This document shows, one piece after another, positions 1 through 64,000 of a DNA stretch of 64,000 nt. Source of the DNA: Mobula birostris (taxonomy: Eukaryota). The translations under genes were made by a program, and so were the position numbers. A model generated the notes under the pieces. The model was given only the letters and a program-made list of their open reading frames with translations. It was not told the origin of the DNA and ran no database searches. Each line of letters starts with the position of its first letter. Within the stretch, counting starts at the first letter, position 1. The stretch is from positions 84,569,288 through 84,633,287 of the forward strand of contig NC_092373.1 in NCBI RefSeq assembly GCF_030028105.1, in the 5' to 3' direction.

Positions 1-169
1 TCTCGGAGGGAAGAGGGATGAAAAGTGTGTTGACCAGCACTCATTCTTCTGAGTGCTCTGTCACTGAGTCCATGGTAAGTTTTTGGTAACTTCCCTGTGA
101 TGGGTATTAGAAAGTAAACAAATAAAACTACAGATGAAAGAAAAAGAAAAACAAATACTGGAAGAACTC

Positions 170-1410
170 ATCCCATTGTTGTTTGTCATCTATATCAATG
201 GTTTGATTAAGAATGTACAAGGCATGGTCAGTAAGTTTGCAGATGACACTAAAATAGGTGGTACAGTGAACAGAGAAGAAGATTATCAAAAATTACTTAT
301 TTATTGAGATACGGCACAGGGTATGCCCTTCCAGTCCTTCGAGCCTCACTGCCCAGCAATTCCCGATTTCACCCTAGCCCCAGGACAATTTACAATGACC
401 AATTAACCTTCCAACTAGTTGGTCTTTGGACTGTGGGAGGAAACTGGAGCACCCGGAGGAAACTCATGCAATCACTGGGAGAACATACAGCCTCCTTACA
501 GGCAGCAACAGGAATTGAAGCCGGGTCACTGGTACTGTAAAACGTTGTGCTAACCACTACACTACCTTGTTATAGGGCGATCTGGATCAGTTGAATAAGT
601 GGGCCAAGGATTGGCAAATGGAGTTTAGCTTGGAGAAGTATGAGGTACTGCAGTTTGGAAAGTCCAGGAACAACTTTCACAGTGAACAACAGGACCTAGA
701 AAGTGTTGTAGAAAAGAGAGACCCTATATCTTAGAGTACAAGTACATGGTTCACTGAATGTGGAGTCACAGGGAGACAGGATAAAGAAAGCTTTTGGTGT
801 GTTGGCTTTCATAAGTCAGGAATATGAGTATAACAGTTGGTGTGGAGGTCATGGTGGGGATGTACAAGACTCTAGTGAGGTTGCATTTGGAGTATTGTGT
901 TCAGTTTTAGTCTCCATGCTAAAGAAAGGATGTTATTAAACTGGAAAGGGCGCAGAAAAGATTGACAAGACTGCTGCCAAAACTTGAGGAACTGAGTCAT
1001 AAGGAGAGGTCGGACTGGCTCAGGCTCAATTCCTTGGAGTGTAGGAGACCTGAGAGGTGATTTTATAGAGATGTAGAAAACCATAGGCAGGATAAGTACG
1101 TTCGGTCTTTTTCCCAGGGTTGGAGTATCAGGAACTAGAGGACACAGGTTCAAAGTGATAGGGGAAGGATTTAAGAGGAACTTGAGGGGAAACTTTTTTT
1201 ACACAAAGAGTGGTATCTACGTGGAATCAGCTGTCAGAGAAAGGTACAATAACAACTTTTAAAAGACAGTTGGACAAGTACATGGATAGGAAAGGTTTAG
1301 AAGATAATGGGCCAAGTGCTAGTAGATGGGAATAGACTGAATGGAGCATCTTGGTCAGCATGACCAATGGGCCAAAAGGCCTGTTTCTGTGCTGTATGAC
1401 CCTATGACTT
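170..1410 (+). mobile_element. CR1-clade LINE 3' fragment, interrupted by a SINE
   Basis: SKFADDTKIGG-like RT end, LVRxHLEYCVQF-like and LRGDxIE-like motifs in broken frames, and a CR1 3' tail (ggcctgtttctgtgctgtatgac). Confidence 0.85.
302..570 (-). mobile_element. tRNA-derived SINE (V-SINE/HE1-like)
   Basis: The reverse strand starts with an A-box (TAGTGTAGTGG) and a B-box-like GGCTTCAATTCC. The core tgtgggaggaaac.ggagcacccggaggaaac is shared with copies at about 46.0 and 47.9 kb. Confidence 0.8.
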
Positions 1411-2149
1411 ATTACTCAAGCAGCACCTGTGGAAAGAGGAACCAGATCAAAGACCTTTCATCAGAACGGATACAGTACTCAATATACCAGTTTGCACTGA
1501 CTTCATTTCTTATTTCCTCCCTTCTTATCTAACGCTGCAGCATTTGCAATAGTCAAATCCAATGCTGCAACTCCCAAGTTAGGGCTTGGAAAAAATTGAC
1601 CAATGCATCTGCATTATCTTCTAGTAAATAGATCAAATAACTTCTGGAAAATGAGTGTAAGAATTTCTGGAGAGGGTGATAATTGAGAGACCAGGGAGAA
1701 TGTCTTGTGGTGGGGTGCTGAGTAAGTAGTCAAGATAGCAATTACTTTAAAAACTGGCAGGTGGGGACAGAAATGAAGAAGAAACATTAAGATATACTTA
1801 CTTCAGTGGAGAGACCAGAATAAAGGAGAGGTTACACAAAATTGTTAAAGTCACTCTTAAGTCTTGAGAGCTTCAATGTACTCAGACAAAAAGTGAGGCG
1901 CTGTTCCATGACCTTCTGTTGGACGTTGTTGGAGTAATGTGTAAGGTCAAAGTTAGAGTGGCCAGGATGGGAATAGGGCAGAGAATTAAAGCAGCAAGCG
2001 ATGGGCAGTTTAGGATTATCTATGTGGTCTGAATGATATTCTGCAACATGGTCATCCATCCATGTTGTTTTTTTCTTATTAGAGTTTTTAGTCCAAACCA
2101 TTAGATTGGAAGAAGTGCAAATGTACTTGGAAGGTCTGTTTGGGTTACA

Positions 2150-2850
2150 CTAAATTGGAAGAAGTGCAGTAGACTCCTCGAGGGTGAGGTACATTTCTCT
2201 GAAAGGTTTGTGATGAATGTACTCCTTTGATGTTAACAAGAGGATGATGATACGTGGTATCATTGTGAAGTACTCCCTTTTTACCATTCAGGAAAGGGGA
2301 TGTACTTATCATGGCTCCCTGGCCTGCTGTCCCCTCTCCACCAACATTGTCTATTTTACATCAACTTCCCATGCAAACGCGGGGAATGCAACCCCTCTTC
2401 CCATCCTGCCATCCAGAATATTGCACGGATTGATGATGGACATGCTCTTTATCATCAGATTTGGTTTTGGGGAGGGAATTAGGACTTGGATCCAATAACT
2501 CAACATGGGCATCAGTAGTGCCATCCAAATTAATGGAGGAGAAACAGAGGGCTTCCCCATCACCTGGAGTCAGGCTTGCTGCCCAGTCTCTTGTGCCTTG
2601 TCCCTGTATTGTATCAAGCCTTTTACCAAATCCAGCAGAAAGGACATAGGTAATGATGCCAGGCATTCGGGACATTCAGGACAAGGCCTCAGTGAACATG
2701 AGTGACGTCAGTGTCTTCTGTTTGGACCCACAACCTGTCAATGCCTTGCAGATGCATTGTTAAAGGAGGAAGCAAGACATGCCCTGACACATTGTAAGAT
2801 AATATATTAAACTGATGCTACAATGAATGCAGAAAGTAATGCTCCAAATG
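2150..2850 (+). mobile_element. Decayed Tx1-clade LINE RT fragment
   Basis: Broken frames give GFGEGIRTWIQ, INGGETEGFPI..GVR..CP, CIKPFTKSSRKD and a degenerate YMDDVSVF. Confidence 0.65.
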
Positions 2851-3771
2851 AATTTGCTGTATATATTATGAATGAAGTGTATTTTTGATATAAAAAGGTG
2901 TAATGTTAAATGCATCTCATCATCCATCAATTAAATATTTCCCTCCAGTGTCCCCTGCTTTTGAAGTGCTTTGAGCTCCTGTACCCAGTTTTCCACACCA
3001 GGAAATTGCTGCAGCTCTTGGCGTTAAATGGTCATCTTTTGAGATTGCTTACAGAAGGTGTTTCTGAAATTACAAAACTGTAATTGAAAATTGATTGTTC
3101 AAGTTCATATCCTGTCCATTATGAATATGTCCTAAACCAAATAACGTACATACAGAGGCTGGTCTGAGAAAACAGAACATGTTCACTTGAATTGGTCATG
3201 CACAGTATGTGTGAACTGAAGCGTCAAATCAAATAGTTAGTCAAAGGTAATAATGGACAGGGATACAAAAGCAGTAAGTTGAACTGAGGTTCTGCTGAAA
3301 TCTCATCTCATTTGAAAGTGAAGCCTAGTGCAGTACTCACAACATTTCTGTGAGGATTGTGGTCAATGTTATTCATATGAAGAAGGTAGTGTTTTGTACC
3401 CAGATGGAATGCGACTGAGTGGCACTGCGAAAAATCTGAATCTCTGCTTTTTTCAGCTTCTACGAACTGACTTTTAAGCACGTTGCTTGGGAAACTAACC
3501 GAGAAATGTTTCAAAATTAGGTTGGTGCCTCATGCAGAATGTGCATGGTTTCTGCAATTTTCTTTGGAAGTATTTACTTTTTTTTGGTGTTCAAGGAACT
3601 TACAGGTGTAACTGATATCTGGCAGTTGGCATACCTGCAGAAAATATTCAGGTAAAGACTTGGCTACAGTCAGAACTTTAAAATAAGTGAAAGACGCTGA
3701 AAACCATTGGAATTCTGGATACAAGCAAGCACAAATCTTTGGAACTGTGAACTTACATTAATCTGCACAAA

Positions 3772-4827
3772 ATGAATATATCTAAATGTGAAAATTGTGA
3801 TGCTTCCAATGTGATGTCTCTTCTGGCGGAAGAAGTGGCTACAGTGCAGTACTCCATAAATGTGTCCCACACTGCAGAACTCCGTGCCTTACGTAACCTG
3901 GCCCAGAAATCATTTCTTACTATGTCTCAGCAGGGAATGAATGGTTTGGACATTCTTCTTGTAATCTGTCTTTTTGCCTCACTGCTGGCCACTCCCTTGG
4001 TCCTGACGGCCATCTTTTCAAACAGCAGTCTTCGTCGGGAGACCAGGTACCTTCTGCTTGCCAACACTATGACGAATGATTTAATCTATTCAATACTGAA
4101 CACCTTTGTTGCTATCCTTAATACAGTGAGAGCTGCAATGCCCAAAGTAGTTTGTGAATTTATCTTGTTCCTGTTAACTGTGGCATATTCGAATGGAATT
4201 CTAACAATCACTGCTATGGTGGTGGACACTTATGTGGCCATTGGCTGGCCTCTTCACTATCCGCTACTTTTATCCCGTTCTAGAGCAATCAAGATCATTG
4301 CTTGCATATGAGTTATCTCTGTCAGCCTTTCTTCTATCTTGCTCATAATAATGCTGTGGACACAGGACGATCCATTTTCCTTGTTCACAGTGTGTGTGGC
4401 ACCCTTGGTGCTTTTGTCTTCTCCATTTGGAACATTTTTGTTAAAATGTTCATTTGGCATTGTATTTCTTTATTTTCTAACATGCATAGTACTAATATCA
4501 AGTTTCTATATATTGTTATACTGCAAAACAAAGACATTGGGGATATGGGTGAACAACTCAAGGGTAAAACAGACCTATCTCATCCATTCAATGCTGTTAC
4601 TTCTTTATTTCTCTCCTCTGGCTGTGCTGGTAGTCGGGGTAGTGATTTATGGAATGCACCCAGCTGAGACCCAGGAAGCAATCTGGATCATTGTGTCAGT
4701 AAATGATATTCTGATGTTACCAAAGGCCGTGAGCCCCTATGTTTACGGGCTGAGATATCGAGAGATTACAAACATAATCCAATCATTCTTCACTCTGAAG
4801 TCAAAAACTCAAGTAAGGCCACTGTGA
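3772..4827 (+). pseudogene. gpr148: GPR148-like 7TM class A GPCR, copy A; full-length frame interrupted by one in-frame TGA (4309-4311)
   Basis: ORFs 3772-4311 and 4339-4827 are in the same frame and join as ...KIIACI*VISVSLSSILLIIMLW.... Motifs RRETRYLLLAN, VVDTYVAIGWPLHY, KTKTLGIW, SRVKQTYLIHS and MLPKAVSPYVYGLRYRE match GPR148 as I recall it (human RQEPHYLLPAN, LHTYLAVIHPLRY, KTSGIW, SRARGTLLIHS, MMLPRAMLTYLYLLRYRQ). No frameshift. Confidence 0.85.
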
Positions 4828-7424
4828 AGTAATTTGAGCAGAAAGGTTTGTAGCTGCGATGCACTTGGTTTTTCCTTTGTCCTCCTTATGTTACCCTGAT
4901 CAGGGTTTTGCACAAGTAATGCCCACTCTGCATTGTATAATGCACAGTACTTGGACCATGGCAGAGGCTGTCTGACGGATGCCCTAGAATCTAGAGTAGA
5001 GACAGGCTAGTCAGCTCGCCAGGTTTATCATCGTGGCACCCACACCTCAAAAGTGTCTAAGTTATTATTGTGCAATTAAATCTTCAAATATTTAAAATTA
5101 AAAACACAATCGTTACATTGCCCAATCAGTACTTCTGATTTCTGACAGCTTCTCTTTTGAGTTGTAGTCCCTTTAAGTTAAAGGTCTACGGCAGATAGTT
5201 TTGAAAATCAGATTGCGATGGACAGCTATCGCCCACACTGGAGTCCATTCATTACAACAGGAACAGCCTGTTGTGAAGTATCAGTATCTGAGCAGGGAGG
5301 CGCAACTTTCAACATTCACCTGCATGTTTTGGTGGTTGAATCTCTGTAACTAGATGCTGAAGAGACTCATTGTGTTGGGGAGCTGCTTGGTGTTTCTGAA
5401 GCGTTTGCAAAGTTTTGGGTGAGGAACAGCCATTGTTTATTTTTATATGGGATGACATTCACATTGGGGAAGGTGAGTGTTTTTCAGAGGAGCTTAAACC
5501 TTAGATATGCAATGAATGAAAGAGCATTTCCTTTAGGGGTGAAAAGTTAAGTCTGTGTCTCCCCAGTAGAAATAAAGTCTGCATCCCAAATTGCAGCCAC
5601 TTATCCTGGGGTCTTATAATGGCAGCCAAATTGTCTGTTTGAATCGGGAGACATTATTGTTGAATGCAAATCAATACTCCTACTATGTATGTACTAAGTG
5701 GACTGTGATCCATTGAAACAGACTCAGTGAAAACCTCTTAGAATCACAGGAGATACTCACTATGGTAAATGGAGCATACCTCTACAGGAATAAAGTGTAC
5801 AGCATTAACTCAGGCTCTGTGTCCCCAAGATTATGCTCGCCTAACATGCTTAGACTATGGGGAACATGTTTGCAATAGAATATTATTAAAGCCCAGCCTG
5901 CAAAATAGATTTAAAACCAAATGCTGAGAATAAAATCTTGAGCAGCTTAGATAGCATCGGTGGGAAAAGAAACTACTAATATTTCAAGTCCAGGAGTTTT
6001 CATTAAAACTGTTGAATTCACTGTCACTTTCCTCCTGTGATGGCAGTGTTGAAGAAGTTATACTCTGTTCTCCAGCAGTAGTTCCGATTTCCTGTTTTTG
6101 TTTTTATTTCAGATTTTCAACACTTGGAGCTAGAGTGATCTCCATTTATTGCAAATTCGACTCCTGACAAGAAGGCAAAAGGGCGGGGGGGGGTGTGGGT
6201 GGGTGCAGATGCTGGAACAGATTCTTAGCAGGACTGTGCAAGACTATAGCAGATAACCTTCCTGTTATCTCTTTGTCTCTCTTTCTCTCATTGATTTTGT
6301 TCGAGAACTTTGTTTTCCTGTCTTGAGATTTTTAGTCCAATTCCATGCTCTTCTTATGTTTGTGGCTTTGTTTCCTGTTGTTGGGAGTAAACTCTCTGCA
6401 ATGCTCATCAAAATGACAACTATATGCTCAGGGAAAGCCTGCCTCAGTCCATTCCTTCAGCAAGGAATGTGCAGTTAGAATCAGAATCAGGTTTAATATC
6501 ACTGGCAAAAGTCGTGAAATTTTTTGCACTGCGGCAGTAATACATTGCAATACATAATAATAAAAAGCTATAAATTACAGTGGTGTGTATATTTGTGTAT
6601 ATATAAATATGATGGTGCTGGCTGAGTTTGCAACTTTCTGCAGCTCTTTCTGATCCTGTGCAGTCTGCCATAAATTACAGACTGCACCTGCTCCTCTTCC
6701 CAACAGAATTTTGAAAATAGAAACAAAACAATAAAAATGATTCACAATTGTTCATAGTATTCTATTTTTCCCTATCAAGGTTTCTTTGTTGTGCGAATGG
6801 TTAGTCATCAAACATTCCGTTCTTAATCAGTATGTGTCCGCGTGGTAGGCAAACAATTGTAGTCATCAGGCTATCATGAGTGTGATTTTTGTAATATGAA
6901 GCAAGAAGTGCCCAGAACAAACTTTAACAACTTGCGTGAAGTTTAAAACAGAACTGTAATTCATTCCAGGTTATTTCCTGGGTGATTTATGAGCAAAGTC
7001 ATTGAAAGCTACAGGGTAGTATTTACAGATAAAGAACAGCTTGAGGATGAACTGTGGGCACGAATGATCATGTGTACAATGTCAAACAGAAGTATTTATG
7101 AATAGATATAATCAATTATGTGAAATATATGTAAGGTAGAGAAAACAGAGATCATTTGTACAACAGTTTAAAGTTTTTTACATATCTTTAATTTCAGAGA
7201 ATGTCTTATTGTTTATTATTTGTAGTGTTTGTACACATTATTTTATATGTTGTATGATTTTTTTAATAAATGTTTCAGAAGAACTCTGGGCTGTGGTGAT
7301 CTGTGAGCCTTGACTAGGATTTTTTTTTAACTTGGATAAATTCAGGTTGAACCCAGTGGACAGGTATGAAACCACCTACAGTACGGAGCACGATCTGGAA
7401 CTCAGTAAATCTGAATGGTTGCTC

Positions 7425-8640
7425 ATCAGAATCAGGTTTATTATCACTGCCATGTGTCGCGAAATCTGTTAGCTTAGCAGCAGCAGTTCAATGTAATATA
7501 TAATATAGAAGAAGAAAAAGAATAAAATAATAATAATAAATAAGTAAATCAATTACAGTATATGTGTATTGAATAGATTAAAATCATGCAAAAAAACACA
7601 AATAATATATATTAAAATAGTGAGGTAGTGTTCACGGGTTCAATATCTATTTAGGAATTGGATGGCGGAGGGGAAGAAGCTGTTCTTGAATCACTGAGTG
7701 TGTGCCTTCAGGCTTCTGTATCTCCTGCCTGATGGTAACAGTGAGAAAAGGGCATGCCCTGGGTGCTGGGGGTCCTTAATAATGGATGCTGCCTTTCTGA
7801 GACACCGCTCCTTGAAGATGTCTTGGGTACTTTGTAGGCTACTGCCCAAGATGGAGCTGACTAGATTTACAACCTTCTGCAGCTTCTTTCGGTCCTGCGC
7901 AGTAGCCCCCCCCCCCCCCCCCCCATACCAGACAGTGATGCAGAATGCTCTCCACGGTACATCTATAAAAGTTGTTGAATGTTTTTGTTACCATACCAAA
8001 TCTCTTCAAACTCCTAATGAAGTATAGACGCTGTCTTGCCTTCTTTAAAACTGCATTGATATGTTGGGACCAGAGATCTTGACACCCAGGAACATGAAAC
8101 TGCTCACTCTCTCCACCTCTGATCCCTCTATGTGGATTGGTACGTGTTCCTTCGTCTTGCCCTTCCTGAAGTCCACAATCAGCTCTTTCATCTTACTGAC
8201 ATTGAGTGCCAGGTTGTTGCTGCAACACCACTCCACCAGTTGGCATATCTCACTCCTGTACACCCTCTCGTCTCCATCTGAGATTCTACCAACAATCATC
8301 AGCAAATTTATAGATGGAATTTGAGCTATGCCTAGTCACACATTCATGGGTATATAGAGAGTAGAGCAGTGGGCTAAGCACACACCCCTGAGGTGCACCA
8401 GTGTTGATTGTCAGTGAGGAGGAGATATTATCATTAATCCACACAGATTGTGGTCTTCCGGTTAGGAAGTTGAGGATCCAATTGCAGAGGGAGGTGCAGA
8501 GGGAGGTACAGAGGCCCGGTTTCTGTAACTTCTCCATCAGGATTGTGGGAATGATGGTATTAAATGCTGAGCTATAGTCGGTGAACAGCATCCTGACGCA
8601 GGTGTTTGTGTTGTCCAGGTGGTCTAAGGCTGCGTGAAGG
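7425..8640 (-). mobile_element. Rex1/Babar-like LINE, 5'-truncated
   Basis: [29 protein letters not shown] and NNLALNVSKMKELIVDFR motifs; 3' tail (tctgat)n. Confidence 0.88.
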
Positions 8641-8945
8641 CCGCATTGAACTCATTCTGAGCTATAGACTTTTGACAAGTGGAGCCCACTGCCTGGATTC
8701 CCCACTTGGAATCCCCGTTCCCCCGCATTTACCTGAATCAGATCTGAAAGTTTGAACGTGCAGGCTGAAGGCATCCCGAACATGTCCTGTGGTGCCAGAA
8801 GTTCGTGTCGAGTTCAATTACAGAATGCACTGACAAAGTTTCAGGCTCTGATCTGTCACCAGCTTTGCGATTTCGTCTCTGTATACACAGTATATGAAGA
8901 TCAAAGCACATTGGAGCACTGTGCTTAATTATTTCAATTGCTTTA

Positions 8946-9515
8946 AGAACATAAGACATAGGAGCAGTATATGGCCATTTTGCCCATTGAGTCTGCTCTG
9001 CTATCATGGCAGATTTATTATCCCTCTCAACCCCATTCTCCTGCCTTCTCCCCGTAACCTTCGACATCCTAACAAATCAAGAACCTATCAATCTCCCATT
9101 TAAGTATACCCAAATGACTTGGCCTCCAGAGCCCTCTGTGACAAGAATTACTCAATTTTATCACCCCCTGTCTTACGAAATTCCTCCTCACCTCTGTTCC
9201 AAATGGACACCCCTCTATTCTGAGGCTGGTATTGGAGTCCTCCACTATAGAAAACATCCTCTCCACATCCACTCCATCTAGGCCTTTCAATATTCAATAG
9301 GTTTCAATGAGATTCCCTCTCATTCTTCTAAACTCCAGCAAATTCAGGCCCAGAACCATCAGGCACTCCTCATACATTAACCCTTTCATTCCTGGAATCA
9401 TTCTTGTGAACTTCCTCTAGACTCTCTCCAATGCCAACATAATACTCCATGTGGTCTGACCAATGCCTTATAAGGCTTCAGCATTATATCCTCGCTGTAA
9501 TGTTCTAGTCTTAAA
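8946..9515 (-). mobile_element. CR1 LINE 3' fragment
   Basis: KPYKALVRPH and MKGLDGVDVERMF motifs; tail aagaacataagacatagg. Confidence 0.85.
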
Positions 9516-10264
9516 CCATGGATACTCATAGATGGTGGATTACACAATCTTACTAAAAAATAATTGGTGATGAATTCATTTTCAGTAATTAATAAATAAA
9601 AGGCACTAGGCAACACAGGGCATCATGATTGTGTAGTGGTTAGCTAAATTAATGACTGAAATCCATTTAACAACTTAAACTACAAAGGATTCAAGTTTTT
9701 AATGTTTCTTTCCAGAGCTATTAAGTTGCTTTGTAATTCTTTCTTGCTAAATAGTTAATGAAGAATCCAGTTCCTAGTCGTGTATGAAAATGATTTATTG
9801 GTTACAAATAGGTCATCTGTATTCTGATGCAAAAACAAATAAATAATTGAATATAATGAAAATTATTTAGCATTTCAATTGCAAAGCATTGACAGACACT
9901 GTCACACAACTAAATGGGCAGTAAACATTAAACAGGTTATTTGAAGTATCAGCTTGAAAAATCAGCTTTAACAGATACTGAGCATAACCACCCAGTAATA
10001 ACCAAAAATGTGGCTATAGTTTGGGTAAACTGATTTAATATCAATTCCTTAAATTACAGACTCAAAGCTTTTAAGAACCAATTCATGAATGTGTGTGTGT
10101 GTGTCCATGTGTAAGATAGAGAGAGATGCACATATGTAAACAAAAGAGACATCTGCATCTGTGAGCGAGAGACTAACTGTGTGTGAGAGAGCTATGTGCA
10201 AGCGTCAATGAGAGGATTCCTCTGTCTCTTATATTTTGGTAATGGTTAAAAAAAATCCAAGAGG

Positions 10265-10662
10265 ACCACCACTTGTCGTGGTTTGGGGGTTTTTGTGCCT
10301 CAATGAACCAGAAAGCTATGTGTTGGCTGGAGTCAGGGCTTTACGTTTTGGCTCTTGGTAGAGTTGCCCATGCCAACAAGGTCAAAGGGTAGAGGGCAGA
10401 CTAAAAGTGGTCCACCCATCCTCTGGGTTTGGGGGTTCAGCTCAGGCTAACAACACTGACAGGTGAAACAAAATTGTTATGGAAACTATACGAAGAATCC
10501 TTCTGCATATGAGTGCAATGGTGTTCCTGAGTCTCCACCAGGGACTTGCATGACTGACAGTAGTAAAAACCGAAAGAAAGCTACTGACTCGATGAACACT
10601 GCCAGACATGGAGGACTGTCATTGCTGCCCTAAACACCAGCGGCATTACAGGCAGTAAGTAA
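10265..10662 (+). mobile_element. Short non-autonomous RTE-like element (5'UTR head joined to 3' tail)
   Basis: The head ccacttgtcgtgg...gtgcctcaatga...agctatg and the tail gctgccctaaacaccagc...cagtaagtaa resemble RTE-clade termini. No ORF between them. Confidence 0.55.
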
Positions 10663-10669
10663 CGGGAAA

Positions 10670-11370
10670 GAAAAGGCAATCACCTAAACGAGTGAAGTGT
10701 GGAAGAACCTTAGCGTTCTAGTGCATGAATCACAAAAACGTCGCCGGCAGGTCCAACAAATAGTTAAGAAGGCATTTTGGCCTTTATTGCCAATGGACTG
10801 GAGTTTACGAACAGGGAGGTTTTGTTACAGTTGAATATGGTGTTGGTAAGCCTGCACCTGGAATACTATGCACATCTCTGGCCCTCTTAAATAAAAAAGG
10901 ACATAGTAACATTGGAGGCATTTTTCAAAGGAGATTCACCAGACTAATTCCCGGGATGAAAAGGTGTTCATATCATGAGACAGTTTCAGCCTTTATTCCT
11001 GGGAGTTTAAGAAATGATGATGATCTTATTGAAGCACACATGATTCTAAGCAGGCTAGACAGGTAGCTGTTGGGTTGATTCCACGAGTGGGACAGATACA
11101 AACAAGATATCATACTGACAAAATAAGGGAATGGTCATATAAAATTGAGGTGCATAAAAATTTCATCTTTTAGGGAAAAGTGAATTTTTGGAATCATCTA
11201 CCACAGACAATGCCATGTCATAAAATATTTGAAATATCATGCAACTGAGGGTCAAGGGATAGTAGAGGAATTGAGGCCAGCATACTCAGCCATAGTAATA
11301 TTGAATGATGGGGCAGGGGTTGAAGAGTCGTGTGGCCTACTACTGCACCTATTTTCCTGTGTCTTTCTTG
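10670..11370 (+). mobile_element. Old CR1 LINE 3' fragment
   Basis: Degenerate LVxxHLEY and FTRLIPGM motifs; tail ggcctactactgcacctatttt. Confidence 0.75.
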
Positions 11371-11377
11371 TGAATGA

Positions 11378-11514
11378 NNNNNNNNNNNNNNNNNNNNNNN
11401 NNNNNNNNNNNNNNNNNNNNNNNNNNNNNNNNNNNNNNNNNNNNNNNNNNNNNNNNNNNNNNNNNNNNNNNNNNNNNNNNNNNNNNNNNNNNNNNNNNNN
11501 NNNNNNNNNNNNNN
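11378..11514. other. Assembly gap
   Basis: N run. Confidence 1.
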
Positions 11515-11773
11515 AGAAATCCAAGTGTGAGGGATACATATGTATGAAAGAGGTGCGCATGTATGAAACTGATGTGAATATGTGAAAGACACATGCGACA
11601 GCAAGAGAAATGTGCATGAGTTAGTGAGAGGGAAAGCTGTGCAAGTGAACGAGGCGAGCACATGTGTGTGAGAGTGTGTTTCAGTTGTGCTATGTTTCAT
11701 AACTCCCAAACTTTAAATTAATAGAAAGCAAAACACGGACCAGGATAATTTGTGTGTTTTAGTTTCGTTTTTA

Positions 11774-12288
11774 CGAGAGGCGATTGATAAGTTTGTGGCC
11801 TTAAGGTAGGAGGAGTCAATTTTAGAAAACCTAGCACATTTATTTTTCAATATAGTCCCCTCCTACATATACGCACTTAGTCTAACGGTCATGGAGCATA
11901 CGGATTCCTTCTTTGTTGAAGCTGGTGTCTCGGACCTCCAGAAAGTGGGCCACAGCAGGGGTGATTGATAAGTTTGTGGCCTAAGGTAGAAGGAGATAAG
12001 TTATACAGCTCTCGTTACATGCACGTGCAGTTCAACTCTTTGAGTGATTATGCAGAAAGTTTGAAGTTAATAACTCACCTGCTTCTACCTTAGGCCATGA
12101 ACTTATCAATCATCCCTGCTGTGGGCACTTTCTGGCGGTCCAAGACGCCAACTTCTACAAAGACCGCTCCACGACCGCTGGACGAAGTGTGTAAATGTAG
12201 GAGGGGACTATGTTGAAAAATAAATGTGTTAGGTTTCCTAAAATTGACTGCTTCTACCTTAGGCGACGAACCTATTAATCATCCCTCG
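11774..12288. mobile_element. Mariner-type palindromic MITE inserted in the left LTR
   Basis: TA|CGAGAGGCGATTGATAAG ... CTATTAATCATCCCTCG|TA with a TA TSD; long inverted arms. Confidence 0.85.
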
Positions 12289-12478
12289 TACTTTAAGCAA
12301 GGCACACATGTATGACATGGTGGTGTGATGATGTATGCTATTTTTACATATAACACACAATGATTTATTTAAATAAACAAAGAATGCTTAATCAAACAAT
12401 ATGTTTACAATATTACTCAAATATTAAATACACAACACTCCTCCCTGCTTAGCTATAAACTCCAACTCAATAGAGAAT

Positions 12479-13160
12479 ATAGAACATAAAACATAGAATA
12501 GTACAGAACATTACAGGCCCTTTGGCCCACAATGTTGTGCTGACCTTCAAACCCTGCCTCCCATATAACCTCCCACCTTAAATTCCTCCATATACCTGTC
12601 TAGTAGTCTCTTAAACTTACTAGTGTATCTGCCTCCACCACTGACTCAGGCAGTGCATTCCACGCACCAACCACTCTCTGAGTTAAAAACCTTCCTCTAA
12701 TATCCCCCTTGAACTTCCCACCCCTTACTTTAAAGCCATGTCCTCTTGTATTGAGCAGTGGTACCCTGGGGAAGAGGTGTTTGCTATCCACTCTATCTAT
12801 TCCTCTTATTATCTTGTACACCTCTATCATGTCTCCTCTCATCCTCCTTCTCTCCAAAGAGTAAAGCCCTAGCTCCCTTAATCTCTGATCAGAATTCATA
12901 CTCTCTAAACTAGGCAGCATCCTGGTAAGTCTCCTCTGTACCCTTTCCAATGCTTCTACATCCTTCCTATGGTGAGGCAACCAGAACTGGACACAGTACT
13001 CCAAGTGTGGTCTAACCAGAGTTTTATAGAGCTGCATAATTACATCGGGACTCTTAAACTCTATCCCTCGACTTATGAAAGCTAACACCCCATAAGCTTT
13101 CTTAACTACCCTATCTACCTGTGAGGCAACTGAACTATCTACCTGTGAGGCATCTACCTG
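12479..13160 (-). mobile_element. Young CR1 3' fragment nested in the Gypsy element
   Basis: Open ORF 12600-13088 (LVRPHLEYCVQFW...MRGDMIEVYKI); (atagaac)n tail; gagaat repeated at both junctions. Confidence 0.9.
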
Positions 13161-16100
13161 TGAGAATGCATCTCAACTTATATAAATATATACTGTATTA
13201 TACAACTCTATAAAGACATCCACAGCATAGTAAATTTTAAATTGCCCCATTCAGGCCTAAAGATTTCAGCTCTGTGGAAGATTTCTTACTCTTGTGGCAT
13301 AATGTCTTTCCTGACAAGGGAGGTCACTTTGTTGGGCAGATGAGAGTTGTGGCTGTGAAACAATCTCAGGTTCTGGGGCCTCCTCCGTGGTGTTTGTAGG
13401 AGATGATTATAGAAATGCAGGAAGCGGTTTTGACAGTTCTGGATACCTTTCTTCTGGATGTGTTGCCATCCCCAAGGGTGCATGACAAGCTTCACTGGAT
13501 GATATAGATCATAATGTGTGAGTACAGTGTCTGACATCACCATTTCTTTTACCTTTTCGAAAATCACCTCACACTGCTTTGTCCATTGCCATTTCTTCCT
13601 GATCTGTAGTAATGAGTTCAAGATGTGGAACACAGTAGCCTGGTTTGGCAGGAACCTGTTATAGTGATTGACAAATCCTAAAAAGGACTGCAACTGTGCC
13701 ATGTCCTTTGGCATTGAGGGTATCCATCACTGCTTGAATTTTCTCAGCGCACTTGTTTAATCCTTGTGCATCACAATAGGTGATGAGGTGATGCTTGGTC
13801 TAAAGAATTCACACTTGTTGCATGATGCTCTGAGTGCATAATCTTTTTTACACTGTCTTGAAATTTTGGAGATGTTCCTTGTCATCCTCACTAGTAATAA
13901 CAATGTCATCCAGGTAACACTATGAGCCTGGGCAGCCTTGCAGTACTTGGTCCATTGCTTTCTGCCAGAATACAGGTGCAGATGCTACTCCAAAAATAAG
14001 CTTATTATAGTGATAAAGTCCTTTGTGAGTGTTTATGGTGAGAAAAACTTTCCATCTCCATCTGTAGTTAAGCCTCAGCTAGGTCCACTTTGCTGAAGTG
14101 TTTCCCTGCAGAAAGGTTTGCAAAGATAGCCTCTATCCCGGGCAGAGGGTATTGATTTCCTTTCAGTACTGGGTTAATGGTGACCTTAAAATCACCAGAC
14201 ATCCTGTCAGACCCATTCTTCTTGGCTACTGCCCATGGGCTCGACTCAACTTAGAAAAGAAATCCTTCAGCCTCCATGTGATCCAGCTCACTGGCTACTT
14301 CATTAAGGATTGTATAAGGAACCTGTTGGGCTTCACAAAACTTGGGTGCAACATTTTCATTTAGCACTATTTTACCCTTAATATGTTTGAGTTTTCCAAT
14401 GTCATCCCTGAACACTACTGTGACATCATCCAGTACCTTTCTTAATTCGCTTCTAGTTGACTCTATTACAGGGAATGAGGCATGTAAGTAGTACGTGGAT
14501 CTTCAATTAAGCTGCAGTTGTGTCAGCCAATTAAGCCCCCACAATACTGGCCCTCCTATTTTGACCACATATAAGCCCAAATTGGCTTGTTGGTTGTTGT
14601 ATCTCACTGTTGCAAATGTCATTCCCACAGGAAGTAACTTTTCTCCAGCTCTTAGTTGGACATCTGCAGGCTTCAGTCCAGTATCTTTGAAATGCGCTCA
14701 AACCCATTTTGTAGAACGACTGTAACAACCAAGCCGGAGTCCAATTCCATCTTAATTAGTTTGTTGTTCACTTCTGGTGTAAGCCATGTTGTTAGTCTAC
14801 TGTTAGTTTTCACATTGTAAATCCCATGGCTAATCAATCCTGTGCCATTCACTTCATTGTCAGATTTTACAACATCTGATGCAGATTAGTGCTTTTTTTA
14901 AAGCTGCAATTTGACTTTTTATCCTTTTCTTTTCCCTGTGCAGTTCATTTATTTTTGTCTGCCCAACATGCTCTTTGTATGTTTCTTACTTTGCTGCATT
15001 TTCTGCAAGTTTCGCCTTTAAACCTGCACGAATCTGCTGTAAGCGAACCCCTGCCACAACAGTAAAATAATCTGTTTGGCCAGGGTGTTTTCTGTTTAGA
15101 TATAGCAATTTTGTTCACGCTCACTTTCATTCCTGACTTCAACTCAATTGCATCTCTCTCTGCTGTTTCCTTTGATATAGCTATTTTAACTGCTCTTTTA
15201 AATTTAAGTTGCACTTCAGTTAGGAGGCAGTTTAAATGTTTTGTTGTAAAATTCCACAAACTAAATGATATCTCAGTGCATCGTTAAGCCCACTACTGAA
15301 CTGACAATGCTCACTCGACAACTTCTTCAATTCAGTCATGTAAACTGAAAGGAACTCCCCTTCCTTTTGATTCTGCTTATGAAGCCTAAAGCAATTAACA
15401 ATGGGTTCGTTCTAAATATTCCTGCATTACTTTCACAGCGAAGCTAATTTTGGCTGATTTACTTCTGGTAAGATGGTGGTGCATGCAAACGCAGTGGCCT
15501 CTCAGGAGCCAACCAATGGTGCTTTGTTCTCTGTAAAACTTGTTTTTTACAAACCAAAGACTATTCTACTCCAAGAGCTTCAGGCACTGCAGGGCTAATC
15601 CATCAGTGAGCTGCTCGTTGATGCTCTTTTAAAAAAAAATTATCATTATTATCACCCGGTACTCACTGTTTATGAACTTGTGAATTCTTCCATTTTCTGC
15701 CTTTTTTTTTAAAACTCTAATTTCTCACTGCGCTTCAACGGGTAGGTAGTCGTCTCGGGTTCATTTCAAACTTCCTCATCACCATTGTTATCGTTTGTAA
15801 CTCCAAAATATTAAACTAATTGAAAACAAAACACGGAGCCAGGATAACTCATGTACGTTACTTCCGCTTTTACTTTAAGCCATATGCGCATGTATCACGC
15901 AATGATGTATGCCATCCACACATTTTTACATATAACCCATAATTAATTATTTAAATGAACAAGAATGCTTAATCAAACAATATATTTACAATAATACTCA
16001 GATATTAAATACACAAGTTATGCATGTGTGGATATGTGAGAAAGAGAGATATACATGTATGTGATATGTACTAGTGAAGGATAGGTGAATAATGTTTTGT

Positions 16101-16960
16101 GTTCTGGAAACCTTGTCCTCATATTAATTACTTTCCTGTCATGTATGCAAGTTGCATCAGTGTTGAGTTGTGAACATCCTTCCAGCAAAGTTAATTGTTT
16201 TGTCCACTGGTTCCAAATAAATTTACCTTACACTACTGTGTTATCTGAGCTTGTTTCCCTCTAAGATTACTTGCAGTTAGATGACTCTTAGACTGTACCA
16301 CTGACTGGTTAGTTCCTAAATTAGCCTCTAACCTCTGTCCTTAAAAAAGCTAGAAATTGTACCTCATTACATTTGCAAATCAACTAATTAACAGAAGAAT
16401 AAATTAAATAAAGAAATCTTCTTCAAAACAGGAGGTGGAACCATTTTTGAGCAACCCACATCCTGGATAGATTCACCCATTTTGTGTCATTTATCCACAA
16501 TAAGACAGTAATGAAACATTGTTTTTCCAGTTTGGATGATTACTAGTACTTTTAAGGATAGAGGCTAGAAACTGATTTGTGGTTTAAATTGTTATTTGGA
16601 CATTCTATGAGTGTTATTTAATTGCAAATAATCCAAGAGGAAAACTATCTCAAATACCAACACTGTGTAAAGTGCATTCATTTGGAATCAGAGTGCAAAT
16701 AAAACAGGTAACATTGCTGGAAAGAAGTTCATAAATCATCTATGGAGCTAAGTTTTGTGCCAGGAAATGAAAGACATTAGTGTGTGGCACACAAAAGCTA
16801 TATGGAATCATTATTCATTCATGAATTACTAAGAGGTTCATCACTTTAGTTCAGCCAACAATAATGAAGTAGGGATCCTAAATGCAAGCCATTGGCAGTT
16901 TTCCTATGGTTGAAAGTTTCGTTTGAATGAATCAAGTATCAGTAGATTTGTTTGAATGAA

Positions 16961-18037
16961 TCAAGTATCCTGATGGTGCTGATCAGTGGGGCTTATACGC
17001 CTAATATGTCTCAGCAATGGTAAAGTTTGGATTGACTTTGTCACCTCTCGGTACCGCAGTGCATAAACATATGGGGAAACTGCTCTGGGTAACATCATAA
17101 GGAAATTTGTCATTGACATATTGATCCAGAGTACTGTCACATAGGAAATCAGGTCCATTTCTTGGAGTGCACCCCCTGCCACTAAACCAAGCAAGGGGAT
17201 GAAGTAAAAGAATAGCAGCATTGACTGAATAAGGTAAGTCTGCCTTGCCCTGGAGTTGCCAGTCCATATTCCTGACGTCTTAGTTTTGCAGTATAACATG
17301 ACATAGCTACTGGAAATCAGTACTAAACATATTAGAAAGTAAATTACTGTAAAACTGTAATACATTTTTAAGATAGGTAATCGAAGGAAAGAAAACATGA
17401 ATGTTAAAGGAAAAATACAAATCGATAACGTGGACAATGGATTCTGTTGAGTTCCTAGTGTTATTATAAAAATGACAGATGGAGCTGCGGCAGAAACAAT
17501 ACAAATACAGATAATGATTTTCAGGGCCCTGGATCGAGGTAAAAGTGAGGGATAACGAAGGGGCCAGCTAACAGCCACATAAGTGTCCACCACCATTGCA
17601 GTAACTGTCAGAATGCCATTACAATAAGACACTGTTAACACATACAATAGTGTTTGGCAAACAACTTTAGGCATCCCGACACCTGCAGCATTAAGGATGT
17701 CGATGAAGGTGTTCAGTACTGAATAAATTAGATCATTAACCAAAGTGTTGGCAAGCAGCAGGTACCTGGTTTCCTGATAAAGGTTGTTGTTTGAAAAGAT
17801 GGCAATCAAGACAAGAGGTGCAGCCAACAATGAGGCAATAAGGCAAATTATCAGAGGAATCATCAAAATATGTGTTTTGGAGTGTCCCAAAGCATTCACC
17901 CATGCTTGGATGTCTTCGTGCTGAAGAAAATCCACAGAATGGGATGCATTTGCAGGGAACTGCACAGTAACGAGTTCTTCAGCTAGAAGAGACATCTCAT
18001 TGTGGTCGGCACGATGATTGCAATTATATAAATTCAT
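16961..18037 (-). CDS. gpr148: GPR148-like orphan class A GPCR, copy B, intact 358 aa, single coding exon
   Basis: Seven hydrophobic segments. Motifs YQETRYLLLAN, VVDTYVAVSWPLRY, KTSGIWTGNSRARQTYLIQS and MMLPRAVSPYVYALRYRE are diagnostic of GPR148. N-terminal N-x-S sequon (NAS). Confidence 0.92.
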   Translation of the reverse strand: MNLYNCNHRADHNEMSLLAEELVTVQFPANASHSVDFLQHEDIQAWVNALGHSKTHILMIPLIICLIASLLAAPLVLIAIFSNNNLYQETRYLLLANTLVNDLIYSVLNTFIDILNAAGVGMPKVVCQTLLYVLTVSYCNGILTVTAMVVDTYVAVSWPLRYPSLLPRSRALKIIICICIVSAAAPSVIFIITLGTQQNPLSTLSICIFPLTFMFSFLRLPILKMYYSFTVIYFLICLVLISSSYVMLYCKTKTSGIWTGNSRARQTYLIQSMLLFFYFIPLLGLVAGGALQEMDLISYVTVLWINMSMTNFLMMLPRAVSPYVYALRYREVTKSIQTLPLLRHIRRISPTDQHHQDT

Positions 18038-18509
18038 TACATACCACTTGAAATCAACTCATGACCACAAATTAGTGTTTGCTTTCATCCAGTACAGCAA
18101 TGGCCTTCAACTTGATTTGCTCATTTTGATCAAAATCCCTTCAGGCTTACTGCAGATAATACTTGTACTCATGTGATCCTGTATATTCTTGAAACGTAAA
18201 GAAGAAAAATCCTCCTCTTCAAATGTAAAAGGAACCATTCTTCACGCAATTCCTATATGCAGCTCGGAGCTGGTGCAGTATGTGCTTCCTTATTTTCATA
18301 AACATATTCATACAAATAAATCTTGCAGAGGCTGAAACCAAGATCCAGACAAATGGAATTTTATCTTCATTTGATTAAAAAAAATTCTCTACCAAAAATG
18401 ATGTTCAAATGGAATTGGTTTAGTGCCCTAAAAATCAGCACAGCACCAAATCTGTGGCTTGTAGCAGAGCAGAGACACACTGCCACTTCATTTGCCAGGA
18501 GACAGGTTG

Positions 18510-18560
18510 TTGATTTGACACTCATTGGACACACTGTTTGATTTGACACTCATTGGACAC
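18510..18560. repeat. Direct duplication of 23 bp (ttgatttgacactcattggacac x2, period 28)
   Basis: Exact copies at 18510-18532 and 18538-18560. Confidence 0.9.
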
Positions 18561-18869
18561 GTTTTATCTGATCAATGCCAGCGAACAGAAGGATTTCATT
18601 AATTAAAACAGATTCTAAATGAGTAACAGCTCCATCTCGCAGCTAACACTAAACCACATTTGTCACTTCTCATGCTCCAATGACTGAATTTGTTTTTAAT
18701 AGCAATATCATTATTGGTTTTGTACAGAAAATCCTATAAGTAACCTGTTATGACAATGCGACATTGGTACTGCAGTCATCTGAATAAACTTACCCAAGTA
18801 GATCACCTTGCAGTTTTTGACCTATTACATTGCCCAACTATTGATCGACACATCTCATTCCTGTAAGTG

Positions 18870-19014
18870 GCCACCCCGAGCACGCTTTCCATCCGTGCCG
18901 GGTTGAGTGTCGAGCTAGCCACCCAGCCTCGTAAAAAATACAAGGATCGAGTCAGGAACGTTCATAATGTGACCCAATTAATCCTGACACCATGTGCCAG
19001 ACAAGAAAAAAAAA
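18870..19014 (+). mobile_element. 145-bp A-tailed retroposon with 13-bp TSD
   Basis: ATTCCTGTAAGTG at 18857-18869 and 19015-19027; A-run at the 3' end; CpG-rich body. Confidence 0.8.
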
Positions 19015-19149
19015 ATTCCTGTAAGTGTTAAGTTTGCCTCACGGGCTCAGGAAGGGAATGTTGGGAGAACACACACCAGACCTTTTTGAGCGGTAGGTGG
19101 TTGAGATGAGCAACCTCTAGATCCCGAGCACCATCAACTCAGATGATCT

Positions 19150-19327
19150 CAAAGATGAGAAAATCTTCAGATGCTGGAAATCCGAAGCAACACACACAAA
19201 ATGCTGGAGGAACTCAGCAGGCCAGGCAGCATCTATGGAAAAGAGTAAACAGTCGATGTTTCAGGCTGAGGCCCTTCCTCAGGACTGCCTGTTGTATTCC
19301 TCTAGCATTTTGTGTGTGTTGCTTTGT
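19150..19327 (-). mobile_element. Mini Penelope-terminus element with inverted arms and a hammerhead core, inserted in a Rex1-like fragment
   Basis: TSD CTCAGATGATCT at 19138-19149 and 19328-19339. Sequence homologous to the terminus of the Penelope at 31230-31366. Confidence 0.8.
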
Positions 19328-20844
19328 CTCAGATGATCTATTTTGGGCCCAACACATTGATGAGGGTGGCATGCCAGCAGCTCTTCTTTGTCATAAGTCT
19401 GAGGAGATTTAGTATGTCACCAGAAGACCCTTGAATATTTCTAGATACATTCAGTGGGCACTTTATTAGGTATCTCTTAATATTGTGATCTTCTGCTGCT
19501 GTAGCCCATCCATTTCAAGTTTCAGCATGTTGTGCATTAGGTGTTGCAACTGAACATAACATTTAGTGCTGTCCTTCTGCACATCACTGTTGTAATGCAT
19601 GATTATTTGAGTTACTGTCACTTTGGACACAGTATTTAGTTACACACAGCACACATAACTACGGTAAACTTCAATACAGACACAAAATAGTATTAGCACC
19701 AGTCCTCGAGTTGGATGGCATGAAGATTGATGGTGCACAGTATTTGTGGCAATTATACGTTTTTGCACAGTTCTGCTGCTACAAAACAAATTTCACCTCA
19801 ACTAAGTCAGCGACAATAAATTTGATTCTGATTGCCAATAACTTATTCTTATGATGTCCCTGGAGTTCACTGATAACCTACTTTCAATCTGATGGTGTGG
19901 GTTCTGAGGTGGCTAACGAAGCCACCAATGACAACTCCTGACACTTCTGCAGACAGGGCATCTGGTGTTAGAAAGTGTAGGTGGCTCGCGAGGAGATACA
20001 TTTCATTTACTGCTTTTGCAAGTCTGATGCATGGTTTTAGTTCTCAACACCATCCAGGATACTTCTTCCCCACTTGGAATTTGCTTGTTATTGACACATG
20101 TACTGATGTATAGTGAAAAAATTGTTTTGCATGTCACCCCTACAAATCATTTCATCATATCAGTACACTGAAGTCATACATGGAAAAGCAACAAGAGCTT
20201 GCAGAATAAAGTGTTAGTTACAGAGAATGTGCAGTGCAGGTGGACAATAAGGTAGATAGTGGGGTCAAGACTCGATCTCATCATGCTAGGGACCACTTTA
20301 GCAGTGGGATAAAGCTGACCTGCGCCTGGTGGTACATGCTTTAAGGACAATATTTTCCTCTGTCTCGCTGGTAATCTTTTCCCATTTTGAGCTCAGAATG
20401 GAGGGTCAGCTATGCTAATGATGTGAATTGTTTAGTATTCAGTCCAACTAAGACCTTTTGGGTTAGGGTCTAATCTGTCATTTAACCGTTTTTTATGCTT
20501 GCTCACAGTTATATAATCCCGTATTTGTAATTTCAGTGAATTTTTAGTAATTTACACTATCTTCCTTATTGCAGCCTGTGTCATGCCATAAATAGAACTG
20601 TTTCATAGGGTGATCTTATAAAGGAATTTCCTTCCATGTCTAGCTTGAACTAGTTTTCAGTATTATGAAAGACCACAAGGAAGATTGTTTACTAGAGGGA
20701 GCTGGTTAGAGTTAGTTACCTGTTGCTGTGTTACTCACTCACAGTACCTTACTGTTATTGCTTTCCTTTCAGCATCTAATAATCAGCTGCCACTGCATGA
20801 TTTGCACCTCATTCTTGCCTTCTGGACAATATTATCTCTAGATC

Positions 20845-21140
20845 CAACAAGAGAAAATCTGCAGATGCTGGAGATCCGAGCACCCCACACATAATACTGG
20901 AGGAACTCAGCAGGCCAGGCACCATCTATGGGAAAAAGTATAGTTGACTTTTCAGGCTGAAACCCTTCAGCAGGGCTGGAGAAAAAAGCTGAGGAGTAGA
21001 TTTAAAAGGTGGGGGGGGGGTGCGGGAGAGAGAGAAACACTGGGAGTGGGGGGGATGAAGCAAAGAGCTGGGCAGTTGATTGGTGACAGAGACAGGCCAT
21101 GGAAAGACAGAATATAAGGTGTTGTTCCTCCAACCTAAGT
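20845..21140 (-). mobile_element. Penelope 3' end (left piece of an element split by a CR1)
   Basis: LRLEEQHLIF on - and a terminal repeat homologous to 31230-31366. Confidence 0.8.
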
Positions 21141-21149
21141 CTGCAGGTG

Positions 21150-23991
21150 ATGGGGCAAATTTGCAGCCATTGGAGTGAGTTGCAGTGCAATCAAAGCAAA
21201 AAGTACCAAATACTGGTCTTAAGGTGTTATACTTAAATGCACGCAGCATAAGGAATAAGGTGGATGATCTTGTCGTACAGCTACTGATTGGCAGGTATGA
21301 TATTGTGGGATAGGCAGGTAGGCAGAGGGGGAGGCGTGGCTTTATTGGTAAGAAATGATATTAAATTATTAGAAAGAGATGACATAGGATCAGAAGCTGT
21401 AGAAACTTTATGGGTTGAGCTAAGAAATCGCAGGGGTAAAAGGATCCTGAAGGCAGTTATTTATAGGCCTCCAAACAGCTGCAGTGATGTGGACTACAAA
21501 TTACAACAGGAAATAGAAAAGTCTTGTCAGAAGGGCAGTGTTATGATAATTGTGGGGGATTTTAACATGCGAGTTGATTGGGAAAATCAGGTCAGCACTG
21601 GGTCTCAAGAGAAAATTTGTAGAATGACTGTGAGATGGCTTTTTAGAACAGCTTGTTGTTGAGCCCACTAGGGGATCGGCTGTACTGGATTGGGTATTGT
21701 GTAATGAACCAGGGGTGATTAGAGAGGTTGAGGTGAAGGAACCCTTAGGAGGCAGTGATCATAACATGATTGAGTTCACTGTGAAATTTGAGAAAGAGAA
21801 GCCGAAATCCGATGTGTCAGTATTTCAGTGCAGTAAAGGAAATTACAGTGGCATGAGAGAGGAACTGGCCAAAGTTGACTGGAAAGGGATGTTAGCGGGA
21901 AGAATGGCAGAGCAGCAGTGGCTGGAGTTTATGCGAGAAGTGAGGAAGGTGCAATACAGATATATTCCAAAAAAGAAGAAATTTTCGAATGGAAAAAGGC
22001 TGCAGCTGTGGCTGACAAGAGAAGTCAAAGCTAAAGTTACAGCAAAGGAGAGGGCATACAAGGAAGCAAAAATTAGTGGGAAGACAGAGGATTGGGAAGT
22101 TTTTAAAAGCTTACAAAAGGAAACTAAGAAGGTCATTAAGAGGGAAAAGATTAACTATGAAAAGAAACTAGCAAATAATATCAAAGAGGATACTAAAAGC
22201 TTTTTCAAGTATATAAAGAGTAAAGGACAGATGAGACTAGATATAGGACCTATAGAAAATGATGCTGGAGAAATTGTAATGGGAGATAAGGAGATGGCGG
22301 AGGAACTGAACGAGCATTTTGCATCAGTCTTCACTGAGGAAGACATCAGCAGTATACCGGACACTCAAGGGTGTCAGGGAAGAGAAGTGTGCGCAGTCAC
22401 AATTACGACAAAGAAAGTACCAAGGAAGCTGAATAGTCTAAGGGTAGATAAATCTCCCGGACCATATGGAATACACCCTCGTGTTCTGAAGGAAGTAGCT
22501 GTGGAGATTGCGGAGGCATTAGCAATGATCTTTCAAAAGTCAATAGATTCTGGCATGGTTCTGGAGGACTGGAAGATTGAAAATGTCACTCCGCTATTTA
22601 AGAAGGGGCAAGGAAGCAAAAAGGAAATTATAGACCAGTTAGCTTGGCATCGGTGGTTGGGAAGTTGTTGGAGTCGATCGTCAAGGATGAGGTTACGGAG
22701 TGCCTGGAGGCATATGACAAGATGGGCAGAACTCAGCATGGTTTCCTTAAAGGGAGATCCTGCCTGACAAACCTATTGCAATTTTTTGAGGAAATTACAA
22801 GTAGGCTAGACAAGGGAGCTGCAGTGGATGTTGTATATTTGGATTTTCAGAAGGCCTTTGACAAGGTGCCATACATGAGGCTGCTTAACAAGGTGAGAGC
22901 CCATGGAATTACGGGAAAGCTATATATGTGGATAGAGCGTTGGCCGATTGGCAGGAAACAGAGAGTGGGAATAAAGGGATCCTATTCTGGTTGGCTGCCG
23001 GTTACCAGTGGTGTTCCACAGGGGTCCGTGTTGGGGCCGCTTCTTTTTTCGTTGTACATCAACAATTTTGATTTTGGAATAGATGGCTTTGTGGCTAAGT
23101 TTGCTGATGATACAAAGGTAGGTTGAGGGGCCGGTAGTGCCGAGGATACAGAGAGTCTGCAGAGAGACTGGGATAGATTGGGAGAATGGGCAAAGAAGAG
23201 GCAAATGAAACACAATGTTGGCAAGAGTATGGTTATGCACTTTGGCAGAAGAAATAAATGGGCAGACTCTTATTTAAATGGGGAGAGAATTCAAAGTTCT
23301 GAAATGCAACGGGACTTGGGAGTCCTCGTACAGGATACCCTTAAGGTTAACCTCCAGGTTGAGTCGGTGGTAAAGAAGGCAAATGCAATGTTGGCATTCA
23401 CTTTTAGAGGAATAGAGTGTAGGAGCAGGGATGTTATGTTGAGGTTCTATAAGGCACTGGTGAGACCTCACTTGGAGTACTGTGGAGTTTTGGGCTCCTT
23501 ATTTAAGAAAGGATGTGCTGATGTTGGAGAGGGTTCAGAGAAGATTCACTAGAATGATTCTGGGAATGAGAGGGTTAACATATGAGGAACGTTTCCCTGC
23601 TCTTGGACTGTATTCTTTGGAGTTTAGAAGAATGTTGAAAGGCATGGACAGAGTGGATGTGTAAAATTGTTTCCCATGGTGGGGGAGTCTAGTACGAGAG
23701 GGCACGACTTAAGAATTGAAGTGCGCCCATTCAGAATAGAGATGTGAAGAAATTTTTTTAGCCAGAGGGTGGTGAATCTATGGAATTTGTTGCCATGGGC
23801 GGCATTGGAAGCCAAGTCATTGGGTGTACTTAAGGCAGAGATTGATAGGTATCTGAGTAGTCAGGGCATCAAAGGTTATGGTGAGAAGGCAGGGGAGTGG
23901 GACTAAATGGGAATGGATCAGCTCATGATAAAATGGCGCAGCAGACTCAATGGGCTGAATGGCTGACTTCTGCTCCTTTGTCTTATAGTCT
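21150..23991 (+). mobile_element. Near-complete CR1 ORF2 (APE endonuclease + RT) with frameshifts and stops
   Basis: LKVLYLNARSIRNK start, GGGVALLV, YRPPN, GDFN, GSDHN, QHGFLKGRSCLTNL, DFQKAFDKV, SGVPQGSVLGP, KFADDTK, CR1 tail. Confidence 0.95.
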
Positions 23992-24650
23992 CATCATCTC
24001 AATGGAGGAGGCCATGGATGGGTATATCATAATGAGAATGGTTAAGTGGAATTAAAATGGGTGGCTACTCGGCGATCACATTTGTTCTGGCAGACGGAGC
24101 GTAGATGCTCGGCAAAGCAGTCTCCCAATCTACATCGGGTCTCACCGACGTACAGGATGCCACATGGGGAGCACCAGACACAATAAATGACCCTAACAGA
24201 CTGACAGGTGAAGTGTTGCCTCACCTGAAAGGACAGTTTAGGACCCTGAATGGTAGTGAGGGAGGAAGTGTAGCACTTGTTCTGCTTACAAGGGCCAGGA
24301 GGGAGATCAGTGGGGAGGGACAAATGACAAAGGAGTCACGTAGGGAGCAATCCCTGAGGAAAGCAGAAAGTGTGAGGGGTGGGGTGGAGGGAAAGATGTG
24401 TTTGGTGGTGGGATCCCATTGGAGGTGACGGAAGTTTCGGAGAATTGTGTGCTGGACTCGGAGGCTGGTAGGGTGGTAGATGATAACAAGAGGAACCCTA
24501 TCCCTGGTAGGGTGGCAGGAAGATGGGGCAAGAGCATACGTGTGTGAAATGAAAGAGATGCAGTTGAGGACAGTATTGATGGTGGAGAAAGTTTGAAAAA
24601 GGAGGACATCTACTTCGTTCTAGAATGAAAAGCCTCATCTTGATCCTGAT
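23992..24650 (-). mobile_element. Penelope GIY-YIG region (right piece, continuous with 20845-21140)
   Basis: VIYCVWCSPCGILYVGETRCRL...VATHFNST. The sequence resumes where 21140 stops when compared with the 29.2-31.4 kb copy. Confidence 0.85.
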
Positions 24651-25204
24651 CATCATCCAGATCCAACAAGCCTTGTTGCAGCAGATGTTAATGCGAGAGA
24701 AGAACAAGGTCGATTCACTTGTCCTTCCAGTGAATTTGGAAAACTTAGTCAAGAACACATTGGTGCTAACATTCCAGTGCTTTAGGATGCCGGCTGCATG
24801 TGGTCCCAGTCTCAGAATTTTAAATGAGAACAGGGATCGATTTCTGACAGCACATCATCTTCACACTTGTTAAGCTGTTCTGACTCCAACTTGTATACAA
24901 GTCCTCTTAAATGTTTGTGCTGTTTCCAATGATCTGTATGGACGGCATGTATAACAAAGTAGCTGCTACAATAATACATGAATTAACCAACCTCAAGAAA
25001 CTGCAGTGACACAAAGTACAAAATTTAAAATACAATCATAATGCAAAATATTCACATAAAATCCATTTCTACCACCAAACAATAATAGAATAACTATAAT
25101 TTTGATGGCTTCAAAGGAAAACAAATTAATATTAATTTTGAATGACCTGCAGAATGGGAACTTCCCTCTCATCCTTATTCAACCCAAACCCCCTAAATCC
25201 CACA

Positions 25205-26074
25205 ACTCTCTTCTCCTACGCTCCCAACTGCTCTTCCCCATGACCCTCCAAACCCCTTCCCCTATGACCCTCCAAACCCCCTCTTCCCCATGACCCTCCA
25301 AACCCCCTCTTCCCCATGACCCTTCAACACCTCTCTTCCCCAAGACCTTCCAACCCCCCTCTCCCCATGACCTTCCAACCCCCCTCTTCCATGACCCTCC
25401 AAACCCCCTCTTCCTCTATGCTCCGAAACCCTCTCTTCCCCTATGACCCTCCAACCTCCCTCTTCCCCTATGATCCTCCAAACCCCCTCTTCCCTATGAC
25501 CCTCCAACACCTCTCATCCCCTGACCTTCCAACCCCCCTCTCCCCATGACCCTCCAAACCCCCTCTTCCTCTATGCTCCCAAACTCTCTCTTCCTCTATG
25601 ACCCTCCAACCTCCCTCTTCCCCTATGACCCTCCAACCCCCTCTTCCCCTATGACCCTCCAACCTCCTCTTCCCCTATGACCCTCCAACCCCCCTCTTCC
25701 CCATGACCCTCCAACACCCCTCTTCCCCCATGACCCTCCAAACCCCCTCTTCCTCTATGCTCCCAAACCCTCTCTTCCCCTATGGCCCTCCATCCCCCCT
25801 TACCCTATGACCCTCCAACCTCCTCTTCCCCTATGACCCTCCAACCCCCCTCTTCCCCATGACCCTCCAACACCCCTCTTCCCCCATGACCCTCCAAACC
25901 CCCTCTTCCTCTATGCTCCCAAACCCTCTCTTCCCCTATGGCCCTCCATCCCCCCTTACCCTATGACCCTCCAACGCCCCTCTTTCCCTACGACCCTCAA
26001 GCCACCCTCTTCACCCAGTGCCCCCAAACCCCCCTTTCCCTTACGCTCCCCAACGCCCTTATTCCCCAAACGCC
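25205..26074. repeat. C-rich minisatellite, unit about 26 bp (ctcttcccctatgaccctccaaacccc)
   Basis: About 30 diverged tandem units; a higher-order block of about 156 bp is repeated near 25650-25960. Confidence 0.95.
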
Positions 26075-26485
26075 NNNNNNNNNNNNNNNNNNNNNNNNNN
26101 NNNNNNNNNNNNNNNNNNNNNNNNNNNNNNNNNNNNNNNNNNNNNNNNNNNNNNNNNNNNNNNNNNNNNNNNNNNNNNNNNNNNNNNNNNNNNNNNNNNN
26201 NNCCCCCTCCCCCCCCCTCTCCCCCCCCTCCCCCCCCCTCTCCCCCCCTCTCCCCCTCTCCCCCCCTCCCCCCCCCTCTCCCCCCCTCCCCCCCCCTCTC
26301 CCCCCCTCCTCTCCCCCCCTCCCCCCCCCTCTNNNNNNNNNNNNNNNNNNNNNNNNNNNNNNNNNNNNNNNNNNNNNNNNNNNNNNNNNNNNNNNNNNNN
26401 NNNNNNNNNNNNNNNNNNNNNNNNNNNNNNNNNNNNNNNNNNNNNNNNNNNNNNNNNNNNNNNNNNNNNNNNNNNNNNNNNNNNN
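26075..26485. repeat. Two assembly gaps (26075-26202, 26333-26485) flanking a pure C/T (CCCCCCT)-like tract
   Basis: Seen directly. Confidence 0.95.
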
Positions 26486-26599
26486 CACAGCACGCGCACG
26501 CGCACACACACAAACGCGTCTCCGCCTTTATGAACATGGTCTCTCGGCCCTGTCCTCACCGGAAATCACTTGACGTGCCGGAAGTGAACACCAACAAGC
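26486..26599 (+). promoter_or_regulatory. CpG-rich PARL promoter/5'UTR with NRF1, two ETS/GABP and CRE-half motifs
   Basis: CGCGCACGCGCA at 26493-26504 (NRF1 consensus YGCGCAYGCGCR), CCGGAAAT 26559-26566, TGACGT 26571-26576, CCGGAAGTG 26578-26586. CpG-rich to about 26930 in an otherwise CpG-poor window. Confidence 0.75.
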
Positions 26600-26667
26600 A
26601 TGGCGTCTGTGTGCTGTGCGGCGGCTGTTTCCCGGCTCCTGAGGGCGGGGAGTGCCCGGGGCAGCAG
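26600..26667 (+). CDS. parl: PARL exon 1 (mitochondrial presequence MASVCCAAAVSRLLRAGSARGS)
   Basis: ATG in good context (AGCATGG) inside the CpG island. Arg/Ser/Ala-rich peptide with no acidic residues. The donor CAG|GTATGA is phase 2 and joins in frame to exon 2. Confidence 0.8.
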
Positions 26668-27285
26668 GTATGAGGGCGACCTGGGAAGGCCAGGATTTCA
26701 CTGGAGTGCGGGTGGCAGAGATCCAGTGTAACAGAAGCAGAATCGGGCAGCGTTGTACAAGTTTCTGCGGCCGATATGCCGTCCCGGTGTCCCCATCGCA
26801 CTCCTTCCCCGCTCACTCTTCAATTTCCGGAGCCCACACCTTCTCTCCCAGCACCCTTCCCAAACGCATACCTTGCCCATATCCCCATCTCACCTTCCTC
26901 CAACCCGCTAAAGCCCGCACTCCTTACAACCCATATCCACCTACCAACGCCACCTCCACCTGTCTGCTATACTTCCAGCACCTAGATCCCCACCCAGCCA
27001 TTCAGTACCAACCTCCTCCATCTTCTACTTTCTAGGCTGCTTTTCTCCCCTCTTCCTCCTTTGCCCAGTGCTTCTTGCTCTGCTTTCCTTCACCCCCTTT
27101 CTATTCTGCATTTTTTTTTATCCCCATCACAACATTTTGGAATGAAGAATCCAAGAAGTCACAATCTCAAAAGGGACGCAAGAACAGGGAGGTCTTTGGT
27201 GTTTCTGTTTAATTCGTTGTAATTGGTAGGAAAACAGCAGGGAAACCCTTTAATTGTTCAAGTTTGTAATACCATTCATCTAGAT

Positions 27286-27363
27286 CAGGGGTTGCCAACC
27301 TGGAGCCCACGGACTTCTTTAATGGTAGGGGTCCATGGCATAAAAAAAGGTTGTGAACCCCTG
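27286..27363. mobile_element. 78-bp hAT (Charlie-type) MITE
   Basis: TIRs CAGGGGTTgcCAACCT / AGGTTGtgAACCCCTG; exact 8-bp TSD ATCTAGAT at 27278-27285 and 27364-27371. Confidence 0.88.
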
Positions 27364-29206
27364 ATCTAGATTGTGGCTGACCCACCTCATCCTCATTGTC
27401 CTCTCCCTTAAATTCCCCTAAAATCCAGAAATCTGTTGACCTCTTTTATTGATTTGAACTTGATGCCTGAGACCCATGGACATCCAGAGTAGAGAATTTA
27501 AAATATTCACTTCCTCAATAGGAAGATCCTCCTTTCCGGTCCATGCTAAGTGCCCTGCTCTCGATTCTAAGAGTGTGATCCATGAGTCTAAATGATCTAC
27601 TTATCTGTTCTGTGCACCAAAATAAGTGAATGACTTCATGCTTTTCCATATTATGCTGCCCCTGACATTTCTTCCATACTTAATGTGATTATACCACAAT
27701 TAGTGTTTTTTCATCCTACCTTCCCAACTAACCAGAATTATCAGACAACTTATTTGGTACCCCTGGTTAAGTCATTGACGTAGATTGTAAACAGTCGAGC
27801 TTGAGGACTGATCTGTGTTGCAGTCCATGAGTCCGAGCCCATGAATCCAAGAACAATGTTTTTTCACGCTCTGATTTTGTCAGATAACTAATTCATAATC
27901 CATGTAATACTATAAAATACTTATGATGACACCATTTGTAGTATGGGTGGCTCACTGCACTAGCAACTTGGGTTCAATCCTGGACTCTGACGTTTAGTGT
28001 AGGATTGGGATTACCATGCTTGTCAGTCTGGGCTGAAGGGTCCATTTCTCTGTAGTTTGACTATTGACCCCCAGATCTGCATTCTTTAACTTTATTAACC
28101 AACATCACCCATGGGACTTTTGAACTCCAAATGGATCACATCGACTGGTTCTCCTTTGTATCTATTCTATGAGTCACATTCTTAAAGAACTAAATATTAT
28201 TAAATATTATTTTTTGTTTCATAAGTCCATTCTGACTCTAATGGTGTTCTAAATGCCATCCCTTCCACTGAAGTTAGGCTAACACGTAATTAGTTCCATG
28301 CATTGTCCCTCATCTCTTTTTAAATATTAGGGCTACATTTGCTATCTTTGAGGTCATAAAAACAGTTCCAGAATCTGGAATTTTGGTAGATCATAGCCAA
28401 AATGCTCACAACAGCCACATCCTTTAAGCTGTTGAGATATTGATCATTAAGTTATTGGGCTTATCTGCTTTTAGACTCACTAACTTTTGCATTCTTTTCT
28501 AATGCATATTCCCTTGATATTCTGGCATTTTGGGCAAGTATTTTTATTTAATTAATTCCTCTCTGCTTTCCTTATTCTCCTTTATAAAATCACTGTCTAG
28601 AAGAGATCGATGTTAGTTCTTTCCCTGTTTTATGTCTAACAGAGCTCTAGTATTTAATAGCATGTATATCTTCCCTGTGAATCGCACATGGTCGACATTT
28701 CCTCTGGGCTTGTGCCTAATGTTTTGCAGCAAATCATGTACATCATAACTTCCAATGCATTTTTCAAATCATCAAGATTCAATTCACTTCAAACCTTCGA
28801 TTAAATTGCTCAAGCTCTGTAAAATTTAATCACTATGAACATGCTTCCTAATGGCCCTTTTAGGGTGATTGTCAATTTCTCATTGCACAAAATGAGATTC
28901 AAAATAGCTTTTCCTCTTCAATATTGACTCAGAAATATACTTTTGTGACATGTTTCATGAATTCATTCCCCACCTTATTACCTCAATTTGACTTGTCCAA
29001 TGTATGTAGTTTGATGTTTTCTGATTACTTTACTACATCGTGTTCCTTTCACCTGATTTATATCATATTCAATATAACAAACATTATTGGCAACATATTC
29101 ATCTCTTTAGTATTCTTTGCCATTCCCTTTGTAATTAAATCATACTCTTTAACTTCTATTTGTGCCATTAAGAAAGCAGTTAGGGGGGAAAAAAACAAGA
29201 TCTTGC

Positions 29207-31366
29207 TGAGGCACAGTGACAACTCGCGGATGCCTCCTCTTATTTACCCCTCGATCGTGACCCCACTAAGGAGCACCAGGCCATTGTCTCCCACACCATC
29301 ACCGACTTTATCCGCTCAGGGGACCTCCCATCCACTGCTACCAACCTTATAGTTCCCACACCTCGCACTTTCTGTTTCTACCTCCTACCCAAGATCCACA
29401 AACCTGCCTGTCCTGGCGGACCTATTGTCTCAGCTTGCTCCTGCCCCACCGAACTCGTTTCTGCATACCTCGACACGGTTTTATCCCCCCTTGTTCAATC
29501 CCTTCCTACCTATGTTCGTGACACTTCTCACGCTCTTAAACTTTTCGATGATTTTAAGTTCCCTGGCCCCCACCGCTTTATTTTCACCATGAATGTCCAG
29601 TCCCTATATACTTCTATCCCCCATCAGGAAGGTCTCAAAGCTCTCCGCTTCTTTTTGGATTCCAGACCTAATCAGTTCCCCTCTACCACCCCTCTGCTCC
29701 GTCTAGCGGAATTAGTCCTTACTCTTAATAATTTCTCCTTTGGCTCCTCCCACTTCCTCCAAACTAAAGGTGTAGCTATGGGCACCCGTATGGGTCCTAG
29801 CTATGCCTGCCTTTTTGTTGGCTTTGTGGAACAATCTATGTTCCGTGCCTATTCTGGTATCTGTCCCCCACTTTTCCTTCGCTACATCGACGACTGCATT
29901 GGCGCTGCTTCCTGCACGCATGCTGAGCTCATTGACTTCATTAACTTTGCCTCCAACTTTCACCCTGCCCTCAAGTTTACCTGGTCCATTTCCGACACCT
30001 CCCTCCCCTTTCTAGATCTTTCTGTCTCTATTTCTGGAGACAGCTTATCCACTGATGTCTACTATAAGCCTAGTGACTCTCATAGCTATCTGGACGATTC
30101 CTCTTCTCACCCTGTCTCTTGCAAAAATGTCATCCCCTTCTCGCAATTCCTCCGTCTCCGCCGCATCTGCTCTCAGGATGAGGCTTTTCATTCCAGGACG
30201 AGGGAGGTGTCCTCCTTTTTTAAAGAAAGGGGCTTTTCTTCCTCCACCATGAACTCTGCTCTCAAACGCATCTCCCCCATTTCACGTACATCTGCTCTCA
30301 CTCCATCCTCCTGCCACCCCACTAGGAATAGGGTTCCCCTGGCCCTCACCTACCACCCCACCAGCTTCCGGGTCCAACATATTCTCCGTAACTTCCGCCA
30401 CCTCCAACGGGATCCCACCAGTAAGCACATCTTTCCCTCCCCCTCCCTCTGCTTTCCGCAGGGATCGCTCCCTATGCGACTCCCTTGTCCATTTGTCCCC
30501 GCCCCCCCCATCTCCCTCCTGGCACTTATCCTTGTAAGCGGAACAAGTGCTACACATGCCCTTACACTTCCTCCCTTACCACCGTTCGGGGCCCCAGACA
30601 GTCCTTCCAGGTGAGGCAACACTTCACCTGTGAATCGGCTGGGGTGATATACAGCGTCCAGTCCTCCCGATGTGGCCTTCTATACATTGGCGAGACCCGA
30701 CGCAGACTGGGAGACCGCTTTGCTGAACACCTACGCTCTGTCCGCCGGAGAAAGCAGGATCTCCCAGTGGCCACACATTTTAATTCCACATTCCATTCCC
30801 ATTTTGACATGTCTATCCACGGCCTCCTCCACTGTAAAGATGAAGCCACACTCAGGTTGGAGGAACAACACCTTATATTCCATCTGGGTAGCCTCCAACC
30901 TGATGGCATGAACATCGACTTCTCTCACTTCCGCTAATGCCCCACCTCCCCCTCGTACCCCATCTGTTACTTATTTTTATACATACATTCTTTCTCTCAC
31001 TCTCCTTTTTCTCCCTCTGTCCCTCTGACTATACCCCTTGCCCATCCTCTAGGTTCCCCCCCCCCCACCCCGTCTTACTCCCTGGGCCTCCTGTCCCATG
31101 ATCCTCTCATATCCCTTTTGCCTATCACCTGTCCAGCTCTTGGCTCCATCCCTCCCCCTCCTGTCTTCTATCATTTTGGATCTTCATCTCCCCCTCCCAC
31201 TTTCAAATCTCTTACTAACTCTTCCTTCAGTTACTCCTGATGAAGGGTCTCGGCCTGAAACGTCGACTGTACCTCTTCCTGGAGGTGCTGCCTGGCCTGC
31301 TGCGTTCACCAGCAACTTTGATGTGTGTTGCTTGAATTTCCAGCATCTGCAGAATTCCTGTTGTTT
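29207..31366 (+). mobile_element. Penelope-like retroelement, 5'-truncated: RT + GIY-YIG endonuclease + terminal repeat
   Basis: FYLLPKIHK..CPGRPIVS, SLYTSIP, GVAMGTRMGP, RYIDD, FLDL, VIY...LLYIGET, HFNS, LEEQHLIF..G...PDGMN. 10-bp TSD AAGATCTTGC at 29197-29206 and 31367-31376. Confidence 0.95.
31233..31268 (+). ncRNA. Minimal type I hammerhead ribozyme motif in the Penelope terminal repeat
   Basis: actc-CUGAUGA-a-gggu(cucg)gccu-GAAA-cGUC-gacu; palindromic ACGU stem III. Stem I has one mismatch. Confidence 0.65.
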
Positions 31367-34300
31367 AAGATCTTGCCCTGTAGAGTACAACAGCAGGGAA
31401 GTCACTACAAGCTTTATGAAACAGTGGTTTGATAACAACTAGAATACTGTGTCTGGGAACTGTTCATTAGGAAAGATAGGCTCATACACAACAGAAAGAG
31501 GCTCTATTAATGCAGCATGTCCATGCTACTTGCTGTACCTACTTTAAATTTTATTTACCCATCTTAGGCTGTAGTCTTCTATGCTTTGTTGAGTTAGGTT
31601 CTTGTCTAGATGCTTTTTCATGTCGTGAAAGTATCTGCAATATACCTCTTCAAGCTATGCTGTTTCTGCTCAACTCTCTCTGAGCTATCACTTTAAACCT
31701 CTTGCCTCACCCTCCCACCATGGAATCCATCTACCCTATCACTCCGATTCATACTTTAAATAACTCTTTCAGGTCACCAGTCTCCTCTCCTCAAGGGGAA
31801 ACAAACCCATTCATCTCAATCTCTCCTTATAACTGTAATGCTCCAATTCATGCAATATCCTGTTGAATTTGCTCCACCACAGTCATATCTTTCCTGTTGT
31901 ATGGTGACTAGAACTGTACATAATATTTCATATGTGGCCTAACCACATTTTATGGGTCTGAAACATGACATTCTAGCTCTTATATTCCATGTCATGAGTA
32001 CCAATATGCCTTCTTCACTACCTTATTCATCTGCATTGTAAATTCCAATGATCTTTGGGTGTATCCCAAAGTCTCTCTGCTCGTCAACACTTCATAGGGT
32101 TTGTCACCTGTCTCAGCTTACCATAGAGGACCTTGTTAAAGGTCCATTTAGTAATGTATACAACATCTACTACACTTCCTCATTAATATGCTTAGTTGCC
32201 TTCTCAAAGAATTCTATCAGATTTGAGTGACCGTATTTCCCATGAACAAGGCCATCCTGACTATCCTTAATCAACCCCAGTCTTTCCTGGTAAAGATAAA
32301 TTCAGTACATTGGAATTTTTTTTCAATAATTTCTGTGCTACTGAAAAGTCTAGCATGTAGTTTCCAGACATCCTTGCTTCCCTTTTTGATTAAAAGAACA
32401 ATATGTGCTAAAGTCCAGTCATACAGTACTTTGCAGCTAATGAAAATGCAGAAGTACCTGTTAAGGTCCCAGTAGCCTCCTTTACCTCCCTCAGCAGCCT
32501 GGGCTACATTTCATCAGGCTCTGGGGACTTGCCCACCTTCATGTGTCCCAACACATCTAGCACTTCATCCTTCCTAATGCTGACATGCTGCTGAACATCA
32601 CTATTGTTTTTTCTAAACTCTCATTGTATCATGACTTTCTGGCTGAATGCAGAGAGAAGTATTTATCTGGGACAGCCCTTTATCCTTTGGCTTCACACTC
32701 AGATTTCCCCTATAATCCCAAAGGGGCCTGGTCTTTTTCAGATTACTTTTAAGAATACCTTGGAATTCACTTAATCCTGTCTTTTCATGACCTCTTTTTG
32801 CCCGCTAATTTACTTTCTAACACCCTCTATCTTCATAGTTATGCCATTTGCCATTGCTTATACCACAATTTTCAGGCCAAGACCCTTCATTAGTAATGGA
32901 AAGGTCCTTTCCATTCCTGAACCCAAAACATCAACTGTTTATTCCCCCTGCCTGACTTGCAGAGTTCGTTAAGCATCTTGTGTATGTTGCCTATCTATTG
33001 GATGCTGTTTTACTCAGAATCAGCTGCTCCTAATTTATCAGGTCCTGCTTAAGTTATTGAAATCACTTTCCCCCAATGAAAGCCTCTAATTTGCAGACCA
33101 TACTTATCACTCACCATAACAGCCTGAAACTTACAGAATTACAAATTCTGTTCCTGAAATACTCATCACTGACTCTTACGCCACTTGCCAGGCTGTTGGC
33201 CTATCTTCCTCCCTCTGTTAGGGGGGTCTGGCAGGGGGACTATAATATAACCCCACTAAAGAGATAGCCACTTCATTATTTATGTCTCTTTGGCAGAGCC
33301 TTCCAAGTCCTCCTTCCTGTCTACTACAGTGATGTTTTCTGTAAGCGATCGTATGATGCATCACAGGCTCCTTGTATTAAAACCAGTGCGCTTATGTTTT
33401 ATCACACACCCATCTGCTCTTGGGAAAATAATTCCAATGTATTTGGGCTGGAGATTCTGGTGATTTCTCTGTGCCAATGGAAAACAATTGCAAGGAAATC
33501 TAACAGGTATTTAAGGTCATGTAGCTAGAGCAAAACTTTACATTGCAGGGGATCAAGAACTAGAGGATGTAGAATGAAGGTGACTGGCAAAAGAACCAAC
33601 CCCAACATGAGGAAAATTTTTTTACAGCGAGTGTTCAGGGTCTGCAGTTCACTGCCAGGGATTGTTGTGGAGGCAGATTCAGTTAGGCATTCAGAGGGGA
33701 GTTGGATAAGTATCCGAAAGGGAATTATTTACAATGGAGTTAGTTCTATCGAATTGTTACTAGAACCCTTAAACACCTTTCAATGCTGTAAATATTATAA
33801 TTTATTCAGAGATCCCTTTAACCAATTTAACTCTTCGCCAGTTTACAAGTCTGTAATTTTATACACTTCAGTTAAATCTATGGTCATTTGGGCCACTGAT
33901 GAACTGATTACTCGGGCTCTGATTTGGGGTCCACTAACAAAGTGCTTCTTTGCATCCAGTTCCTCCTCCACAACTGCTGTTGACTTGAGCCATTGCTGTT
34001 TATCTTTTCACTGTCTGGCCTCTCTGAGCAGAGCTGAAGATTTATTTTCCATCCATATTCACTGCCATCCAATTGATATATAATAATTTATTTTCATTAG
34101 TGTGTCAAAGATTTGTAATTTATTTGTGCAGTATAATAGTTGTGAGTATTTACATGATCTGGAGGCTCGCTGGTTTTAAATGGTTTAAAATGGTTTCGAT
34201 TAGTAAATGTTGTCATGTTCAGTTACTAATGTCAGTAAGTAACTGAGATTAGCCTGGCCGTTTGTACCCTGTATGTCAATTTAATCTGGCAGCATTTCCC

Positions 34301-34403
34301 TCATTGCAGCACTTGGTGCCACCAGTAATGCAGCCCTGACACAATGTGTGGTGAGCTTTATCAAGTGCTGCGTTTCTCAAGAGTTCTGATCTTTATCTTT
34401 CAG

Positions 34404-34623
34404 GTTAATTTTTTATACTGTATCTAGACGTGGGTTTAGAAAAGCACCAAAGAAAAATGAACCTCGGAAAGTGGAACCAGAGAAAACGGCTCAGAAAGAT
34501 TTATCTTCGAATGTGAACCAGAAGAGCAAAAGCAGCCTGACCCCAATGCTGGAAGAGCCATTCCCATCTAAATCAGCATTGTCATTCAGGCGACTCATCA
34601 AACCCTTCGTGTTTACTGTAGGG
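34404..34623 (+). CDS. parl: PARL exon 2
   Basis: ctttatctttcag| ... |gtaagt. Encodes LIFYTVSRRGFRKAPKKNEPRKVEP...RRLIKPFVFTVG (human GFRKAPRKVEP...SLIKPLFFTVG). Confidence 0.93.
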
Positions 34624-34839
34624 GTAAGTTGACATTGCTTGAACATAAATTCGTACCACTTCTGAAATAGTTGAGATATGCTGAGATATTCTTTCATGGG
34701 TACTGGCTACCTCTCGGTTTTGTTTGAGTTCCTCTGGGTTAACATCAACAGGCCATAAATTGACTATAGATTCTGTCTTTCCCACTGTACTTGTGTAGAC
34801 TCACTCTACAGAAGTCACGATAAGGAATGCTGATTGGTT

Positions 34840-35530
34840 TAAGTTTTAGACATGGAGGTTAACTGTTCCACACAATCAGGAAAGCTCACCAACGTCTGTA
34901 CTTTCTGAGGAGAGCTGGACTATGCACACCTATACTCACGACCTTCTGCAGATGTGCATTAGAGAGCATTCTAACAAGCTACATCACTATGGTACGGAAG
35001 CTGCTCTTCAGCGGAGAGGAAGGCTCTAAAATGGGTAGTCAAAACTGCCCAGTTCACCAGCAGCACCAGCCTACTCACCATCAAGGACATACTGTGTGTG
35101 TACAGAAAGGTGCTGGAAAGGGCCCAGTTTCACCATGGAGGATCCCACCCTTCATGGACTGTTTCTCCCACTCCCATCAGGGAGGAGGCTATATAGCATC
35201 TGCAGCAGTTCCACCAGACTAAGAAACAGTTACTTTCCTCAGGCAGTAAAGGCTGATCAACATCTCTAGCCACATCCCCACCACCGCTGCTTTTATCATT
35301 TCTTGTCAGCCGCCTTATGTACAAATACTTCTGTGCCTAGCATCACTTTATGGACATACAATCAATTTATGTATCAAACCTATCTTGTGCATTTATATAT
35401 ATCTTGTTATTGTGTTCTTTATCTTACTGTGTTTTTTTGTGTGTGCTGCATTGTATCCAGAGTAACAATTAGTTTTTTTTTCTCCTTTACACTTGTGTAC
35501 TGGAAATGACATTAAACAATCATGAATCTT
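34840..35530 (+). mobile_element. Rex1-like LINE 3' fragment
   Basis: Degenerate ESILT.CIT.WYG and PLPSGRRL motifs; tail aaacaatcatgaatctt. Confidence 0.75.
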
Positions 35531-35874
35531 CAGGATTGTTGATCAGGCAATGAACACAGTGAACTGGCTTTAAAATTTTGTTTGCCACATTAGCACTATG
35601 TTTTTGATTTCAATTTCTCACTGTCTTTTATTTTCTGTTCCACAATTCTGTTGCCTCTTTATCATTTGTAATCTGGTATGGTGCATTCCATGGTCTCATT
35701 ATTTTTAGCTGCAATTTTATTCTCATACAGTGTCATGTTATTTATGTATTTCATTACAGAAGGAGATAATCTATCTTTTCAGATCTATGCTAACTCCCAA
35801 CAGAACAGAGACCCAGTCGCTTCCACTGTTCACCCTGTTATACCCTCATAGCCCTATCATATAGCCATCAACTA

Positions 35875-36437
35875 TTGAGTATTGTGTGCAGTTTTGGTCC
35901 CCTAATCTGAGGAAAGACATCCTTGCCATAGAGGGAGTACAGAGAAGGTTCACCAGATTGATTCCTGGGATGGCAGGACTTTCATGTGAAGAAAGACTGA
36001 ATGAACTGGGCTTGTACTCGTTGGAGTTTAGAAGATTGTGGGCGGATCTGATTGAGACGTATAAGATCCTAAAGGGATTGGACAGGCTAGATGCAGGAAG
36101 ATTGTTCCCGATGTTGGGGAAGTCCAGGACGAGGGGTCACAGTTTGAGGATAGAGGGGAAGCCTTTTAGGACCGAGATTAGGAAAAACTTCTTCACACAG
36201 AGAGTGGTGAATCTGTGGAATTCTCTGCCACAGGAAACAGTTGAGGCCAGTTCATTGGCTATATTTAAGAGGGAGTTAGATATAGCCCTTGTGGCTACGG
36301 GGGTCAGGGGGTATGGAGGGAAGGCTGGGGCGGTGTTCTGAGTTGGATGATCAGCCATGATCATAATAAATGGCGGTGCAGGCTCGAAGGGCCGAATGGC
36401 CTACTCCTGCACCTATTTTCTATGTTTCTATGTTTCT
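35875..36437 (+). mobile_element. Young CR1 3' fragment
   Basis: Open ORF 35886-36341 (VQRRFTRLIPGM...NFFTQRVVNLWNSLP); (tatgtttc)n tail. Confidence 0.92.
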
Positions 36438-37040
36438 AATTCCTCTGTGGTTCTTTTATATTTTACCTACATTAAGGGATAATTCACAATAGTTAATTAA
36501 CCTATCACAATGTCTGGGAAGAATGAGGATACTAGAACACTCAGAGGGAACCCAGTGCAAACTCCACATAGATTTCACTTTAATTCTTTTTCATCTATAT
36601 TACTCTTTTTTTAAATAGTAGTGTAATGTTTTCTACCCTGCAATCTGCAGGGAGCATTTAGGATCTGTGGAATTTTGAAAGATGATCAAATCGTCTGCTA
36701 TCATCAGTCACTTCTTCCAAAATTCTGCAATGTAGATCCAGTCCTTAGGATTTATCATTTTGTGGACAGTATTTCTATTATTTCCCTGGACGTACCTTCT
36801 CTATTTTGCATAGCCATTAGCCAGAAGAGTCCCAGGAATCAGTGGGGAGTCAGTCTTTGTATATTCATGGGCCTTTCCTTCTGTCTTCTTGGTAATCTCT
36901 TCTCATTTAAAGGTTCAGAATACAGTGCTTATTTTGGAAGTCATTGTGAATGAGATGACTTGCCTAATATATCCAATTGTGTAACTGCAAAGTTGTGAGA
37001 AAAAGACTGGACAAAAGTACTGGGGCAATTACACATTCTA

Positions 37041-37728
37041 AGGAGGAGGAGAAGATGGCGGCACGACAGCAGCGCGCGCGGCCACTTTGGTGGTGATGTC
37101 CATTATCCGTCAAGTAGGGGACCGTGCACAATTCTGATTTGATGGAGACAGACGTGAGAGTACAGAGGAACATCTGGAAAATTTCTGAAATGCCCGCTTC
37201 ACTGCCACTGCTACTGTGTGGTAACCAGAATCTCCGGAGCAGAAGGTCCCGAAATCCTCGGCTTTGCGTGTTTCAGCGGCCGGGGCGAGGTCGAAGGCGC
37301 TCGGCAGAGGATGGCGCTTGGGAGGCTGTATCGGAGAGACTGGTTGGAAGCTCGGAGTTTCTAGACAGATGGACTCAGTGTCAGCTGTGGTTGGCTGCTT
37401 CCAAGGTATCAGCAAGTTGACGGTGCCTGGAGATTTATGGCAGGGAGTTTCTCCCTTTTGCCGCCTGCTATCGGGGACTCGGGAGTCGATCGACTCGGGG
37501 ACTTTTGAGAGTTTATTTACCGTGCCCATGGTTTGTTCTTCATCAAATTATGGTATTGCTTTGCACTGCTGTAACTATATGTTATAATTATGTGGTTCTG
37601 TCAGTGTTAGTCTTTGGTTTGTCCTGTTTTCTGTGATATCACTCTGGAGAAACATTGTATCATTTCTTAATGCATGTATGCATTTCTAAATGACAATAAA
37701 GGAGGACTGAGTGTTCTCATAATCTAAT
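37041..37728 (+). mobile_element. CpG-rich non-coding retroelement, copy 1 (head gagaagatggcggc, tail (aatct)n)
   Basis: Head and tail are homologous to 39615-40253. Confidence 0.7.
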
Positions 37729-37835
37729 TTGATATTGGTTTGTTCTGAGGCAGACTGTTATAGATGCCTTAGTATAGTGGTTTGCATGCCATCATGGTGA
37801 TGTGTTTCTATTGGCATCCAAACATGAAGACTTTT

Positions 37836-38035
37836 GGTTGGGTTGAGTTGTTTTCCGATCTTGCCAATCCATTTGCAAATGTTTCATTGCTATATGAGGA
37901 GACATCACAATTGAACAGCACACTGAAGATGTCTCTTCATATGGCAACAAAAAATTTGCAAACAGATTGCCAAGATCAGAGATCAATTCAACCCAACCAT
38001 CAACCACCCAAGCTACGCATTTTCTTAGTTGTTTC
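37836..38035. mobile_element. Inverted-repeat element with decayed hammerhead core (second Penelope-type terminus), 13-bp TSD
   Basis: Inverted arms of about 75 bp; CATGAAGACTTTT at 37823-37835 and 38036-38048; CTGAAGA at 37923-37929. Confidence 0.6.
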
Positions 38036-38419
38036 CATGAAGACTTTTTTCAACCTCTTGAATCTACATGGCCTCTTAGTTGAGCAATTTAGTCATCTCG
38101 TTTGCTAGCTATTTCTCATGTGTCTGTTGACCTTCTGTTTGGAAACATTGGTCAATTCTGTTCAAATAGCCCTACAGTTAATGAGTTCTGAATTGTAGCT
38201 ACTCTCTTTTAAATAAGTTTTTTCTCCTTTTAGACCTCTTGCATTTTTGTTCAAAATTTTGAATTTGTTTTTGCTGGTCATTGAATTGCTGTCAGTGTAG
38301 ACCTTGCTGATCTTTGACGTATATAAAGGCCGGCAGCACTGTTGATTGATAGATTAACCTTTGATTAACTTTTGATTAATCACTGTTGATTAATCTTTTT
38401 TTGGTTAAAAGGCAGAAAG

Positions 38420-39000
38420 CAAAGCTCAAAGTGAATTTTAATATCAAAGTACATGTATGTCTCCATATACAACTCTGAGCTTCATTTTCTTGTGGGCATA
38501 CTCAACAAATCTATAGTGTAGTAACTATAACAGAATCAATGAAATACTACCCAACTAGGGTGTTCAACCAGAGTGCAGAAGACAACGAACTATGCAAATA
38601 TAAATAAATACCAGTAACTAATGAGAACACCAGACAGAGAGTCCTTGAATGTGAGTCCTTTGGTTGTGGAACATTTCAGTGTGGAGCAAGTGAAGTTATC
38701 CCCTTTTGTTCAGGAGTCTGATGATTGAGGCTGGTGGTGTGAGTCCTGAGGCTCCTGTACCTTCTTCCTGATGGCAACAGTGAGAAGAGAGCATGACCTG
38801 GGTGGGAATCCCTGATGATGGATGCTGCTTTCCTATGACAGCATTTCAGGTAGATGTGCTCAGTGGTTAGGAAGGCTTACCCATGATGGTCTGGACCAAA
38901 TCCACTACCTTTTATAGGATTTTCCATTCAAGGGCATTGGTGTTTTCATACCGGGCTGTGATACAGCCAGTCAATGTACTGTCCAATACATGTCTAAGGT
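38420..39000 (-). mobile_element. Rex1-like LINE 3' fragment
   Basis: cttcctgatggcaacagtgagaagagagcatg core shared with the 7.7 kb and 55.9 kb copies. Confidence 0.75.
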
Positions 39001-39139
39001 TCTGAGAATTCCTATATTGGTGTTCCCTAAGGGCCAGTGCTTTTTTGAAATTTATTATTTCCCTGGATTTGGGTATGCAGGTTTAAGGTTACTGATTTGT
39101 AGATTAGATTAGATTTGTAGATGTATTGAGCACTGTTTG

Positions 39140-39614
39140 GTTTTGCTAGGCTACTGCTGTGCATGTAACTGCAAGAAAGTGCAGAGAGTTGTGGGCTCAT
39201 CTTAGCACATCATGGAAACCATTCTTTCCTCTAAAGACTCTTTCTTGCTACCTTGGTAAAGTAGCCAACGTAATCAAAAACCACACCACCCCAGATATTC
39301 TCTGTTCTCTCTTATTCCATTGCACAGAAGATATTAAAGCCCGAAAGCACCTACCACTAGGCTCAAGGACAACTTCTACCTGAAAGTTATAGGGGTACTG
39401 AATTGTTCCTTAATACAAGATGGGACTCTTGACTCAACAATCCACCTTATGATCTTGCAGCTTATTGGTCAACTTGCACTGAACTTTCTCTGTAGTTATT
39501 GCACTTTATTCTACAGTTTGTATTCATTTACCACAATGCACTGTAATGATATGATTTGTATGAACAGTATGCAATACAAGCTTTTCGATGTATCTTGGTG
39601 CATGTGACTATAAT
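39140..39614 (+). mobile_element. Old Rex1-like 3' fragment
   Basis: Degenerate LQRVV..A..I / RxKDxFYP region and tail tgtatcttggtgcatgtgac. Confidence 0.6.
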
Positions 39615-40253
39615 GAGGGAGGAGAAGATGGCAGTGTGACGCAGCGTGCGCAGCTCTCTGGTGAAATGATATCGTATCTGCTAAATAGGGGTCGTGGACA
39701 ATTCTGATTTGATGAAGACAGACGTGAGAAGCAGAGGAACATCTGGAGAAATTTCTGAAATGCCTTGTTTCGCTGCCGTTGTTACTGTGCGATCGAGAAT
39801 CTCCGGAGAGAAGGCCCCAAAATTCCCGGCTGTCTGCTGCTGGCGACCGAGGCTGAGGCCGAAACGTTCGGATAGAGATGATGCTCGGTACTCGGTGTCG
39901 GAGGGCTGATCAGAGCTCAAAGTTTTCGGACGACTCAGAGTTGGACTGTGTTTGGGCATGGCAGAGTTTTCTTCCTTCTCCCGTCTGTATGAGATGTGTG
40001 TCTGTGTGTCTGAGAAACTTTGAACTTTTTTACTGTGCCATGGACTGTTCTTCATCAGGTTATGGTATTGTTTCACTGTTGTAACAATATGTTATAATTA
40101 TGTGGTTTTTGTCAGTTTTTCAGTCTTGATCTGTCCTGTGTTTCTGTAATAACACACCGGAGGAATATTGTACCATTTCTTAATGCATGCATTACTAAAT
40201 GACAAGAAAAGAGGACTGCGTGTCCTCATAATCTAATCTAATAATCTAATCTA
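39615..40253 (+). mobile_element. CpG-rich non-coding retroelement, copy 2
   Basis: Shares acaattctgatttgatg.agacagacgtgaga.cagaggaacatctgg and the tail with 37041-37728. Confidence 0.7.
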
Positions 40254-40558
40254 AACCAATTGAAATTACAATTTGTAGTACCATCACTTTCAAAGATTAT
40301 GCACACATGCACGGACCCCCCCCCCCCCCACCCGGTCTGTAGATTCTGTAGAGATTTGCAAGTCTATTATCTTTTCCTCTTGACTAGTTTCACGTACATG
40401 AATCTTTGTCTTCCACATGGTGGGTTGCCCAGTAGATTATATAATTTCATGGAGGTTGTAAACATTACACCAAATAGGAGTGAAGACTTACTTAATTGTG
40501 AGTAATGCTATATTCAAGACTCTATTTTCAGGCAGAAACTGAGCACTAGTTTATGTAG

Positions 40559-40699
40559 TTCACAGGGACCACATTTGGTGTGGCAGCCATTTGGCAGTAT
40601 GAAACACTCAAATCCAGAGTTCAAAGTTACTTCAATGACCTGCGATTGGATTGGTTAGAAAAACATCAACCACCTAAAGCCGGAGACATCAGGAAGCAG
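40559..40699 (+). CDS. parl: PARL exon 3
   Basis: 141 nt, tag|...|gtaaat. Encodes FTGTTFGVAAIWQYETLKSRVQSYFNDLRLDWLEKHQPPKAGDIRKQ (human FTGCAFGSAAIWQYESLKSRVQSYF). Confidence 0.95.
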
Positions 40700-40798
40700 G
40701 TAAATGATTCTTGAAATGTTTACTGCATGCAGTTTTATTTTGTTTTCAGTTTGTTTCAAATTATTAGATAATAATTAATGTTATTTATTTCCTGGATA

Positions 40799-42376
40799 CA
40801 GTTCCTATAAAATGTAGCCTCCCCCCACACCCTTTGGAAGTTTTCATGTTTTATTTTATAACATTGAATCCCAATGGATTTAATTTGGCTTTTTTGACAC
40901 TGATCAACAGAAAACAGGTCTGTACAAAATGATCTAAATTAATTACAGATATAAAACACAATAATTGATTGCATAAGTATTCACCCCCTTCAAGTCAGTA
41001 TTTAGCAGATGTGCCTTTGGCAGCGATTACAGCCTTGAGTCTGTGTGGATCGGTCTCTAATCAGCTTTGCACATCTGGGCACTGCAATTTTTCTCCATTC
41101 TTTACAAAACTGCTCAAACTCTGGCAGATTGAATGGGGATCGTGAATGAATAGCCCTTTTCAAGTCCAGCCACAAATTCTCAATTAGATTGAGGTCTGGA
41201 CTCTGACTTGGCCACTCCAGAACATTAACTTTGTTTTTGAGCCATTCTTGTGTAGCTTTGGCTTTATGCATGAGGTCATTGTCTTGCTGGAGAAGAGATC
41301 TCCCGAGTTGTCGTTGTCTTGCAGACTGCATCAGGTTTTCCTGCAGGATTTTCCTCTATTTTGCTGTATTTATTTTACCCTCTACCTTCACAATCCTTCT
41401 AGGGTCCCCTGCAGTGAAGCATCCCCACAGCATAATGCAGCCACCACTATGCTTCACAGTAGGGATGGTGTGATTTTAATGTATGGTGTTTCGCTTATAC
41501 CAAAAATAGCATTTAGTCCAAAGGCCAAAAAGCTCAGTTTTGGTTTCATCAGACCATAGAACCTCTTCCAACTGACTTCAGATTCCCACGTGCCTTCTGG
41601 CAATCTAGTGGAGATTTCATGTGAGTTTTTTTAAACAGTGGTTTTCTCTGCCTCTCTCCTATAAAGCTGTGACTGGTGAAGCACCCAGACGACAGTTGTT
41701 GGATGTGTGGTCTCTCTCACCTCAACCAATGAAGCTTGTAACTCCTCCAGAGTTGTCATGGTCTCTTGGTGGGCTCCCTGACTAGTCCCCTTCTTACACA
41801 GTCACTCAGTTTTTGAGGACAGCCTGCTCTAGCAGATGTACAGCTGTGACATATTATTTCCATTTCTTGATGATTGACTTAACTATATTTCAAGGGATAT
41901 TCATTGACTTTGAAGATTTTCTTATATCCATCTCCTGACTTGTGCTTTTTGCAGAGTTGCTTGGAGTGTTCATTTGTGTTCATGGTGTAGTTTTTGCCAG
42001 GGTACTGACTCACCAGCAGTTGAACCTTCCAGATACAGGTTTACCTTTACTACAGTCAATTGAAACGTCTTGACTGCACACAGGTGATCGCTATTTAACT
42101 AATTATGTGACTTTTAAAACCAGTTGGCTGCACCAGTGATGATTTGGTGTGTCATATTAAAGGGGGTGAATACTTATGCAATCAATTATTCTTTTATATT
42201 TGTAATTCATTTAGATCACTTTGTAAAGATCTGTTTTTACTTTGACATGAGTCTTTTTCTGTCGATCAGTGTCAAAAAGTCAAATTAAATCCACTGCGGT
42301 TCAGTGTTGTAAAACAATAAAACATGGAAACTTCTGGTGGGGGGGGGGGGGTGGTTAATACTTTTTATAGGCACTG
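40799..42376 (-). mobile_element. Full-length but decayed Tc1 DNA transposon with long IR/DR-type TIRs
   Basis: TA|CAGTTCCTATAAAA ... TTTTATAGGCACTG|TA; inner repeats gattgcataagtattcaccccctt and its reverse complement; transposase QQDNDxxH, WPSQSPDLNLIENLW and VKHGGGCIMLWGCF motifs. Confidence 0.93.
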
Positions 42377-43326
42377 TATGACTGTATGTTCAAAGAGTTG
42401 GGGAGCTTCACATAGTTCTATTAATGTCTTAAGTCTATGTATTTTAATAAGCTTGCCTGGGATATCTGTGAGCACATGAAGGCTTACTTTATTAACTAGA
42501 TCTTGAATAACATACCAGTCCTGGAATGGTTGGAATGGTTCCTGATGACTTACTTTAAGGAAGGAAATCTAATATTCCTCTGCAATCTGCTCATTATGCA
42601 ACTCCAGACTTGTACCTCCATGGTGCCATGTACATGCACTGTCAAACTGCCAGAAAAGCCACTTGGTTTATGAATTGTTAGAGGTGAGGCTCTAGTAGCA
42701 ATGTTCATGTCCCATGAATTTAAACAAAAATGGTAACAACTTTTTTTTTGTAATCCCTAATGTTCTAAGGCACTTCTTTAGCAAAATTATCAAGCAAATC
42801 TGATGATAGGCCATGTAAAGAGATTTTGGGGCAAATTGAAGTCAAATCTTAGAAGCATCTTAAACCAAGAAAAGGTTATGGATAGATTTACGGAAGAAAT
42901 GCTACAAGTTGGGTCCTTACTATTGATGGAACAGTCATCCATAGTGAACACTACAGCAGGAAAAAGCCTTCTGTCTCCCCAAGTTTGTTCTTCCATTTAA
43001 CCACCTCAATTCCATGTTCCTGCCCCAGTATCATTTTCCTTTGATTACCTAGATGCTAAAGCATTGTCAATCTCAACCTTGACTGAACTCAATGACAAAA
43101 CATCTGCAGCTTTGAGAGTTAGACAGAGGTGCACAACTCACTATGTAACCTCAGTGATAAATGTCCAGCCTGTTTTCCTGAGATTGGCTTAAGAGTCTAA
43201 AACTACAGGGCACAAAGGGTGTAACGTATTAGTGTTATATCTGTCGTCCTTCAGACTCCTCTGTTTTAAACTCCAGAGTTTTTCTATTTCAGTTGGCATG
43301 TGTTTTTCCAAATTGACTGCCTATAC

Positions 43327-44521
43327 CAGGGGTCCCCAACCTTTCTCGCACTGTGGACTGGTTTCATATTGACAATATTCTTGCAGACCGGCCGAGCGGG
43401 GAGGTGTTGCCAACGGACAAGAGTAGCAGTTAAATACGCTGGGTTTACCCCAAGAAAGACTACAATGACCATGAAGCCTTGCACAGGCACCAACGCGCAT
43501 GCGTAACTTGCGCATGCGTGTACAACTTTTTTCCACAAATCATTTTTGGCGATTCTTTTCGGACGGTGGGGGGGGGTGGGTGTTAATCACGACCGGAATA
43601 CAGATGATAACTAGCTAATGCATTCAATTTCGTTTCTAAAAGGGTTTATTTAACGAATTTAATATTAAACACACAGCGCATATTTTCCTCGCATGAGTAT
43701 AGTGATAAGTCAATTATCAGGGGAGCTTGAAGTAAATGTTGAACGAACTTCCAGTAGAAGTGGTAGAAGCAGGTTCGATATTATCATTTAACGAAAAATT
43801 GGATAGGTACATGGACGGGAAAGGAATGGAGGGTTATGGGCTGAGTGCAGGTCGGTGGGACTAGGTGAGAGTAGCGTTAAGCATGGACTAGAAGGGCAGA
43901 GATGGCCTGTTTCCATGCTGTAATTGTTATATAGTTATATAAGTCAATGGCATCATAACATTTTAAGTATCGTTTGGATATTAAACACGCAGCACATATT
44001 TTCCCCGTATGAACATATAAAATCATTGCAACACACCAATATCGCTGAAACAGTCGGAGCCCTGGGCTTGTTTTCCTGCAACAAGACGGTCCTATCGAGG
44101 GGTGATGGGAGACAGCGAGACTCGAAGGGGGTTCCTTATGTCCAGTCTATTCTGCAATTTAGTTTTCATTGCATTCATTGCAGAGATACGTTGGAAATGG
44201 AAGCAACGTTTTCAGTGCTTCCGTGGCTATCTCAGGATATTCAGCCTTGACTTTGATCCGGAATGCCGACAGAGATGTTATGTCAAACATACTTTTCAGC
44301 CCACTGTCATTTGCAAGCCCGAGGAGTTGATCTTCCCGCGCTGAAATGGATGACATGCGTGTAATGACCTCGCATGCGTAATGGCTCAACAGTGGGCGTG
44401 ACAGGGAATGAGGAAAGGTGCAGCTGACTCCTATCGCCAAATCACATCGTTTCCTTGCGGCCCGGTAGCGCATGCTTTGCGGCCCAGTACCGGTCCGTGG
44501 CCCAGTGATTGGGGACCACTG
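43327..44521 (-). mobile_element. Non-autonomous hAT (Charlie/Buster-type) element containing a CR1 tail
   Basis: TIRs CAGGGGTCCCCAA / TTGGGGACCACTG; 8-bp TSD GCCTATAC at 43319-43326 and 44522-44529; hAT dimerisation remnant EYPEIATEALKTLLPFPTYLC; CR1 3' end 43715-43938 flanked by ATAAGTCAAT. Confidence 0.9.
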
Positions 44522-45975
44522 GCCTATACTAATTCAATGAACCTGCATATAGACTTTAAGCTTTATATGCAAAATTTTCTGAACAATTATTAGTTTTTCA
44601 GTTGAGAAAAATCTTCATTTAACTATATTTCATACCAAAGTGAGTAACTTGCCATTTTCTTACATTACTACTCCATTGGCACCTTCTTGTCCAATGGTAC
44701 CTAATTAGCCCCAGCTTTATATGGTCAGCAAACTTTGATATAGTATGTTTAAGCTCATTTAAATCGTTAATATTGTTTCTAAATAACGGATATCAAAACA
44801 CTGATCCTTGCGGTATGCCACTAATTACAGTCGACACATTTGAAAATGTTCCCATAATTATACATTGTTTTTTTCTGGTCATCAGTGCGTAATAAAATGC
44901 TGCTCCGAACCCCACAAGCTCCTGTCTCATTTATCAACTTTGGTCAAATGTTTTTATGAAAATCCAAAATCACAGAAGTACGGCTTAGAAACAGGCCCTT
45001 TGGTTCAACTGGCCCACAGCAACCAGGGTGCCCAGCTAAGCTGGTCCCATTTGCCTGCATTTTACCGGCATCCCTCTTTAAACCTTTCCTATTCATGCAC
45101 TTATCCAAATGTCTTTTAAATTACACCTAACTATGTTCTCTGACAGCTTGTTCTATGTATGCACCAGTGTCTGTATGACAAAGTTGTCTCTTGGGTCCTT
45201 TTAAATCTTTCACCTCTCACCTTAAACCCATGTCCCCTAGTTTTAGTTCCCTTTCCTCAGGTTAAAGACTGTGTGTGTTCACACTATCTGTCTCCCTAAT
45301 AATTTTATACAAGAATCTTTTAAGGAATAAAGTTCTAGCTTGTCCATCCTGTCTCTATAGCTCAGGCACTCGTGTCTTGGCAACCTTCTGATAAACTCTC
45401 GTAAATCTGAGCATACTACATTGTGTCATTCCAATCAGTCAGTTCACTTCCTGTCAAGCCTCTTCGTTTGCAAGTGTAGATGCTGGTATGAGGTGAGGGA
45501 TCAAGATTTTTTCTAATCTTAATAGTTCTCCAGCAAGTATTCTTTACTGGTTGATTATTTTAGACTCATTATTCTTATTAACCTGTTAATTCCCAGCTGG
45601 AATGCTTTTCTGCTATTTGCAATAAGACATACAAGATATGTGTAATATCTCAGCAATTTTGTTATTCTCATCACATTATTTCCTGTTTCAGTACACAACT
45701 ACCATTCATTGTGTGTTTACAACTTGCTGGTTTAGTTTCCAACTTGTCAATTTTCATATTCAGTTATTTACTTTTTATCACTGTTTTTGTCATCCATTAT
45801 TTTTAAATGACCCTGAATCCTTGGTTTTCCTGCTTGACACCACTGTGTAAGCATCCTTGAATCTATAATGTTACCCTTAACTTTTTAATAAGTCACCAAT
45901 AACAAACTTTTCCTGTGGAAAGTTTGTCTCAATGGAAAGCAACTTTAAGAATTTTCAAATACGACTTCAGACTTT

Positions 45976-46198
45976 TTAGAGGGATACAGCACAGTAACAA
46001 ACCTGTGCCGCCCCATTACACCCAAGTGACCAGTTAACCTACTAACCTGTACACCTTTGGAATGTGGGAGGACACCGGAGCATCTGGAGAAAACACATGC
46101 AGTCACGGTGGGGAGTACAAACTCCATGTGTCCAGCATCCAGAATTGAACCTGGGCTACTGATAGTGTTACACTAACCACAATGCCACTATACTGCCC
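45976..46198 (-). mobile_element. tRNA-derived SINE copy
   Basis: Homologous to 302-570. Confidence 0.75.
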
Positions 46199-47122
46199 GC
46201 TTTGTGTTGCATCTCTCATTTATTAATTAACTATTACCTTTTCATCTTGGCCATTATTTACTTCCTATGTATGTAAATGATTTAAAATTGAAAGACTTGT
46301 CAAGAGTATATGAGTATCATTATCAGTCAAAAGATGACTACTTTCATATTGCAATCTTTCACTATGAGAATGTTAATTAATCCTGAATTATTATACAAGA
46401 AGGGGTCTAAGATAGCTAACTCACAGGTTAGTGACTTGAAATGTTGAATGTGTTCTATACATGTCTACTAGTGTATTCTACTGGTCTGATTTGTCTAGGT
46501 GTGAAAATTAACCTGGTAGAACAGTACAGTACAGGGGCTGGCTCATTGGATTTAGACTAATCCCATCTGGCTGCATGTGCCCTATATTCCTCAGTTCCAT
46601 GCCTGTTCATGTGCCACTCTAAATACTACTTCTGCTTTCACCACTTCCCTGATAGCACATTCCAAGAACCTACCAAGTGTTATCTCTTTCAAACTGCCCA
46701 CCCATCTTAAAACTATGACTTCTAGTGTTTAACATTTCTACCGTGTGAAATAATACTGACAGTCTACTCTGTCTATGCTTCTGTCAGGCCAGTCCTCATC
46801 TTCCATTGCTTTAGAGAAAGCATTTGAAACTTTTCCAACCTCGCCTGAAAGCTAATATCCTTTGACAAAGACATGCATGTACTACATTTACTATAGTACT
46901 ATTATTATTTTTTTGGTTGATGCCTACTCCTTTGTAGGAAAGATGTAAACAGTGGCCACCACTGTTATCTGTCTTGTTTTTCACCCCTTCCTAACCTGAT
47001 TCTTTATGAACCTCCACAACTTAAATCGCAACTGACTACTGTCATTTTATCATCCTTTAATTTCAGCTCTTTTCTTCATCTCACCCTATCCATTTTCTCT
47101 GCCTTTTCAAAATGTCTTGAAC

Positions 47123-47787
47123 CTTTTACTTTACTTTATTGTCGCCAAACAATTGATACTAGAGCGTACAATCATTTGATTCTGTGCTTCGCGCTCCCTG
47201 GAGTACAAATCGATAGTAAATAGTAAAAATTTAAATTATAAATCATAAATAGAAAATAGAGAAGGGAAAGTAAGGTAGTGCAAAAAAAACCGAGAGGCAG
47301 ATCCGGATATTTGGAGGGTACAGCCCAGATCCGGGTCAGGATCCGTTCAGCAGTCTTATCACAGTTAGAAAGAAGTTGTTCCCAAATCTGGCCGTACGAG
47401 TCTTCAAGCTCCTGAGCCTTCTCCCGGAGGGAAGAGGGACAAAAAGTGTGTTGGCTGGATGGGTCGTGTCCTTGATTATCCTGGCAGCACTGCTTCGACA
47501 GCGTGCAGTGTAAAGTGAGTCCAAGGACGGAAGATTGATTTGTGTGATGTGCTGCGCCGTGTTCACAATCTTCTGCAGCTTCTTCTGGTCTTGGACAGGA
47601 CAACTTCCATACCAGGTTGTGATGCACCCTAGAAGAATGCTTTCTACAGTGCATCTATAAAAATTAGTGAGGGTTTTAGGGGACAGGGCAAATTTCTTTA
47701 GCTTTCTCAGGAAGTAAAGGTGCTGGTGGGCCTTCTTGGCAATGGACTGTGCTTGGTTGGACCAAGTCAGGTCATTTGTGATATTGG
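47123..47787 (-). mobile_element. Young Rex1-like LINE 3' part
   Basis: Open ORF 47336-47791 (KKAHQHLYFLRKLKK...ESILLGCITTWYG...PLPSGRRLRSL); (ttttac)n tail. Positions 1-35 of the window match the same family. Confidence 0.9.
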
Positions 47788-47829
47788 GCACAGTGTAAGC
47801 TCACTCGCAACCATGAAACTCCTTTTAAT

Positions 47830-48112
47830 TTATTGAGAGGACAGCATGGAATAAGCCAGCCCAACACTTTTAGCCATGTCGCCAAGCAATCCCCTGATTT
47901 GATCCTAGCCTAATCGCAGGACAATTTTACAATGACCAATTAACCTACCAACCGGTACGTCTTTGAGCTGTAGGAGGAAACCAGAGCACCCGGAGGAAAC
48001 TTGCTTGGTCACGGGGAGAATGTGCTAACTGCTTCCAGGCAGTGTCAGGAATTGGACCTGCGTTGCCTGTATTGTAAAATGACGTGCTAACCACTACACA
48101 ACTGCGCTGCCC
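47830..48112 (-). mobile_element. tRNA-derived SINE copy
   Basis: Homologous to 302-570 along its full length. Confidence 0.8.
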
Positions 48113-49513
48113 CAATCTTATGTTCTCTGTATTTTCTCCACCAAGGGAAGGAAACTTCTTAACCATTTACATATTGCCTTTTACCATTTTTACCTGTTTG
48201 GACTTTTTTTTTGCTGAAGCATTATTTTTAAATTGCCTCTTCTGATGTAATGTGCTAATCCCTAACTTGCACATAACAACTAATTGCATTTTGAACTACC
48301 AGTGGTATAGAATCAAAATTTGCAAATACTAAAATTGGAGATGTGATTGATTCTCTTGATGTGAAAGGGAATTACAGAGGGACATGGGACAAAGTGGGCC
48401 TGATGTCAGATGGAATACAATGTAGGTAACATATTTTGGAAATGAAAATGGGAATAATTATATTCCAACATAACAATGCTGTCAAATGTGAGTCATTATT
48501 TTAGTGGCATATTTCATTAGAGATTTCACATTTAGAAGTTAAGATATAAATAGATCACTGTGATGCTACAGCATAGCGGTATTAGATGTAATGAAATCAG
48601 AAAAACTCAGTAAGTCGGCAGAAAGAGAAACAGTTAACAAAGATGCTTCATCAAAGCTCACTGATCCCTTAACTATTGATCATTCCACAGATACTGCATG
48701 ACCTGCTGAGTGTTTCCAGCTTTTCTGTTTTTATTCCAGACAGTATTTGCAGACTGTTCGATTTTTTTTGTGAAGTGAAGGATATAAGCTGGTTGTGTGT
48801 TCTGTATGCTTTTAGCTGGAGGAGGGTGATAAAGAGGAGAGTGATTTGTTTACAAAATATTTAACATGATTTAAAAAAACTCAGGAATTAAAGAAAATAT
48901 TGTTGAGGAAAATAAAATGTTTCTAGAATTATCTTGTATTTTCTTTGGATTTGTGCTCGTAGTTACCTTATTTATGTACAGAGTAAATAAGGATGTTCCA
49001 GTATTAAAGGAATGTCAAGAGTATGTACAATATGTTTTAATGAACAAGTTAGAGGAAAAGGTTGTGAGATTTGATAGGAGCGGTAGTTAAAGGTGGAAAG
49101 AGCTTTGGAAGAGTTGGGTCTAATGGGATAAGGTTTGATGAAAGAATTATGGTCAGTGAGCTCTGGGATACAAATACTGAGAGTTTTGATTTGAAGACTT
49201 AGTTTGTAAGTTGTATGGCCTTTGAGAAAAGTTGCAATAGTGGTGGTGAGCTTTGGAGAAGTTGAGTTGCTAGTAAAGTTGAGCAGGTTAGAGTATTGCA
49301 GAATGAGAACTTTGAGAAAGTTGGTGCACAACAACAGTAAACACTTGGAGGTTGTTTGCTACAAAAAAGCTCTGAGTGAGGGGAAAGGGATTTGAAGAAT
49401 GAGATTGGGTGTAAGATAAACAAGCTTTTCCAGGTGAATATGCTGTCAGAGGGATGGGAATAATGAATCTTGTATGCTCATTTATTTCAGAAGCAATTCT
49501 TGCTGTGTTTCAG

Positions 49514-49562
49514 GTGAACCGGTGGTGGAACAGTCTTACCGAGGGGCAACGGGCTGTCACAG
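49514..49562 (+). CDS. parl: PARL exon 4
   Basis: 49 nt, tttcag|...|gtttgt. Encodes VNRWWNSLTEGQRAVTG (human INKWWNNLSDGQRTVTG). Confidence 0.93.
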
Positions 49563-49729
49563 GTTTGTGTTAAATGCAGTGAACACACATGGGAAGGCTG
49601 AGAAAGTGTTAAATATTGAGAAGGTAGTTTTTCTACCACAGGACAGCTGTCCACTTTAGCACTAGAATAAAGATGCCAAAACATGCTTTAAACGTTTTCC
49701 TTCCTCTGTATAAGCTGAAAAGCTTGAAC

Positions 49730-51298
49730 ATATAGACATTAAGAAAGAGGATGTGCTGGAGCTTCTGGAGAGCATCAAGTTGGATAAGCCACTGGGACCG
49801 GACCAGATATACCCCAGGCTACTGTGGGAGGTGAGGGCAGAGATTGCTGTTTGGTAATGATCTTTGTATCATCGAGGACAGGAGAGGTTCCAGTGGATTA
49901 GAGGGTTGCAGATGTTGTTCCCTTATTCAAGAAAGGGAGTAGAGATAGCCCAGGAAATTGTAGATCAGTGAGTGTTACTTCAGTGGTTAGTAAGTTCATG
50001 GAGAAGATCCTGAGAGGCAGGATTTATGAACATTTAGAGAGGCATAATATGATTAGGAGTAGTCAGCATGGCTTTGTCAAAGGCAGGCCGTGCCTTACAA
50101 GCCTGATTGAATTTTTTGAGGATGTGACTAAACATATTGAAGGTAGAGCAATAGATGTAGTGTATATGGATTTTAGCAAGGCATTTGATAAGGTACCCCA
50201 TGCAAGGCTTATTGAGAAAGTAGGGAGGCATGGGATCCAAGGGGACTTTGCTTTGTGGATCCAGACTTGGCTTGCCCATAGAAGGCAAAGAGTGGTTGTA
50301 AACAGGTCATATTCTGCATGGAGGTTGGTGACCAGTGGTGTGCCTCAGGGATCTGTTCTGGGGTCCCTTGTCTTCCTGATTTTTATAAATGACCTGGATG
50401 AGGAAGTGGAGGGATGGGTTAGTAAATTTGCTGATGATACAAAGGTTGGGGGTGTTGTGGATAGTGTGGAGGGCTGTCAGAGGTTACAGCGGGACATTGA
50501 TAGGATGCAAAACTGGGCTGAGAAGTGGCAGATGGAGTTCAACCCAGATAAGTGTGAGGTGGTTCATTTTGGTAGGTCAAATATGATGGCAGAATATAGT
50601 ATTAATGGTAAGACTTTTGACAGTGTGGAGGATCAGAGAGATCTTGAGGTCCAAGTCCATAGGACACGCAAAGCTGCTGTGCAGGTTGACTATGGTAAGA
50701 AGGCATACAGTGCATTGGCCTTCATCGACCGTGGGATTGAGTTTAAGAGCCGAGAGATAATGTTACAGCTGTATGGAACCCTGGTCAGACCCCGCTTGGA
50801 GTACTGTGCTCAGTTTTGGTCACCTCACTACAGGAAGATTGTGGAAACTAGAAAGGGTGTAGAGGAGATTTACAAGGATGTTGCCTGGATTGGGGAGCAT
50901 GCCTTATGAAAATAAGTGGCAGAGGATGAGAGGTGACCTGATAGAGGTGTATAAGATGATAAGAGGTATTGATCGTGTGGATAGTCAGAGGCTTTTCCCC
51001 AGGGCTGAAATGGCTAACACGAGAGGGCACAGTTTTAAGGTCTTTGGAAGTAGGTTCAAAGGGGATGTTGGGTTAAGTTTTTTATGTAGAGAGTGCTGAG
51101 TGTGTGGAATGGGCTGCCGGAGACTGTGGTGGAGGCGGATACAATCGGCTCTTTTAAGAGGCTCCTGGATAGGTACATGGAGCTCAGAAAAATAGAGGGC
51201 TATGGGTAGCCCTAGGTAATTTCTAAAGTAAGTACATGTTCGGCACAGCTTTGTGGGCCGAAGGGCCTATATTGTGCTGTAGGTTTTCTTTGTTTCTG
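49730..51298 (+). mobile_element. CR1 LINE RT and 3' end
   Basis: 313-aa ORF 49968-50909 with QHGF, DFSKAFDKV, SGVPQGSVLG and KFADDTK. Confidence 0.95.
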
Positions 51299-51450
51299 TA
51301 TATCATACAACAGCACCATTTTGAGATTTTTTTCTAATTTGTTTAGAATTCCATTCAAGCATGATAATATCCCTTTAATTCAAGGACTTTGCAGGTAAAG
51401 TATAAGATTGCTCTAAAAAGATGTTCCTAAGTCTGTAATCCTGACATTTT

Positions 51451-51940
51451 ACATAGAAACACCGAATCAAAGAAATCTACAGCACATTATAGGCCCTTGG
51501 AACCACAATGTTGTGCCGACCATGCAACCTGCTCTAAAAGCTGCCTAGAATTTCCCTAACGCATAGCCCTCTATTTTTCTAAGCCCCATGTACCTATCTA
51601 AGAGTCTCGTCAAAAACCCTATTGGATCCGCCTCTACCACCGTCGCTGGCAGTGTATTCCATGCACCTACCACTGTGTGTGGAAAAAATTGCCTCTGACC
51701 TCCCCTTTGTACCTACTTCCAAGCACCTTAAAACTATGCCCCCACACATTAGCCATTTCAACCCTGGGAAAAAGCCTCTGGCTATCCACATGATCAATGC
51801 CTCATCATCTTATACACCTTTATCAAGTCACCTCTCATCCTCTATTGTTCCAAAGGAAAAAAGACCAAGTTCACTCAACCTATTCTCTTAAGGCATGCTC
51901 TCCAATTCAGGTAACATCCTTGTAAATCTCCTCTGCACTC
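51451..51940 (-). mobile_element. CR1 3' fragment, tail-to-tail with the previous copy
   Basis: Reverse-complement homology to 50860-51290. Confidence 0.85.
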
Positions 51941-53059
51941 TCTTTTTGCAATATGATGAGATTTGGTTGTTGTAGCAAGGTATCTGCAACATTTGTCATT
52001 GCTACCACAAGATGGCGCGGTACGACAGTAAACGGCAGATGTACTGTATCTCAATAGGCCTGAATTCATCCTGTGAAGCTCCAATTTTGGCCTTCTCTGC
52101 ATGAGCAGATGAGAAGTATTAGAATATCTGTTTCTTCATTTTTTGGGGCAGGGAGAGGGTACAACAACATTGCAATTCTTGCTGTGATTCCCAGCCATTA
52201 TTTTAGAGAGTTTGTACAGAGAACTTGTGACAGGTAGGATTGAAATCTTCATTGATTTAAGTAGGAATTATAGAAATGAACATTGGAAGGCAAAGGGGAT
52301 TTTAGGTAAAGTTTATTAGGAATTAGGGCCAATGCCTCTTGAATTATGCCATTTGAGACCTTGTTGCTTGACTTGAACATGCAGAGAAGCAATGAACTCA
52401 GTCGTAATTCTGGGATCCTGGACCATAGGAAACATTTGGGGATAATTTTAATTTGGGTGATATTTTATCTATCAGGTGACATTTTGGACATCTTTCATAG
52501 TGCCATAAAGCTGCACAACCCCCTTGGCCTACCATGTCCATGCTGACCTTTTGGCTCAACTACACTTATCCCATTTCTCTATGCCTTGCCTATTTAAGTA
52601 CCTGTCTAAAAGCCTCTTAAACATAGTAATTATCTGATTCACCACTTCATCAGGCAGAATATTGCAAATATCAACCACTCTCTGTAGGAAAAAGACCTCA
52701 TGATTCCTTTAAATCTCCTACTACCTACCTCTGACCTTAAACCTATGTTTTTTTGTTTTTGATACCCCTACCGTGAGGGAAAAGGATTCTAGATATCAAC
52801 TGTATCTATACCCCTCATAATTTCATCTGATTATCAGCCTCCCTATCAATCCACCTTTTGGTTGCCTTCACTTAAAGAAAACAAGCACAGCCTCTTCAAT
52901 CTTTCCTCATAACTAAAATCCTCCTTTCCAGAAAATATCTGGGGTGAATCTCCTCTGCACTATCTCCAGCACAATCACATACTTCCTATATGGTAATAAG
53001 AATTGCACAAACTATTCCAAGTGTAGCCTAACTGGTTTGTGTGCTCCTGGTGCATGAGA

Positions 53060-53620
53060 GTGAGGTTTCCAATAATTACCTGAAAGCATCTTTTCCATTT
53101 AAAGTGGTCATGGGCCAGAAGTTTCCAGGAGCCAGTGGGGATGTTGCATTACTTCCAGGAAGTTTCGAATACATCCTTGAACCACTTTCTTTCCACTTAC
53201 TAATCTTTTCCCTTGGTTGATCTCAAAATAGGGTGTCTGGTTGAGGAGATTTTCTGGTGGTAGTATGTAAACTATGTAGTCTGCCTACCATAGACTACTG
53301 TTTGCACTCGGTAGGTTATGTTGGATAGGTCGAGGAAGGTTGGACTGAGAGAGGATGCTGACAGTTCTCTAATCCTTCCAGTAATATTTTTCCAATCTCT
53401 TGGGAAGTCTGCTGTAGGTCTCAGAAGTATGTAGGAGGGCAGGGTCACTGCTCCCCAAGACTATTAGCTGTGTGCTTGGTCTGAGAATTTGATCTTCCAA
53501 TTCTTTTGCTGAATCTACCAAGAACTTGTGGGCACAGAAGATGATGGCAAACTTAATCACCAATCTGAGAGGTGGTTTCTTTGATATAGGAAATGGTTCA
53601 CACTTTCACTGTCCTGCTAT
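53060..53620 (-). mobile_element. Old RTE-clade LINE fragment
   Basis: EDQILRPSTQLIV...PALLHTSET..YSR...LEKY..WKD resembles the RTE post-RT region. Confidence 0.55.
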
Positions 53621-53744
53621 GAATCCTTATTGTTGGACTGGAGTGAGATGCAACAGGGACTGGTTGCAGATATTGGTTGTAAAACCTTTCCTCTCGCATG
53701 CTCTGGCAAAACACAGCATTATAAATAACAAAGTTTCTCTCCCC

Positions 53745-55297
53745 GTGAGCTGTGTCTTTTATGCTCCCTTTGACCTACAGAACATAGAGGCACTTGTAAT
53801 AACTTCCACAGCCCCTGACGACCCTGTGATCTTGGTCTCTGTGGCTGACGTGACAGCATCCTTCAGGAGCGTGAGCACTTCGAAAGCCTCTGGCCCAGAT
53901 GGTGTACCTTGCCAGCTACTGAAGACTTGTGCTAATCAATTGGTTGGAGTGTTTACTGGCATGTTCAAACTCTCCCTCAGCAGTCTGAGGTACCCACCTG
54001 CTTCAAGCAGGCTTCAATCATACCAGTGTCTAAGAAAAGCTTGGTAACCTATGTCAATGACTATTGTTCAGTAGCATTTATATCCACTGTGATGAAGTGC
54101 TTTGAAAGGTTGATTATGAAGCGTATCAACTCCTGCCTAAGGAGTGATGTGGACCCACTGCTATTTGCCTGCCATATCAACAAGTCCACAACAAATGCTA
54201 TTTGTTCAGCTCTTCACTCAGCTCTGCAACATCTGGATGATGAAGGTGCATACATCAGGATGTTCTTCATTGACTACAGCTCAGCATTCAACACTTCCAT
54301 CTCTTTTGAACGAATCACTAAACTCTTAGACCTAGTCTTCGATACCTCTATGCAATTGGATCCTCTATTTCCTCACTTGTAGATCGCTGTCAGTACGGAC
54401 TGGCAGCATCTGCTTCACAATCACTATCAGCATTGGTGCACCACAAGACAATGTGCCTAGCCCCCTGCTCTCCTTGCTTCATTACCTGTTATTGTGTGCC
54501 TAAGCACAACTGCACTGCCATATTTAAGTTTGCTGATGTCACTATTGTTGGCAGAATCAAAGGTGGTGACGACTCGGGATATAGAAGGGAAATTAAAAAT
54601 CTGGTTGAATAACAACAGCTCTCTCAATGTCAGCAAGATCAAAGAGCTGATTTTTGACTCCAGGAGCAAGAAGTCAGAAGTCATGAGCCAGTCCTCATTA
54701 GGGGATTGGAGGTGGAGAGGGTCAGTAACTTTAAATTCCTTGGTGTCATCATATCAGAGGATCTGTCCTGGGACCAGCATGCAAGTGCCATCACAAAAGA
54801 AGGCATTATAGCACCTCTACTTTCTTAGAAGTTTGTGTAGATCCAGCATGATTTTATGGAGAGTATCCTGATTGTTTGCATCACAGCCTGGTATGGATCA
54901 CCAATGCCCGGGAATGGGAAAGTTCTACAAAAAATGGTAGATAGAGCTAAGTCCATCGGAAGCAAAGCCCTCCACGTTATTGAGCACATTTACAGGCGTA
55001 CTGCTACAAGAAAGTACCATCCAACATCCAGGCCATGCTATTACCATCAAGCTCTTGAACCGCCATGGGTAACTTCACACACATCAACCCTGAACTGACT
55101 CTACAACCTGTAGTCTCACTTTCAAAGACTCGATAACTGGCATTTTCAGTATGATTTACCTACTTATTTGCATGATTTGGCTTTCTTTTTGTACATTGGA
55201 TGTTTGCCAGTCTATTATTCTATAGTTTTTTCCCCATAAATTCTATTGTATTTCTTTATTTTCCTGTAAATGCCTATAAGAAAATGAATCCCAAGGT
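53745..55297 (+). mobile_element. Decayed Rex1-like LINE RT/3' part
   Basis: [35 protein letters not shown] and LNVSKIKELI motifs. Confidence 0.85.
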
Positions 55298-55544
55298 TTG
55301 GCGTTTGCCTCTGCACATGCGCAGATTGTAAGCATTATCAGTGTAGCCCACCTCCTGAGGGCAGGGTGTCCTTGATTCTGGCGAGTAATTTCCATAGTTT
55401 GAATAATTTATCATCATTTCTGATGATTTGCTCCAGTTCAACAGAAAGTATACTGGAAGTGAGGCGCAACATAATTGAGTGAAGTGTTGGTGGACTGACG
55501 CCATCCTGTTTAACACTGGTTTTGAATAAGATACAGTGTTCAGA

Positions 55545-56030
55545 GTAAGTTTGTTATCAGTATAATATAGGTCACCTGCGATTTGTTTGCTTGTGGGCAT
55601 GCTCAGTACATCTAAGAAGCATGACCAAATCAGTGAAAGGCCGTACGTAACAGAACAGACAAACAACCAATGTGCAAAAGACAACAAACTGCAAATACAA
55701 AAGGGGAAAAAGGTAATAACATTAATAAATGAATATGCAATAAATATTGAGAACATGAAATGAAGAGTCCTTGAAAGTGAGTCCATAAGTTGTGGGAACA
55801 ATTTAGTGATGGGGTGAGTGAAGTTGAGTAACGTTAGCTAGTTCAAGATGGTTGAGAGGTTTTAACTGTTCTCGAAGCTGATGGTGTGGGTCTTGAGGTT
55901 CCTGTACCACCTTCCTGATGGCAGCAGTAAGAAGAGACCATGGCCTGGATGATGGTGGTCCTCGACGATGGGTGCTGCTTTCCTGTGACAGTGCTCCGTG
56001 TACACGTGCTCAGTGGTGGGGAGGGCTTTA
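55545..56030 (-). mobile_element. Rex1-like 3' fragment
   Basis: HHPGHGLFLLLPSGRWYR. Confidence 0.8.
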
Positions 56031-57139
56031 CTTGAATGGTTTAATGTCTGGGACTCACCAGACAATTTGTGTAACTTTGTTCTTAGAGTCATAAAGTCAT
56101 AGAGTACTGCAGCACAGAAACAGACCCTTCAGCCCATCTAGTCCATGCCAACCTGATCTTCTACCTAGTCTTAACTACCTACACTGGGACCATAGCCCTC
56201 CAAATCCTTCCCATCCATGTATATACTTACCCAAATTTCTCTTAAATGTTACAATTGAATCCTCATCTACAACTGGTACCATATTTGCACCACCCTGTGA
56301 GTGATGAAATTGTGGTTATTTGTTCTGTCTTAACCAAATTGGCAACTGCTTACTAGTGAATCCTTATCGTAGAGCTTTAGCTACCCCAGTTAATTTAATG
56401 CTGATTGAACAGGGGCTCTTAGTTAGTGAAGCCACTGAGAACAGGAATACCTAAGTCACAATCCAGAAATGCCATTGGTAGTAAATTTAAAATTAGCGAG
56501 TATTTTCTCCTTTGTAAGGCCAGAAGGAATCCAACAAAGATACATCTGTATTTATAATGGAATATAGATGTATTTAAATTGAGGCTTAATGCTTTCCTTG
56601 AGCACCCTAAACTGCAGGCTACTCTTGAAGTGACCAATGTTAAATTTAGTTGTGGCAGGTTTCACAGCAGTAAATAGTTTAAAATGTTGGAAATACATAG
56701 ACTAGGTCATTATACACCTGTAGAGAGCATAGTCATGCTGGTAATCCTTCAGCTGTGAGGTGTCAAATGTAATCATTCACAGTCATAGAATTATATCGCA
56801 CAGAAACAGGCTGTTTGACCGAACTCATTTCTGCCAACAAAGGGGTTTTCCTAAGTTAGTCCCATTTCCTTGCATTTGGTCCATATCCATCCTGTCCAAA
56901 TATATTTTTTAAATATTGCAATTGTACCAGCTTCTACCACTTACTCTGGCCACTCATTACATATACACTCTGCAGTCTGGAAGAAAAAATTTGCCTCTCA
57001 GGTTCCCCCATATATCTTTCTCCTCTCACCTTAAAGCTGTACTCTAGTTTTAGACTTTCCTACCCTGGGAAAAAGGCCATCTAACTCATCTGTGCCCTTC
57101 ATGATCTTATAGACCTCTACAAGATTACCCCTTCAGCTT

Positions 57140-58400
57140 TCACTCCCAGATGACATCAATGCATTTTATGCTTGCTTTGACCAGAAAAACATGGAGGTAT
57201 CTTCATTAGCTCCCACAGCTCCCAATGAGCCTGTGATTTTAGTCTCTGGGGGCCAATGTGAGAGTATCCTTCAGGAGGGTGAATTCATGGGAAGCATCTG
57301 GCCCAGACAGGGTACCTGACCAAGTACTAAAGACCTGTGCTGATCAACTGGCTGGATTATTCACCAATATCCTTACTGTTGCTTTGACAGTCTGTGGTAC
57401 TCACCTGCTTCAAAATTTGAAGCATATCAGCTCCTGCCTGAGAAGCGACTTGGATCCGCTGCAATTTGCGTACCATCACAACAGGCATTTCGTTGGCTGT
57501 TCAGTCAAAGGTGGTGAATAATCAGCCTATAGGAGGGAAATTGAAAATCCGGCTGAGTGTTGATACATCAGCAACTTCTCACTCAATGTCAGCAAGACCA
57601 AGGAGATGATTATTGACTTCGGAAGAAAACCAGACCTCATTGGGGATCAGAGACGGAGTGGGTCGGCAACTTTAAATTGTTTAGTGTTATCATTTCAGGT
57701 AATCTCTCCTGGGTCTAGTACGTAAGTGCCAGTTCGAAGAAAGCACAGCAGCGCCTCTGCTTCCTTAGAAGTTTATGGAGATTTGGCATGTTATCTAAAA
57801 CTTTGACAAACTTCTATGAACGTGTGGTAGTATATTAATAGGTTGTATCACAGCCTGGTATGGAAACATCAATGTCCTTGTATGGAAAAACCTACAAAAA
57901 GTAGTGGATATGGCCCAGTGAATCACAGGTAAAGCCCTCCCCACCCTTGAGCACATCTACACGGAGCGCTGTTGTAGGAAAGCAGCATCAGTCATGAAGA
58001 ACCCCCACTCACCATCCAGGCCATGCTCTCTTTTTTGCTGCTGCCATTAGGAAGAAGGTGCAGGAACCTCAAGACTGTACTGTCGTGTTCGGAAACAGTT
58101 ATTATCTCCTCAACCATTGGGGATAACTTCACTCAACCCATCACTGAACTATTCCCACAACCTATGGACTCACTTTCAAGGACTCTATCTTGTGTTCTTG
58201 ATATTTATTGCTTATTTATTATTTCATTTTTTCCCTTTCTTTTTGCATTTGCACAGTTTTTTTTTTACACATGGTTGTTCATATTCACACTTATTCATTG
58301 ATTCTATTGTGTTTCTTGTAATTACTGTGGTTGCCCGTAAGAATATGAATCTCGGTTGTACGTTTGTGATGACACATATATACTTTTACTTTGAAGTTTG
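57140..58400 (+). mobile_element. Internally deleted Rex1-like LINE
   Basis: ASGPDRVP, LDPLQFAY and LLPLGRR motifs; tail aactttgaa-like. Confidence 0.8.
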
Positions 58401-58404
58401 AACT

Positions 58405-60590
58405 ATTAGGGGAACACGTTGGATTTTGTGATCATAATTCCAGTAGTTTCAAGATAATGATGGAGAATAGAATTGGCCTTTGGATTGAGGTTCTAAATTG
58501 GAGAAAGGCCAATTTTGATGACATCAGAAGGGGTATGGCAGGTGTAGATTGGGGTAGATTGTTTTCTGGCAAAGTGAGACCTTCAGAAGTGAAATATTGA
58601 GAGTACGGAGTTTATACTGTATGTTCCTATTAGGATACAAGGCAAGGCCAATAGGTTTAGGGAACCTCAGTTTGCGAGGGGCATTGAGGCCTTGGAGTAG
58701 AAGAAGTAGAAAGTACGTAGCAGGTATAGGCAGCAAGGAACAAATGAGGGCTTGAGAAGTATAAGAAATGCAAGAAAAGACTTAAAGGGGATATCAGAAG
58801 ATCTAAAAGAAGACAAGAAGTTGTTCAGGCAGATGAGGTGACAGGCTTCTACAGATATATTAAAAGCAAAAGGATGGCAAGGAACAAAATTGGTGCACTT
58901 GCAGATCAACGTGGTCATGTATGTATGGAGCCTAAAGAGATGCGGGAGATCTTAAATAGATTTTTTGCATCTGTATTTACTTGGAAGACTGATAAGGAGT
59001 CTAGAACTGAGGCAAAGTAACACTGAGGTCCAGATTACGCAAGAGGAAGAGCTTTCTGTTAAGGCAGATTACGGTGGATGAGTCCCCAGGGCCTGACAAG
59101 GTGTCCCCTTGGCCTTGTGAGAGGTTAGTACAGAATCTACAGGGACCCTGATAGAGGTACTTAAAACATCCTTGACCATGGGTGTGGTGCCGGAGGAATG
59201 GAGGATAACTAATGTTCTGTTGTTGATGAAAAAGCTGGGGAATTATCTTCAAATGAGTCTGACATCTGTAGTGGGTAAATTATTGGAAGGTATTCTAGGG
59301 GACAGGATATGTAAATATTTGGATAGATAGGGTTTCATTAGGAATAATCAAATGGCTTTGTGCATGATGGAGTGTGTCTATGCATTTTTATGGAGTTTTT
59401 CGATGAAGTTACCAGGAAAGTTGAGTGAAGGAAGGGCAGTGGACATTGTTTACATGGACTTTAGCAAGGCCTTTGACAAAGTCTCGCGTGGATGTCTGGT
59501 CCAAAAGGTTCAGTCACTTGGCATTCAGGATGAAGTAATAAATTGGACTTAACATAGATTTAGCAGGAGAAGCCAGAGAGTGGTAGTGGGTGGTTGCTTC
59601 TCTGACTGAAGACCTGTGACCCTTGATGTTTGCACCAATCAGTGCTGTTTGTCATCTGTTATTGGTATGGTTGATAATGTGGTAAACTGCATCAGCAAGT
59701 TTGGGGATTTAGAGGACAGCAAGGAATGCTGTCAAAGGCTTACAGCAGGATCTGGATTAGCTGAATAAATGGCAGATGGAATTTAATGCAAACAAATATG
59801 AGGTTTTGCAGTTTGGATTGACAAACAAGAGTAAACAATGCATACAGTGAACTAAGGGCACAGGGCACTAAGGAATCCGGTAGAGCAGAGAGCTCTGGGA
59901 ATGCAGATTCATAAATCCTTGAAAGTGGCACCATGAGTAGGTAGAGTCATAAAGAGACCTTTTGCACATTGACCTTCATAAATCAAGGTATTGAGTACAG
60001 GAGATGAAGTATATTGTTGAAGTTTTTTTAAGACATTGGTGACTCCATATTTGGAGTCTTGTGTGTAGTTTTGGTCACCTACCTACTGGAAAGATGTCAA
60101 AAAGATTAAAACAGTGCAGAGAAAGGATGTTTTGAACTTGAGGACCTGAGTTATGGGGAAAGGTTGAAAGGGTTTGGACTTTATTCCTTGGAGTGTAGGA
60201 GAATGGGTGGAGATCTGGTAGAGGTCTACAAGATTATGAGGGGTGTAGATAGGATAAATGCAAGTGGGGGTTTTTCCACTGAGATTGGGTGAGACTAGAA
60301 AGAATTAGAGATCATGGGTTAAGGTGACAGGCGAAAGAGTTAAGGGGAACCTGAGAGAAACTTCTTCACTTAGAGGGTGGTGTGAGTGTGGAATGAGCTG
60401 CCAGCGGAAGTAGTGGATGTAGGTTTGATTGCAACATTTAAGACAAGTTTGGATAAATACATTTATGCGAGGGGTATGGTGGGTTATGGTCTAGGTGTGG
60501 GTCAATGGGACTAGGCAGAATAACAGTTTGGCATGGACTAAATGGGTGAAGGGCCTTTTTTTTTGTTGTACTGCTCTATGACTATGATTC
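58405..60590 (+). mobile_element. Decayed CR1 ORF2
   Basis: CDHNS, LNWRKANF, FYRYIKSKR and DIVYMDFSKAFDKV motifs; CR1 tail. Confidence 0.88.
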
Positions 60591-61599
60591 TATATAGTCT
60601 TTCTTTATAACGGAAGTTTTCTGTTCATGGAACCATCCTTGTGAATCTTTTCTCCGCTCTCTCTAGTTTAATCACATCCTTCTTATTGTATGGTGACCAG
60701 AACTGTGTACAATATTCCAAATAGTTTCTTACCTATATCTTGTACATGATGTTTGATCTTTTGTACTCAGTTCCCTGTCTGAATCAAGTGTGTCATTTGT
60801 CTTCTTCACTACCCTGTCTTATCTGTATCACCACTTTCAGGGAGCTATGCATTTGTATTGTGTATTCATTGTGTTCTGGTCCTATCATTGTGGTTCTAAC
60901 AATCCTGCATACCAGTCCAGTCACTGGCATTCATTTCCTGTTGTGAATATGCTGTTCAGTCACCCTGACATTTTGTTCTTTTTGCTGTCTTTTGTAAATT
61001 TATTGCTGTGGAACTAATTGAGCTTGTCCTTTGGCTTCACAGGTTGATTGCTTTGTTCCTGAATACCTGGCCATCCTTTGAGCTGATTTGTGGATTTAAT
61101 CACTAACCATCCCTGGCATTGCAATGTTTCCTGTTATGCCTGCTCAGTTTGGATGTGCATGTGATAATAGTGTTAAGAAATATGACGTTGCAAAATTCGT
61201 TAAACAGTGCTGTGGAACCTTGCTGTGGTGCCGCTCCCGTAATTGGACAGATACGCCTGGTATAGTGTGTATGTGCCAAATGTACAACAAATTTTCCAAT
61301 TGAGCCCTAGAATGGGGAAAAAAAAGAACTCCCATCTACCAGATACTTTATAGATCTGCTGTTACCTTAGTCCTATTTGTTTGTACTTTAGTGTGCTTCT
61401 TGTCTGATGTACTTTTATTGAATGTCAAGTGAAGGTTGTAAACTTTTCAAAACAGAGCCCTAAGTTCCTGAAAAGTACAAATTTCCTCATATTTTTGGAA
61501 AATTTTAAAACCAGAACCAAAACTCAGATTCTGTGTACAGTTTGTTATACTCGTCAACTAATTCATTTCAGAGTATTAAAAGATTCCGTTCTTTTGCAG

Positions 61600-61695
61600 G
61601 GATTATAGCGGTCAATGCATTAGTGTTTTGTCTGTGGAGAATTCCCTCAATGCAGTGGACTATGGTCAGGTACTTCACCTCAAATCCTGCTTCCA
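61600..61695 (+). CDS. parl: PARL exon 5
   Basis: 96 nt, cttttgcag|...|gtaagt. Encodes IIAVNALVFCLWRIPSMQWTMVRYFTSNPAS. Confidence 0.95.
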
Positions 61696-63601
61696 GTAAG
61701 TTTGACAAATCACCTTTGGGGTTTTTGATACAATCCATATGGATTAATCAGCATTTTTTCTGTACTTTACAAGCATCCTTCTTGTATCCCTTGCATGTCT
61801 TAGAATTCTCCTCGTACCTTTTAAAATAAGCATTTCAGTCATATATTACATCGTACCTAAATATTTATGTCAAATTTTGACGAAGAGATCCAGCTTTAAC
61901 TGTGGAGTTACTATCTCTTAGACCTTGGCTGTATGTTCCAAATGAAATAAATCTGAAGCAATTTTAAGCAGCTTCTCACTCAGTGATGGTTAATTATGAC
62001 ATTTTCACTTGAAGAACCATGTATTGTACCCTTGCTATACCTAATCTAGTGACATTTGATGGAACCAGAGCTGTGTGAGCTTTACTTTGGATTTGAACTA
62101 GGGCTGGGTAAAGAGCCTTATAGTGTATATAACGTATGTTTAACTGTCCTGGGAGTATTTGAGGGGAGATTAAAGTGAGCTTTGTTGTCTAACCTATTTA
62201 TTCTAAATTATTTATCCTGTTCCTTTATCGGAATTGGGAGTGTGTTGAGGGAAGTTAATTATGCTCTCTTAAAGGAAGTACTTGATAGGTAGCTGTGGAA
62301 ACATTTTACTCTTTTCTACAGCTGATTTGGGAGGCCTGAATACAAATCCATAGAATTTGGTGTTCTGTTAATATATGTAAACTTGCATTTAAAATGGTAG
62401 AATTCAATCACAGTGCTGTATGTCCTTTACAGCCTAGCATGTGGCATTTTCACACACCAAGTTTAGGTATCTGTTCCAGATTCCATTGCTTTTCTTTCCA
62501 TTTAGAGGAATTCATCTAATTTATTTGTGTACATTCATATCAATTTCCAAGAAGAGAAAGAATAATGGTGACTATCACAGAAAAGCAAATTTAAAAAGTT
62601 ATAGTTTCACAATTCTGAACAATAATTCAAAGTTAATAAAGTAACTGTTTTAAAGAAGTTCCATGGTCGTATTAAGACAACAGTTTAAACATTTCACACA
62701 TTTGAGTAGGCAAGCCCTCACTTTGTTTAGTGGCTCTCTGAATTGTGCACAATAGGCCGTTCAGGTATCAACTTGGTGCTGGCTATTTTGAAGAATAATC
62801 CATTTAATCTTGTTCTACTCCTGTATTTCCCTATGATTTTGTTTTTTTCCAAATGCTTATGCCACTACCTATAGAAGGTCGCCATACTTTCTAAGGCTAG
62901 TACTTCACACTGATTGCACAATTTTGTACCACCCAACTCCCCTTTAACTCTTACTGATTATCTTAAATTTGCAGATCTTGATTAATTACGTCGCAGCTAA
63001 TGGAAAGTTATTATATCTACAGTATATAGAGCTCACAATTTTACACAGATCTCTTCTAACTTTCTATCTCTAACTTCCTATGGGTTTTCTATTCTTTTAA
63101 AAAAAACACATCACATCTTTATCTGTCCAGTATAGAGTCTCTCATTCATGGAACCATTGTAATGAAAATTTTCTCCAAAACTTTAGTGTACTTGGTAAAA
63201 TATAGCTCAAAAAGTTGAATTCAGTAATTCAGCTGGATTTGAACTGCATTTTACATTATTAGTGCAGTGGAACTTTGTGAATTATCTTGGTCCTGCCTGA
63301 AGACCAAACTCTCAAATCGCCTATTTACTATCTGGTTAACATGAACTTCCACCACCTTCAGGTATTTGTAGATAAACATCTCTAGGTTCCTCTCCCTTTG
63401 CTTAGTCTTTAAAATTAAAACATCTAACATGTTTTATCTCTGATTCTTTCCATGTAATTACATAACCTGAGTCCTTTTTATATTTAACTCCTTCTACCAT
63501 TATGCCAGTCATTGCACTGACCTCTAGGCGGTTAGATGATTTGTGGATGGATATACATTACACATGATTACAAATTGTGGAGTTTTATTTCTTGCTTTCA
63601 G

Positions 63602-63751
63602 AGTCGCTGTGCCTACCTATGGTCCTGTCCGTGTTCAGTCACTACTCGTTCTTCCACATGGCAGCAAACATGTATGTGTTATGGAGTTTCTCCTCTAGCA
63701 TTGTATCACTTCTTGGACAGGAGCAATTCATGGCAGTTTACCTGTCAGCAG
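63602..63751 (+). CDS. parl: PARL exon 6 (catalytic Ser/His exons lie beyond the window)
   Basis: 150 nt, ctttcag|...|gtaatg. Encodes SLCLPMVLSVFSHYSFFHMAANMYVLWSFSSSIVSLLGQEQFMAVYLSAG, including the rhomboid HxxxN motif. Phases are consistent across all six exons. Confidence 0.96.
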
Positions 63752-64000
63752 GTAATGTACTTCTAATCAGTAGAAAAAGCTTTTTATTATACTCCATCTT
63801 TATTATTTATATTTTTGAGTATCATCATTTGGCCTTGTGTAAAAATAAATAAATAAATAAATCTATTGGATGAGGTGATAAATTTTATTCACACTGTTAG
63901 ATTAGATAGGAAGGTGAAAGAATATGTACAACAATATGTACAGATAATATTGAAAGAGACCAAAGCTGCTTTTTTGGGAAGGTAACATACTAGAAGAGCT

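What the first reader, a model, noticed from the sequence alone, without database searches (positions are those of the whole stretch)
4309..4311. Single in-frame TGA in GPR148 copy A sits exactly on a Cys codon of its paralogue (TM4, Trp 4.50 position)
Seen: copy A reads RAIKIIACI-TGA-VIS and copy B reads RALKIIICI-TGT-IVS (codon 17501-17503, -). The 352-codon frame of copy A has no other stop or frameshift. Known: this column is the near-invariant class A GPCR Trp4.50 (human GPR148 ALIWLVA), and TGA/Cys pairs between homologues are the classic signature used to find selenoproteins. Inference: the options are (a) a young pseudogene or segregating null allele (TGG/TGT>TGA), (b) an assembly error, (c) Sec or readthrough recoding, or (d) a split receptor re-initiating at ATG 4351. 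I favour (a). Copy A has also lost the TM4 Pro and one TM7 codon relative to copy B, the context is TGA-GTT rather than TGA-CTAG, and I found no convincing SECIS by eye. A recoded GPCR would still be remarkable.
Basis: partly seen in the sequence, partly recalled or inferred. Interest (0 to 1): 0.7.

Follow-up and report, generated by a model that had tools for sequence, protein, structure and literature searches.

The report
Recently broken orphan receptor in ray
The stop codon in this ray's orphan-receptor gene (a GPR148-like copy) is real and replaces a tryptophan codon that related rays still have, so the gene is likely an ordinary, recently dead duplicate and not a selenoprotein or a recoded receptor.

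Summary
The TGA at 4309-4311 is real: contigs from two runs of the probable source sample read it. It comes from one G>A change in a Trp codon. All 5 other-species contigs covering the site read TGG, and 12 of 13 copy-A orthologue proteins have Trp. The paralogue's Cys is a separate change seen only in stingray/devil-ray copy B; 143 of 148 homologues have Trp. The TGA/Cys pair is therefore coincidence, not a selenoprotein signature. No SECIS was found, and UGA-GUU is a strong stop context. Changes on this lineage look neutral (7 nonsynonymous, 2 synonymous; too few for significance). A third cluster gene about 6.4 kb left of the window is also broken here (start loss, frameshift) but intact in Mobula hypostoma. 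The missing TM4 Pro and the TM7 codon gap are ancient copy-A traits, not decay. Verdict: a young nonsense pseudogene or null allele in a decaying GPR148-like cluster of a devil-ray relative. Fixation and expression are untested, and readthrough stays possible at about 4%. The scan's notes held nothing on this gene.

The parts
3772..4827 (+). GPR148-like copy A, single coding exon, 351 codons with one internal stop
   Evidence: Pfam 7tm_1 E 1.3e-15; 96% to Mobula hypostoma protein P0003; sister to it in the tree
4309..4311 (+). Premature TGA at codon 180, the conserved TM4 Trp (4.50 label is from general class A knowledge); ancestral TGG; context ATA-TGA-GTT
   Evidence: TGA in X1 and X4 contigs; A>G at 4311 in X5, X9, X14, X15, X17; hydropathy peak at residues 175-193
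3772..4311 (+). Predicted truncated product, 179 aa: N-terminus, TM1-TM3, ICL2 and the first turns of TM4
   Evidence: helix placement inferred
4351..4827 (+). Downstream in-frame ORF from Met194 (158 aa, ECL2 to C-terminus). The Met is also present in TGG-bearing relatives and is absent from skate and shark copy A
4351..4395 (+). Predicted RNA hairpin starting 40 nt after the TGA (z -1.9 and -2.2); unchanged in the closest TGG-bearing relative
   Evidence: none of X5's 19 differences falls in 4351-4395
16961..18037 (-). GPR148-like copy B, intact 358-aa ORF, ancient paralogue (52% identical to A)
   Evidence: this exact protein is in NCBI/UniRef
17501..17503 (-). TGT (Cys) at the same column in copy B; a derived Trp>Cys shared with Mobula hypostoma, Hemitrygon and Hypanus copy B only

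Best explanation
One G>A change turned the conserved TM4 tryptophan codon of GPR148-like copy A into a stop in this ray's lineage, which likely makes the gene a young pseudogene (or a null allele) that would yield only a three-helix fragment unable to signal. Shown: the TGA, its TGG ancestor, and its origin after the split from the closest relative compared (98% DNA identity). Also shown: copy B is intact, and a third cluster gene is broken in this assembly. Inferred: termination at UGA-GUU is efficient; the fragment lacks TM4-TM7 and cannot fold as a receptor; selection on the cluster relaxed in this lineage. Not known: whether the allele is fixed in the species and whether the gene is still transcribed.
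For: TGG in 5 of 5 other-species contigs covering the site; X15 is weak, at depth 5 and 21 nt from its end. Trp in 12 of 13 copy-A orthologue proteins. Polarised coding changes on this lineage: 7 nonsynonymous, 2 synonymous and the stop; omega 1.2-1.5, against 0.57-0.71 on the sister branch and 0.38-0.47 on listed deeper rows. With so few changes, no second stop is expected even under neutrality: P(no second stop) 0.67-0.75. UGAGUN is a strong terminator with readthrough below detection in mammalian cells (PMC5829715, passages). No SECIS by Rfam or a strict pattern scan. Neighbouring copy C has a start loss, a frameshift and 14 lineage-specific residue changes against 5 in M. hypostoma. GPR148 is dispensable elsewhere: missing in dog, rat and mouse (PMC2651185, table and passage). 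Copy B's protein from this genome is in the collection, whereas copy A's 90% cluster has only three members, all from other species.
Against: The omega difference is not significant (Fisher p 0.62 against the sister branch, 0.27 against sister plus deeper rows), and the deeper-branch count uses only the 40 of 76 rows shown. There is no second lesion in copy A. Only one individual was seen at the site, and contigs drop alleles, so heterozygosity is not excluded. A hairpin with z about -2 lies downstream. Copy C's lesions were not checked against reads, and its frameshift lies in a T run. Niimura 2009 calls gains and losses rare in this gene group, and Syed 2023 found only 2 or-family pseudogenes in 11 cartilaginous-fish genomes (whether this cluster was counted is unclear).
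Confidence: 0.92

Rival explanations
1. Pseudo-pseudogene: the UGA is read through in some cells (near-cognate tRNA insertion, or A-to-I editing back to UGG), so full-length receptor is still made.
For: A single lesion in an otherwise whole frame. Precedent in a chemoreceptor, Drosophila sechellia Ir75a (as described in PMC7244557, passage). A downstream hairpin with z -1.9 to -2.2. Editing of this A would restore the exact ancestral codon.
Against: The context is UGA-GUU, not UGA-CUAG. The hairpin starts 40 nt away and predates the stop. A4311 sits in only a 3-bp predicted stem, with no long complement in window 1-20000 (best 24 of 41); a 5' G neighbour is disfavoured by ADAR (recalled). Changes on this lineage look neutral, and the neighbouring gene is decaying.
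Confidence: 0.04
2. The fragments work: a 179-aa three-helix product and/or a 158-aa product re-initiated at ATG 4351 act as a split receptor or a modulator.
For: An in-frame ATG lies 40 nt after the stop with A at -3.
Against: Residues 180-193, most of TM4, would be in neither piece. Met194 is present in TGG-bearing relatives and absent from 9 of 13 copy-A orthologues. No related 30-184-aa protein was found at E<=1e-10 among 437 candidates.
Confidence: 0.02
3. Assembly error, or the minor haplotype of a heterozygote that was mistaken for the gene.
For: Only one sample covers the site, and contigs collapse alleles (tool notes).
Against: 2 of 2 runs of that sample that were laid give TGA with 0 differences over 1.1-1.2 kb, and all four of its runs hold 1.00 of the sampled words. 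A base-calling error is very unlikely; heterozygosity is less likely but open.
Confidence: 0.015
4. Selenoprotein GPCR: UGA is decoded as selenocysteine, with Cys in the paralogue.
For: The TGA aligns with TGT in copy B.
Against: The ancestral residue is Trp (143 of 148). Cys occurs only in 4 stingray/devil-ray copy-B proteins, and orthologues of A have TGG. No SECIS_1 match at E<=10 in 4300-12000; the strict pattern gave 0 hits and the loose pattern 2 weak ones (-6.4 and -6.3 kcal/mol). In positive controls on two deiodinase loci of this genome, Rfam found a SECIS in 1 of 2 and the pattern a stronger candidate in the other.
Confidence: 0.005

Closest known systems
Intact elasmobranch GPR148-like copy A (Mobula hypostoma XP_062903378, Hemitrygon akajei XP_072895106, Hypanus sabinus XP_059843267)
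   Same: Orthologous by tree; 91-96% identical; same missing TM4 Pro and same TM7 length.
   Different: They have Trp at codon 180 and a complete frame.
GPR148 / theta-group OR-like orphan GPCRs (Niimura 2009, PMC2817399, passages)
   Same: Class A 7tm_1 orphan; homologues are auto-named GPR148. Lost in dog, rat and mouse (PMC2651185).
   Different: Usually one copy per species in that paper, whereas elasmobranchs have three old paralogues and two are broken in this assembly. Which paralogue is theta1 (human GPR148) was not resolved.
Drosophila sechellia Ir75a pseudo-pseudogene (seen only through PMC7244557)
   Same: A single premature stop in an otherwise whole sensory-type receptor gene.
   Different: There, readthrough to a functional protein was shown; here there is no expression or readthrough evidence and the context is a strong terminator.
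UGA-CUAG readthrough GPCRs OPRL1 and OPRK1 (PMC4132726, passages)
   Same: A UGA inside an extended class A GPCR reading frame.
   Different: Those are terminal stops with a CUAG motif conserved across vertebrates; this is a mid-helix, lineage-private UGA-GUU.

Membership tests
Young nonsense pseudogene / null allele | Disabling mutation present in the DNA, not an assembly slip | tested here: met
   X1 and X4 contigs read TGA; same sample, possibly the assembly's source
Young nonsense pseudogene / null allele | Orthologues intact, lesion recent and lineage-restricted | tested here: met
   TGG in 5 of 5 other-species contigs; Trp in 12 of 13 orthologue proteins
Young nonsense pseudogene / null allele | Neutral evolution (dN/dS near 1) on the affected branch | tested here: inconclusive
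   omega 1.2-1.5 from 9 changes; not significantly different from the sister branch
Young nonsense pseudogene / null allele | No full-length protein made | not testable with these tools
   no RNA or ribosome data could be laid
Young nonsense pseudogene / null allele | Fixed in the species | tested here: inconclusive
   one sample covers the site; X11 (near-identical organism) covers only 4686-4900
Eukaryotic selenoprotein | UGA aligns to Cys/Sec across homologues | tested here: not met
   143 W, 4 C, 1 L of 148
Eukaryotic selenoprotein | SECIS element in the 3' UTR | tested here: not met
   each method caught only 1 of 2 control loci, so sensitivity is partial
Eukaryotic selenoprotein | UGA conserved in orthologues | tested here: not met
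   TGG in all 5 other species covering the site
Programmed UGA readthrough / pseudo-pseudogene | Leaky context (UGA-C, CUAG) or a close 3' stimulatory structure | tested here: not met
   UGA-GUU; the hairpin starts at +40 and predates the stop
Programmed UGA readthrough / pseudo-pseudogene | Measured readthrough giving functional protein | not testable with these tools
   needs a reporter, ribosome profiling or proteomics
GPR148-like class A GPCR | 7tm_1 domain and clustering with proteins named GPR148 | tested here: met
GPR148-like class A GPCR | One-to-one orthology to human GPR148 (theta1) rather than theta2 | tested here: inconclusive
   no mammalian row in the tree; deep forks open; quick tree only

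The most novel reading that the evidence does not exclude
A vertebrate GPCR pseudo-pseudogene: a fixed mid-TM4 UGA that is read through, or edited back to Trp, in the cells that express it, keeping a full-length orphan receptor alive in this devil-ray lineage.
Probability: 0.04. Interest if true: 0.75.

Novelty: new member of a known kind. Interest (0 to 1): 0.17.

Why it matters
As a pseudogene it matters modestly. It marks a recent, lineage-specific decay of two of three GPR148-like orphan receptors in a devil-ray relative while M. hypostoma keeps all three, in a gene group described as rarely lost. That makes a small natural knockout, useful only once the ligands are known. It is also a clear example of a false selenoprotein signature made by two independent hits on a Trp codon. 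If readthrough were shown, it would be a vertebrate counterpart of the fly Ir75a case.

Tried and rejected
No RNA holder was listed for 3700-4900, so expression was not assessed. A genome-wide RF00031 search found nothing anywhere and is uninformative; deiodinase loci were used as controls instead. X11 did not cover the TGA. A search for shorter relatives (30-184 aa) gave no hit at E<=1e-10. Splicing out the stop: the scan found only one consensus-like donor in 4001-4311 (about 4129), and using it would delete TM3-TM4, so this was rejected. Pairing of copy A with antisense copy B to guide editing: best complement only 24 of 41 and many poly(A) signals in between, rejected. Treating the TM4 Pro and TM7 gap as decay was rejected (13 of 13 orthologues share them). 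The careful tree did not finish; the quick tree was used. The primary Ir75a paper was not held. Copy A is absent from the listed hits and cluster members for catsharks, carpet sharks, Heptranchias, Pristis and Amblyraja; loss and annotation gaps could not be told apart, so this is not used as evidence. Literature searches: 'GPR148' gave 51 papers, 30 listed; 'Mobula + genome assembly + gene loss' gave 4; a theta/pseudogene/cartilaginous-fish search gave 2; a catshark OR search gave 6, 5 listed. None of the listed titles or abstract starts concerns this locus. Supplements (for example the gene tables of PMC10116579) were not read and may list these genes.

Full report
Observation. Window 3772-4827 (+) is a single-exon class A GPCR frame of 351 codons with one internal TGA at 4309-4311 (Pfam 7tm_1). 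Copy B on the minus strand (18037-16961) is intact, 52% identical, and has TGT at the aligned codon. Codon 180 falls in the hydropathy peak at residues 175-193, which is TM4. A DNA search of the 4.0-Gb genome found one copy of A and one of B. The closest named protein is from Mobula hypostoma (96%), so the organism is likely a devil-ray relative.

Is it real? Two runs of the sample that may be the assembly's source (X1, X4) each give one contig over the whole stretch with no difference, and all four runs of that sample hold 1.00 of the 116 sampled words. This argues against an assembly slip. It is one individual, and contigs drop alleles, so neither homozygosity nor fixation is proven. X11, from a differently labelled organism, is identical over 4686-4900, including three derived letters, but does not reach the TGA.

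Direction and age. All 5 other-species contigs covering the site show A>G at 4311, that is TGG (X5, X9, X14, X15, X17). X15 is weak (depth 5, 21 nt from its end). X5's five amino-acid differences equal those of the M. hypostoma protein, so those two are likely not independent. Twelve of 13 copy-A orthologue proteins have Trp; the basking shark has Leu. X5 differs at only 19 of 1101 letters, so the stop is young. The quick tree puts A, B and a third paralogue C in separate clades that each hold sharks and rays, with each gene of this genome sister to its M. hypostoma orthologue (48 of the 149 aligned proteins were used, mostly dropping teleost rows).

The Cys is a coincidence. Across 148 homologues the column is Trp 143, Cys 4, Leu 1. 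The four Cys are copy B of this genome, M. hypostoma, Hemitrygon and Hypanus; sawfish, skate and shark copy B keep Trp. So Trp>Cys happened once in stingray/devil-ray copy B, and TGG>TGA happened separately and later in copy A. Selenoproteins show UGA against Cys throughout a family (established knowledge); this does not. Rfam gave no SECIS at E<=10 in 4300-12000. My pattern scan gave 0 strict hits and 1 weak loose hit in 4312-8300, against 0.33 per shuffle, and 2 weak loose hits in 4300-12000. On two deiodinase loci of the same genome, Rfam found SECIS_1 in one (E 0.043) and the pattern found a -12.4 kcal/mol candidate in the other. Each method alone is therefore about half sensitive, but neither rang here.

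The missing TM4 Pro and the one-codon TM7 gap are in 13 of 13 copy-A orthologues. They are old features of a working paralogue, not decay.

Selection. Using X9 and X14 as outgroups, this lineage has 7 nonsynonymous changes, 2 synonymous changes and the stop; the sister has 5 and 3; listed deeper rows have 11 and 10 (only 40 of 76 rows were shown, and site 3861 has uncertain polarity given X17). Omega is 1.2-1.5, 0.57-0.71 and 0.38-0.47. This fits neutrality on this branch but is not significant (Fisher p 0.62 and 0.27). Only 3-4% of substitutions create stops, so having no second stop among 9 further changes is expected (P 0.67-0.75).

Neighbourhood. A protein search of the genome found a third paralogue about 6.4 kb left of the window, head-to-head with A (L005:1287-2322, minus strand). 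Against the intact 345-aa M. hypostoma orthologue it has ATA at the start codon, a one-base frameshift in a T run in TM6, and the TM7 motif PYLYAIRY changed to PYFNTIRY. It carries 14 lineage-specific residue changes against 5; copy B has 5 against 4. These lesions were not checked in reads. Two of three cluster genes thus look dead in this lineage, which fits relaxed selection (inference).

Recoding rivals. The context is UGA-GUU. In mammalian cells +4 G promotes termination and UGAGUN readthrough was below detection (PMC5829715, passages), whereas efficient readthrough genes use UGA-CUAG (PMC4132726, passages). Applying this to a ray is inference. A hairpin at 4351-4395 (z -1.9 and -2.2) counts mildly for readthrough, but it starts 40 nt away and is unchanged in the TGG-bearing sister. 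Editing back to UGG lacks a long duplex. A split receptor would miss residues 180-193. The fly Ir75a case (PMC7244557, passage) shows such stops can be leaky in neurons, and with no RNA data I leave 4% for it.

Known context. GPR148 is an orphan of the OR-like theta1 group, reported in testis, brain and spinal cord, usually single-copy and rarely lost (PMC2817399, passages), yet missing in dog, rat and mouse (PMC2651185, passages). Cartilaginous-fish or genes are few, stable and not expressed in the catshark nose (PMC10116579, passages). My searches listed no paper on this locus (listings only). The scan's notes had nothing near this place and none with the word GPR148.

Verdict. A real, young TGG>TGA nonsense change, most likely an ordinary pseudogene or null allele in a decaying three-gene orphan-receptor cluster (confidence 0.92). 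New member of a known kind; interest 0.17.

Noticed in passing
L005:1287-2322 (-) = G000:C5 about 84561868-84562903, about 6.4 kb left of the window: Third GPR148-like paralogue, broken in this assembly by start-codon loss, a frameshift in a T run and loss of the TM7 Tyr; intact in M. hypostoma and in skate and shark proteins. It lies head-to-head with copy A, so both dead genes might have shared upstream control (untested).
   Followed up: partly
window 17501-17503 (-): Copy B of stingrays and devil rays has kept an open frame with Cys in place of the near-invariant TM4 Trp in all 4 proteins seen; basking shark copy A has Leu there.
   Followed up: partly
window 16915-16969: Two 26-nt copies 29 nt apart overlap copy B's stop codon; copy B here has a 6-residue C-terminal extension that M. 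hypostoma, Hemitrygon and Hypanus lack.
   Followed up: no
proteins P0123/P0124 versus copy A and P0003: Copy A end branches are 0.003 in the two dasyatid stingrays but 0.022 and 0.014 in the Mobula pair, hinting that constraint relaxed in devil rays before the stop arose.
   Followed up: partly
protein P0021: The Mustelus copy-B protein model lacks about 80 residues around TM5-TM6, possibly another broken copy or a gene-model error.
   Followed up: no
L013:1079-1145 and L014:about 2258: Two single-stretch deiodinase genes with in-frame TGA on contig C1, with a SECIS_1 match and a SECIS-like candidate respectively; the multi-exon deiodinase on C16 appears twice about 46 kb apart.
   Followed up: no
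window 12600-13037, 21297-23126, 29589-30614, 49998-50909: Several ORF fragments that look like LINE/Penelope-type reverse transcriptase or endonuclease pieces (family labels recalled, not searched).
   Followed up: no
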